From Octopus vulgaris (Eukaryota): a stretch of 64,000 bases of DNA. The notes below the pieces were generated by a model, which saw only the letters and a program-made list of their open reading frames with translations, did no database searches and was not told the DNA's origin. The position numbers and the translations under genes are program-made. The DNA is taken from assembly GCA_951406725.2 (NCBI GenBank), contig OX597815.1:26908001-26972000 (forward strand). The letters are read 5' to 3'. Shown piece after piece: positions 1 to 64,000 of this stretch. Each line of letters opens with the position of its first letter. Positions within the stretch are counted from its first letter, which is position 1.

Positions 1-1772
1 TAATAAATAAATTAAATCTTGGTAGGGCACCTGGAAGGTTTGGAATTTGTGCTGAGGTCTTTCAATTCGGTGGTGATTACATCATACAGTCCCTTCATGA
101 ACTTATTACTGTAGTCTGGAGGGATGGTGCAATGCCTAAGGATTGGAAGGATGCAATTATTCTTCCTCTCTATAAAGGAAATGGAGCCAGAATATTGTGT
201 GGCAACTACAGAAGTATTGCTCTACTATCAGCTGCTGGCAAGGTTCTGGCAAATATTCTTCTTACCCACCTGAATGGATGTCTCGTAAATGATGTCCTAT
301 CTGAATCTCAATGTGGCTTCCAATCTGGTAGAGGGACAATGGATACGATTTTCACAGCAAGACAGATGCAGGAGAAGTGCTATGAGCAGAATATGGATCT
401 GTCCAGATATTCGTTGATTTAACCAAGGCCTTTGATACTGTGAATAGGGCCTTGCTATGGAAAATACTTGGCAAACTTGGATGTCTGGATCACTTTGCAT
501 CTATAATTAAATCAGTTCATGATGGAATGGTGGCTTGGGTCAATGTTGGTGGTGGTATGACAGGATCCATTCCTGTAGAGGATGGTGTCAAACAGGTGAC
601 ATTCTTGCCCCAACTCTCTTTTCTTGGTACTTTGCTGCTGCTTTTACTCATGCTTTTGCTGAGATTAGCTCTCTGGGAATATATGTCAGGTATCAATCTT
701 CTGGCCACCTCTTTAATCTGCGCCAATTTTCTGCCAATTCAAAAGTTTTGAAGTCTCTTATTCATGACCTCCTTTATGAGTGACTTAGTCACTCATACAG
801 TGGATGACATGCAAATACTTATGAATCCTATTTCTGCTTCTTACAAGGCATTTGGACTCAGCATTAGCCTGGACAAGACTGTTGTAATGTTCCAGCCTGC
901 ACTAAGAAATCCATATGTGGAACCAGCTATCTTGGATGAAGGAACAATTCTGAAAGTGGTAGACAAGTTTGTCTACCTGGGCAGCACACTCAGCCGTTCT
1001 TGCTGCCTGGATGATGAAATCTCTTTCAGGCTGCAGAGAGCAACTGGTTCCTTCCAGTCTCTTGAGTCTCATGTCTGGCCCCACATGGCATCACAAGGCA
1101 AACAAAAATTACTGTGTACTATGCATGTGGACTGACATCGCTCTTTTACTCATGTGAGACATGGACCCTTTACAAACGTCATGTAAAGGTCCTTGAATGC
1201 TTCCATCAGAGATGACTTAGACACATTCCGAATGTTGGTTGGACCTTAAAAACTCCAGACACACAGGTCTTAAGGAAAGCTGATATCTTAAGTATTGAGG
1301 CAATAGTGCACAAGCACTGGTTATGTTGGACTGGACACCTCATTAGAATGAAGGATATCAAGATCCCTAAACAAATGCTATATGGGGAACTTGTTAGTGG
1401 AAAGGGACCCCAGCAGAAACCAAGGCTGTGATTTAAAGACTGTGTCAAGTCCTCATTAAAGGCCTGTGATATGCAGTAGACAGACTGGGAGAGCAGTGCC
1501 TGTCATCACCACAGATGGCAGGAGCAGGTTAAAGAGGGGGTTGACACCTTTGAGAGGGCATGTAATCTTCATGAAAAATTTAAGTGTGCTGCAGGAAAGT
1601 GCACTGCTAGCATAGTGAATGGGGAAAGTTTGGTTTGCAATGTATACTTGTCAAGAGCAGGGCTCATTAGCCACCAACTGATCCACAAATGCAAAATATA
1701 AGTTAGTCCTAGAGCGCACAATGTTCCTAAAGATCAGCAATGGTCTTCCATGGTCATGAGTAGACGGCCATC
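1..1772 (+). mobile_element. RTE-clade LINE, 3' half of ORF (reverse transcriptase and C-terminus), frameshifted; truncated by window start
   Basis: Across frames: WKDAIILPLYKGNG..CGNYRSIALLSAAGKVLA, ESQCGF, DLTKAFDTVNR, GVKQ/GDILAPTLF, FVYLGS, ETWTLY, WTGHLIRM..IPKQMLYGEL. Followed by an (ATGT)n-type tail from ~1773. Confidence 0.9.
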
Positions 1773-2829
1773 ATGTATGTATGCATGTATGTATGTAGGT
1801 GCGTATGTGTGTGTGTATGTATGTATGTATGTATATATGTGTGTACATATGTGTGTATGTATGTATCCTTATTGTTTTAACATTCACTTTTCCATGGTTG
1901 CATGGGTCAAATAGAATTTATTAAGATAGATTTTCTACACCAAGGTGCTCTTCCTGTCACTAATCTTCACTTGTTTACAAGGACAATGATATTTTCCTAT
2001 GACCAGAGACCATGTGGTTGGGAAATGGTGTGTATTTGATTTTGTATGTATTGTATGTGTGTATATGTGTATGTGTGTGTGTGTTTGTGTCTAAGTGTGT
2101 ACATGTGTACGTGTACATGCACACACACACACATGCACATATCCACATACACAGTGGAAGCATGAGTAAGAACTAGCATCCATTAATTGTAACATGTACG
2201 GGAAATCTTGTTGCTAAGCATTGCTTTGCATCTCATTTCATTAAATCATTAGTTACTAAATTGAATTATTTTACAGAACTTTCATTAAAAAAATAATTTT
2301 TGTGTTCAAAGATACAAACAAAACAATGCAACATTAAAAAATATACAAAACTAATTTGCTGCTTGATAATATTAAAAATTTACATAGAATTACCAGGATA
2401 GAATAGACGATGAAATTCAATGCTAAAAACATTTAATATGAGAAACCAATTTGTCAATGTAAATAAAACCTAGACATTTACATAAAGGATAATAGTTTCT
2501 GGTCAGCAAATGAATTTAATTTTCACAGTAAGTCTTAAGAGATTTAGAAAATGGAATACAAAGAGATTAGGATATAATAATACAATGTGCTATCGTGAAG
2601 CAAAGTACAAATCCCAGCCTGAGTAGTACAACAAAGATCTGTAAGTTAATTCTTTCAACTGCTGAGATTCAAGAACAAACATGTGAGAATAATGGCCTTC
2701 CTTGCATTTATTTATATCAGTCCAATTAAAATGTTAATGATGAGAGGCTGAGAAATGAGTGGTGAAAGAAGAAAAAGAAAAGAAGATTAATCACAAGAAC
2801 TTCATAGAAGATTATCTCTGACTCTTTAT

Positions 2830-3845
2830 CCCTACATGGACAGCAGTCATAAGCTGAGAAATCTTTGGGAAGGGACATTTATTTATCACCACTTTACTAA
2901 GGGCATTACTGAAGTGTTACAACATTCCATCAGGTAACATTCCATAAATGTTAAAGACAGCTGAGGTAAGTTTCTCAAGGAATTAAGTAAAACTTGTAAG
3001 ATATGATTACATCTTGTCAAAGAAAGATGATCCAAATTCTTCAAACAAATAATTACATTGACAGAATTTTCTTTGATAGATGAGGAATGACTGAAATAAA
3101 GGGCTGGGAAATTTTCTTGAACTGGATAATGTATTCATCTGTCAAATTTTCTCAGAGCCCACTAATATTTAGAACTAGCAGTATCGCCCGGCGTTGCTCG
3201 GGTTTGTAAGGGAAATAACTATAAAGCATTTTTAGAGAGTAATAGCCAAAAAATGGAGGTAAATTTTTCTTTTAGTTAAAAAGGTCGAGTTGCGTCCCCT
3301 AGACAGTCTGTGGTTTGTGTTTCTGATTCTTGACCCCATGTCGAATTTATCGATTTTTTTCAGAACTGGGGGAACTTTTCAAAATTTTCGCTGCGTTAGT
3401 TTTGAATTATGACATTGGGCTATGTGTGTGTCAAGTTTCATCAGAATCGGTTGAAAGCCGTGGTCAGGGTGAGGGTACAACCTAACAGACACACAGAAAC
3501 ACACACAGACAAACTGCCGTTTATATATAGAGAGATTTAGTTTGAGTAAACTTTCAGGTAATCATAAGCTAAGACACATGAAGCTGTGTTGTTCAAGTCT
3601 CATCCAGGCAAGATTTAAAGATGCCAGTTTTTGACAGTAGGAAGCAATAGGCATAAGACTATCGTCTCTGATATCCAGAACCTCAAGTTGCTGGTTTTCA
3701 CTAATATAACGACACACAGCATCATTGATTTCACAACTTTCAAGACTCAATTTTCACAAATCATAGCACTTGGTTACAATTTCATCTAACTCTTTCATAA
3801 AAACATTTACTACACTCACATCTAAGTAAAGTAATTTAGAAAGAT
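2830..3845 (-). pseudogene. SKP2: Intronless, decayed retrocopy of an SKP2-like F-box/LRR gene (LRR and C-terminal part), split by a Helitron at 3175-3535
   Basis: Minus-strand peptides in SKP2 order: KLLYLDVS..CYDL*KLSLESCEINDAV..LEVLDI..CQKLASLNLAW..LPESLLKLN / NISGL*ENL / LKNLDHLSLTRCNHI..LRNLPQL / FNIYGMLPDGML*HFSNAL..INKCPF. These resemble SKP2 motifs as I recall them (LQNLSLEG, LDELNLSW, LNLSGYRKNL, LQHLSLSRCYDI, VFGIVPDGTL..INCSHF). Stops and frameshifts are present and no introns are seen. Confidence 0.8.
3175..3535 (-). mobile_element. Non-autonomous Helitron (361 bp)
   Basis: On the minus strand it begins A|TC and ends with a GC-rich hairpin CCCGAGCAACGCCGGG, then CGATACTG-CTAG|T. 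These are canonical Helitron termini at an A/T target. Confidence 0.8.
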
Positions 3846-3854
3846 TAGTAGTAC

Positions 3855-4866
3855 TACAGACCGCTTCATCCACCTGCAACACCTCCATGATCACTTCAGA
3901 CTGGCCAGCATGACAGCTCTCAAGACCATTGGGACTGGATGGTACAACATTGACTGGCCGCCAACAACCTGCATTACTGTCGTCCTACTTGAGGGGCAGT
4001 CTTCACCACCTGCCACCATCAAGTACGACTATAGTGGGCTACACAGCACTGACATTGGCGACATCAACAATGGAAGTTGATAGTCTTCTCTGAGGAGAGC
4101 CGGTACTGCATTTTCACCTTGGATAGCAGAGTGAGGGTGTGGCATAGGAGGGGTGAACACTACAGAGACACATGTATCATAGAGAGAGATGCGTGGGGTG
4201 GCCAAAACATCATGGTTTGGGATGTTATAGGCCTAAATCAGAGAACTGGGCCCCATGTGTTCCAAAATGTTGGTACAAGCAGAAGGAATGGCTTCACAGT
4301 GCAGCTCTACATTGACTAGATCTAAGACCTCACATCGTGCCCTTTTTCACATGTCACCATAGCCACATGTTCCAGCAGGACAATGCTTCCTTCCACATGG
4401 CCAGGGTCACCATGGACTTCCTGTGTCCGCACAACTTCAGAACTATGCCATGGCCAGCTCTCAACTCAGATTTGAACCCAATTGAACACTTGTGGAATGA
4501 AATTTGGAGATGGCTAAACCAGTTGGTCCACAGGCCAACAACTCATGTGGAACTGGAGGCAGCTTTCCTCAGGGTGTGTGCACAGGTGCCAATGGCTTTT
4601 GTGAACCGCCTCATACACTCTGTGTACCAACAGTGTATGGCTGCTTTGAACACCCAGGGAGGGCAAACATGGTATTGAACATGTCACGCCCTACAATCTT
4701 GAGGTGCTGCCCACTACCAGAACACATGACAATGACCCATAGACTTAGGTCAAGGTGCATCAAAGAAATTGACATTATCAAATTTATAAAAATTTATCTC
4801 TGACATAATGATATTAAAACATATTTCACAGTCATACATGTCTCGCGTTTCTTTTGCGGTTCAGTG
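3855..4866 (+). mobile_element. Tc1-family DNA transposon relic (DD34E transposase), 5'-truncated
   Basis: IVFSEESRY..RVRVW, GGQNIMVW, FQQDNA and WPALNSDLNPIEHLW, with 34 residues between the D of QQDN and the E of PIEH. Right end ..GCGGTTCAGTG is followed by TA. Confidence 0.85.
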
Positions 4867-5062
4867 TATATATATGATGGGCTTCCACACAGTTTTTATC
4901 AATGAAATCTACAATAGCCTAGGGCTATAGTAGAAGACAGTTGCCCAAGATGTTGTGCAGCGAGCCTAAACTGAAACCAAGTGGTTGCAAAGTGAAAATA
5001 TTTGGAAATCACCTGTATCAAATATACTCGATATTGAAGAGCAATATTTATGTGACTAATTC

Positions 5063-5300
5063 TTATCATCATTATCATCATCATCATTTAACGTCCATTT
5101 TCCATGCTGGCATGGGTTGGACGGTTTGACCATGGTCTGAGAAGTCAGGAGGCTGCACCAGGCTCCAGTCTGATCTGGCAGTGTTTCTACAGTTGGATGC
5201 CCTTCCTAATGCCAATCACTCTGTGAATGTAGTGGGTGCTTTTTACGTGCCACCAACACAGGTGCCAGGCGAGGCTGGCAATGGCCACAATCAGTAGCTG
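5063..5300 (-). repeat. Family B retroposon (RTE-related 3' end with (GAT)n tail), short copy
   Basis: Reverse complement of GGGCATCCARCTGTAGAAAC..CCAACCCATGCYAGCATGGAAA..GACGTTAAA-(GAT)n, a motif that recurs across the window. Confidence 0.8.
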
Positions 5301-5774
5301 CTTTTTCTCCAGTGCAGGAGGTAGAAACAATTTACAATGAACTTATATTTAAACAAATGTTTTAGTGGATTCCTGTCAGATCATGATCACACTTCCATTC
5401 CTACCCAAACAGATTGTGCCTCCATGCCATGTAAATACTTGGCCTCATGATCACTGAGGATCTCTCTTGATAAGTGTATATTTTCAATATAGCAAAAATT
5501 GCATCACAAAGACTACATTGACAGAAAAGCTATTTGATCCACAGATGTGCTGTGTTCTCTCCTTGCCATCTATACTGTTATTACAGTGGCTTCTGTTCTT
5601 CAACACTGGCTAATCTCATTCCACTTCAACTCAAGCACTCTAAGTGCATTTGCTTTTCTTTCTTTCATCATGTATATTGTGTCTAAACACCACCACCAGG
5701 CCTTGTATTACCCATTACATCCAGCCCTGCCTTCTTAGAATGTTGGCTTTCAGGCAATCTCTCCTTGCATGCCT

Positions 5775-5817
<43 letters not shown>

Positions 5818-5818
5818 T

Positions 5819-6352
5819 CCATGCTAGTGGGGGTGCAAAGAGCACCATACGAGTGTGATCGTTGACAGAGTGGCTAACCGGCTTCCGTGCTAGTGGCACA
5901 TAAAAGGCACCTTTCGAGTGTGATCGTTACCAGCGTCACCTTACTGGCACTGGAGCCCTGTGCTAGTAGGGTGCTAAGAGCACCATCTGAGCATGATCGT
6001 TGCCAGAGCAGCAAACTAGCCTTCGTGCCGGTTGCACATAAAAAGCACCATTCAAGCATAATCGTTACCAGCATCACCTTACTGGCACCTGTGCCGGCGG
6101 CATGTGTAAAAAGATTCAAGTGAGGTCGTTGCCAGTACTGCCTGACCGGCCCCTGTGCCGGTGGCACGTAAAAGCACCTACTACCTTCTCGGAGTGGTTG
6201 GCGTTAGGAAAGGCATCCAGCTGTAGAAACTCTGCCAGATCAAGATTGAAGCCTGGTGCAGCCATCTGGTTCGCCGGCCTTCAGTCAAATCGTCCAACCC
6301 ATGCTAGCATGGAAAGCAGACGTTAAACGATGATGATGATGATGATGATGAT
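5819..6352 (+). repeat. Family B retroposon copy with internal tandem units and (GAT)n tail
   Basis: Repeated TGGCACRTAAAARGCACC-containing units, then the conserved 3' end and (GAT)n. Confidence 0.85.
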
Positions 6353-6826
6353 TTTTCTATAGCTGCCACCTTGCATTAAAGATATAAATTTTATCAGTTT
6401 CAAAATGTCTTCAAAGTCTATGAATACATCTTTCTCTTCTTGATCAAACAAATAAACATAAAAACAAATGAAGAATACAAAAAAAAAAAAATTGATAATA
6501 TATTTAGGTCACATTCCCTCACATCTAATGACATATTGAGCGGATTAAATACTCAGAACTAGAGTATTAACAAACATAGTCAGAATGAAACCATTCTTCT
6601 TCCCATTCCTTGTTTTCCTTGATATAGGCAGCATTTAATTCTTCTAAATCCATGGCATTTCATTAGACCTGCTGAACTTGTTCTGATTCTCAAATGGAAA
6701 ATATTATCTGAATTATTTGCGTTTGGATTTTCAGAAGATAAATTATCATGTGACTTTAATTTTATAACAAGAGAAATATTCTAGGAATAGAATAAAATGA
6801 GATTGATGGAAAATGATTGAACTTAC

Positions 6827-6961
6827 ATATTTAAAAATACAACAAGACATTGGTACGGCACATCGTTCTGAACTTGGATTAAATCGAGAGCAGTTGAAAT
6901 AGATATTAGCTTGCCAATCTCTATAACCATATTCACTGTGAGATATGCCACAGCATTTAAA
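6827..6961 (-). CDS. TspanC8-type tetraspanin, EC2 (large extracellular loop) exon
   Basis: CTTTTCTAG| 135 nt |GTAAGT, phase 0/0. Translation FKCCGISHSEYGYRDWQANIYFNCSRFNPSSERCAVPMSCCIFKY has CCG, DW, NIYFNC and ERCxVPxSCC motifs typical of TspanC8. It is in frame with the upstream exon. Confidence 0.95.
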
Positions 6962-7083
6962 CTAGAAAAGACAAGAAGAATAAAAACTTATATTAGACAA
7001 TAGTGAATCCATTATTGTATTGAGACTATATCATTGTGATCATACTAGGTGCTATATTGTTATAAAATCATACTAGGTAATAT

Positions 7084-7267
7084 TCTTTTACTTGTTTCAG
7101 TCATTTGACTGTGGCCATGCTGGAGAACCGCCTTTAGTTGAGCAAATTTACCCCAGGACTTATTCTTTGTAAGCCTAGTACTTATTCTATTGGTCTCTTT
7201 TGCCGAACCACTAAGTTACGGGGATGTTGGGGGGAGGGGACAAACATTGACTCACAGACATATATGT

Positions 7268-7306
<39 letters not shown>

Positions 7307-7483
7307 GATATACATATATATGACGGGCTTCTTTCAGTTTCCATCTATCAAATCCACTCACAAAGCTTTGGTCAGCCCAAGGCTATAGGAGAAGACATTT
7401 GCTCAAGGTGCCATGCAGTGGGACTGAACCCGAAACCATGTGGTTGGTAAGCAAGCTACTTACCACACAGCCACCCCTACGCC
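7084..7483 (-). mobile_element. tRNA-derived SINE family A, full-length copy
   Basis: Head GGCGTAGGRGTGGCTGTGTGGTAAG (A-box) and GGTTCAGTCCC (B-box), CCTTGRGCAA segment, internal (TG)n, tail CCAGCATGGCCACAGTCAAATGACTGAAACAAGTAAAAGA. Confidence 0.9.
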
Positions 7484-7862
7484 TAATATAAGCATCTATT
7501 TGATCCTTTACTTTGCATTAATTCTACAGTTCTGTAACAAAACAATATCATATTTCCCAGTATACAAGTCGAATTTTCCAGACCAAAATTTATTGTCAAA
7601 AAAAGTAGGTCATCTTATTTGCCAAGACAACTTTGGAGGAGGAAAACTTCCATGTGAAAGGCGGCAGGACTTGGAAAAACAGTGACAATGTTTGAATGTT
7701 TACACTACATGTTTACCTTGTATTCTATGTTGACTTGATTGCTAGAAAATACAGTATTAGTTTACTGTTTGCTTCACTGTACATTAGTGAAGTAGAATTA
7801 ATGAAGTAAAGTATAAATAAGTTAAGGTGTCACTTTACTGTAATCACAATGTACTGTATATA

Positions 7863-8025
7863 GGCGTAGGAGTGGCTGTGTGGTAAGTAGCTTGCTTACC
7901 AACCACATGGTTCCGGGTTCAGTCCCACTGCGTGGAACCTTGGGCAAGTGTCTTCTACTATAGCCTCGGGCCGACCAAAGCCTTGTGAGTGGATTTGGAA
8001 GACGGAAACTGAAAGAAGCCTGTCG

Positions 8026-8058
<33 letters not shown>

Positions 8059-8284
8059 TTGTGTGTTTGTGTGTGACTGTGTGTGTGTGTGTGTGTGCAT
8101 GTGTGTGTGTGTATGTTTGTGTGTCTGTGTTTGTCCCCATAACTTAGCAGTTCGACAAAAAAAACTGATAGAATAAGTACTAGGCTTATAAAGAATAAGT
8201 CCTGGGGTCGATTTGCTCGACTAAAGGTGGTGCTCCAGCATGGCCACAGTCAAATGACTGAAACAAGTTAATGAGTTAATGAGT
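7863..8284 (+). mobile_element. tRNA-derived SINE family A, full-length copy
   Basis: Same head, (TG)n and tail as 7084-7483, in the opposite orientation. Confidence 0.9.
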
Positions 8285-8499
8285 ATATGTTGATCCGTAG
8301 CTGAATAATTAGTGAGTCATAAATATAGTATGAAACAAAGAGCTAAATTTCATTTCTGTCAAAATACTAGACAGAAATTTACAGCTGACCAAGCCTGCTA
8401 GCTGGTCAACAAATCCCATTCTGCTGTTGGTACTGTACTGTGTATATGGCTATTTTAGTACCCAATGACTCAGTCAATCTGGCTGTAAAGAGATACACA

Positions 8500-8838
8500 A
8501 GGATATACACAAGGATATACACAAGTTATCAACCACCTCACCAACAACAACACTGAACACCTTTTTGATCTCCATGTGTCTAACACACGTGGACATGCCT
8601 ACAAAGTCAGAAAACAACACAGCTCCCATGACTTTCGGAAACATTTTTTCATGCTCAGAGTTGCTGAAGCATGGAATAAACTGCCTGCATCAGTTGTTGA
8701 CTGCCATGACACTGCATCCTTTAAGGCCCTCATGATTTCCGTAATCTGCCGAAACTACACCTGATTATATATACACTTTAGATGAGTTGTAGTGCACCTG
8801 AGCACTGTACACAATTATTATTATTATTATTATTATTA
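8500..8838 (+). mobile_element. CR1/L2-type LINE 3' end with (ATT)n tail
   Basis: NTRGHAYKV..FRKHFFMLRVAEAWNKLPASVV..ASFK matches the CR1-type ORF2 C-terminus. A short UTR and (ATT)n follow. Confidence 0.8.
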
Positions 8839-9859
8839 TAAAGCACATCTTTTAAGTAGTTATGAATAGAAATTAAATATTTCCAAATCCTTGCCATTTG
8901 AATGAAATTTACAAATGTCAAAAATACTACAGCTTTTGTAATACTTGAAATATGCACAAATATCATAAACAATTAAAAAACAGTGAAGGGGCAAAATTTG
9001 CTCTAATCTACAGAAAAAAGTAAATATAAATCACAATTCTCAGTTTTAAACAAAGTGGATACACATATGCTTGATGGAAGACATTCCAAATAACTCAGTT
9101 AATGATATAATTGTATCGTGAGGAGAGCATATTTTCCAATACACAAATAGGACAGGTAAGATATCAGTTTACACACACATGTGCACACACACATGTATGT
9201 GCATAGACATGCACATGCACACTCATAGAATGCCTTTTAAGTATGAGAATAAGAATTATAAATAGCATGTTCTGCTAAATCATTCATCAAAATATTAATT
9301 AAATTTTAAATGGTTAAAATCACGATGTATAAAAGCATAAAATGCACATGACTAATTTCTGAAGTTAATGGTTAAGATAATTGAATGAACAAGTTTTTAA
9401 TTAAAAAAAAAAAAACAACATAAAAACAAACTGAAAAATATTTACAAAAAAAAAAAAAAACAACAATTTATTTTTGAAATTAATATTAAGATTAAAAAAA
9501 AAAACACAGAACAAAACACCATTATAAAATATTCTTTCAAGACATCAGTTTATTGTTTAATTCTATGATGAATACCATAAAACTGGGACAATGGGACATG
9601 TTAATTTAGTGAAATATGGGTCAACTAATCTAGAAGTGCTGTAGCAAAAAGGGAAAAGGAAGGCAGTGTGGGGAGGAAGTTTACTTCACAATTATGTTCG
9701 TCTAGGGTTCACTCTCTCACATCAGCAATACAGTGAACCTAAAGTGTCTTCTACCATAGCTTCCACACAGTTTCTACCTACCAAATTTCATTGCTTTGTG
9801 AGCAAAACTTGGTGGAAGGAAAATTTGCAGAAGCTCATCAAAGATTTTTTTTTTGCCTC

Positions 9860-10054
9860 TCTCTTTTCTCTTTTACTTGTTTCAGTCATTTGACTGTGGC
9901 CATGCTGGAGCACCGCCTTTTAGTCGAGCGAATCGACCCCAGGACTTATTCTTTGTAAGCCTAGTCTCTTTTGCCGAACCGCTAAGTAATGGGGATGTAA
10001 ACACACCAGCATCAATTGTCAAGCGATGTTGGGGAGACAAACACAGACACACAA

Positions 10055-10085
<31 letters not shown>

Positions 10086-10256
10086 CATATATACGATAGG
10101 CTTTTTTCAGTTTCTGTCTACCAAATCCACTCACAAGGCTTTGGTCAGCCCGAGGCTATAGTAGAAGACACTTGCCCAAGGTGCTACGAAGTGGGACTGA
10201 ACCCGGATCTGTGTGGTTGGTAAGCAAGCTACTTACCACACAGTCACTCCTGCACC
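9860..10256 (-). mobile_element. tRNA-derived SINE family A, full-length copy
   Basis: Same family A head and tail. Confidence 0.9.
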
Positions 10257-10607
10257 TATAGATTTAATAGATTTAATTCATTGCCCAGTTTCCCACCACT
10301 GTCTGGGTCATGGGTGATTTCAGTAGAGTCCACCCTGCTGTTAGCATTTGAGCCTAATGACTGAGGATGAATTCCTGCCTCCCTTCTACTAATCTCAGAG
10401 GCTCCAAAAATGGAACTGAGTGCATATCTTTCTCCTTTGTCTAAGTCTTATAAATATGCTTAGACCAAACAGGTGTTTGTGTCTATTAACTTATTTGTGG
10501 CCAATGAATTTGTATCTACAATATAAATTTTCTTGAATTTATAACTGACCAACATAGCTCAATGTTTCCTTACAGTGTGCCATAGATACCAATATTTCTA
10601 GAAATAT

Positions 10608-10820
10608 TGGTTTCAAATTTTGGCACAATACCAGCAATTTTAGGGGGAAGGGTTAAGTCTATAACATCGATCACAGTACTCAACTGGTACTCATTTTATC
10701 AACCCCAAATGGATGAAAGGCAAAGTGGACCTCAGTGAAATTTGAACTTAGAATGTAGAGATGGATGAAATGCTGCTAAGCATTTTACTCAGCAAGTTAA
10801 CAATTCTGTCAGCTCACCAC
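10608..10820 (-). mobile_element. tRNA-derived SINE family C (Meta/MESC-like central domain)
   Basis: Reverse complement of GCCTTTCATCC.TT.GGGGT.GATAAAATGAGTACCAG; same family as 60354-60565. Confidence 0.7.
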
Positions 10821-10861
10821 TTTAATATTTCTTGCGAAGCTCACCACTTAATATTTCTTGT

Positions 10862-11446
10862 GAAGACCTGTTGAGGCAAGTGAAATCAAAATCAAATTCA
10901 ATGACTAGCATCTGTGCTAGCGGGGTGCAAAGAGCACCATACAAGTGTGATCATTGACAGAGCGGCTAACCGGCTTCCATGCAAGTGGCACATAAAAGGC
11001 ACCATTCGAGTGTGATCGTTACCAGTGTCACCTTACTGGCATTTGAGCCCCGTGCTAGTAGGGTGCTAAGAGCACCATCCGAGCATGATCGTTGCCAGAG
11101 CGGCTAACTGGCTTCCATGCTGGTGGCATGTAAAAGGCACCATTCGAGCGTGATCGTTACTAGCATCGCCTTACTGGCACCTATGCTGGTGGCATGTGTA
11201 AAAGGATTTGAACAAGGTCGTTGCCAGTACCACCTGACTGGCCTCCGTGCTGGTGGCACGTAAAAGCACCCACTACTCTCTCAGAGTGGTTGGCGTTAGG
11301 AAGGGCATCCAGCTGTAGAAACTCTGCCAGATCAAGATTGGTGCCTGGTGCAGCCATCTGGTTTGCCAGCCCTCAGTCATTCGTCCAACCCATGCTAGCA
11401 TGGAAAACGGACGTTAAACGATGATGATGATGATGATGATGATGAT
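10862..11446 (+). repeat. Family B retroposon copy with internal tandem units and (GAT)n tail
   Basis: Closely similar to 5819-6352 and 61841-62243. Confidence 0.85.
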
Positions 11447-11509
11447 TACCTGTGATATACTGGTGTTTCACTGAAGGAGAGTGTTATCTTGTATCTATTT
11501 AACATTACT

Positions 11510-11768
11510 ATGAGGATGCATGGCCCAGTGGTTAGGGTGTTGCACTCGTGGTTGTTAGATCATGGTTTCAATTCCTGGACTGGATGATGCATTGCGTTTT
11601 TGAGCAAAGCACTTCATCTCTGAGATCACTTCAATATTTGAGATGCGATACACTATACACCTGTTTAGGCAATGTCAGTTTGATGGAAGGAGTGAGATAA
11701 TGTATAACACAAATTGTTCAGCAAGAAACTACAGAACCATCTTTCTCCAACTACAAGTGACTACCATC
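11510..11768 (+). mobile_element. Degenerate tRNA-derived SINE with 13-bp target-site duplication
   Basis: TGGCCCAGTGG A-box and GGTTTCAATTCC B-box; ATTTAACATTACT at 11497-11509 and 11769-11781. Confidence 0.6.
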
Positions 11769-13329
11769 ATTTAACATTACTGAATTTGAAGCTAAACTGT
11801 GAAATATAAGGCAATTATTTCTTATTATTTTATCATGAGAGAAATCATTTTATGATAATGTGTCTGAGAATAAGTGGATCCCTGTTGGTTTCAACGATGG
11901 GCATTCAGCTGTTTGATCAATTGAATTTTCTGCTCATCAAATTAAGTGCATAAGTGGTTGACTATTCCATAGGCACATGTACTTTTAACACAATTCTCAG
12001 ATGAGTAGAATCAACTTGACAGTAAGTGACAACACTGAAACTTTGAATTACAGAATATACAATATATTCAATGAACTTTCACACAGTTTCCCTCTACCCT
12101 TCACTCTCAAGGCTTGAGTTGACACAAGGTTATAGTAAAAGACACTTGCTCCAAGATGACACACAGTAGGGTTGAACCTAGAACTTTATGATTGCAAGGT
12201 AAACTTTTTGACTATATATTACATACACATCTATACTGCATATACATGTGAATGTAGCATTTTAAAAAGATAGTTAAATATTGTTACTGTTGATTAGACT
12301 TCCATCATATTAAATTCAGTCAAAAAATATAAACATGAAACAGAATAGATTTTGGCATCTTGACTGAATAAATATTAAAATGACAGTAGCTAATAACATT
12401 CTAAAAGGTCAGGTCATTGCCTACCATCCATTCAGAAGAAATTCAATTCCATATAGAAATGTCAATTGATTCTAAACAGGTTAAGCTTAAAACTTCTTAA
12501 AATCAATGTTTCCAAAAAAAAATGTTTACATGTAAGGTTGTCTTAGCCTAAACTACTCACAGCAAATCAAAAATTTTCTGATGCAAAAATATACAAAACT
12601 CTACAAAATATGTTTGTAGCATTTATTTCTCTCTTTCCTCCTAAAATCCATATCTCAATTACTCAAGAAAATGCAGAAGCATGTTTCTCAGACAACAAGA
12701 GACTACCATCATTTAACATTACTGAATATGAAGCTAATCTTTGATATATAAAGCAATTATTTCTTATCATTTTACTATGAGAGAAATCATTTTATGATAA
12801 TGTGTCTGAAAATAAATGGATCCCTGTTTGGTTTCACCCTGCACAAATGATTTGTTTATAGTGATCAAATATTTGTGATGTACATCAGCTCACTTTTTCC
12901 ATCAAATCGATGTTGCCTGAAAAGCTGCACAGTGTATCACATATCAGCATCAAAGTGATCGCAGTGGAACATAAGATGAAGTGTTTTCTCAAAAACACAA
13001 AGCATCATCCAGTCCAGGAATTGAAACCATGATCTCACAATCATGAGCGCAACACTCTAACCACTAGTCCATGTACCCTCATAGTAATGTTAAGCAGATA
13101 TGAGATAACACTCTGCTTCAATCACTTGTCTACAGAATAATAATCAGCTGTCATATGCTCTTTTAATTCTTTAGTTTGTTTTAATCATTAAGATCAAGCC
13201 CATGTTTGACCACATCCTTCATATGTTTTCTCTCTAACTATTATATTTATTGATTTGAATTGTTGCATGTGGGAAAAAATCCAAATCAAACATTAGATTA
13301 ACTCCACAAAGTTATTTTTATTTGTAAAT

Positions 13330-14720
13330 CTATGATCTGTCAGTTTATGATCTATAGTCTATCATTCAATAATATGACATTTATCAGTCTGTGATCTGTC
13401 AGTCTATAATCTGCCAGTCTATGACTAAGATGTTCGCCAGTGATAATTTTATGGTCAGTCAGTCTGTGATCTGTCATCAGTTTATGATCTATTAGTCTAT
13501 CAGCTTATGATCTATGACTTGTAGCATGTGATGTCTGATTTGTTAATCTAAATGGTATGTTCTGTCAGCCTTTGCATGTATGATGTAATATTACCACTCC
13601 TTAGTCTCCTTGTCTATGATCTATGATCTATGTTCTGTCAGAGTATGATTTATGATCCACTAGTTTTTGATCTATGTTCTATCAGTTTAAGATCTATAAT
13701 CAGTCAGTTTATAATCTATAATCCATCAGCATATTATCTTTGGTGCATAAAACTATCTTTTGTAGGTATATACTCTTTTATTTGTCAGTCTATAATCTAT
13801 GCGATATCTGTTTAATGATCTATAACCTGTGACCTTCTGGTACATTATGTGTCTATTATCTATGATCAATAATTGGTCAGTCCATGATGTCAGCCTATAT
13901 GTGATCTACAATCTGTAAAACTATGATCTACGATTTATAATGAGTCACTTTATAATCTAATATTTTCACTCCATGATCTCTCAGGCTATGATCTATGTTC
14001 TCTGCATCTATGATATATAATCTGTCAGTTTATGATCTACGATTTGTCAAGTTATATTTTATCATCTATTAGTTTTTTTTTTTTTATCTATGAACATATC
14101 AGTCCATGATCTATGATTTCTTAGCCTATCATATGTCAGTCAATAGTCTACAACATAGTTATCTATGATCTGTCTATGGTCTGTCAATCTTTGACATATG
14201 ATATATTAGTTTATAATCAGTGATATGTCAGTATATGATCAATGATCTGCCATTCTATGAACTGTTAGTTTATGAGCTATGATCTGTGACTCTATGATCT
14301 AATATTTGTCACTTAAAGATTTGTCAGTCTACAATTTTTTATCTATTAATTTATGTTCTATGATTTATCATCGACCTATGACTCGCCAGTTAATGATCTA
14401 TAGTGTGCCAGCCTATAAACTTTTAGAGTATTATTCAGGATTTCTCAGTCTATGAGGATCAGTCTGTGATATGTGATTTGTCTGTTAACTATCTGTGAGC
14501 AGTTAGTTCATGATCTATTATCTACCAGTCAATGATCAATGAACTGTCAGTCTACTAGCTATGATCTATCAGACTATGACTTATTATTGGTTAATGATCA
14601 TTGATCTGTCTGTCCATGATGTTTCTGTTAATGATCTAAAATCTGTAATTCCATGATGCATCCTCTCTCAGTCTGTGATGCATGATTTCTTAGTCTGTCA
14701 TGCTTTTGTTTATGAACATC
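13330..14720. repeat. Degenerate short-period satellite built from ATCTATG and ATCTGTCAGTCTATG units
   Basis: Dozens of imperfect TCTATGATC and CTGTCAGT motifs over ~1.4 kb. Confidence 0.8.
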
Positions 14721-14832
14721 AAGATGATTTCTGTTGACACTGTCTCCCAAGGTTAAAAGAATAATTATCAAAGTGTGGCATTGGTTGAATATTTTCAGTT
14801 TTTAAAGTATTTACATTAATATGAATATAATA

Positions 14833-15050
14833 TTGATTTCAAACTTTGGCACAAGGCCAGCATTTTTTTGGTGGGGGGAGGTTAAGTCAATTACATCAAG
14901 CCCAGTGTCCAACTGGTACTTATTTTATCAACTGTGAAAAGATAAAAGGTAAAGTCAACCTCGGCAGAATTTGAACTCAGAATGCTAAGACAGACAAAAT
15001 GCTACAAAGCATTTTGCCCAATGTGATAACAATTCTGCCAGCTTGCCATC
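14833..15050 (-). mobile_element. SINE family C copy
   Basis: Homologous to 60354-60565 in reverse. Confidence 0.7.
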
Positions 15051-15727
15051 TTAAATATGTGCATAATATTAAATATTGCTATAATAATAATTTATTTTCT
15101 TTCTCTCTAATTTTGATCGATAGTTTTCATAATGTATTTATAGAGAAATTTTACCCTGATCTGCTTGTAACCAAGTAAAAAGTCCTTAAGGAACCACTTT
15201 GGGCAAGAGTTAAATTTTATAACCAAATAATTTTTTGCTTGAATCCAATGTGGAATTAACTTTTAAGCATACTGTAGATCACCACCACCACCACCATCAG
15301 CATCAGCAGCCGTTCAAGAATTTGGACCTGGAGATCTCCATTTCCAGCGACTTCAAGGGCCACCTCCCAGTGGTGTCGGGCATCAACAAAGAGCCCTCGA
15401 CTACAACAAAACGACCAGAATTTTTTTTTCCAAGATCTGGGGTCTCCCGCCTCTAAGCCCTAGACCATCACTTAATCACCCTTACCCATTTTGTTGCTTA
15501 ACAACAACAACAACAATCAGCATCATCATTATCATTTAACATACATGTTCAATACTGGCAAGGATTGGACAGTTTGACAGGATCTAATGGGTCCAAGGGC
15601 TGCATCATTCCCCAGTGTCTTCTTTGGCATGGTTCCTGCAGCTGGATGCCCCTCCTAACATCCCTCACTTTACAGTGTTTTGATATAAAATAATATTCAT
15701 TGACAGAGCTTCAAGAAAGAAACATAC

Positions 15728-15916
15728 CTCAGTTTGTATACTATCAATCCAAGCCTTTAATTTTCTATCATCTTTGTATTTATGCAAAGCTAGTGTGAGA
15801 CGCTGTCGGGGAACATCCATAAACTTCTCTGTGGACACAGGAGCAGAGAATAACAACCAAATAAGTACTCCAAAAATTAACTCTATGATTATCATAAAGC
15901 CAAGCATAATGTAAAA
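15728..15916 (-). CDS. TspanC8-type tetraspanin exon (TM3 and start of EC2)
   Basis: TTTTTGCAG| 189 nt |GTATGT, phase 0/0: FYIMLGFMIIIELIFGVLIWLLFSAPVSTEKFMDVPRQRLTLALHKYKDDRKLKAWIDSIQTE. Has the TM3 Glu and the YxDD..L..IDxxQ motif. Confidence 0.95.
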
Positions 15917-17266
15917 CTGCAAAAAGACAAAAGAAAAAACAAGAGAAATTATAGTGAATTAACACAGATTAAAACATAACACACAAATTAAAACATAATG
16001 ATATAAAATTTTATTAGATATTATAAACACCAGTTTAGGACAAGAAAATAAAGGAATAAGTTCACTGACAAAATTATTACCTGCTGGGTGACAGTATTAC
16101 TTATTTCATTACAAAGAAACCTAGCATTCCTTATTTCACATTGAATACTGTAAATTGTTGCTGTTATTTTAATTGTACTGTTTTACCCACCAAAAGATAA
16201 TTCAAGCATCTGAGGTATTATTATCCTTGGATTTTTCTAGAATTCTAATGTTGAGACTAAAGAATTAAGACAGAGTATTTATGAAGAGCTTAAGTGTAAC
16301 AGTTAAATAGATAAAATAGTGTCTTTCATGTGAAACATCACCAACAGAAAACACAAGTATAGATGTGTGGGCCAGTTCAGAAGTCCAGTTCTGAAGTAGC
16401 TTTGAGTGGAACCTCCGTAGCTTTGAGTGGAACCTTAGCCAAATGTCTTCTCATAACTTCAGGCTGACCACTTTGTGAGTGACATTTGGGAGATGGAAAC
16501 TGTGGAAGTAGGTCAGAGGCATCATTCCTGCTATGGGTAATCTGCTCTTGAATATCTTCAAAAGAATCCACTCTTTTGTAAATATTTGGGCAAAGTCTTT
16601 TCTGATAATAACTTCCTGCTTCCCACTAGTCTTGGAGCTACAAATGCTTTTCTTCATTCTTAGACAACACCAGAAAAAATAAATAAAAAATAAGCAGTTA
16701 AGATATTAATGATACTACCAAAAAAATTTCTAGATATTCTGCTCTCAAGCATTTCTAGATATTCTGCACTTCCAACCAGCATGTCCGAGGAATCATTAAT
16801 ATTGCCAAGTGCAATCATTGACATGAAACTCAGTAATATTCTGACCTAATACATCATGTTTAGTAATGTACTACTCAATAATATAAAAATATAAACACAT
16901 GCAAAGACTTTAAATACAACTCTTTCCTCCAGATCTAACAAGTAAAGAAAAAATACAGCACAGAACAACCCACTCTTAGCTGTGTGGTTCTTAACTGAAA
17001 ATAACTCCATCTCATCTTGAGATCAGAAGATACATAGTACATGTCTTCCACTGTACTTTAAAAAGGACAGAAGCAAGTATTTCCTTGCAATGATCTCTGG
17101 TGTGACTCTTGGATTTGTTTCTGAGAGATGAGCATCTGATGAGATTAATGCTGTAAATTGCATTTAATAAAATATAAACTGAAATGAAGAGAAATGATTA
17201 CAACAATCAATCAAAACCAGATTATAGATCTACCTTAAAGCAAAAGAATAATGTGAAATTACTTAC

Positions 17267-17455
17267 CACTCTTAGTAAATACCTATTCCCTTTAATGGTT
17301 CCAATGCATCCAAATACAGCCATAAGAAATGTTATTGATGCTACTATAAAAAGGACAATGGCAGGGTCCAAAATAAATTCTATAGCGTCAGTCACAACTT
17401 TTTTAGTTCCTAAGAGAATATAATAACTAATCACAATTGCTATTACTGCTACAAC
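17267..17455 (-). CDS. TspanC8-type tetraspanin exon (end of TM1, EC1, TM2, inner loop)
   Basis: CTTTTCAG| 189 nt |GTAAGT, phase 0/0: VVAVIAIVISYYILLGTKKVVTDAIEFILDPAIVLFIVASITFLMAVFGCIGTIKGNRYLLRV. Has the DP..GCIG..N..LL motif. Confidence 0.95.
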
Positions 17456-17575
17456 CTGAAAAGAAAAGAAAATAAGCAATTTATATACTGTTTGTACAAT
17501 TGGAAAATTTTAATGTAAAGCAGATACAAATAAGGAAGAACATTGCATGATTTCTTGCGTGTGTGTATGGAGGTG

Positions 17576-17643
<68 letters not shown>

Positions 17644-18090
17644 CTGTCTGTCTGTCTGTCAGTCTGTATGTGTGTATGTTTGTATTCCTGTGGTGAGGGT
17701 CAGAAATTTCACTTGGTATTCAGATAGTGCTTGATTACTTCCTACACTGATAACCTGATGCTAATAACAGATATCTCAAGGAGATACAAAGCAGCTTCCA
17801 TACATGGACAAACAGTTTAGAGGTGAAAAAGTTATGGTAGGGGATTAGATGGGTGGCAGAATTTTTTTTTTTGATGTTAGTGTTGCAAATAGTTAGGCCA
17901 TTTACATTACAGAACGTCAAGCACCTCACAAACTTATGCATACATACACATATGTATGTGTATGTGTAAGTGCATATGTACATTTGTGTGTGTATATGTG
18001 GATATATATACATATATATAGGGAGAGTTTACGAAAAAAACAAAAGATGAAGACAGGTGGTGTACAAAACAAACAGATGTATTAGTATAA

Positions 18091-18161
<71 letters not shown>

Positions 18162-18162
<1 letters not shown>

Positions 18163-18550
18163 CATCATTATCATAATCACCCTTTAACGTCCATTTTCCA
18201 TGCTGGCATGGGTTGGATGGTTTAACTGAAAACTTGTAAGCTGGGAAACTGCACCAGGTTCCTATCTAATTTGGCATGGTTTGTATGGCTAGATGCCCTT
18301 CCTAAAGCCAACCATTCCAAGAGTGTATTGGGTGTTTTTCATGTGTCACCAGCAATGGTGCCAGTTACATACCATCGGCACCAGCCACAACTACGATCTC
18401 ACTTGGCTTGACAGGTCTTTTCAAGTAAGCCAAATTGCCAAAGGTCTCGGTCACTTGTTACTGCTTCCATGAGGCCCAACGTTTGAAGGGTGCTTTTTAC
18501 ATACCACTAGCACAGGTGTCAGTTTTGTGACACTGGCATCAGCCACGACT
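18162..18550 (-). repeat. Family B retroposon copy, degenerate
   Basis: (CAT)n then TTTAACGTCCATTTTCCATGCTGGCATGGGTTGG. Confidence 0.7.
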
Positions 18551-18572
18551 CTCTCTCTCTCTCTTGCACATG

Positions 18573-18604
<32 letters not shown>

Positions 18605-18619
18605 CACAATTCTTATATA

Positions 18620-19970
18620 GGCAAGGATCCGTAGGTGTGTTGGTCTACATTTACAGAAGCTGTTTTGGCTCCATCTTAGAATAGGATCAATGTGAGAAGT
18701 AATTCTATTGCAAAGCAAAATGTTATAGAATTTTTAGGCTAAAAGTGAGAGTGTATTTCTTTGTAATTCTGAGGCAAGTAAAGATCATCATCTTTTGAAA
18801 GTAGAATAACTGAAGACTTTAAAAAAGCTATTGATTTGTTTACTTTAAGGGCATTTTTGAAGCTTTTCAGTGGTAAATGGGCCAATCTGGATTGGCATGC
18901 TATCTCCTGCTTTGTGGTTGAAGAAAGGATTGTCATCAAATTTGGTGTTATATAACCCCGTGTTACCAAGTAACAATTTAAAGTGCTGAAACCAAGCATT
19001 TAGGGACTTGTCAGTGGTTTCCCCCAAAATATGCAGAATCACTGCAGATCTCTTGTTACTAAGTTTCCTCAAAGCTGCCCTTTGTAGAGGTTGTTGCATT
19101 CTTTAGGTTTGGATTTAATGTGTATTTCTAGTGCCTCTTTGTATGCTTGATCAAGTGAAATTTTAGCTGAACTGAGATTCCTTTCATTACTCTTGGGGAA
19201 CATAGATTAGTATTTGTGGGTTGTTTTCTTCAAATCCTTTCTGGTTTCTGTTACTTTCTCATTGGAAGCAAAGGTTAGTTGTCTTTCTTCATTTCTTTGG
19301 AAGCAATTCCAGTGTTATATCTCTACTGGTAGAGGTTAGGTTATCATATAAAAAATTGTGTCCTTAACTACAATTCTTGTCCTTAACCCTTTAGCATTTA
19401 AACCGGCCATATCCGGCCAAAAGTATTCTGCCTGTTTTATGTTCAAACTGGCCAGATCTGGTCTCTCACACCAGCCCTACAATATCGTTTTAAAAATTAA
19501 CAGCTACCTCATCAAAATCTCATAGTAACAAGATAATGCCTGATTAGTTCAAAACAATGTGGATAAAAAAGGATTAATTTTGGCAGAATAATGTGAACAC
19601 TAAAGGGTTAAGCCTGTTACAGAGAGGAACAAACTTGTGTACTGCAACAGTAAACTTATTACACAGATCGGTTGCTTTTGCTCAGTTGATTGGTTTCATA
19701 GGATTTCTAACTCATACTATGTCCTTCCAGTAACTTATGTGGCTTTTGTATGAAACAGTTCTATGGTTAGATATAACACCTTCAAAAGTGTTGTGTGCAC
19801 ATGAATTTTTAATGTTTTTAATGCACTTCTTTCTAGTTAGGATTCAGCAGAACTGAGTGAGGCTGCCCCAATATGACACTATATCCAGAGCTTGCATGAA
19901 TGGTTCTGAAGTCTTGTTTTAGTAGCAACAATATTCTGCTGTTCCTTGAATCCCTTTATGTGCTTACTAT
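18620..19970 (-). mobile_element. Decayed non-LTR retrotransposon fragment (endonuclease-RT linker region), interrupted by a MITE
   Basis: Broken ORFs with NAWFQHFKLLLG..IGPFTTEKL and LKSFKNALKVNKS; many stops and frameshifts. Confidence 0.45.
19387..19607. mobile_element. piggyBac-like MITE
   Basis: TTAA|CCCTTTAGCATTTA ... TGAACACTAAAGGG|TTAA: CCC/GGG termini and a TTAA target duplication. A related reverse copy lies at ~63610-63808. Confidence 0.85.
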
Positions 19971-20591
19971 TCAACTTCTGTTGGTGAGGAGTGAATCTGA
20001 AGTGAAGTCTCTAGCTGTTGAACTATGGTATTCTAGATGGAACAGTCAAAGCCCTTTTCATTCATCATCATCATTTAATGTCTATTGTCCATGCTGGCAT
20101 GGGGTGGACGGTTTGACCAGAGCTGCACCAAACTCCAGTCTGATTTGTCATGGTTTCTATTGCTGGATGCCTTTCCTAACTCGAACCACTCTGCAGAGTG
20201 TGGTGGGTGCTTTTACTTGGAACTGCGAAAAAAAAAAAAGCACCCAGCACACCATTATGTATGGAAAAACCATCCTGTTGGTATGTGTATGCATGTGTGT
20301 GTCTGTGTGTGCATGCCCATATGCATGCACATATATGCACATAGGTAGATGCATGTGAGTGGATGTGTGCAGGGGTATGCAGTGTACAGCCTGCTACTGC
20401 AGGGATTACAAAAATATTTATGGACTTTAATATCTCAGGTAAAGTCTGCCTAAGAGGAAGAATTTTAAAACTGATACCACAAACCTGCCAGGGGCATTAA
20501 CCTATTGTCTCAGTTCACTTTCTTACATCCACCTACTTACACACACATATGCACACACACTTGTACACACACCACAACACATCACATGAAC

Positions 20592-20630
<39 letters not shown>

Positions 20631-20904
20631 ACAAACACACACACACACACAGAGGCATGTATGCATGATGATGACAATAATGACATATATATATATATAT
20701 ACATACACACACACATACATGCATATATATATATATATATATAAACACACACACACACACACACACATGGTTGCTGTTATTGATTTATTATTGTTATTGT
20801 TGTTGTGGTTGTGTCAAGATTATTTTATTTTCTTCTCTCCTCTACTATGTATGTATGTGGGGAGTTGCAAATTGCGTATGTGCATGTGTGTGTGTGTGTG
20901 AGTA

Positions 20905-20944
<40 letters not shown>

Positions 20945-22218
20945 TGTGTGTGTGTGTGTGTCTGCCTGAATATGTATAAAGAAGGTGTGGCTTCCACTGC
21001 TTTCCTCAGATTGACTTTTTGTCTCACTCCTATTAATGCCATCCTACAAATTCAAACTCTGTCAACCCCTATTCTGTCATATCAATGATGCTGAGTGTGA
21101 TTTGCACAACTGGAATATTTTAGGGCAAACGTCCCTCTAAGCTTTGTATTTTTTGCTGTGAATACTGAGGAGGTGTTTTGATTGTGTTATACCATTTTGC
21201 TAATTGGCTTGCATAGCAACGGCAGTTGATTTACCGAAACACATGTATGTTTTATTAAATGTTAAAAATTCAATATTTTCTGTGTTTATTATTACTATAA
21301 CATGGCTCTTATTCTACATGCTAGCCTATCTGGTGGTTTGATGGTTTTTGTCTAATTATGGTGGGTGTAGAAGCGGAGTGTGGAACTTTCTGAACTCAAA
21401 CCTTTGGTTACGTTTCGCATCTTCCAGTACACTTATTTTCTATATATATATATATCATCATCATCGTTTAGCGTTCGCTTTCCATATGTGTGTGGTGTGT
21501 GTGTGTGTGTGCATATGTGAGTGTAAGTAGGTAGATGTACGTGTCTGTTTTCAGTCATGGCAAATATCATTTCAATAATGAATGAAATGAGAAAACAAAT
21601 GTAATGCATATATTATCACAAGATATTGATTAGATTCCCAAAGACTACAGGTTGCTTTAATAACCCACTTGAGATTATACTAAAGTTCTGTTGTCCTGGC
21701 AACCTGTTCAGTATTGTGACCAATACCAATTGTTATACTGGCAATAAAACTTTTCAATTGCTTTATTAAATTTAAGTGAAGGACCTTTAACTGTTAGTAA
21801 AGATAGAAACATTCTCTTTCAATTGAAAATAAACACTTGATGTATGTAATATTGTTGGTAGAGAGCACAGAAGATAAGCTTAAAAAGGAGTTGCACAGAC
21901 AATAACCATTTCTTACCTGCCTTTTCAGTTTATGACTGGATGATGGAGATAAATGTGTGAAGTTAGCGCAGCTAACAGTATAATTTTTTAAAAAAATGAT
22001 GCTGGTGGACTATTAGAGATGTACATATGTATAGAGATAGTTGTTTCAGACAATTGTAATCTGGGGAAGAAGGATAATTGCTAGTGTGTGGTTCTAGATG
22101 AGCTTCAATAATGCAGAGTTGTGGCATACAGGAAGTTAACTGAATGGCTAAGTGGGACCACAGATCAGGAAAAGGATGAAAGTGTTAGCAGATACATTTC
22201 AAGAGTTTGAAGCCTCTG

Positions 22219-22374
22219 CTTACCAACCACATGGTTCCAGGTTCAGTCCCACCGCGTGGCACCTTGGGCAAGTGTCTTCTACTATAGCCTCGGGCCAACC
22301 AAAGCCTTGTGAGTGGATTTGGTAGACGGAAACTGGAAGAAGCCCGTCGTATATATGTATATATATATATATAT

Positions 22375-22407
<33 letters not shown>

Positions 22408-22636
22408 GTGTATATGTTTGTGTGTCTGTGTTTGTCCTCCCACCATTGCTTGACAACCAACGGTGGTGTGTTTACGTCCCTGTAACTTAGCGGTTCAGCA
22501 AAAGAGACTGATAGAATAAGTACTAGGCTTACAAAGAATAAGTCCAGGGGTCGATTTACTCGACTAAAAGGCGGTGCTCCAGCATGTCCACAGTCAAATG
22601 ACTGTAACAAGTAAAAGAGTAAAAGAGTAAAAAAGA
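22219..22636 (+). mobile_element. SINE family A, 5'-truncated
   Basis: Starts near the B-box region; family A tail with (GTAAAAGA)n. Confidence 0.85.
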
Positions 22637-22869
22637 GGTGAGATACAATAGGAGTGAGTTCAGCTTCTTGTTCAAAAGTTGATGGTGCACAAAGAAACCT
22701 TTTCTACTTTGTTTATTGATAGTGTAGCCTGACACTGTTGCCTAAACTGTAGTGCCTGATTGGTATCTCATAGAGGTGCTCTTTAGTGGTACTTGGCAAA
22801 GTTGCCTTGCAAGTGACCCAAAAATTATGTCCAACAATGTTGTGCTACAGTACTGACTGATGATGCTAT

Positions 22870-23390
22870 CTGTTTGTGGTTCCTGATAGTGATGGCTGGC
22901 AGTGTTGTTTGATAATTTATCTAAATGTGTTAGCTGCCAGTGTTGGCTGACAGTGTATCTGACAGTCATATCTGACAGTGTATCTGACAGTCATATCTGA
23001 CAGTCATATCTGACAGTGTATCTGACAGTCATATCTGACAGTGTATCTGGCAGTATTATCTGACAGTGTTGCTTGACAGTGTTGCATGATCATAGAGCAA
23101 TGTTATCTGAAAGCACTGTTTGACAGTGCTGCATGATAATGGTTCTGACAATAGTACTTAACAGTGCTTATCTTATAATGTTACCTGGCAATGTTATCTG
23201 AGTGTTACTTTACTATGGTACCTAACAGCAGTACCTTACAGTTATTTGAGAGTGTTATATGACAGTATTACTTGACAATGTTAACTAACAGTACTCTTTG
23301 ACTACTTTTTAATAGCTGTCTGGTATTATTGTCAGACAATATTTTGTGACTGTGGTATCTGACCATATTGCCTAGAAGTGTTGGCTGACT
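22870..23390. repeat. Minisatellite of 12/13-bp units (CTGACAGTGTAT / CTGACAGTCATAT)
   Basis: Near-perfect units at ~22947-23046, decaying on both flanks. Confidence 0.85.
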
Positions 23391-23726
23391 GTGTTTGAAA
23401 ACACCATCTGCATGCACAGATAACATAAAGTTAATGAATATCTGTATTAGACTCTAGACTTTGAGATTTAAATTTCCATGTGTTTAATACCCAATCATTA
23501 AAGAACAAAAGAAATTTTTTATGTTCATGCATATTTAATATATTGTAGTACAGCGTTATGTGTTTTTCCTAAAAAAAAAAAGAAGTTAATGTAACTCAAC
23601 AGAACATGAGTTACAACCCAAAATAATTGTAATATATGCATGTTCACAACATTTCTCAGATAATTAATGCAAATGAATTAACTTTAGAAAGTACATTGCT
23701 CTACTTTGTTAAGCATTGTAATATAT

Positions 23727-23811
<85 letters not shown>

Positions 23812-23813
23812 TG

Positions 23814-23859
<46 letters not shown>

Positions 23860-23873
23860 TATATATATATGTG

Positions 23874-23919
<46 letters not shown>

Positions 23920-25224
23920 TACACACACACATATATGTGTGTTATATTCATGTATAATGCTATGGCATGAGAGCACTTTGTATATCGAAATAGTTAACAT
24001 TGTATATATCGTATTGTATATATTGCATGATATAATTTAATACTGGCCTCATTCTTAAGGATGTAGAACACTTTCTTGTGATAAATCATTTATATTTTTT
24101 TTCTCAAAGACATGTCAAGATATGTTCTGAGTGTGTATATATTACTCTCTTTTCTATTTGGTAATTCTGCCTGTTCTTTTATGTTTTGTGTTTTTACATG
24201 AAAAATGCATAATGGCATGCTACTTACTGTAAGATGTTTATGTATAGTTATAAAACCTCTCCCCCCAATAATGATTGTGTATGCAGCATATAAAACACTG
24301 AAATCCCAAAATCACGAGATTCATACAGACACATATTTAGTTGAGTACACACACACACATGCACACACATGCACACACATGCACTCACGCACATGCACAC
24401 ACACACATGCAGAAATTTCCATATTATATGCTACCATGGTGACAATATATCAAATTAGAATAACCCAACATGGTTGTACAAGAAAAATGCCAGAATTTTA
24501 TATGAAATGCCAAATTGTAAGTGTACTAGCTCTGCAGTACATCAATAATTTAGTTTACCAATATTGCAGTATAAATCCAGAATAATGGCTGATGTTAATG
24601 ATATCTTGCATTGGAACAAGGCCACATAATTTTAAGGTACTTGTTATATTAACCCTGAAATGATAAACAGCAAAGGTGAAGTTTGTGGGATCTAAATTTA
24701 ATGGAACGAAACTAAATACTTTAACACATTTGGCTTGGCACTCTACCATTTTCTCTATTCCGTTTTTTGGTAGTTGATAATGATAATTACTATTTCTTTT
24801 CATAAAAAACAAAGCTGATTTTTTTTTTACAATAGGAAGTTTACTGGCATCTACAGAGGCATTCTTGATTTGTTGAGAATGCAAAGAAGTCTTTGATTCT
24901 TTGATTCTAAAATTTGAATATTAAATCACTGAGATTTTGAATGAATAATGCATCTACTTTCATTCACTACAATATTTTCAATATGTTTGAATGAGTATCC
25001 TACAAAAAATTACTTATTTCCTGGTTTCCTTTTGTTTCTCCAGTATTTGAACTTTTCACTTAAATCTCATGTGACACTACTTGTTTTGATTTTATTCTAG
25101 AAACAGGTTTTGATCAAAATAAGTCAGGTTAAGCTTGAAGTTTCCTCATCAAAAGCAGAGAAAGCTATGCGAATTACAGTTGCTTTCAGCTCAGACTAAG
25201 TTGCCATACTATTTTCTCAACCAG

Positions 25225-25510
25225 CACCGCCTTGACTGGCTTCTGTGCCGGTAGCTCATAAAAAAAGCACCAACTGATCGTGGCCGATGCCAGACCCCTC
25301 TGGCACCAGTGCAGGTGGCACGTAAAAAGCACCCACTACACTCGCGGAGTGGTTGGTGTTAGGAAGGGCATCCAGCTGTAGAAACACTGCCAGATCAGAC
25401 TGGAGCCTGGGGCAGCCCCTGGCTCCCCAGACCCCAGTCGAACCGTCCAACCCGTGCTAGCACGGAAAACGGACGTTAAACTATGATGATGATGATGATG
25501 ATGATGATGA
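25225..25510 (+). repeat. Family B retroposon copy
   Basis: Conserved 3' end and (GAT)n tail. Confidence 0.8.
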
Positions 25511-26139
25511 AGCCCTACTAAAGTTATGCATAATTGTTTCTGGAAATGATGCATGCATTTGAACACCTTGAATTATTTTGTACTGAATACTTTCACTGGT
25601 TTTGATTATACTTAAAGCTCAGCTTTATTCATCATTTTATCTTATTACTCGTTGTCATGGTTGATAAGCTACATAAGATTATAGATTGTGACATAGCAAT
25701 ATTGTCAGCATCTAATGAAGTCAGTCGTGAGTAACAATTTATCATATACACATATATACATTCAGATGACTTTAGAATCCTCAATGCTAATATAAATACT
25801 ACAGTCATCTGGGAACTCTAACAGCTCTGCTTAGTATCAGTTATCCTTCAGTTGTATAAGCTTCTAAGATATTAAAGTATAGACCTTATATTGGTATAAA
25901 AGTCTCCAAGGAGGTTCATATTAACCCTTATGGTAGAACTATAATCTCTTCTTGTAGATAATAGAAAGACATAATGCAGTATAAAACGGTAATATAGCAA
26001 CAATTTGAACGTCAGTATCAGCAACATTGGGGAGAGTAGTATTTTTGATTGACTAAATACTTGCATCAAATTATTTCTGAATGGAAAGCCTACTCCATGC
26101 TGGAGCTTCTATGTCTATTAAATAAATACACTATACATT

Positions 26140-28170
26140 TGTTGTAGGGAATTAGTAATAATGGTACATCCCTCCCATGTGATGAATGGAATAACCTAGT
26201 CACTATAAGTAAAGAGGAGTACCTTGTAGGCGGTCAGAGATAGTTGTGTCTTTACTGGTTTTACTAAGTATAATGTATACCGAAGTGGGCATTATAACGA
26301 TCCAACATTTGAAGGATTATAACAGTGGCAAGAAGGATTAAACAATTCATGAGAAATTAATAAACTCCATGAGGAATTAACAGTTCATGAGAAGTTAACA
26401 AACTCACGAAGTTTTGTTGTGTGAATTTTATGAAAAATAACCATAAAAATTATGGAAAATTTGTTGACCAGTTTGCTTGAGTTGCAAAAGCAGCAACAAT
26501 AACAACTGAAAGAACAACAACAACAATTACTATTACAGCAACAGGTGCTGTTATTAATGAAGTCGTCAGGAAATTCAGAAAAAGTGTTCTTGCCAGACTA
26601 TATTATGGAGTACAGCATATGTCATGTTGTCCTCATCATTGTTTTACTCTATGTTCAGACATTTCCAATGTGTGTTGAACAATGAGCTTTTTACACTGGA
26701 AATTTTACACAATATATCTATTGTGTCATTAAAGTTTATATCTGAAAGTTTTTTTGGGAGTACATAATTACTGTATTCTTCATGTTCTGTTGCCACCAGT
26801 TTTCTCGAGATTAAGTGCATTTTAATCTTGTCCTAATTTTTACATTCTTTCTCGAAGATTTGCTCATATCTTCTGTAGTATGCTTTGAAGGTAACTCCTT
26901 CATCTGGTTTGTATATGCTGGTAGAGTAAACAGGGAATGTGAGAAATTTAAGCTGGACAAATTAACGCCTGATATGTTCAATTACCTGATTTTTTTACAC
27001 AGACACTTACTGCTGAAAAGGACACAGTAGCTAGAACTAGAATTCTCACAAAGCTGGAACAAAACCAGGATGTAACCCTACAGCAAGTATCAGAAGAATG
27101 TGAAAGAATAGTCAAATTAAGACACAACACAGAGGAAATTGAATGGAAAGATTTTTTCCAAGTAAAACAAGTATGAAATAGTCAGAAAAGAGATAAAGTG
27201 TTTACTAAAAAGCACGACAAAAATCAGAAAATAAACCCATGTTTTGCATGTGGAGGTATACACCCGAGGAAAAATTGTCCATTTAATAAAGTGAAGTGCT
27301 TTCATTGTGGAAATATAGGAAATATAAAGACGTGCAGTAGAATGATGGTGACAAAACGTCAGAACAAAGGAAAAAGAATTAATAGTATGTCATCAGAAGA
27401 AATTGGTAATATAATGATGAGGGAATTCATGAATGTGAAAATCAGAAATACAAGTGTTAAAATGCAGTTGGACACTAGTAGTGATATCACCATTATAAAC
27501 GAAAAAACGTAGAAATATGACCTTAAGCCAAAATTAATTAAATCTAAAAAAGTAGCACATGGTGTTATGAGAAAAAGATTATATTTTTTTGGTGAATTTG
27601 TATGTAATGTAATATTTCAAGGCCTAACAAAAAAGGCAAACATATATTTATTAAACGATTCATTTAATCTATTAGGCACAGAGTGGGTGGAACTATTCAA
27701 AGTATGGAATACACCCATAAGTCTTTTGTATGAAAATATAGTCAGTTCAATTGAAGGTTCGAATGCAGTTGAGGGATTGAAACAAAAAATTGCAGTAAAA
27801 CAGAGTGGAACACTTGTATGTAAGCCAAAACGAAATAAAAAATTGCCCATGATAAAAAGTAAACATTGTTCAAATGAAGATGTTCCATGGTCAAGACAAC
27901 ACATTGATTTCACTGGTCCTTTAAATAGTCCATACTACTTAATGGTTGTTGATAGTTTCTTGAAATGGCTAGAAATTTGTAAATGTAAAAAAACCAACCT
28001 CCTCAACTATGATAAATTACCAAATGCATAGGTAAAATGACCTATTGGGAAAAAAGTAGAAAAGACATACAGAAAAGATATAGGAACCAGCAAAAAAAGG
28101 GATTCATGAAAAGTGAACCAAAGAATTTTTAAGAGTGTACTGTGTGACACTTTTCTAAAAAAGTGAAACC
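26140..28170 (+). mobile_element. Ty3/Gypsy LTR retrotransposon relic: 5' LTR, PBS, gag, protease, partial integrase; RT/RNaseH missing
   Basis: LTR TGTTGTA..TATAACA (26140-26324) followed by PBS-like GTGGCAAGAAGG. gag ATG at 26452; YAGRVNRECEKFKL; zinc knuckles CFACGGIHPRKNC/CFHCGNIGNIKTC; protease MQLDTSSDITII; integrase PWSRQHIDFTGP..LMVVDSFLKW. No 3' LTR seen; right boundary approximate. Confidence 0.85.
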
Positions 28171-29377
28171 GGTCAAGTGAATAAACATCATTAAAATTGC
28201 TTTTTCAAAATTTCTTTCATATATATGTATGTGTGTATGTATGTGCACATGTATGTATGTATGTGCACATGTATGTATGTATGTATGTTAGTATGTGTAT
28301 GTGTGTGTGTGCATCTAAATTTGCATTAATTCACCAGAAAGCAATAAATTATAGAACTCAATATGCAAAAGTAGAGTATTCTTTAATCTAAAAAAAATGT
28401 TAAGCTCAAAAATGTCCCTCCTCAGAATCCCTTTTTACAGCAGGCTTATTGGGCAGCATAATGTATAATGAACTTATTGTATACAGTGCTCAGGTGCTTT
28501 ACATATCTGAGCCTGCTTTCTCTAAAAGCATTGGACTTGTGAAAATATGTTAGTTTATTATTTTCTGAAAGTGTACCAGAGACACACCAATAGTTACATT
28601 TTTTTTAAAGAAGTTATGAGTCACATTTTTTATGTAAAATGGTTGTACAAAGATAACATATTCAATTATACAGTCTTCATAGCAGCTCTCATGGTTATGC
28701 ATTATTTACTTAACCATATTTCAGCTTTTATCTATCAATACCCCAAGTGTGTGTGTGTGTGTGTGTGTGTGGTGCTTATACATACACACACACACACACA
28801 AACATACACACACACAAAAACATACACTCACACACACATATACAGTAGGTGTGTATGTACGTGTGAATGTGTGTTGTTGAAAACATGACTATTTTCCTGT
28901 TACTTTCTGTGTTTCTTTTATCTCTTTTTACCAATTTCTTTCAATTATTCAGTATGAATGGTTTGAAAATAATAATATTCCAAGTTCCATTGATATTTCA
29001 AGGTGTCTTTGATCTTATCCTCCAGAGGAAAACATTTGCACTGCTGGATGTGATTGTTACTTTTTGTTGTTACCTTCATTGTTGTTGTCATGTTTAGTCC
29101 TGAGGTCACCCCTGATCAAATAAAATCTATAATTTAAATAAATTCCTGTCATCTCATCTTTTATTCTTTCAGACATGAGACATTATTGAATTTGTACTTC
29201 CCATTTTTTAAAAATTTAGGTTGATGTAGCTGCTACTCCTTACAGACCAAACAACCATGTAGAACAGTGTTTCTCAATCATTTTTCGCCTAGGGACACCT
29301 TTGATTCCTGTTTACTTGGATGTATCCTCCTAGTCATTTGATGTTTTAAAAAATCGTATTATATTTTTATTATTAAA

Positions 29378-29773
29378 CTAGCAGTATCGCCCGGCATTGC
29401 TCGGGTTTGTAAGGGAAATAACTATATAAGCATTTTTAGAGAGTTATAGCCAAAAAATAGCAAAAAAATGCATTAAAAATGGAAAAAAAATTATGGTAAA
29501 TTTTTTTAAATCGTTGACTCATCGTAGACATTTTTAGAGAGTTACTTCCCTTATATAATAGCGAAAAAATGCATTAAAATGGAAAAAAAGGATGGTAAAT
29601 TTTTTTTAAAATTGTAGACTCATCGTAGATGCGCGCTAATACCCAGAAGGGCTCGATATGAATCACGACTATAAGATACCCGGTTTTGGTTAAACTGCAC
29701 AGCAAAATGTGGGAGTAGTTAGGAATCTAAATCGTAGGAGACAGACACATAACTTCACTTTTATATAGAAAGA
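29378..29773 (-). mobile_element. Non-autonomous Helitron (396 bp)
   Basis: Minus strand A|TC ... hairpin-CTAG|T; its 3' ~75 bp are nearly identical to the 3175-3535 copy. Confidence 0.8.
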
Positions 29774-30134
29774 TATTATTAGGAACTGTATTAAAAAATT
29801 GTTAAAATATTTTGTGTATTGTAAAAGTGGCACTCTGTCAGTTACAATGATGAGGATTACAGTTGATCCAATCAACGGAAGAGCCTGCTTGTGAAAATAA
29901 CGTGCATGTGACTGAGCACTCCACAGACACCTGTACCATTAACATAGTTCTCAAGGAGATTAAACATAACACAGAGATACAGGTACTACTCATTTTTGCC
30001 AGCTGAGTGGACTGGAGCAATGTGAAATAAAGTGTCTTGGTCAAGGACACAACATGTTGCCAGAAAGAGAACTCATGACCTTTCGATCATCAGCCGAATA
30101 CCCTAACCAATAAGCCACATACCTTCACATCATT

Positions 30135-30559
30135 CTCTTTTACTCTTTTACTTGTTTCAGTCATTTGACTGTGGCCATGCTGGAGTACCGCCTTTAGTTG
30201 AGCGAATCAACCCCAGGACTTATTCTTTGTAAGCCTATTACTTATTCTATTGGTCTCTTTTGCTGAACCGCTAAGTTACGGGGATGTAAACACATCAGCA
30301 TCGGTTGTCAAGTGATGGTGGGGTGGGGGGAACAAACACAGACACACAAACACACAGACACGTACACACACACATATATATATATACATATATACGATGG
30401 GCTTCTTTCAGTTTCCGTCTACCAAATCCACTCACAAGGCTTTGGTCGGCCCAATGCTATAGTTAAAGACACTTGCCCAAGGTGCCACGCAGTGGGACTG
30501 AACCCGGAACCATGAGGTTCATAAGCAAGAGCTACTTACCACACAGCCACTCCAACGCC
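30135..30559 (-). mobile_element. SINE family A, full-length copy
   Basis: Family A head and tail. Confidence 0.9.
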
Positions 30560-31129
30560 TATAGGAGTATATAGAAGTATTATAGAAGCATAACCTATTT
30601 ATTCGAGAAAAATATAAACAACAAACTCTTATATGGTCCCCCAAGGGCCAAATGGACCCTGGTTCAGAACCACTGGTATAGAAGCTTCCTCGTTGGCTCA
30701 CTTTTAATTTTTGTTTTTGTTTTTCATTTTTTAAAAAAATTTCATGCAAGAATCATGCAAATTCTGTTGGCAGCTCTGTTTCTCATTGATTATCTCTGAA
30801 CTTTAATATTTCTCTGGTCAATGGTATCAGGTTTCTGGACACAGTTGGAATATGGTCTCATCATTTGCTCCAAGTTTCAGTTTGCTTTGCTATTACTACT
30901 AGAAGATGCTATTTAAGCTCTAACCCAAATCAATACCAACCGCATTTGCAACATTTTTCATGAAGAATATTTTTGAGCGAGAATGTCTTAAAATGGACCC
31001 CGGAGCTCTATTACTGCAAACCAAGCAAAGACCATTATAATAAAGAAGTATAAGAATACCAAAAAAAAGACTAATAGAAACACCGGAAATAGAGCACAGA
31101 AATGTTATCAATAACACATTTCTAAATAG

Positions 31130-31758
<629 letters not shown>

Positions 31759-32717
31759 TATGTATGTGCATATATAAATACACACACACACACACACACG
31801 TTATGCATGCTTTCATAGACATCTGCATCAAAAGAAATGTGCGAGAGAGGATGAGAATAAAGTGTAATCTTTATTATCAGTCACAATCTTCCAATCAGCC
31901 TTTCTATGTTGCAATTGATAATAAGTCTCTTTAAATTCCCTCCTTTCATATTCTTTATTACTTATCATTTCCTCCATCAATGCCAACATTGTTGGTTGCA
32001 CTAGTAGCTGATCTATAATCATAATACAATTTTTATTTATTTATTTTTCCTTCTGTTCTTTTTTTTGTTGTTGTTATTGTTATAATCTTCTCAGTTCTTT
32101 ATTTATCATGTTCACCTTATAAACTAAAGTAATACCGAAGCCAGTTGTTATTGACATCAGTCACAGTTTAACTCTTTTGATACCAACCTACCTGAAACCA
32201 CCACTGGATTCGATGCTGCAAAGTTAATTGTTTTAAAGTAATCTTAATTAAAAAACCTCTATCAAAATTTCCTATTAATTTATATTCCAAACACCAGCTT
32301 AATAATGAAAAAGCTATTTTACTAAATTCTTCATTATTTTTGAAATTAATTGAAATAAAAGTAATTTATTTATTAGAAATATGGTAACAAAAGGTTTAAG
32401 AAGCTAATACAAGATATATCCAAAACTTAAAAGTATTTCATAATTGTTTCAAGCAGGCAATCTGAAATCTCAACAAATGTTCTTGATTGGTATATTTAAT
32501 TAGAAAATGGTTATCGTTTTTGTGAAGGAGTCATGATTATAAATAATGTGTTCAATTCCTAGATGGGTGGCACAGTGTGTCCTTGAACAAAGCCCTTCAT
32601 TTCAAGTTGCTCCTGCTTAACTAAAGATAAGTAGCTGTACTATTTCTGGTGCAGCCCTCTCTCTGCCTTTAGCCGTCTCATCTTAGATGGTCAAAGATGG
32701 AACGGAGGTTTGTGTAG

Positions 32718-33428
32718 ATACAAACCAAAGGAGACACATTTCAAAGGAGACACAAACCAAAGGAGACACAAACCACAGAAACCAAAGGAAACACATGCCA
32801 AAGGAGACAGAAACCAAAGGAGACACATACCAAAGGAGACAGAAACCAAAGGAGACAGAAACCAAAGGAGACACATACCAAAGGAGACAGAAACTAAAGG
32901 AGACAGAAACCAAAGGAGACACATACCAAAGGAGACAGAAACTAAAGGAGAAACAAACCACAGGAGACAGAAACCAAAGGAAACACATGCCAAAGGAGAC
33001 AGAAACCAAAGGAGACACATACCAAAGGAGACAGAAACCAAAGGAGACATGTACCGAAGGAGACAGAAACCAAAGGAGACACATACCAAAGGAGACAGAA
33101 ACCAAAGGAGACACATACCAAAGGAGACAGAAACCAAAGGAGACAGAAACCAAAGAAGACACATACCAAAGGAGACAGAAACCAAAGGAAACACATGCCA
33201 AAGGAGACAGAAACCAAGGGAGACACATACCAAAGGAGACAGAAACTAAAGGAGACAGAAACCAAGGGAGACACATACCAAAGGAGACAGAAACCAAATG
33301 AGACAGAAACCAAAGGAGACACATACCAAAGGAGACAGAAACCAAAGGAGACAGAAACCAAAGGAGACACATACCAAAGGAGACAGAAACCAAGGGAGAC
33401 ACATACCAAAGGAGACAGAAACCAAAGG
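32718..33428. repeat. Minisatellite, 16-bp unit with two main variants (~44 units)
   Basis: GAGACAGAAACCAAAG and GAGACACATACCAAAG interspersed; this explains the long repetitive ORFs in the track. Confidence 0.95.
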
Positions 33429-33585
33429 TGGTTTGTGTCTGCTCATAACAACACAGGCACTTAAAACAATTGATACATTCTACCAAGTTATACACGTGTG
33501 TGATGGTTGCGTTATTGTAATGTTTTCAAAACTTACCTAAGCAGATATATGCTGCTGCTTATAACAAATAGAGCAAGTTGCAATA

Positions 33586-35095
33586 TCATCATCATCATTT
33601 AACATCCACTTTCCATGCTGGCATAGGTTGGATGGTTTGATAGGGGCTGGCTAAGCAGAAGACTGGACCATGTTTCTCTGTCTGTTTTGGCATGGTTTTT
33701 TTTTACAGCTGGGTGCCCTTCTAACCACCAACCATTTTACAGTGTGGACTGGATGCTTTTTACATGGTACCATCACTGGCAGGGTCACCAAGTAACTTGC
33801 AAGACAAAGATCTTTTGAAAGGAGATGGGGCATTGGAGGAGATAATCTTGTGCCAGATTATGAAAGGTTAGAGTCTAACAGTGAAACAGAAACAGGTGAC
33901 TTGTTGTAGAGGAGGTATGTGGTAACCCGGTCAGACAGGCAAAGAGAGTGTGATCGAGATTGAGGCTAGGAACAGGTGTGTTGTTGTAGCGGAGATACAT
34001 GTTTAACCAGTCAGAGGGAGAGAGCAAGAGAAAGAGAGAGCGTGGAAGAGAGCAGGAGAGAAATGGTGATGAAGTACTAGGACATGTTCATAAGAAACAT
34101 GGACCAGAATATACATGGGATGGTCGAGAAAAACAAGGGAGAGGTGGCAAAGTGGAAGGGCTATTCTCAAGACACTGGGTCAGAATGTAAATGGTAGGGT
34201 ATTGCCAAGGCACGTGGGTAGGGAGTAGGGACTTCACATAAATTCAAAGAGTGTTGGAGTGGGGAATGCAGTGACTGATAAAACCTGGGTATATAGAGGT
34301 GGTGGGGAAGATCAGGATAGCAATGATACAGTGAGTAGGGCAGTGAGGACAAGACTGGGGAGCAAGACATAAGCAAAAGCTTAGTGCATGAAAAGAGGAA
34401 ATGTGAGGAAGAGGAGAGATGTAGTTTGGTTTGTTGGGGTACGGTGTGGAAAAGTTTTATAGTTACATGTGGGTGGAATCCACAGTGCTTCTAGAACTCA
34501 GTTTGCTGAAGTGGGAAGGTTTGCTGAAGAAACTTGTATTGCCAGACATCTCAATCCATTGTCATCTCTTCCATGATGCCCAACATCCTGGAATCGATCC
34601 TCACCATATCTTTCTGGCTTGTTGGCACCTCTTCTACAGGTGCCAACCACTCTCAGTGATCGGTACTTCTTTATGCAGCTGTCTTCATGCATATGCATCA
34701 TATGTCCAAGTCAACGTTGTCTTCTTCTCTGCATGTTACATCTGATTCCTCTTATGCCCAACTTTTCTCTCAACATATTTGCACTTTGTCATATGTGCAC
34801 ACTGATGTTACACATCCAAAGGAGCACACTACCACCATTCTTCTCTAGTCTGCACATGTCTTCTGCATTCAGAACCCAAGTCTCACTACCATGGAGTGTT
34901 TGTACATAAGCATCATGCAATCTATTTCACTCTGAGAGAGTCCTTTTGTTGCCAACAGAGGCAAAAATTCCTCCATTCAGTTCTTATTCTAGAAACAATA
35001 CTTTCAGAACATCTTCAACCATTGCTAATTTGGTCACCTAGGTAACAGAAACTATCCACAACCTCAAAAAAGCCTCCAAGGCATTTGAGAAGTAC
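33586..35095 (-). mobile_element. RTE-clade LINE 3' portion (ORF C-terminus plus long purine/pyrimidine-biased 3' UTR ending in the family B (GAT)n tail)
   Basis: Minus-strand peptides VVDSFCYLGDQIS, HGSETWVLNAED and MMHMHEDSCIKKYRSLRVVGTCRRG (RTE C-terminal type). The 3' end matches family B. Confidence 0.7.
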
Positions 35096-35809
35096 ATTTA
35101 TATTAATTAACAGAAATGCACAAAACTATAAATAATGGGGAAAAACACACACACACACACACACACATAAAATGATATAAAAGAAATAAGCCTTAAATAT
35201 TAAGATTCAACTTCTATGATTTACTCTTTAAATTTTCTCTTCACCTAAAGGTGATAGCTTGACTGAATTATTAAAATATCAGATCTCTACATTCAGAGAC
35301 CAAATTCTACTGAGATCAACTTTGTATTTAATACCATTAATCAGCTATATGATTCCAAAATATGTGTTAGAACTCGGTATTTGTTCACACATTTCCCATT
35401 AATAATTAACTTAAAATTTAAAATGTTATTTCCAATCAATTTCTTAGAGCAAATTACATCTTAACAATCATAAGTTTTGACACTTTATCTTCTCTTTCAT
35501 AATATTTAGACACATTTACATCTGACCATTCATACATTAAGTGTTAGTACTGTGTAGTGAGGTTAATTTCACAGCCAGGTTTCACTTGTTGAATAGACAG
35601 CCTTGCACTCTATTTACACCTTGCACTAGTGAACTCACTTATAATTAATAGCCTTAGGAAGAATGTGCTTCATTAGGCTGATAAAGAATTTTGTTGAGTA
35701 CACAACCTGAAAACAGAGGTTCAATGGTAACAGCAAAAAGAGAAATTGAAGATGCTCCAAATATATTTCAGTAGTGCATCAGATATGTTGGCAAATAATA
35801 TAAAATTGT

Positions 35810-36109
35810 GGAGGCACATGGCCTAGTGGTTAGAGCAGCAGACTAGCAGTCGAGGGATCGTGGGTTTGAATCTCAGACCGGGCAATGTGTGTGTTTATGA
35901 GCGAAACGCCCAAGCTCCACGCAGCTCTGGCAGAAGGTAATGGCGAACTTCTGCTGACTCTTTCGCCACAACTTTCTCTCACTCTTTCCTCCTGCATCTT
36001 GCAGCTCACCTGCGACGGGCCGGCGTCCCGTCCAGGTGGGGAACCTATATGCCAAGGAAACCGGGAAACTGGCCCTTATGAGCCAAAGATGGCTCGAGAA
36101 GGAACAAAC
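35810..36109 (+). mobile_element. tRNA-derived SINE family D (V-domain-like core) with 14-bp TSD
   Basis: TGGCCTAGTGGTTAGAGC A-box, GGTTTGAATCTC B-box, CTGCGACGGGCCGGCGTCCCGTCCAGG core; AAATAATATAAAAT on both sides. Confidence 0.75.
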
Positions 36110-36669
36110 AAATAATATAAAATGGCAATGGTGAGGCAGAGCCTAAAAGTAAACCAGCAGTTGGGAGTTGTTATTGTGTAATCTCGATTATTAGCCTTGA
36201 TCCCATGGATATATGATCAAAGATATTCCAACCCAGGCCATCCTGTGTTGCTTTTGTCTTTTCTCCAGGCAGAGTGCATTGAGTACCTTACTATTCAATG
36301 TTTTTTAAGATATAGTTGGATGTATTTTAAGGGACAGTTGCTTGCTATTTCTAGAAAACAGAATGGTGCATCAACTGGATGTTGTCAGTAACATAAAGGT
36401 TCACATTCATGAAATGGGGGCAACAATGTTATTATTCAGCTTCATAATGATTTAGAGATAACAGTTGTTAAGCAACTCTACATGAGAGCTAAAGTATTTG
36501 GAAGAAAGTGCTCTGGAAACACTGCCAAAGCCTTGTTAGTAAATATACTTGGTTCTGTGGAATGATGCTTCTTTTCAGGATAGTTGATCTCATTCATATT
36601 TGGTGTCTATTAAGTATCACATTGCATTAAGTTCATCTCTAGACTACCTGTGCCAATTCCATCATCATA

Positions 36670-37075
36670 GGCATAGGCGTGGCTGTGTGGTAAGTAGCTT
36701 GCTTACGAAACACATGGTTCCGGGTTCAGTCCCACTGCGTGGCACCTTGGGCAAGTATCTTCTACTATAGCCTCGGGCCGACCAAAGCCTTGTAAGTAGA
36801 TTTGGTAGACAGAAACTGAAAGAAGCCCATCGTATATATGTATATATATATATATATGTATGGGTGTGTGTGTGTATATGTTTGTGTGTCTGTGTTTGTC
36901 CCCCCAACATCGCTTGACCACTGATGCTGGTGTGTTTACGTCCCTGTAACTTAGCAGTTCGTCAAAAGTGACTGATAGAATAAGTACTAGGCTTACAAAG
37001 AATAAGTCCTGGGGTCAATTTGCTCAACTAAAAGGCGGTGCTTCAGCATGGCTACAGTCAAATGACTGAAACAAG
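36670..37075 (+). mobile_element. SINE family A, full-length copy
   Basis: Family A head and tail. Confidence 0.9.
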
Positions 37076-37256
37076 TGTATATTAAAGTAAATGATCAAAT
37101 CACTTTAATTTTTCATTTAAACCTTTTTGTACCACACTGTCTGAGACCATCCAAGGTTCTATGATACAAATTTATTGTTTTAAAGAGATCCAAATTAAAA
37201 GCTTCCATAAAAATTTACATTAATTTATGTTTAGAACACTAGATTAACTATGACAA

Positions 37257-37600
37257 AATTGCAGCGTGGAAGGTGTTTATAAGCCATTTAAGAAACACAC
37301 AAAACCATTAGATTCACTTCAACATTTAAGCTTAATTTGTCAAAAAATATTTTCGTCGCTTTGAGACCGCGACCTGTTCACTGACAAAACATTGTGCTGC
37401 ATTGTGATGCTTTGTCAGTGAACAGATCACGGTCTCAAAGCGACGAAAATATTTTTTGACAAATTAAACTTAAATGTTGAAGTGAATCTAATGGTTTTGT
37501 GTGTTTCTTAAACGGCTTATAAACACCTTCCTTGCTGCAATTGTTTTTGTTCCAGTACATGATCTCAGATCAAGTCACTCGCTATGCAAGTACATCTCCG
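37257..37600. mobile_element. Fold-back mini-element (Penelope-like inverted pseudo-LTR type) with hammerhead-like motif in each arm
   Basis: Inverted arms 37257-37388 and 37411-37542, a 22-nt spacer, and an unpaired 58-nt extension. Direct repeat TATGACAAAATT at 37249-37260 and 37604-37615. Confidence 0.7.
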
Positions 37601-38297
37601 TAATATGACAAAATTATTTTGCTAAAAATTTTTTAAAACAAACACTGTGTACTTCAACAGAATTACAGTAATGTGGCTATATTTCTGACCCTCTGCTCTG
37701 TGTAGTGTCACTGAAGTCAACTTTGCTTTCATCTTTTTATAATCAATAATCTTAAAGTGCCAGTCAAGTACAATGGATTAGTGGAATTGTAAGAACATTG
37801 GATGAAATGGTTTGTAATATCTATTTCAGTTCTGTGCATTCTGAGTTTAAATCTGATCTCCTGTCACAAGGAAAAACACAAATAAACAAACATTGGTGAC
37901 ATTTCTGTCATGATCTCAGACTGGCAAAACTGACATGATACCAGCCCTTGTAAAGCAAACAGAAACACACTTTCCTTAGTTTGATCAGAAGATCAGCTGC
38001 AATACAACGACTGAATTATTAATCGGATAACTGGTTTCTTGAAGAGACAGATAATCAGGTTGTAGAAAGCATTACAAATCATTTTGTAAAATATTTAAGA
38101 GATGAAGTGTCTGTCAGACAGTGTTAACCATGCATCACCACATGTATGTGCTGGCCTGGACATGATTTTTTTGAAGAAGACAAGCAGTTGCCTATGTAAA
38201 AAAACTCCCCACTATCTACACCAATGATGTTTATCCAAGGGAAAGTACTTCAACTTAGACCAGTACAATATGGTACTAGTGTTGTCACAGGTTTGCT

Positions 38298-38329
<32 letters not shown>

Positions 38330-38500
38330 TCTTTACTACCCACAAGGGGCTAAACACAGAGGGGACAAACAAGGACAGACAAAGGGATTAAGTCAATTAC
38401 ATCGACCCCAGTGCGTAACTGGTACTTAATTTACCGACCCCGAAAGGATGAAAGGCAAAGTCGACCTCAGCAGAATTTGAACTCGGAACGTAACGACAGA
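38330..38500 (-). mobile_element. SINE family C, 5'-truncated
   Basis: Reverse complement of the 63170-63401 copy (GCCTTTCATCCTTTCGGGGTCGGTAAATTAAGTACCAG). Confidence 0.8.
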
Positions 38501-38551
38501 CGTTAAACAATGATGATATTGTCAATAGATCATATATCCGAATAAGAAGCA

Positions 38552-38618
<67 letters not shown>

Positions 38619-38704
38619 CAGTAAGTCATAAATCCGAAAGAGAAGCACACTCTAAATTATGGAGCTGTAGAGTAATTAGATAAAGACAATTATGGCAAGT
38701 CAAT

Positions 38705-38765
38705 GGGGTTACCCAGGGTTTCATGCCCATAAAGCACTTGACTTTTCAGCGTCTCATCAGACCCT
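38705..38765 (-). ncRNA. Minimal type I hammerhead ribozyme motif
   Basis: 5'-AGGGU CUGAUGA [stem II GACGCUGAAAAG..CUUUAUGGGCAU] GAAA CCCUGGG UA|ACCCC-3'. Stem I GGGU/ACCC, intact core, palindromic stem III ACCC(U)GGGU, GUA cleavage triplet. Confidence 0.75.
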
Positions 38766-38772
38766 AAAGTTT

Positions 38773-38828
38773 AGGGTCTGACAAGACACTGTAAAGCACT
38801 TTATAGATGCGAAACCCTGGGTAACCCC
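38773..38828 (+). ncRNA. Mirror-copy hammerhead motif with G8A core mutation (probably inactive)
   Basis: AGGGU CUGACAA GACACUGUAAAG CA CUUUAUAGAUGC GAAA CCCUGGGUA ACCCC. Confidence 0.6.
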
Positions 38829-38873
38829 ATAGATTGGCTATGATTATCTTTATCTAATTAATATATGTGTGTG

Positions 38874-38922
<49 letters not shown>

Positions 38923-38992
38923 ATTGTCTACCAAATCCACTCAAAAGGCTTTGCTCAGCCCAAAACTAATGACTGCCAATTCACTGCTTTAA

Positions 38993-39579
38993 CCCTTTCG
39001 TTACCAACCCGGCTGAAACCGGCTCTGGTTCTGAGTACAAATGTCCTGTTTTCAAAAGTTTTGAATTAAAATCTTCCACCAAACGTTAGTCACAATTTAT
39101 GTTCCTAACACTTGCTGAATGATAACTTAGTTATTTTACTAAATTCTTTGTTATCATCATCATCGTCGTTTAGCGTCCGCTTTCCATGCTAGCATGGGTT
39201 GGATGGCTCAACTGGGGTCTGGGAAGCCAGAAGGCTGCACCAGGCCCAGTCTGATCTGGCAATGTTTCTATGGCTGGATGCCCTTCCTAACACCAACCAC
39301 TCCGTGAGTGTAGTGGGTGCTTTTTACGTGCCACCGGCACAGGTGCCAGATGGGGCTGGCAAACGGCCATGGTCGGATGGTGCTTTTTACGTGCCACCGG
39401 CATGGAGGCCAGGCGAGGCTGGCAAACGGCCACGATCGGATGGTGCTTTTTACGTGCCACCAGCATGGAGGCCAGGTGAGGCTGGCAACGGCCACGATCG
39501 GATGGCGGCACTGGCAACGGCCACATTAATAATTGAAAGAAACACAGAGCATCTCAAAATAAATACAGTAATGAAAGGG
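38993..39579. mobile_element. piggyBac-like MITE with a nested family B insertion (39152-39525)
   Basis: TTAA|CCCTTTCGTTAC ... GTAATGAAAGGG|TTAA. Degenerate relatives at ~32168-32399, ~37118-37670, ~53581-53808 and ~62798-63594. Confidence 0.85.
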
Positions 39580-39628
39580 TTAAACATGACAAGAGAAACT
39601 AAAACAGGAATAATACAGTTCTACTTAC

Positions 39629-39963
39629 CCACGAAAACAAATTCAATACAAAAAGTATGTATTTAAGAACCTTTGTCCGATATTTGTATTTCCGTTTTTT
39701 CTCCTCATACTTTGGATCTAAGCGACTACTACTTTTACGGACAGCCACAGAATTGTTTTCCACAACAGTAGTAATAGAGTTACTATCTACTATTGTAGCC
39801 ATAGAGTTTGTGATTGCAGATGTGGCCACTGAATTGTTCTCTATTGCATAAGAGGTACTGGGAATTTCTTCAATGCCTTCATCTGTACCTGAATCTTCAG
39901 GACTTGCTAAACTGCAGTGTGAATGGGCTGAGTAGCGATCCCGGGATGAAGAAGGATGTGTAT
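39629..39963 (-). CDS. TspanC8-type tetraspanin exon: long N-terminal cytoplasmic region and first half of TM1
   Basis: TTTCTTTATCTATTTTAG| 335 nt |GTAAGT. Open frame xTHPSSSRDRYSAHSHCSLASPEDSGTDEGIEEIPSTSYAIENNSVATSAITNSMATIVDSNSITTVVENNSVAVRKSSSRLDPKYEEKKRKYKYRTKVLKYILFVLNLFSW; KYxLFxxNxxxW is the tetraspanin TM1 signature. Joins the exon at 17455 in phase 0. Confidence 0.9.
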
Positions 39964-40849
39964 CTAAAATAGATAAAGAAAAATTATTTTAGAATGAAGA
40001 AGATTGTTTACAGAGAATAGCAAACAGTTGTTATTTTATTGCTGTTTAACCCAAGGCAATGCTGATTGAACGGCTCTAGACTGTGATGATCCCATTTTTA
40101 TTTTCTAGACACATGGTTTATCAGATATCAACTACAGATAGACAAGAGGTGTAGCGGAATCACAGTGAAGAGAAGATTGTATTTGTATGATGACGATGAT
40201 GATGATAATAGGCTTTCTATGAAGGGCTGTTTCTGTAAAACAAAGCTTCACCCTTGGAATTTAAACTGACTTCTTTCTCTCTTCCAACCAAACCTTCATG
40301 ACAAGTATTGGAAATAATTTGGTGAGTCATCTGAGCAGTTGCTGGACACCTGACCACGTCTTAAGTTGTATATCTCTGTTAAGCTATTAAAGGTCTGTCC
40401 CTCTCTCAACATGTTTATGCACACATTGCTTGTATTGAGTACACAGTATGTATTACAGGTATTGGGTCATTCTATTGGAGCCAAGGGAAATGAAAAGTAA
40501 TGGCAACCAAAGAAAGAATGAATGAATGATAGAAAGAAAGAGACAAAAGAATAAAGTAAAAAGAGAGAAAAGTGTAAAGTCAAAGAGGAAGAGAAAGAAG
40601 AAAGAAAAGCCAAGAGGAAGGAAGGAAACATATAAAAACAGAAAAAGATCCTTTCTAATTATCAATGAAGGGCTTTTAATAAAGCAACAACAACAACAAC
40701 AACAACAACAACAGCAGCAGCAGCAGCAGCAGCAAAAAGTCATTCAAAATAAAATAAAAAGAAGTGAAAGAGAAAAGAGGGAGACAAAAATAATTACTAA
40801 CTGGTTTAGAAAAAAATTAGTTAAATTCTTCCTATTTCACCTGTATAGT

Positions 40850-41502
40850 AAGTGTGTGTGTGCATGCATGGGAGATGCACATGTATGAATGCATGTGTGT
40901 GCATGATTGGGGTACATATGTATGAGTGCATGTGAGTGTCTGTGTGTGTGCACACGTGTGTGCATTCATGTGCATGTGTGCACATGCATACACATGTGTG
41001 CATGTGTGGAGTGCACGTGTATGAGTGCGTGTATGAGCATGTATGTGTGTATATATGTGTGCATGTGGGGGATGCACACATGTGCACATGTATGTGAATG
41101 TGTGGGGTGCACATGTGTGAGTGCATGTGTGTGCATGCATGCATGTAAATGTGTGTGCTTGCATGTTTATATATGTGTGTGCATGTGCACACATGTAGAG
41201 GTACACGTATATGAGTGCATGAATATGCATGTGTGTGTATGTGTGTGTGCACGTACATGTATGTGTGTGCACGTACATGTATGTGTGTGCACGTACATGT
41301 ATGTGTGTGCATGTGTGTGTGGATGCATGTGTATATATGTGTGTGTGCATGTGTGCATATGTATATGTGCATGCATATGTGTGTGTATGTGTGTGTGCAT
41401 GTATATGTATGTGTGTGCATTTGCATATGAGTGTGTGCATGTGTATATGTGTATTTGCATGCATGTGTGTGCATGAATGTGCATGCACATTTGCATGTGT
41501 GT
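40850..41502. repeat. Compound (TG)/(TGCA)/(TA) alternating purine-pyrimidine microsatellite
   Basis: ~650 bp of near-continuous RY alternation. Confidence 0.9.
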
Positions 41503-42194
41503 ATTTTAACCTGAATAGAAACCAATTGCAATCTTCTTCACTCTTTTGAAACACTTTCCATGTGGAAGATTTCTTCAGATTTTGGTTAACTTTAATTTAT
41601 TGATGGGGAGAAACCAGATTAATGTGGTTTGATGATAGAGATTGAATGGTAATGAGAACTTTTACTTCTTTAATATTTAAATGTATGTGTGTGTATGTGT
41701 GTATGTGTATTCATGTGTGTATGTGTGCAGTTTTAACTCTTCAAGTTGGTATGTATGTGGGTGTGCGTTTATGAGTATGCGTATAGATTTACTTTTTTTT
41801 ATGTTTGTATATATGTTTGGATCTGTGTGGGTATGTGCTTATATGCATGTGTGCATTTATATGTGTATGAGTTTGTGTGCAAAGCAATCCTTATTAAGAT
41901 TATTTTTTTTGGGTGTGTGCGCATATGTGTTTATACAAGTATTGTGTGTGTGTATGTGTGTGCTAGCATGTTGCATCTGTAAAGGCAATGAGTGGTGAGG
42001 GTTTGTGCTTTGACAAATATTATACATACGTTTGTACTATGTGTGTATGTATGCATGTGTTTGGAGGTAGTAATGCAGATAAACACAGTTGAGCATGTCA
42101 CACATAAACATATACATATATGTATCTGTGTATACACACACACACACACAATCACACACACACATGGACATATATATCTACATCTATTCTGAAA

Positions 42195-42236
<42 letters not shown>

Positions 42237-43468
42237 TATAGACATATATTTACATAGAGCACAAAAAATACAGAATACTATAAAGGAAATGTATAATGTC
42301 ATAACTCAATAGATGTTTCAGGAATCTATGAGTTACATAATAATTGTAATAGTCATAATTTGCAGATGGAATATACAAAAAGTATTGGGTATGCTACTAG
42401 TAAAAGTCATGGAAATATTACAATAAATTCATCTTCTCTCATTCAGAAAAGATTGGCAAATACAGTTCATATGGTAGTGCCAGAGATCTAAATGTTTGAA
42501 AACAGAGAGAGGAAGTAGGCCGAGAACAAAAGAGTACGAAGAAGGAGACATATATCTACAACTTAGAAGGAAGAATAGAGGTAGAAAAGGGGTGGAATGA
42601 ATGGAGGAAGAATAAAAGAAACAGGGAGAAGAGGAGAGAGGGTAAAGTTGAAGTCAATTTGGTGAAAAGAAATGTTACTGATGGTCAAGGGAATCTAACT
42701 AAGTGACAAAAAAATCAGTTAGGGATGGCAACTAACCAAACAGAAAGACTGGAAGAGATAAGCAATAAAGGAAAGGGGTGAGAAGGAAAGTATGTTGAGA
42801 TAGGGAGCAAATGGTCCAAGGAGAAGTGAGAAAGAAAATGCTGCTAGCCTAGCTAAGTAAAGAGCTTAGGGGAAATCATAAAGACATTACATAATGGGCA
42901 AATGTGGAGTAAAATTTGTGCTTACACAAGAAGATTACATCTGAGAACCTATTGGGAAACAAAATATTATAATAGCCAAGAATGGTGAGTGATTCTCTGC
43001 AGCTTAACTTACAAACATAGTGGCTAGTGTTCTACAAACCAGAGTATTCTGGGACTTGAGATGGTGTATATATGTAGCTTGGGAGGTAGAGAGTTTAGAG
43101 GTTCCATTTGAGAATGAATTCAGGGTGAGTTCAAGAGAAGTGCTTGAAATCATCAGTGCTGCCAATAGTGAATCCAGCCTGGTGGGAACATGGAAGTATT
43201 ACTCAGAATTTATATACAACATTATAGCATAAATAAAATCCATCTAATGGACATAGTTGGAAGACCCAACAGTGTTTGTGTGAATGTGTGTATGCATGTG
43301 TATACGTGTATGCATATGTATACGTGTATGCAGGCATGCATGCATGTATATCTGTTATGTATGTGTACTGTGCACACACTCGTGTATTAGTTTTATGTCT
43401 GCTTTGCTCTTGGGCTTGAATATGGGTGTATATGTGTCATTATGCTTTTATATGTATATGAATTTGTA

Positions 43469-43499
<31 letters not shown>

Positions 43500-44940
43500 T
43501 TATCAGAGAGGGAGAGAGAGAGATAACAAGGGATAACAAGAGACATAATGACAAAGATAAGAAATGAAAGCTAACAAGTGAAAGACAAAGAAAGGAAGGG
43601 AGAAAGTGCAGAAGAGAAAGTCTCTCATCCATGGCATTTACAAAACCTCCAAGACTGAGGCATGGATGGGGTTAAGAAACGCATAAGTCATCGGTTACTG
43701 CAGTTGGAAGTAGTATTTCAGATTAGTGAATTACACTAAAATAGGGGACAAGTTTAAGTGTTTGTAACACAATGGGCCTCCCTATAAACACCTTAGGGTC
43801 AGTTGTTGGTGTTAAACTAAGTGGATAAAGTCTACTATCAAAAACCAGTACAATCCACCAAACAGGCTTCTTGCAGTTTCCATTTAGATAGTTTCATTCG
43901 CAAACTTCAGTTGACTTGAGGTCAATTCAAAATGGACAAAGAGCACTTGGTTATGATGATGAAGGATGAAACCATTACTGATATGCAACTGGAGATGCAA
44001 CAATTACTGAAACAAGGCCTCCAGATTTTACACTATACAAGTGAAAGTTTGAAGGGAGTTGCATAGGAAGCTATTGTACATGCACAGTAGATGGAGAGTT
44101 TGGGTGTGGTATGGACTAACAGAAGAGGTGTGGGCTTTCTGCTTATGAAACTGTGGGTCAGTACACAAGGTTGGAAGGGCAGATGGGACTTGGGAGTAGA
44201 ATCTGTCAGGGAGAAAAGGAGGGCAAGGTCACAAAGATAGCACAGTTGGAATTTCAGTGTATATGGGTACAGTAGAACAAAGTGGATCAGAAATTCACTT
44301 TAGTAACAAATGTTGTCATCACCAGTGAAGTGTAAGAGATGGGGGGGGGGGATATGATTAATGTAAGTTGTACAAGTTCTGAAAGAAATCAAGGGGATTG
44401 CTGGAGTATGAGCTATCTTGCTGCTCAATCTCCTCTTGGCCTATACTTGGATGCACTGTCAAATACTTTGGCTGCTGGCTAAGGTTACCTGCAAGGTGAT
44501 GCAAATGAGGAAGGATGAGCAGAAGGATAATATAAAATTTGTGAAGATGAGGCAGAAAAGTGTATTCTCTTTTGGTAGAGCAAAGGCTGGGATATGTTAG
44601 TGGATGAGGAAAGAAAGCAGATGGTGCAAGCAGAATTGGTGAATATGGGCCTGATACCTGTGTCAAGGATGGCACATTGTATGATCAGCATGGTGTTGAC
44701 TGTGCCACAAGAAACAAGAATGACAGGAGTGAGAAAGAAGAAAGTGAGAAAGTTTGCAGAATTGGGGGAAGTGTGTAAAAGAAATGGATGGGGCTTCTGA
44801 GATGTGGATAGTAGAGGTTGTGTAAAGGGACTTTTCAGGGTTCACTACTAGAAGGGTGATTAAGAGTTTGATGGCCAAAACTTTATCAGAGAAAAAATTT
44901 GATCTTAATTGTTATATATAATTATATTATTTTGAGTATT

Positions 44941-45320
44941 ATCATCATCATCACCATCGTTTAACGTCTGTTTTCCATGCTGGCATGAGTTGGATGGTTT
45001 GACTGGGGACTGGCAAGCCAGGAGGCCGCATCAGGCTCCAATCTGATCCTGGCAATGTTTCTACAGCTGGATGTCCTTCCTAACGCCAACCACTCCGAGA
45101 GTGTAGTGGGTGCTTTTTATGTGCTACCAGCGCAGGAACCAGTTGGGGCGGTGAGGGCTGACATCAACCACATTCGGATGGTGCTTTTTACTTTCCACCA
45201 GCACAAGGAGCCAGTCAGGTGGCACTGGCAACAACCCACGCATGAATGGTGCTTATTGTGTGCAACCAGCACAGGAGTCAGTCAGGGCAGCACTGGCATC
45301 AACCATAACTACAATTTCCA
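44941..45320 (-). repeat. Family B retroposon copy
   Basis: (CAT)n plus conserved 3' end plus internal units. Further copies at ~46506-46664(-), 46985-47197(+), 48235-48463(+) and 49036-50330(-). Confidence 0.8.
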
Positions 45321-48300
45321 TTTGACTGTGATTTGATTTTTGATTTTGGAAATACTTGCTGTTTGTTTTATACTCATTAACAATATAATTGCTTTAATAA
45401 ATATAATGATGATTTACTTGATTTGTATTATAAAAGTTAGCATGTATAATTATCTTTGTTGTTTTAATGAGATTTGTTTGAAACAAATCTTTTAGAATAA
45501 TATATATAATCATATGATAAATTGCTAATAAAAATAGCATAAATTGTTTTGTTATGTAGTTATCTAGATTATTAAGTAAATACTGGTTAAAGGTTGGGAT
45601 GTAGTTGGGGGTGAGGTAGAAGGGAAGGGAGAGGTGAGACTTACGGGGACAGTATTGGTTAGTTTGTGTTGGATAGCAGAAGGTACAGAGCAGAGCAGCC
45701 TGCCCAGTGCAATTTCAGCCAGCCAGAGGGAAATGTTCAGTGCTTAAGTGCTTGAAACATCAATGAGGTCAGGTGTACTTGTTAAAGATTCTCCTCTGTT
45801 TGTAATGGAGGACTTTGCAGTCAATCTTCTACACTGTAAAAGAAATTTGCCTATGATGCAGCAGAGTGGACAGAATGCAGAAATCTTTGATTTCAAAGCA
45901 AATTATTTTTTAATCCTATGACCATGACAAAGAGAGACAAAGACAAAGAGAAAGAGAAACAGGAAAAGAGAGAGAGAGAGAGGTCTTTTGAAAGTAGACA
46001 GACCGTACGTACGTTGAGTTTATTTTTGTCTGTTTGCTGTTCTGCATACTTAATCTTAATGTGCATGTGTCTGTGTGTGTGCATGTGTGTGTGTGTGTGT
46101 GTATGGATATGCATGTGTTTGCCAGCAAATACATTCTACTTAATAGATCTATGTATTTTGAGACGGGAAGATGATTGAGACAGTGGAACAATTAATTTAA
46201 ATACTTTATCACAATAAATTTAATCCCACTTGGTCCAAAACCCAGATCCTAGTGTAATCCCCTTTGCCCTTATTTTTCTCATTTGAAAGTCAATAAGACT
46301 CGGATGTAAAAAATCGGATGTAAAAACGATAATGATGATGATGACTTCAACATAGGTTTTTAGGTGGTTTAGTATTCAAGGAGTTAAATCAGAGACCAAA
46401 TGTTATAAGTAAAATCATGGATGAGACATTATGTCTTCACAATATAAAGATGTCATGATGGATGGTCATCTAGAAAGCTGATGATTCAGTTAAATTCAAA
46501 TGAACCATCATCATCATCATCATCATCATCGTTTAACGTCCATTTTCCGCGCTAGCACGGGTTGGACGGTTCGACCGGGGTCTGGGAAACCAGGGGCTGC
46601 ACCAGGCTCCAGTTTGATCTGGCAGAGTTTCTACAGCTGGATGCCCTTCCTAACGCCAACCACTCATATCTGTATTATTCAAAGGCTCTTATTAGCAGAC
46701 TTCACACCTTCCCAAATACTTCACAAACACAAACTTTGTAGATCTTAAAAAAAAACCCTCCTATATTTAAAAATCTTACATAGTGTGAAGACATGAGATG
46801 GAGTGGTGAGAAAGGATCTACAAACATTGGAAACCACAGAGGGGACGACAAGGGACTGAAACTCCTGGCAGTTTGTTGTGCTTGGAAAGACATATCAAGC
46901 TAAGTAAAAGCATGATTGCCCTTCATACAGGCTCATCCCTTGCAATCCTCTTCAACAGAGCATCCCTAATCTCATGGGCTCATAAATGCTGGTGCCATGT
47001 AAAAAGCACCCATACCAGAACTGAGTAAAAGCACCCAGTACATTCTGTAAAGTGGTTGATGATAGAAAGGGCATCAAGGCGTAGAAATCATACTAAAACT
47101 GACAGGGAGCCTGACTAGCCCTTGGGCTAGTCAGCTCCTGTCAAACCGTCCAACCCATGACAGCATGGAAAACGGACGTTAAATGATGATGATGATGTAA
47201 GTATAGATGTGTGTATCTGTATACATGTGTATGAGTATACACGTTTTCTGTGACTTTGTAAGTGTGCGTCTATGCTTATATGTGTATGACTGTGTGAGTG
47301 CATGTGTGTGAAAAACTTTGACACAGCAGAAGATATGTTTATGTTTGTGTGTATATATTTTATATGCAGAGTTGCCATGTATCTCTTCTACAGTCAGACA
47401 CAAGTGTCCTGTTTCCCTGTAGAACTTTAATATCTGAAAAGGTGATATAAAGCAACCTCCCACTCAACTACACTCCCACTCAGTCAAGGGGGCTTTTTCT
47501 ATTTTATGAGTTACTTGGCAACCTCATTGGTATAGGCACCACAAAAAAAAATCACACCCAGTACACTCCGTAAAGGGATTAGCATTAGGGGGATTATCCA
47601 GCAGCAGAAACCATATCAAAGTAGAGACTGGCGCTTGATACTGTCATCTAGCATATTAGATCCTGTAGAATTATACAACTCACGCCAGCACAGAAGACAG
47701 ATTTTAAATGATGATAATGATGATGATGATGATGACGACAACAACGATGACGACGATGACGACGAAGACAATGACAACAACAACAACGACGATTTACATA
47801 GTATCGTTAATGTCATTTCCCTAATCCAACTTATTCAACCACCACAGCATTAAGTGTCTCTACTTGTATCATGTTTGTTTGATTAACTAAACTGCTTGGG
47901 AATCTGCTCAGGTATTTCTTAAAAGCTACTGACACCAGATAATATTTTTGCATCAACAATTTTGATGCAAAATAACACAAAAATCAATTCTTTTTATTTA
48001 GGTTTTTTTTAATGTTTTTTTTTTATTTATAAAACTGACAATTCTCTTATCATATGCTGAGTGAACTACAGATTATAATTTTTCAGCACACATGTATCTT
48101 CACTGTAATATTATTACACGATTCACAAATAAGGAAAATACAATAAAAAATACAGTTATATTCATCAATACATAACATCACAATTCATTTGGTGGCTACA
48201 ACAGTAGAAAATACACTTATATACACTTATATACTACACTTTCAGAGTGGTTGGCATTAGAAAGGGCATCCAGCTGTAGAAACTCTGCCAGATCAGATTG

Positions 48301-48984
48301 GAGCCTGGTGCAGCCATCTGGTTCGCCAGATCTCAATTAAATCGTCCAACCCATGCTAGCATGGAAAGCGGACGTTAAACAATCCTTAAATCCTTAAAAA
48401 TGTTTTAGCCCGAAGGCCGCGGACATGCTGGGGCACCACCGCTGAAATGATGATGATGGTGATACAAATAACCACATATTCTTTCACAAGGTTTAGTAAT
48501 TGACCTACAACCATACTGGTTTCAAGGACATTTTGTCGCTCATATCAAAGTTTATCATAGGTGGTGGGGCTGAGAGAACTGAAAGGGGAGAGGGGCAGAT
48601 GAATTGTCATGTTTAAAAACAATAAAATGAATTCCGATGTTTTAAGCCAGTCCAACACCATAGGAAGCAAAGAAGAATTATAGATGTAAACTCTACTTTG
48701 TTTTCTCATTAGGAAAAGTGCCAGGAGAGGTGCCAAGAAATTTCGCCAATATCATATTTTTTTGTCAGGGTAGTGGGAGTGGTGTTGCTGGTGTTTGTCT
48801 GTTTGAGAACTGCTGACTTATATCAACCATCGTACTTTGTTTAGTGTTTGTTTTATTGACCTTGGTACGGAGGTGGAAGTAGAGTCAACTTAGGTATCAA
48901 AGCACATTGTCAAATACTACAAGGAATTTTTACTTCATGGACTGATTTTGAAATTTCGCACGGATAGATGTACACACACACACA

Positions 48985-49028
<44 letters not shown>

Positions 49029-52000
49029 TGACCCTCATCATTATCATTTAATGTCCATGTCACATGCTTGCAAGGGTTGGACAGATTGATGGAATCTGAT
49101 GAGCTGGAAGACTGCATCATACTCCAGTGTCTGCTTGTTATGTTTTCTATGACTGGATGCCCTTCTAAATGCCAACCACTTTACAGAATGTACTGGGTGC
49201 TTTTTGCATGGCACCAGCACTAGTGAGGTTGCCAAGTAACATGCAAGGCAAATGATTTTTCTCAACTGAATAGGAGTATCGTAGAGAGGGAGGTAGCTTT
49301 ATGCTAGATGTTGCAAGATTAAAGTATGATGGAAAGGATATGAAGAGGTGTCTCGCTATTGTGGTAGCTATGTATCTAAAGGTTATCTCACATTTTATAA
49401 GGATGGGTGACATGCAACGAAATCAAACTGGAAAAGATAAAAATGGTGGTCATGAGAAGCTTAAGTATGCCCTCAAGGTATAAGAAGGTGAATAGAAGAG
49501 GGTGTTAGGACAGAAGATGAGAAAGGATGAGTGGTAGAGGTTGCAAGCATGGAGGGAGTGAAAGATTATTAGAAATAGGGGTATGGGTAAATACAGCATA
49601 GGGCGAACAAGAGTGAAGGGGTAATTGAAAGTTAATACGAGTTGAAGGGAAGGTAAGGGAGAGGAGGCAGTGACTGCCAGTACAGAAGATGTGAAGAATA
49701 TCAGAATAATAATAATGCAATAAAAAGGGGAAGGATAAGAGATTAAGAGATGATATAACAGTGAAGCTTGAAAGGAGTGTGTGAGGTGAGTGAGAAGCAT
49801 GTTGTGAAAGGGATTGAGATAGTCAAAGGTACATAGTGGTAAATTAATAAGAAGTGGTTCAGAGAAGAGGGAGAGGTAACTGGTAGCACAGAAAGCGCGA
49901 TCAATAGAAAATATGAATGAAGAGGAATGATGTTAAGAATGAGGGATGGGTGTCAAAAGAAAGTGGTTCTGGAGTAAGGGAGAGATAATTAGTAATGTTG
50001 AAGAGGATGATGAAATATGTAGTTCTGCTTTCATTTAATTACAGAAAGGACAGTAGTTTGGAGATTGATGGAGGGTTGAGTGTTAAAGAGAATTGGAGGG
50101 TTGGGAGAGCTTTTCAGAGACAAATTAGTTGGGGGGACTAGTATTGTGTATACACATTATGCTTCCAGAATCTCAGTTTTATTATGATGAGTGGGTCTTC
50201 TTGAGCAATGCATTGCCTGTCATCAAAGTACTTTCTCATTTCCATGCTGCTTGAAACCCTAAGATCAGCCTTCACTGATTCATTCCTTGTTTTCCTGAGC
50301 ACCCCCCCACTTCCTCAAGCTTCATCCACATCAAGTGAACAGCTTCTTTATGTAGCTTCTGTAAGTTTCCATGCACCGAATCCATTCACAAGGCTTTGGT
50401 CAGTCAGGGGCTATAGTAGAAGACACTTGTCCAAGGTGCATCTTACCTGCACAGCCACACTGCATCACTGTACTATTTATTCTCCCCAGCAATGAAAGAA
50501 AATTTGGCCTCAGTAGAAATTTGAACTCAGGACACTGAGTTAACAAGATTCATATTGTAGTGCCTACTGCCAGGTAATACTAGCCTCTTACACCACATTT
50601 GAGTGAAAAAAATATTTTGAATATGAAAACAAATAAATATATAAATAAATAAGGAAAATTCCAATAACTAAAATGTAAATGTTTTTAAAATAATAATTAA
50701 ATTTAATAATGGACTAAAAACCTTTTATGCTTCTTTAATTAGAAAGTCGATACTCTTTAAATGGCTATTAAAAAATACATAAAATGAAAGATGTATAAAA
50801 ATGAAGAGACATGATGTATATACTCTGTAATTTCAGACAATTTTGCTTATCAACTTAACTGTATCTGCGTGTTCTTAAAAATAATGCTAAACAGGGAGTG
50901 GGTTTTATTTATTTATTATTTTTTTTTTTTACCTTTTGCTTACATTAACCTTTTACAAGTGACAGTATACATTGAGGAAACAAGCAGAGGGAATAGGAAG
51001 ATCTTTTATATACAAATATATAAATAGCTGCTTTTCACTTAAAACAATCTAACAACCTTTTCGAAAACATATCGTTGTTTCCAACCTAATACCATAAAAC
51101 ATCGAACTCCCTGGTGTCATATCATGTTGAAAGACTGTATCTTTCACAAGCATCCATTTATCAATAACTAAAAGGGTCATGATAATAAACAAGAAGCCAA
51201 GGAAAAAGAAACTATCTCTGGGGAAGAATATCACATGTTTGGTGATATTTGGATTGCCATCAAATATTCTTTCTTTCTTAGCTCCAGGCCTCTTCCTATC
51301 AGCAATGTCTGTGACTAATTGATGACTTAGACTAGTTAATAACAAGCTATGAAATAACCGGCGACTGGAAAATCAGATGATTGAATATCAACACATGAAA
51401 TACCAGAGAACTTCTAATTAGAATAAATATTGATTTGCATATATCAAACCCTGTGATATTAATGACAACATCTGATAATAACTGCAGCTTGGGTATATAT
51501 ATAAAACAAACTGTTGGGAGTGTCAACATGATGGAGTCAATATGTTGACAATGATGATGATGATGATGATGATGACGATGATGATGATGATGATGATGAT
51601 AGCGACAGCAACAACAATGACAACAACGATGCCAATGATGAAATTGTTATTCGCAGCAGTGGCAGTGGGGATGGTGGGGGGTGAGGTAGCAGCAGCAGTG
51701 GCAGTGGTGGGGGGAGATGGAGGAGATGGTGGTGGCGGCGGCGGTGGTGTTGATGATGCTATCAGCAGGGTGGGGGGGTTGTTCACAGTGACATTCTAGT
51801 TGTGCTCAGCAAAAATATCCAGATGACAACTTCGCTTATAAAGCATTTTTTTTCTTTCCCCTCCACTAAATAAATTCAGCTCAACACACGTGTCTCCGAC
51901 ACCTAAAGCTGTGAAATGCACCTCCTCTTGGCATCAGTTATACAAAAAGGAAAACAAGATTAGTATTTCAAACATTTCGATCCGCTTTACATTTATTGTT

Positions 52001-54153
52001 GGTAACACCTGATGCTACAAGAATACGGTACAAAGCAATCAGGATGTTGTTGTTGTTGTTGTTGTTACTGTATCAGCTGTGATCAAGCAAGTGGCGCTTA
52101 ATGTACACATTACCAATTACTTTCACAACATCTATACACCAGACACTGTCCAATCTATGGAGAATTCATCTCATTCTTATTTTAATGATCTCTTACACAG
52201 GCATGCGAAGCATAATGAAATGTAAAGGAGGAGTTGTGATATTCATCATCATCATCATTGTAATCGTCGTCACCATCATCATCATCATTATCATAACCAT
52301 CATCACCACCACCATCATCATCATCATCCTCATCATTTCTGTCGTTGTCATCATCGTTGTCATCATCACCTTCATCATCATTATCATCATTATCATCATT
52401 ATCATCATCATCATTGCCATCATTGTCATCATCATCTTTACCACTTTACGTCCGTTTTCCATGCATCATGAGTTGTGTGCTTGAACAGGAGCCAATGAAT
52501 CAGAGGATTGCACTAGGGTCCAATGTCTGTTTTGCACTGGGTGCTTTATACATGCCCAGCACAAGTAGATCATCAAGCAAGACAGGACCCTTCGAGCAGG
52601 ATTGTAGTATTGAAGTGGTCTTATGCCAGGTGACGAAAAGTTAAATTATGAGAGAAAGACAAGAACAGGTCTCTTGTTGTAGAGAAAATCTTCCTTAATT
52701 AACTTTGACAGTAAAATGTTTGCTCAAAGTTTTTCTTAATATAATGTTATTCTCAAACAAATCACTTCACCAACTAAGAACAGCCACTCACCAAATCTCA
52801 AAAGAGAACTATTAATCTGTCAACCTTACTGGTGTCATGACGGGGTGAGCTTTCCATAATGAATTAAATTAAGCCACAATCACTAGCTTTGATCGTGCCC
52901 AAACAGTCCTCTCAGTAGGAATGAATGATAGTTTGAATGAATTATAGGTAGGGGGGCTCCAAAAGGGGTCTCAGAGAGTAGCATCCCTGCCTTCCTGAGC
53001 TAGTTTTCCACCACAGTTCTTAAAAATCGTGGTAGAGGCCTTGGTCTCAGGACCACTCGTGTCTAGAAACTGAGGTTGGGAGTAAGCAAGGTCATGCTCC
53101 CCATAGAAAATCCAGCTCCAAAGAAGCCTCATGATAGCAAAGGAGAATGGACACCAGCCAGCCCAAACGTTGGGGTGGGCTGCACCTGCCTACCTTGGTT
53201 GCTATGGCATTGAGGCAGATCCAGCCACTCCACCGTTAATGGGGACAAAACCAGGATTTAAAACACTGAATGATGATGATGATAAGCTGGCTCCCTGCTG
53301 AATCATGAAAGCAAATGTCAGAATGCCTGTTGGTGTCATTTTTAGTCAGAATTATAATGGTATTTATTTTTGAACCTCTGACTTTTATTTTCAATCAAAC
53401 AAAACTCACTTGTCACATACCATAATTGGTGTACACCTAATGACAATTAGTCACTGAAAAACTTCCAATGAAATTATTATACTATTAATCCTTTGGTATA
53501 TCATTTGTCAAAGATCAACCTGCTTCTGTGATTAAAAAAAAAAAGATAAAAAATCTGCTTTAAAATATGCATATTTAGAATTAACCCTTTGATTCCAATG
53601 CATCTAGCATCACCCTTAAGCCTATGATACATATTTCTTGTCTTTAAGTGATTTAAATTAAAACCTTCCATTAAAATTTTACATTAATTTATTTTTAAAC
53701 ACCAGATTAATGATAACCAGGTTATTTTACTAAATTCTTCATTGTTTTAAAACTTACTTTAAATAAAAGCAGTGTATTTCAACAGAAAAATGATAACAAA
53801 AGGATTAAAACCTCCCATCATAATTTCCTGTGAAAACCTGTTATTAAGTTGTATTTCAAAGACTAGCTTAATAATGGGAAAGTTAATTATCTAATGAAGC
53901 CCTCCACATTGTTGAGTATTTAAAAACATTAAATGAAACTCGTAGGCAATATATTTCATTAGAAACATGTCATGGAAGGGTTAATTAGAACACTTGTGAA
54001 GTTTAATCAGGTCAATTAAGTAAGGTACTAGTTTATCAGTTAAAGAAGTTTTGAGTCAATGACAGAGTCACTACAGGGTCTTCTAACCAGCTAGAAATAG
54101 TGACCTAACCTCTATAAAATCACCCAGGATAGTCTGGATAATATAATCTAAGG

Positions 54154-54613
54154 CGGTGCTTATCAAACTATCTGATGTGGCATACCAGCAGTTTTTTTTT
54201 AATGTGTCAAGGACCTGTAATATTTCTTAGTAATATTAATTTACACCAGAAACAATATATATAATGAATATAATATAAGTTAACAATTTTTTTTTTAATC
54301 TTATATTCATTTTGTAAACAAATAATACAATATTACATAAACATTTTAATAAGCATTTTATAATGTTCCTTTCTTTTCTAGAAACTCACTGCATACCGGC
54401 AGCTGATGGCTCAAGGGCCAGCAACAGTCGGGAGTGGCAATAGGCGCAGGAGTGGCTGTGTGGTAAGTAGCTTGCTAACCAAGCACATGGTTCCGGGTTC
54501 AGTCCCACTGCGTGGCATCTTGGGCAAGTGTCTTCTGCGATAGCCCCGGGCCGACCAATGCCTTGTGAGTGGATTTGGTAGATGGAAACTGAAAGAAGCC
54601 TGTCGTATATATG

Positions 54614-54650
<37 letters not shown>

Positions 54651-55010
54651 TTGTGTGTCTGTGTTTGTCCCCCTAGCATTGCTTGACAACCGATGCTGGT
54701 ATATTTACATTCCTGTCACTTAGTGGTTCGGCAAAAAAAAGAAAGAGACCGATAGAATAAGTATTGGGCTTACAAAGAATAAGTCCCGGGGTCGATTTGC
54801 TCGACTAAAGGCGGTGCTCCAGCATGGCCGCAGTCAAATGACTGAAACAAGTAAAAAAAAAAGAAAAAGAGTAAAATAATACAATATTACTTAAACATTT
54901 TAATAAGCATTTTATAATGTTCCTTTCTTTTCTAGAAACTCACTGCATACCGGCAGATGATGGCTCAAGGACCAGCACCAGTCCGTGGACCACCACTTTG
55001 AGTAGCACTG
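54154..55010. mobile_element. hAT-like MITE interrupted by a SINE
   Basis: Ends CGGTGCTTATCAAA / TTTGAGTAGCACTG; TSD degenerate. Confidence 0.55.
54443..54873 (+). mobile_element. SINE family A, full-length copy flanked by a 110-bp direct repeat
   Basis: Family A head and tail; flanks 54320-54429 and 54874-54983 are near-identical. Confidence 0.9.
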
Positions 55011-55360
55011 ATTGAAAGCACAAAATTACTGAAAATGTTAGGAAGGCCATGGTTGGAATATCTTTCATCATGGGTTGGCTCAATCAAGACTGATGGTGAG
55101 ATAAACGTCAACTACTACAACTACAACTATAGTATAGTAAATTGTTTGTCACTTTGTAAGCAAATTCAGGGTGTTCTGCTGGTGACCATCATGATTGTAC
55201 TTAACAGTCAATTGCATATTTCACTGAACTTTATAAACCATTGGTACAGTTCATTACCCTTGAGTAAATTTCCAAACACTTTTACAAGTCAAAACCATTT
55301 CAGTGGAAATACATCTCAATACATCGCAATCACCTTCCTCCTCCTCCTCATCATCATCAC

Positions 55361-55817
55361 CACTAAGAGCACCATCTGAGCATGATCGTTGCCAGGGCTG
55401 CTGACTGGCTCCTGTGCCGGTGGCACATAAAAAGCACCACTCATGCATGATCGTTACCAGCATTGCCTTACTGGCACTTGTGCCAGTGACACGTGAAAAA
55501 CAACATTCGAGGGAGGTCATTGTCAGTGCCGATGGACTGGCTCCTGTGCAGGTGGCACGTAAAAACACCATTTGAGCATGGCTGTTGCCAGTACTGCCTG
55601 ATTGGCCCTCATGCTGGTGGCACGTAAAAGCACCCACTACACTCTCGCAGTGGTTGGCGTTAGGAAGAGCATCCAGCTGTAGAAACTCTGCCAGATCAGA
55701 TTGGAGCCTGATGCAGCCATCTGGCTTGCCAGTCCTCAGTCAAACCATCCAACCCATGCCAACATGGAAAGCAGACGTTAAACAATGATGGCGATGATGA
55801 TGATGATGATGATGATG
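55361..55817 (+). repeat. Family B retroposon copy
   Basis: Internal units, conserved 3' end, (GAT)n. Confidence 0.85.
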
Positions 55818-56666
55818 TACTGCTGAAGTTGGTTCTTCCTAATTTAAAATAATCTAAACTAAAACCTTCAACCAAAATTTGGTGCTAATTTATGTTCTAA
55901 AACAGCAGCTCAATAAGGACTAAATCATTTGAGTAAATTTTTTATTATTTTCGACATAAATTGAAACAAAGGCAGTATATTTCAACTGAAATATCACAAC
56001 AAAAAGGTTAATGTTTAAGATTTAATATCATTGCTTATTTAGAGCAAAAAATAATCTTTATCTTTTAAAAAATCAATAACATTGTTTTTAGAAAAAAAAA
56101 ATGAATAAAATGTGGAAACATTTTTATAAAGAAACTTTGAAGTGCTGAGAGAGTTGGTATTTTACAGAAGGTAAATGCAGAATAGCTGTGAAAACAGCTT
56201 AGAAGATAAGATAAATACCCTTAAAAGATGGGAAAAAAATTTTTCAAGTTGTTTTCAGAGATATTCTGCATTCAAGATTTCCTCTATTTTCTATAAATAA
56301 AATATTTTAAAAATCAGTAAAAAAGGAGTAGTTTATAATATATATAAATCACTCTATGTTGTTGGTTTTCTTTACATGAACACAAGACCTTCCTAGATTT
56401 CTAGATGCCATTATGTTTATGCTGAGAACACGGGCTGACAAAATTGTTAGCATAGCAAACAGAATGTTTTGGGGTATTTAGCTAAAGTATTTTATATTTT
56501 GGATCCAAATTCTACCGAGGCCAATAAAATAAAGTTGCTGGGGCTAATAAAATAAAATACCAGTCAAGTACTAGGGTTGATGAAATCAAGTAGACCCCTT
56601 CCCTTAAAATTACTGGCCTTGTGCATGAATTAGAAATTATGTTTATGCTTTTCAAAAATATTGAGC

Positions 56667-57103
56667 TGGAGGAGAGAGGGGAAGGAGGAAGGAGGAAGAA
56701 GAGGAAGGGATGCAGAAGAGGAGGTGGTAGAGGAGGAAGAAGAGTAGGTGATAGTGGAAGAGGTGATAGAGGAGGGGGAAGAGGAGGAGTGGTAGAAGAA
56801 GAGGGAGGTGGTAAACGATGAGGAGGTGGTAGAGGAGGAAAATGAGGATGTAGAGGAAGAAGTAGCAGAGGAAGAGGTGATAGAAGAAGAGGTGGTAGAT
56901 GAAAAGGAAGAGAAGGAAGAGGAGGAGGAGTGAAAGAGGAAGAGTAAGAGGAGCTGGAGAAGGAGGAGGAAGAAGAGGAGGAGAAGGGGAAGGAAGAGAA
57001 GATAGAGGAGTAGGAGGAAAAAGAGAATGAAGAGGAGATGAAGGAGGACGAAAAGAAAGAGAAGAAAGAGGAGGAAGACAAGGAAGAAGAGAAGAAAGAG
57101 GAG

Positions 57104-57155
<52 letters not shown>

Positions 57156-57160
57156 TAATA
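56667..57160. repeat. Polypurine (GGA/GAA) low-complexity tract followed by (AAT)n
   Basis: Directly visible in the sequence. Confidence 0.9.
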
Positions 57161-57827
57161 ACACAGCAACAAAAAGAAAGGCAAGAGCAGATGGAGGAGT
57201 GTGTGACAATGGCAGTGGTAGTAACAGTTTATAATGGTTGTGGTAAGAAGGTGATGGTAGCAAGATGGTGGTGGTGGTGATGGTGGTGGTGGTGATTAAG
57301 TGAGTAAAGTCCTGAAATAAAATGTCCTGCCATATTTAGTTTCGCTTTTCCATTTCCTGAATTTATAATCCTGTCCAAATCAACTTTCTCTCTCTCTCCC
57401 TCTCCCTCTCTCTCTCTCTGTTTCTCCCCCCCTCTCTCTCTCCCTCTCACATCAACCTTCCAGTTTATGCTATCAAGCATGCGCTGAATTCCAATCCAAA
57501 TTATGATACCTCCTCATCCTTCTCCTCCTCCTCCTCATATCTGGCCTTGTCCCAACGTAGGAAATAATTATCGATGTAAAGGGGAGGCAAAATTCGATCA
57601 GTTGAAGACCCAACCTGCGAGGAACTTGCCTCAAGTCTTTTTGCAATCACCACCAATTTGTAAATTATTTAAAGATTCATGGATGCGGTGCAATCCAAGT
57701 ATTGATTGCAAAACTAAGATGAAATAGATGTTTACTCTGAAAATAATAGCTGCAAGGCATTTCAAATTGTTTTTTTTAATTATTATTTTGTCTTTAATTC
57801 ACCTTTAAAAATCAATAGCAGCATTAC

Positions 57828-57868
57828 AATAATAATAATAATAATGATAATCATGATGGTGATGGTGG

Positions 57869-57929
<61 letters not shown>

Positions 57930-58166
57930 GGTGATGGTGGTGAGGATGATGATGACACTGCCAAAGCTGGCAGCAATGATGGTGATGATGATGGCGATGA
58001 TGGTGATGGTGGTGAGGATGATGATGACACTGCCAAAGCTGGCAGCAATGATGGTGATGATGATGGCGATGATGGTGGGTGGAATGACAATGACAACAAT
58101 GTCAGTGATGACAATAATGGTGGTGATGCGTGTGGTGATGATGATGACGACGACGACGATGACGAC

Positions 58167-58212
<46 letters not shown>

Positions 58213-58395
58213 TGGAGTAGGAAGAGGAGGAGGAGGATGGTGAGGATGGTGATGATGATGATGATGATGATGATGATGGTGAGGATGATGGTGAGAATGA
58301 TGATGGTGATGATGATGAGGGTGAGGATGATGTTGATGGTGATGATGATGATGATGATGATGATGATGAGGAGGAGGAGGAGGATGGTGAGGATG

Positions 58396-58427
<32 letters not shown>

Positions 58428-58520
58428 GATGGTGAGGATGACAATGACAACAATGTCAATGATGATAATGGTGGTGATGCTTGTGGTGATGATGATGATG
58501 ATGATGATGATGATGGCGAT
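57828..58520. repeat. Compound (GAT/GGT/GAG)n trinucleotide repeat with internal 72-bp duplication
   Basis: GACACTGCCAAAGCTGGCAGCAATG occurs twice, 72 bp apart, inside (GAT)n. Confidence 0.9.
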
Positions 58521-59194
58521 ATAAGCAATGACATCAGCAACAATAGCAACAACTGCAGCAGCAAGTAACATTATCAGAGTCAATATCAATAGCACCAACC
58601 ATATCTCAAACTCTTGTGTTGTAATTTAATATTGCAAGCAATTCAATTTGCCAAAACCACATAAACGTCGTTTTTTAAAGGAAACTATTACAAAAGCCAG
58701 AGGAAACAAGATGTAATGTTTCGAACAGAAAAAGACAAAGAAGTCCTCTAAATAGAGCTACACGTTAAAGAAATTTGATGTTACATCATTCAAATAGAGA
58801 TAGAATAGAATTCAAGTTAAAGATTTTTTCCCTCTCTGTGATTGTCAAATTAATTCTAGAAAAACCAATGGAAATAGAAATACGTAGTTTAAACTCAAAT
58901 AAAGATTAATTTATTATTTTTTTACTATATTTTTTTAAGTTGATTGTTATATATTTTTGTCATTGTTGTTGTTTTCTTGTATTAGTTGCACATTTTTTTT
59001 TTCTTTGTAGTTTGTTTCTCTTGTCATAGCAAGTTTTGTAAAGAAGAGGTAAGCTACCATCAAGTGGTATTCACAACCAGCATTTGCTGTTTTCTTTAAA
59101 ATATTTCCTCTTTGCATACCTCATCAATGATTTGTGGGGAAAAGACATATCATGCAGTTTACTTGACCTAATTTTTTTCTGCCTTTAACCCTCC

Positions 59195-60302
59195 AACGTG
59201 GAGTATAGGCCACTTATAATTGAATTCCATGTCACATAATTTTTTGCTTCTGTACTTATACTCTGCCATGAATGTCCCCCTTTCTCTAGTTCCTTTTGTG
59301 TTGATCTACGCCACGAGTTCTTAGGCCTACCTTTCCTTCTATATCCATCCGGATTCCACTGTAAAGCATGTTTCTCTACATTTGCTGTGTCTTTTCTAAT
59401 TGTGCTACCAATCCACTTCCACTTTTTCTTAAATATTTACTCCCTAATCGAAACTTGATTTGTTCTTTGCCATAGCTCCATATTGCTTATGTGTTTGGGC
59501 CATCTTATTTTAAGTATACTACGCAAGCATCTGTTGATGAATGATTGTATTTGCTTATTTGACTTAACTGTTGTTTGCCATGTCTCAGCCCCATACAATA
59601 ACATTGCTTTTACATTAGTATTAAAAATTTTTATTTTGTTCTTTATTGAAATTACACTTGTGCTCCATACTTTTTTTAACAGGTGAAAAGCGGTCCTTGC
59701 CTTACTTATTCTCGTCTTAATATCTTCGTCTGTGCCACTTGAAAACATTATCTTACTACCTAAATACGTAAACTCAGCTACATCCTCTAGTTCACTGGTT
59801 TCTAGTTTAATACGTTCACTGTTTTCTTCATTAACGCGCATAATTTTTGATTTGCTGCGGTTGACTTTCAATCCTAGTTTGGCAGCTATTGCTTCTAAAT
59901 TTAACGTTTTATTTTGCATTTGGCTATATGTTTGTGAAAGTAGCGCTATATTATCTGCAAAGTCGAGATCTTCTAGAGCTTCTGCATCCGTCCATTCAAT
60001 GCCTGTTTGGCTTTCAATCGTAGTTTCTTTCATAATCCAATCTATAACTAGTAGAAATAAAAAGGGAGAAAGTATACAGCCCTGTCGAACTCATGTTTTT
60101 ACTTTGAATTTATCCGTAGCTCCATTTCCATGCAAGTCTCAGCATGACATTCCTTGGTAAGTTGCTCTTATTATAGATATACACTTGTCTGGTATGCCGT
60201 AGTGCTGCATAATTTCCCATAAGCCTTCCCTATCAACACTATCAAATGCTTTTTCGAAATCAATAAAGTTAATATAAAGCAGTGCATTCTACTCTGCGCT
60301 TT
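59195..60302 (-). mobile_element. RTE-clade LINE, 5'-truncated RT and C-terminus
   Basis: FIDFEKAFDSVDR, GCILSPFLFLLVIDWIMK, DLDFADNIALL, FTYLGS, LLYGAETW, WKWIG..LQWNPDGYRRKGRPKNSWRR. Confidence 0.9.
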
Positions 60303-60353
60303 GACCTTACTAATACAAGTCTACATTGTATATCAATATTATTCTTTGAAAAA

Positions 60354-60565
60354 GGCGGCGAGCTGGCAGAAACATTAGCATGCCAGGTGAAATACTTAGC
60401 AGTTTTTTGTCTGTCTTTATGTTCTGAGTTCAAATTCTGCCGAGGTCGACTTTGCCTTTCTTCTTTTCGGGGTCAATAAATTAAGTACCAGTTGCATACT
60501 AGGGTCGATCTAATCAACTGGTCCTCTCCCCCAAAATTTCGGGCCTTGTGCCTAGAGTAGAAAAG
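60354..60565 (+). mobile_element. SINE family C (Meta/MESC-like domain) with 14-bp TSD
   Basis: GGCGGCGAGCTGGCAGAA head, GTTCAAATTC B-box; AATATTATTCTTTG at 60335-60348 and 60566-60579. Confidence 0.85.
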
Positions 60566-60822
60566 AATATTATTCTTTGGGGCTATCATCATCATATCAC
60601 CACCACCACCACCACCACCACCTGTTATTTACATTTCCTTCTTGCTAACTCATATAATCTCTGCTACCCTTTTCTTTCTGTTTTTCCATGACTCTTTGCT
60701 TTTATAGCTCTGTCTACATCTCTGCTCCTCCATCTTCAGTCTTACTTGAACCTCACTCAAGCCACAGATTTGGTCAGTTGCTCTAAACAGGTTCTCTGTC
60801 AGAATTTCCAGTTACCCTCACA

Positions 60823-61560
60823 CAGGGTGTTTGGGGCTAAATTTGATAAATTTTTATGCCTCCTTTTTGCAGGAACAGTTTGATGTATTGGTGAACAGTC
60901 AATGGCATTTGAATGCATAAAGATTAAAGTTACAGTAGAGAAAAGTTAACTAGCAAGGTGGTCTGGAAGTCTTTTCAATAATGGAAAAGAGTTACTGTAT
61001 CAGGATAATTTGTGCTGGGTATCGAAATGCCAACATCCTGGCTGCTACTCACTACTCTATGAACATTGTTAAAGCTGTAAGATGTGTCATCGACAGCTGC
61101 AAAGGAAACTATAAAGTCATAGTAGGAAGGGACACAGCAAGTGTTCTGACTGCATCTGCATACTGGAATTCATCTCCATATTTTTGAATTGGGCCTTAGA
61201 TAGCTATATGAAGTTGCTGGTCAAACCCTAGTTGGAGAGGGTCGCTATTGAAGGTCATATGCATAGCAACAGGATTTGACTCCTTGCCAAACCTCCAGAA
61301 AGAGTCAGAAATGATTTTTGGAGAATTTCTATGATTTCACCAGCCGCAATTTCTGACCTTCTAATTCCCCTGATTGAAATCCTATGGATTATTGATGTGG
61401 GAGTAGGGTTCAGAAAGACACTAATTGCTTTGCCTGCAACAGCAAAACTGTGCAGGTTGCCAAGATCAAGGAAATGATAAAAGATCTCTCCAGGGACACA
61501 GTGAGGAATGCATGCACCAGATTTCAGAGCCCCCTTCAGGCTGTGGTGGAAGCTGAAGTA
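60823..61560 (+). mobile_element. maT (DD37D) Tc1/mariner-superfamily transposon relic
   Basis: CAGGGTG left end; QQD-(37 codons)-D in QQDLTPCQTSRKSQK*FLENFYDFTSRNF*PSNSPD*NPMDY. Confidence 0.7.
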
Positions 61561-61840
61561 AAGACAGACGAGATGGCACTACGTATTTTGCCCAGCATGT
61601 TAATGATTCTACTAACTCTGGAAATGAATGACATTCATTTACAACAATCCCACAATGTCAGGACATGGAAACACAAGCAAACACACATCAGACATACATA
61701 TATACAAATACAATGGGCTTCTTTCAGTTTCTGTCGGTCAAATCCACTCACAAGGCTTTGATAGGCCCAGGATGATAGTAGAAAATACTTGCTTAAGGTG
61801 CCACACAGTGGACTGAACTTCATACTATATACATATATAT

Positions 61841-62243
61841 ACTGGCACTTGTACCCGTGCTAGTAGGGTGCCAAGAGCACCATCCAAGCATGATTGTTGC
61901 CAGAGCAGCCAACTGGCTTCCATGCCAGTAGCATGTAAAAGGGCACCATTTGAGCATGATCATTACCAAAGTCGCTTTACTGGCACCTGTACTGGTGGAA
62001 TGTGTAAAAGGATTCAAGTGAGGTCGTTGCCAGTACCGCCTGACTGGCTCCCGTGCCGGTGGCACGTAAAAAGCACCCACTACACTCTTGGAGTGGTAAG
62101 CGTTAGGAAGGGCATCCAGCTGTAGAAACTCTGCCAAATCAAGATTGGAGCCTGGTGCAACCATCTAGTTCGCCAGCCCTCAGTCAAAATCGTCCAACTC
62201 ATGCTAGCATGGAAAGCAGACGTTAAACGATGATGATGATGAT
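61841..62243 (+). repeat. Family B retroposon copy
   Basis: Similar to 5819-6352. Confidence 0.85.
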
Positions 62244-62889
62244 ATATATATATACATAGATGATGGCTGTTGACTCATTCGATGAGTATAACTATCACTG
62301 ACAAATTATCTTATGACACAGTCAGATAGACAGAGATAAATTTTAAGTTGTTAACCTATCGCTTTTAACTATTAAACTCTACAACTTTAACTACAGGCGA
62401 AATATATCTTATTATTCTCTTCCTGCACAGAACAATTAAGAAAACTGTCTTGAAATGTTTCACAGTTCATTAACCACTCATTAGAGCACAATTATTCCTT
62501 CCATTACTTTGCAAATTTAGAAAACTTACAGCAAATCAAGCATAAAGTAGAACTGGTAGTGTAATTAAATTATTAATAAATATTTATGTGCAACACAGGA
62601 TGTATTAGAAAAGAGTTAAGATAAATTTAAATAAACTAGAGTTTTTCCTTGTGGAACTTGTAGAACAGATGTGAATACATTTTGTCTTTCTCTTTCTAAT
62701 TTGAAATATGTCAGAATAACTTCTTTTGTATCTTCTATAGAGGGACTACGCATCTGTTTAGATGCATAGGTTTGTTCAAGATGGATTACACATCTGTTTA
62801 ACCCTTTAGCCACCAACTCACCTGAAGCCACTTGTGGTTCTAAAATACAAACTCCATGTCTTAAAGTGATTTTCATTAAAACCGAGAAG

Positions 62890-63055
62890 CACTAGTGTAG
62901 CTAGTGTGTGTACCTGGGGGCAGCCCTTCTGTTTGTCATCCCTGGACCCCACAAAAAGCACATATTGCCTACAGCAAACCTAAAAGTGCTGCCCCATTTA
63001 AAAGTGCCACCTGGGGCGGACCACCCCTACACCCCACCCTTAAGCTATGCTAGTG
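62890..63055. mobile_element. hAT-like MITE with 8-bp TSD
   Basis: TIRs CACTAGTGTAGCT / AGCTATGCTAGTG; TSD CCGAGAAG / CTGAGAAG. Confidence 0.75.
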
Positions 63056-63169
63056 CTGAGAAGTAATAGTTATCCTCATTTAAACATGAATGTTCTGTTG
63101 AACTAACAGAATCTAACAGAACATCCACATTAAGTGGGGATAAATATTGGCACTCGGTATTAATATTAA

Positions 63170-63401
63170 GGCGGCAAGCTGGCAGAATCGTTAGCACGCT
63201 GGGAGAAATGCTTTCATGGTATTTTGTCTGCCATTACATTCTGGGTTCAAATTCCGCCAAAGTCGACTTTGCCTTTCATCCTTTTGGGGTCAATTAAATA
63301 AGTACCAGTTACACACTGGGGTCGATATAATTGACTTAATCCATTTGTCTGCCCTTGTTTATCCTCTCTGTGTTTAGCCCCTTGTGGGTAGTAAAGAAAT
63401 A
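63170..63401 (+). mobile_element. SINE family C with 12-bp TSD
   Basis: GGCGGCAAGCTGGCAGAA head; GGTATTAATATT on both sides. Confidence 0.85.
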
Positions 63402-64000
63402 GGTATTAATATTGCCTCATATTACTTAGTTACATATTTCTTAATTAAAACCTTTCATCAAAATTTCACGATAATTTATTATTCCAAAGACCAGTCTAAT
63501 AATGACAAAGTTATTTTGATAAATTCTTATTATTTTCAAAATTTATTGAAACAAGAACTGCACATTTCAACAGAAGTCCAAGGTGAAAGGCTTAAAAACT
63601 GTAGTTTACTTCAACTCTTTAGCAAATGTAAATTTAATCACATTGTTTTGAATTAATCATGCAAAATCTCACATTTTTGAGATTTCAATGATGTGATTGC
63701 TTATTTTTACAATGACATGGTAGGGTAAGTGTGAAAGGCTGGATCTTGCTGGTTTGAATATAGAGCAGATAGAATATTTAGGTCAGATATGGCTGGTTTA
63801 AAGGATTAAGTTTTATCTTAGGTTCTTTTAATACAGACTGTGTTGTGCATAAATGCATGTGTGCACACATGTGTGTACATGTGTGTATGTGTGCATGTGT
63901 GTATATGTTTGTGCATGTATGTATGCATGTAAATGATAATAACAGAATCAATAAAATAGGCAACTGCAGGCCCTGGAAAAGCATCAAATAGCTGAAGGAT

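What the first reader, a model, noticed from the sequence alone, without database searches (positions are those of the whole stretch)
38613..38860. Palindrome of two back-to-back minimal hammerhead ribozymes in the tetraspanin intron
Seen: arms 38673-38768 and 38770-38860 meet at one central base (ACCCTAAA-G-TTTAGGGT), and a one-sided extension runs to ~38613, partly duplicated at ~38516-38557. The minus arm has an intact core (GGGU CUGAUGA..GAAA CCCUGGGUA ACCC) in the host pre-mRNA sense, ~860 nt past the 39628 donor. The plus arm has CUGACAA; both cores are explicable as CpG decay of CUGACGA. Known: type I minimal hammerheads with palindromic stem III occur in Penelope-like elements and retrozymes and cleave as dimers. 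Inference: with 37257-37600 this suggests a class of non-coding fold-back retro-elements. Either transcribed strand contains a ribozyme preceded by its own antisense arm, which would silence cleavage and yield a long hairpin (ADAR/Dicer substrate), possibly explaining tolerance in introns.
Basis: partly seen in the sequence, partly recalled or inferred. Interest (0 to 1): 0.85.

Follow-up and report, generated by a model that had tools for sequence, protein, structure and literature searches.

The report
Mirror-image stump of a Penelope retrotransposon
This 244-base palindrome in a tetraspanin intron is two head-to-head copies of the ribozyme-bearing end of a Penelope-like jumping gene, likely joined at the moment of insertion and now likely decaying without a role for the host, and such junctions pile up just before the ribozyme in three related families.

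Summary
In detail: two inverted minimal type I hammerheads meet at 38768-38770 inside a phase-0 tetraspanin intron. It is not a separate non-coding class. Longer genomic copies continue upstream into a decayed RT + GIY-YIG frame with Hydra-clade PLE motifs, so this is a heavily 5'-truncated Penelope-like insertion in (TA)n: one arm with the ~55-nt tail, one without. Junctions differ between copies (25 of 41 carry an inverted piece; 16 are short+tail, none short+short or tail+tail), so the mirror half is likely built at each insertion. Core retention (15 of 32) fits neutral decay. Inverted pLTR plus tail is published PLE anatomy, and the scan reached the same reading in a shark genome (e1-7858806). 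Not found in my searches: truncation points cluster just 5' of the hammerhead in three families; a young intact sister family shows short+tail in 18 of 18 resolved pairs and four 5' ends just past the cleavage site; and the 37257 palindrome is a second such family whose hammerhead-like core has a swapped G3-C8 pair. Best mechanism: two-primer reverse transcription from two initiation sites. Cleavage, expression and intron enrichment are untested.

The parts
38617..38767 (-). Long arm: 3' end of a PLE (pLTR with hammerhead plus tail); family positions -57 to +93 relative to the cleavage site
   Evidence: 89% to the family consensus
38706..38764 (-). Minimal type I hammerhead in host pre-mRNA sense: stem I 38764-38761/38709-38706, core 38760-38754, stem II region 38753-38723, GAAA 38722-38719, quasi-palindromic stem III 38719-38711, predicted cleavage after 38710
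   Evidence: layout matches published Hydra-clade hammerheads; activity untested
38617..38672 (-). Tail (about 55 nt) present on one arm only
   Evidence: two discrete 3' ends, near +37 and +93, across 41 copies
38768..38770 (.). Junction, 3 bases that align to neither arm
38771..38860 (+). Short inverted arm without tail; family positions -57 to +37
   Evidence: 82% to the family consensus
38774..38827 (+). Second hammerhead, G8 changed to A and a 5-nt gap in loop II; predicted dead
   Evidence: G8 requirement from PMC8495972 passage
38585..38615 (.). (TA)n target microsatellite at the tail end; a short TA run then (TG)n follows the short arm at 38861
   Evidence: same flanks in other copies
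38516..38557 (-). Extra copy of the outer tail (family +57 to +93)
   Evidence: 86%
37257..37603 (+). Second, unrelated family with the same build: short inverted arm 37257-37392, long arm to 37603 with ~60-nt tail; hammerhead-like folds starting 37411 (+) and 37388 (-) with G3-C8 in place of C3-G8
17456..39628 (-). Host intron (phase 0) splitting the first transmembrane segment of a tetraspanin-like gene
   Evidence: splice inferred from sequence only

Best explanation
The palindrome is a heavily 5'-truncated insertion of a Penelope-like retroelement with Hydra-clade motifs, whose two hammerhead-bearing arms were likely made and joined head-to-head during one insertion into a (TA)n repeat. 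Shown: the arm is the 3' end of an RT + GIY-YIG element; one arm ends at the tail end and the other about 55 nt earlier; junctions vary between copies. Inferred: the enzyme nicks both target strands and starts two cDNAs, one at each of two internal initiation sites, on two pLTR-bearing RNA units (probably from one tandem source locus); both often stop just after passing the hammerhead and their ends are joined by repair. Inferred: the copy has since decayed neutrally; in the host pre-mRNA it would fold as a hairpin that buries the ribozyme, as a by-product rather than a selected function.
For: Upstream of the arm, longer copies encode the GIY-YIG C-terminus and RT and align to an intact 717-aa sister ORF at E down to 2e-51; L102 carries an inverted short arm at its 5' end. 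Pattern-picked census: 25 of 41 with an adjacent inverted piece, 16 short+tail, 0 like-with-like, 9 other. Young sister family: 2249 exact motif hits; among the first 100 listed, 28 head-to-head pairs and 0 tail-to-tail; short+tail in 18 of 18 resolved pairs, 3 unresolved. 5' ends cluster just before stem I: 15 of 32 in a 20-nt window, p 7e-4; 11 of 44 resolved ends at -60 to -79 in the sister family. Core kept in 15 of 32, 14 expected from neutral decay. A purified PLE nicks and extends both strands and starts at two internal sites that bound the tail (PMC11167929). Opposite arms share rare haplotypes in 3 of 8 complexes and differ in 2 of 8.
Against: No named database hit ties the proteins to PLEs: Pfam found nothing for the 717-aa ORF, the PDB profile search gave only one chance-level hit, and 1036 homologues are unnamed; one homologue hits GIY-YIG weakly (E 0.0057). 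Assignment rests on motifs from PMC8557442. Arm lengths correlate in the sister family (rho 0.72, n 9) but not significantly here (rho 0.39, p 0.12, n 17), which fold-back also predicts. Some inverted pieces come from further upstream and barely overlap the direct arm (L158, L159, L239). One tail-to-tail pair occurs in family 2 (L269). The clustering test window was chosen after seeing the data and alignment ends are noisy at 13% divergence. The haplotype differences lie in a slippage-prone repeat.
Confidence: 0.8

Rival explanations
1. Same element, different chemistry: one cDNA is made, its 3' end folds back and primes a second strand on itself, and the hairpin is cut at the other end and opened into a palindrome (self-priming, close to the model in PMC3846280).
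For: Arms of similar length with small junction loops; short overlaps at several junctions; shared rare haplotypes in 3 of 8 complexes; both arms of the window's family-2 copy share a 2-nt insertion.
Against: Either arm can be the longer one; several junctions are blunt or hold filler bases; arms differ by a whole repeat unit in 2 of 8 complexes; it does not by itself explain why one arm always stops at the short end.
Confidence: 0.3
2. A non-autonomous fold-back element that is transcribed and retrotransposed as a fixed palindromic unit.
For: Many near-symmetric copies; family 2 has a sharp 5' limit about 18 nt before stem I and 10 of 20 pairs within 214-255 nt.
Against: Junctions differ in the 25 inverted copies listed and in family 2; solo arms and ORF-bearing copies exist; three family-2 copies share a longer upstream body and one abuts a GIY-YIG frame.
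Confidence: 0.07
3. The copy has been kept by the host as a regulatory hairpin or conditional ribozyme in the tetraspanin pre-mRNA (ADAR or Dicer substrate).
For: Stable predicted hairpin; intact canonical core on the host-sense arm; intronic position.
Against: Arms are 13% from consensus and 17% from each other; G8 is lost on one arm and stem II weakened on the other; family core retention is at the neutral rate.
Confidence: 0.05

Closest known systems
Hydra-clade Penelope-like elements (PMC8557442; includes Hydra-1_Obim and Penelope-13_HM)
   Same: C-terminal GIY-YIG, DKT, CxCX5C linker, CxxC and CxH around the conserved E and N, (TA)n targets, hammerhead near the 3' end with a 4-bp quasi-palindromic stem III; Penelope-13_HM is listed with an inverted 5'-truncated copy and a hammerhead on both strands.
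   Different: This family's hammerhead flanks differ from the listed Hydra-1_oBim motif and my two probes had 0 hits in the supplement; it has an Asn/Ser-rich insert inside the endonuclease region; the tail is about 55 nt (63 in the sister family) rather than 30-40; this copy has no body left.
PLE insertions with inverted pLTR and tail (PMC3846280; PMC8557442; PMC11167929)
   Same: Head-to-head inverted pLTRs, tail on one end only, palindromes at the junction, AT-rich targets.
   Different: Here both arms stop at the same base just 5' of the hammerhead; I found no paper reporting this clustering or a strict short+tail rule.
Metazoan minimal hammerheads of PLEs (PMC4209133)
   Same: Long stem II, short stem I, palindromic stem III; that paper notes dual min-HHRs 100-700 bp apart on opposite strands.
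   Different: Here the two are about 17 nt apart core to core; family 2 has G3-C8, whereas that paper reports a U3-A8 variant.
Non-LTR (animal) retrozymes (PMC7229834 listing; bioRxiv 10.64898/2026.07.22.740005)
   Same: Non-coding, type I hammerhead, PLE-related.
   Different: Retrozymes are direct tandem repeats; this is an inverted pair with variable junction and an autonomous parent.

Membership tests
EN+ Penelope-like element | Single ORF with PLE-type RT and C-terminal GIY-YIG upstream of the pLTR | tested here: met
   Decayed frame in longer copies aligning along an intact 717-aa sister ORF; motifs read by eye and from alignment; Pfam gave no hit for the ORF itself
EN+ Penelope-like element | Hammerhead in the pLTR, sense to the ORF | tested here: met
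   Hammerhead about 125 nt after the stop codon in the consensus
EN+ Penelope-like element | 5' truncation, inverted 5' copy, tail at one end | tested here: met
EN+ Penelope-like element | Partial tandem copies | tested here: inconclusive
   Seen in the sister family (2579-nt unit); not seen in this family's loci
Hydra clade | DKT in place of DKG | tested here: met
   L102 and the sister ORF
Hydra clade | CxCX5C linker | tested here: met
   L104, L173 and the sister ORF
Hydra clade | [quoted passage not shown] | tested here: met
   consensus translation
Hydra clade | RWK motif near the N-terminus | tested here: inconclusive
   Present in the sister ORF; the region is deleted or decayed in L101
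Hydra clade | CCHH motif absent from the endonuclease | tested here: inconclusive
   Absent in the sister ORF; obscured by a low-complexity insert in this family
Hydra clade | Insertion into (TA)n; length under 3 kb | tested here: met
   flanks; about 2.5 kb span in L101 and 2579-nt sister unit
Hydra clade | Placement with reference Hydra RTs in a tree | not tested
   reference proteins not in hand
Minimal type I hammerhead | Core C3 U4 G5 A6 N7 G8 A9, G12 A13 A14, A15.1-U16.1, H17 | tested here: met
   minus arm; the plus arm fails at G8
Minimal type I hammerhead | Stem II closed by G10.1-C11.1 | tested here: inconclusive
   Strong in the consensus (-11.6 kcal/mol); U11.1 and -5.5 in the minus arm; isolated arm does not fold as a hammerhead
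Minimal type I hammerhead | Palindromic stem III allowing a dimer | tested here: met
   self-cofold -14.1 kcal/mol
Minimal type I hammerhead | Self-cleavage | not testable with these tools
   needs an assay
Non-LTR retrozyme | Direct tandem units each with a hammerhead | tested here: not met
   inverted, not tandem
Non-LTR retrozyme | No coding parent | tested here: not met
   ORF upstream in longer copies
MITE or fixed fold-back element | Constant internal junction and symmetric ends | tested here: not met
   variable junctions, asymmetric ends

The most novel reading that the evidence does not exclude
The PLE hammerhead is chiefly an RNA dimerisation signal: its palindromic stem III holds two pLTR units together for a dimeric RT-endonuclease that primes both target strands, and when both polymerases read through it the dimer melts and synthesis ends, leaving back-to-back hammerhead palindromes as a fossil record of the reaction; cleavage at the upstream hammerhead sets the 5' end of some templates, and a natural G3-C8 ribozyme has spread to thousands of copies this way.
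Probability: 0.2. Interest if true: 0.75.

Novelty: new member of a known kind. Interest (0 to 1): 0.4.

Why it matters
As an object it is ordinary: a dead stump of a PLE. As a data set it is useful. How PLEs make their inverted, tailed insertions and what their weak hammerheads do are open questions (PMC8557442, PMC11167929). This genome holds a young family with intact ORFs and at least 2249 motif hits whose junctions can be read base by base, so two-primer versus fold-back synthesis, and a role of the hammerhead in ending synthesis or setting the RNA 5' end, become directly testable. It also warns that hammerhead palindromes and miRNA-like hairpins in such genomes can be insertion by-products.

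Tried and rejected
Rfam: no family at gathering score; weak matches were generic miRNA hairpins, no hammerhead. Protein searches with decayed fragments found nothing; Pfam on eight decayed fragments gave only chance-level hits, and nothing on two fragments from L045; PDB searches found nothing useful. The PLE frame in L045 belongs to another family (no arm at its 3' end). L171 and L172 hits are low-complexity relatives. L268, a hoped-for full-length family-2 copy, is two separate short insertions; L270 and L271 have unrelated sequence between the arms. Cleavage as the origin of the centre was rejected: the site lies 57 nt 3' of the junction. Lunse et al. on dimeric PLE hammerheads is not held; I saw only its citation, so a natural G3-C8 core may be in print there. 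Searches for G3-C8 or C3G/G8C returned only engineered mutants. Our-findings look-ups by sequence and by genome were empty. Family 2 could not be sampled further, so its parent element remains open.

Full report
Observation. The palindrome is real and folds as one hairpin, z -13. The minus arm carries the canonical hammerhead core at 38760-38754 and the plus arm a G8-to-A version at 38778-38784. The loose motif alone is within chance (2 found, 1.26 expected) and Rfam reports no hammerhead. The host intron runs from a donor at 39628 to an acceptor before 17455, joining in phase 0 to give a continuous hydrophobic segment; two downstream exons hit Pfam Tetraspanin below the cut-off. The genome is 2.8 Gb in 227 contigs; that it looks octopus-like is my recall of its repeats, not a tool result.

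Family. A DNA search gave 87 matches from 40 scored of 509 candidates. In the 30 loci printed (several are the same place seen twice), the build recurs: (TA)n, a short inverted arm, a variable centre, a long arm with an extra tail, (TA)n. Solo arms continue upstream into shared sequence. In L101, L102 and L104 this is a decayed frame with RT and GIY-YIG motifs; a consensus from 16 of 30 loci restores an open endonuclease C-terminus followed by the hammerhead. A protein search with an RT fragment exposed a young sister family with 717-aa open frames; the decayed frames align along it. Its 1036 homologues are about 700 aa, mostly on 2.2-3 kb contigs, all unnamed among the 120 listed. The motifs match the Hydra clade as defined in PMC8557442 (section 11, passages and supplement part 2 read), whose tables list an Octopus member, hammerheads of the same layout, and one family with an inverted copy and hammerheads on both strands. 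No tree was built.

How the palindrome forms. A pattern spanning the 3' half of the hammerhead, blind to the partner arm, gave 41 hits, all analysed. 3' ends fall in two classes (24 short, 16 tail, 1 other). 25 have an adjacent inverted piece: 16 short+tail, none like-with-like, 9 with small, decayed or upstream pieces. 5' ends run from -12 to -578 and junctions differ; 7 of 41 keep two full hammerheads back to back. The window copy has both arms starting at -57 with 3 filler bases. In the young family, the first 100 of 2249 hits include 28 head-to-head and 0 tail-to-tail neighbours within 6 kb, and all 18 resolved pairs end at +43 on one side and +106 on the other; 3 were unresolved. A purified PLE nicks and extends both strands and starts at two internal sites bounding the tail (PMC11167929, parts 1-2 of 4 read). 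I infer two cDNAs, one per site, joined at their far ends. Fold-back self-priming (PMC3846280, passages and discussion read) is the main rival. Haplotypes of opposite arms are shared and rare in 3 of 8 complexes, shared and common in 2, mixed in 1 and different in 2, which leans to two templates from one source locus but lies in a slippage-prone repeat.

Hotspot. 5' ends cluster just before stem I: 15 of the 32 ends between -13 and -110 fall in -51 to -70 (p 7e-4, window chosen after the fact). In the young family 11 of 44 resolved ends lie at -60 to -79, with 7 more cut by locus edges, and 8 of 28 pairs are under 200 nt apart. Four of the 44 lie at +3 to +7, just past the cleavage site, two of them heading full-length units, which hints that some templates were cleaved; in the finding's own family only 1 of 25 partner arms starts there. 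Arm lengths correlate in the young family (rho 0.72, n 9) but not significantly in this one.

Function of this copy. Arms are 13% from consensus. The 5' core is intact in 15 of 32 copies that reach it, against 14 expected neutrally.

The 37257 element. It shares no sequence with the first but the same build: 3829 exact hits of a 30-mer, 20 head-to-head and 0 tail-to-tail pairs in the first 100; 20 of 30 tail-anchored copies show an inverted arm, nearly all ending 57-63 nt before the tail end. Its sense strand reads as a minimal hammerhead with 7-bp stem I, 5-bp stem II, palindromic stem III and G3-C8 in place of C3-G8; that core is in 48 of 53 readable arms, 12 more unreadable. The engineered double swap partly restores activity. 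Three copies share a longer upstream body and one abuts a GIY-YIG frame with an upstream zinc-finger motif (E 2e-4), a single case whose link to the arm was not closed.

Verdict. A truncated PLE insertion with published anatomy: new member of a known kind. The extra value is the hotspot, the strict pairing rule and the swapped-core family, not found in eight literature searches, with one key paper unavailable. Supplement figures of PMC8557442 and PMC4209133 were not seen and may bear on novelty.

Noticed in passing
window 37388(-) and 37411(+): Hammerhead-like fold with G3-C8 swapped core in a family with at least 3829 exact motif hits; sharp 5' limit about 18 nt before stem I.
   Followed up: partly
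window 37247-37260 and 37604-37615: A direct repeat of about 12 bp flanks the family-2 copy, a likely target-site duplication at a non-(TA)n site.
   Followed up: no
L192 1739-3889 (G000:C11:8423500 onward) and many other places: Young PLE family with intact 717-aa frames, 2579-nt tandem unit, 63-nt tail and a hammerhead whose core has C at position 4.
   Followed up: partly
L198, L200, L262, L194+L195: 5' ends 3-7 nt past the predicted cleavage site in the young family, a hint of cleavage in vivo.
   Followed up: partly
window 38516-38557: Second copy of the outer tail, separated from the element by (CT)n(TA)n; a tiny second insertion or a local duplication.
   Followed up: no
L101 5716-6180; L104; L171-L173: Asn/Ser-rich in-frame inserts between the GIY and YIG halves of the endonuclease; N-rich inserts are reported elsewhere in rotifer PLE ORFs (PMC3846280).
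   Followed up: no
L269 (G000:C4:143621000-143622000): Family-2 palindrome with the tail on both arms, an exception to the short+tail rule.
   Followed up: no
L272 2-544(-): GIY-YIG frame with an upstream CX3CXXC motif between two family-2 arms; possible parent of family 2.
   Followed up: partly
window 39629-39988(-): The tetraspanin-like exon encodes a long Ser/Thr/acidic stretch before the first transmembrane segment.
   Followed up: no
window 39316-39504: Three 63-nt direct repeats within a common dispersed repeat.
   Followed up: no
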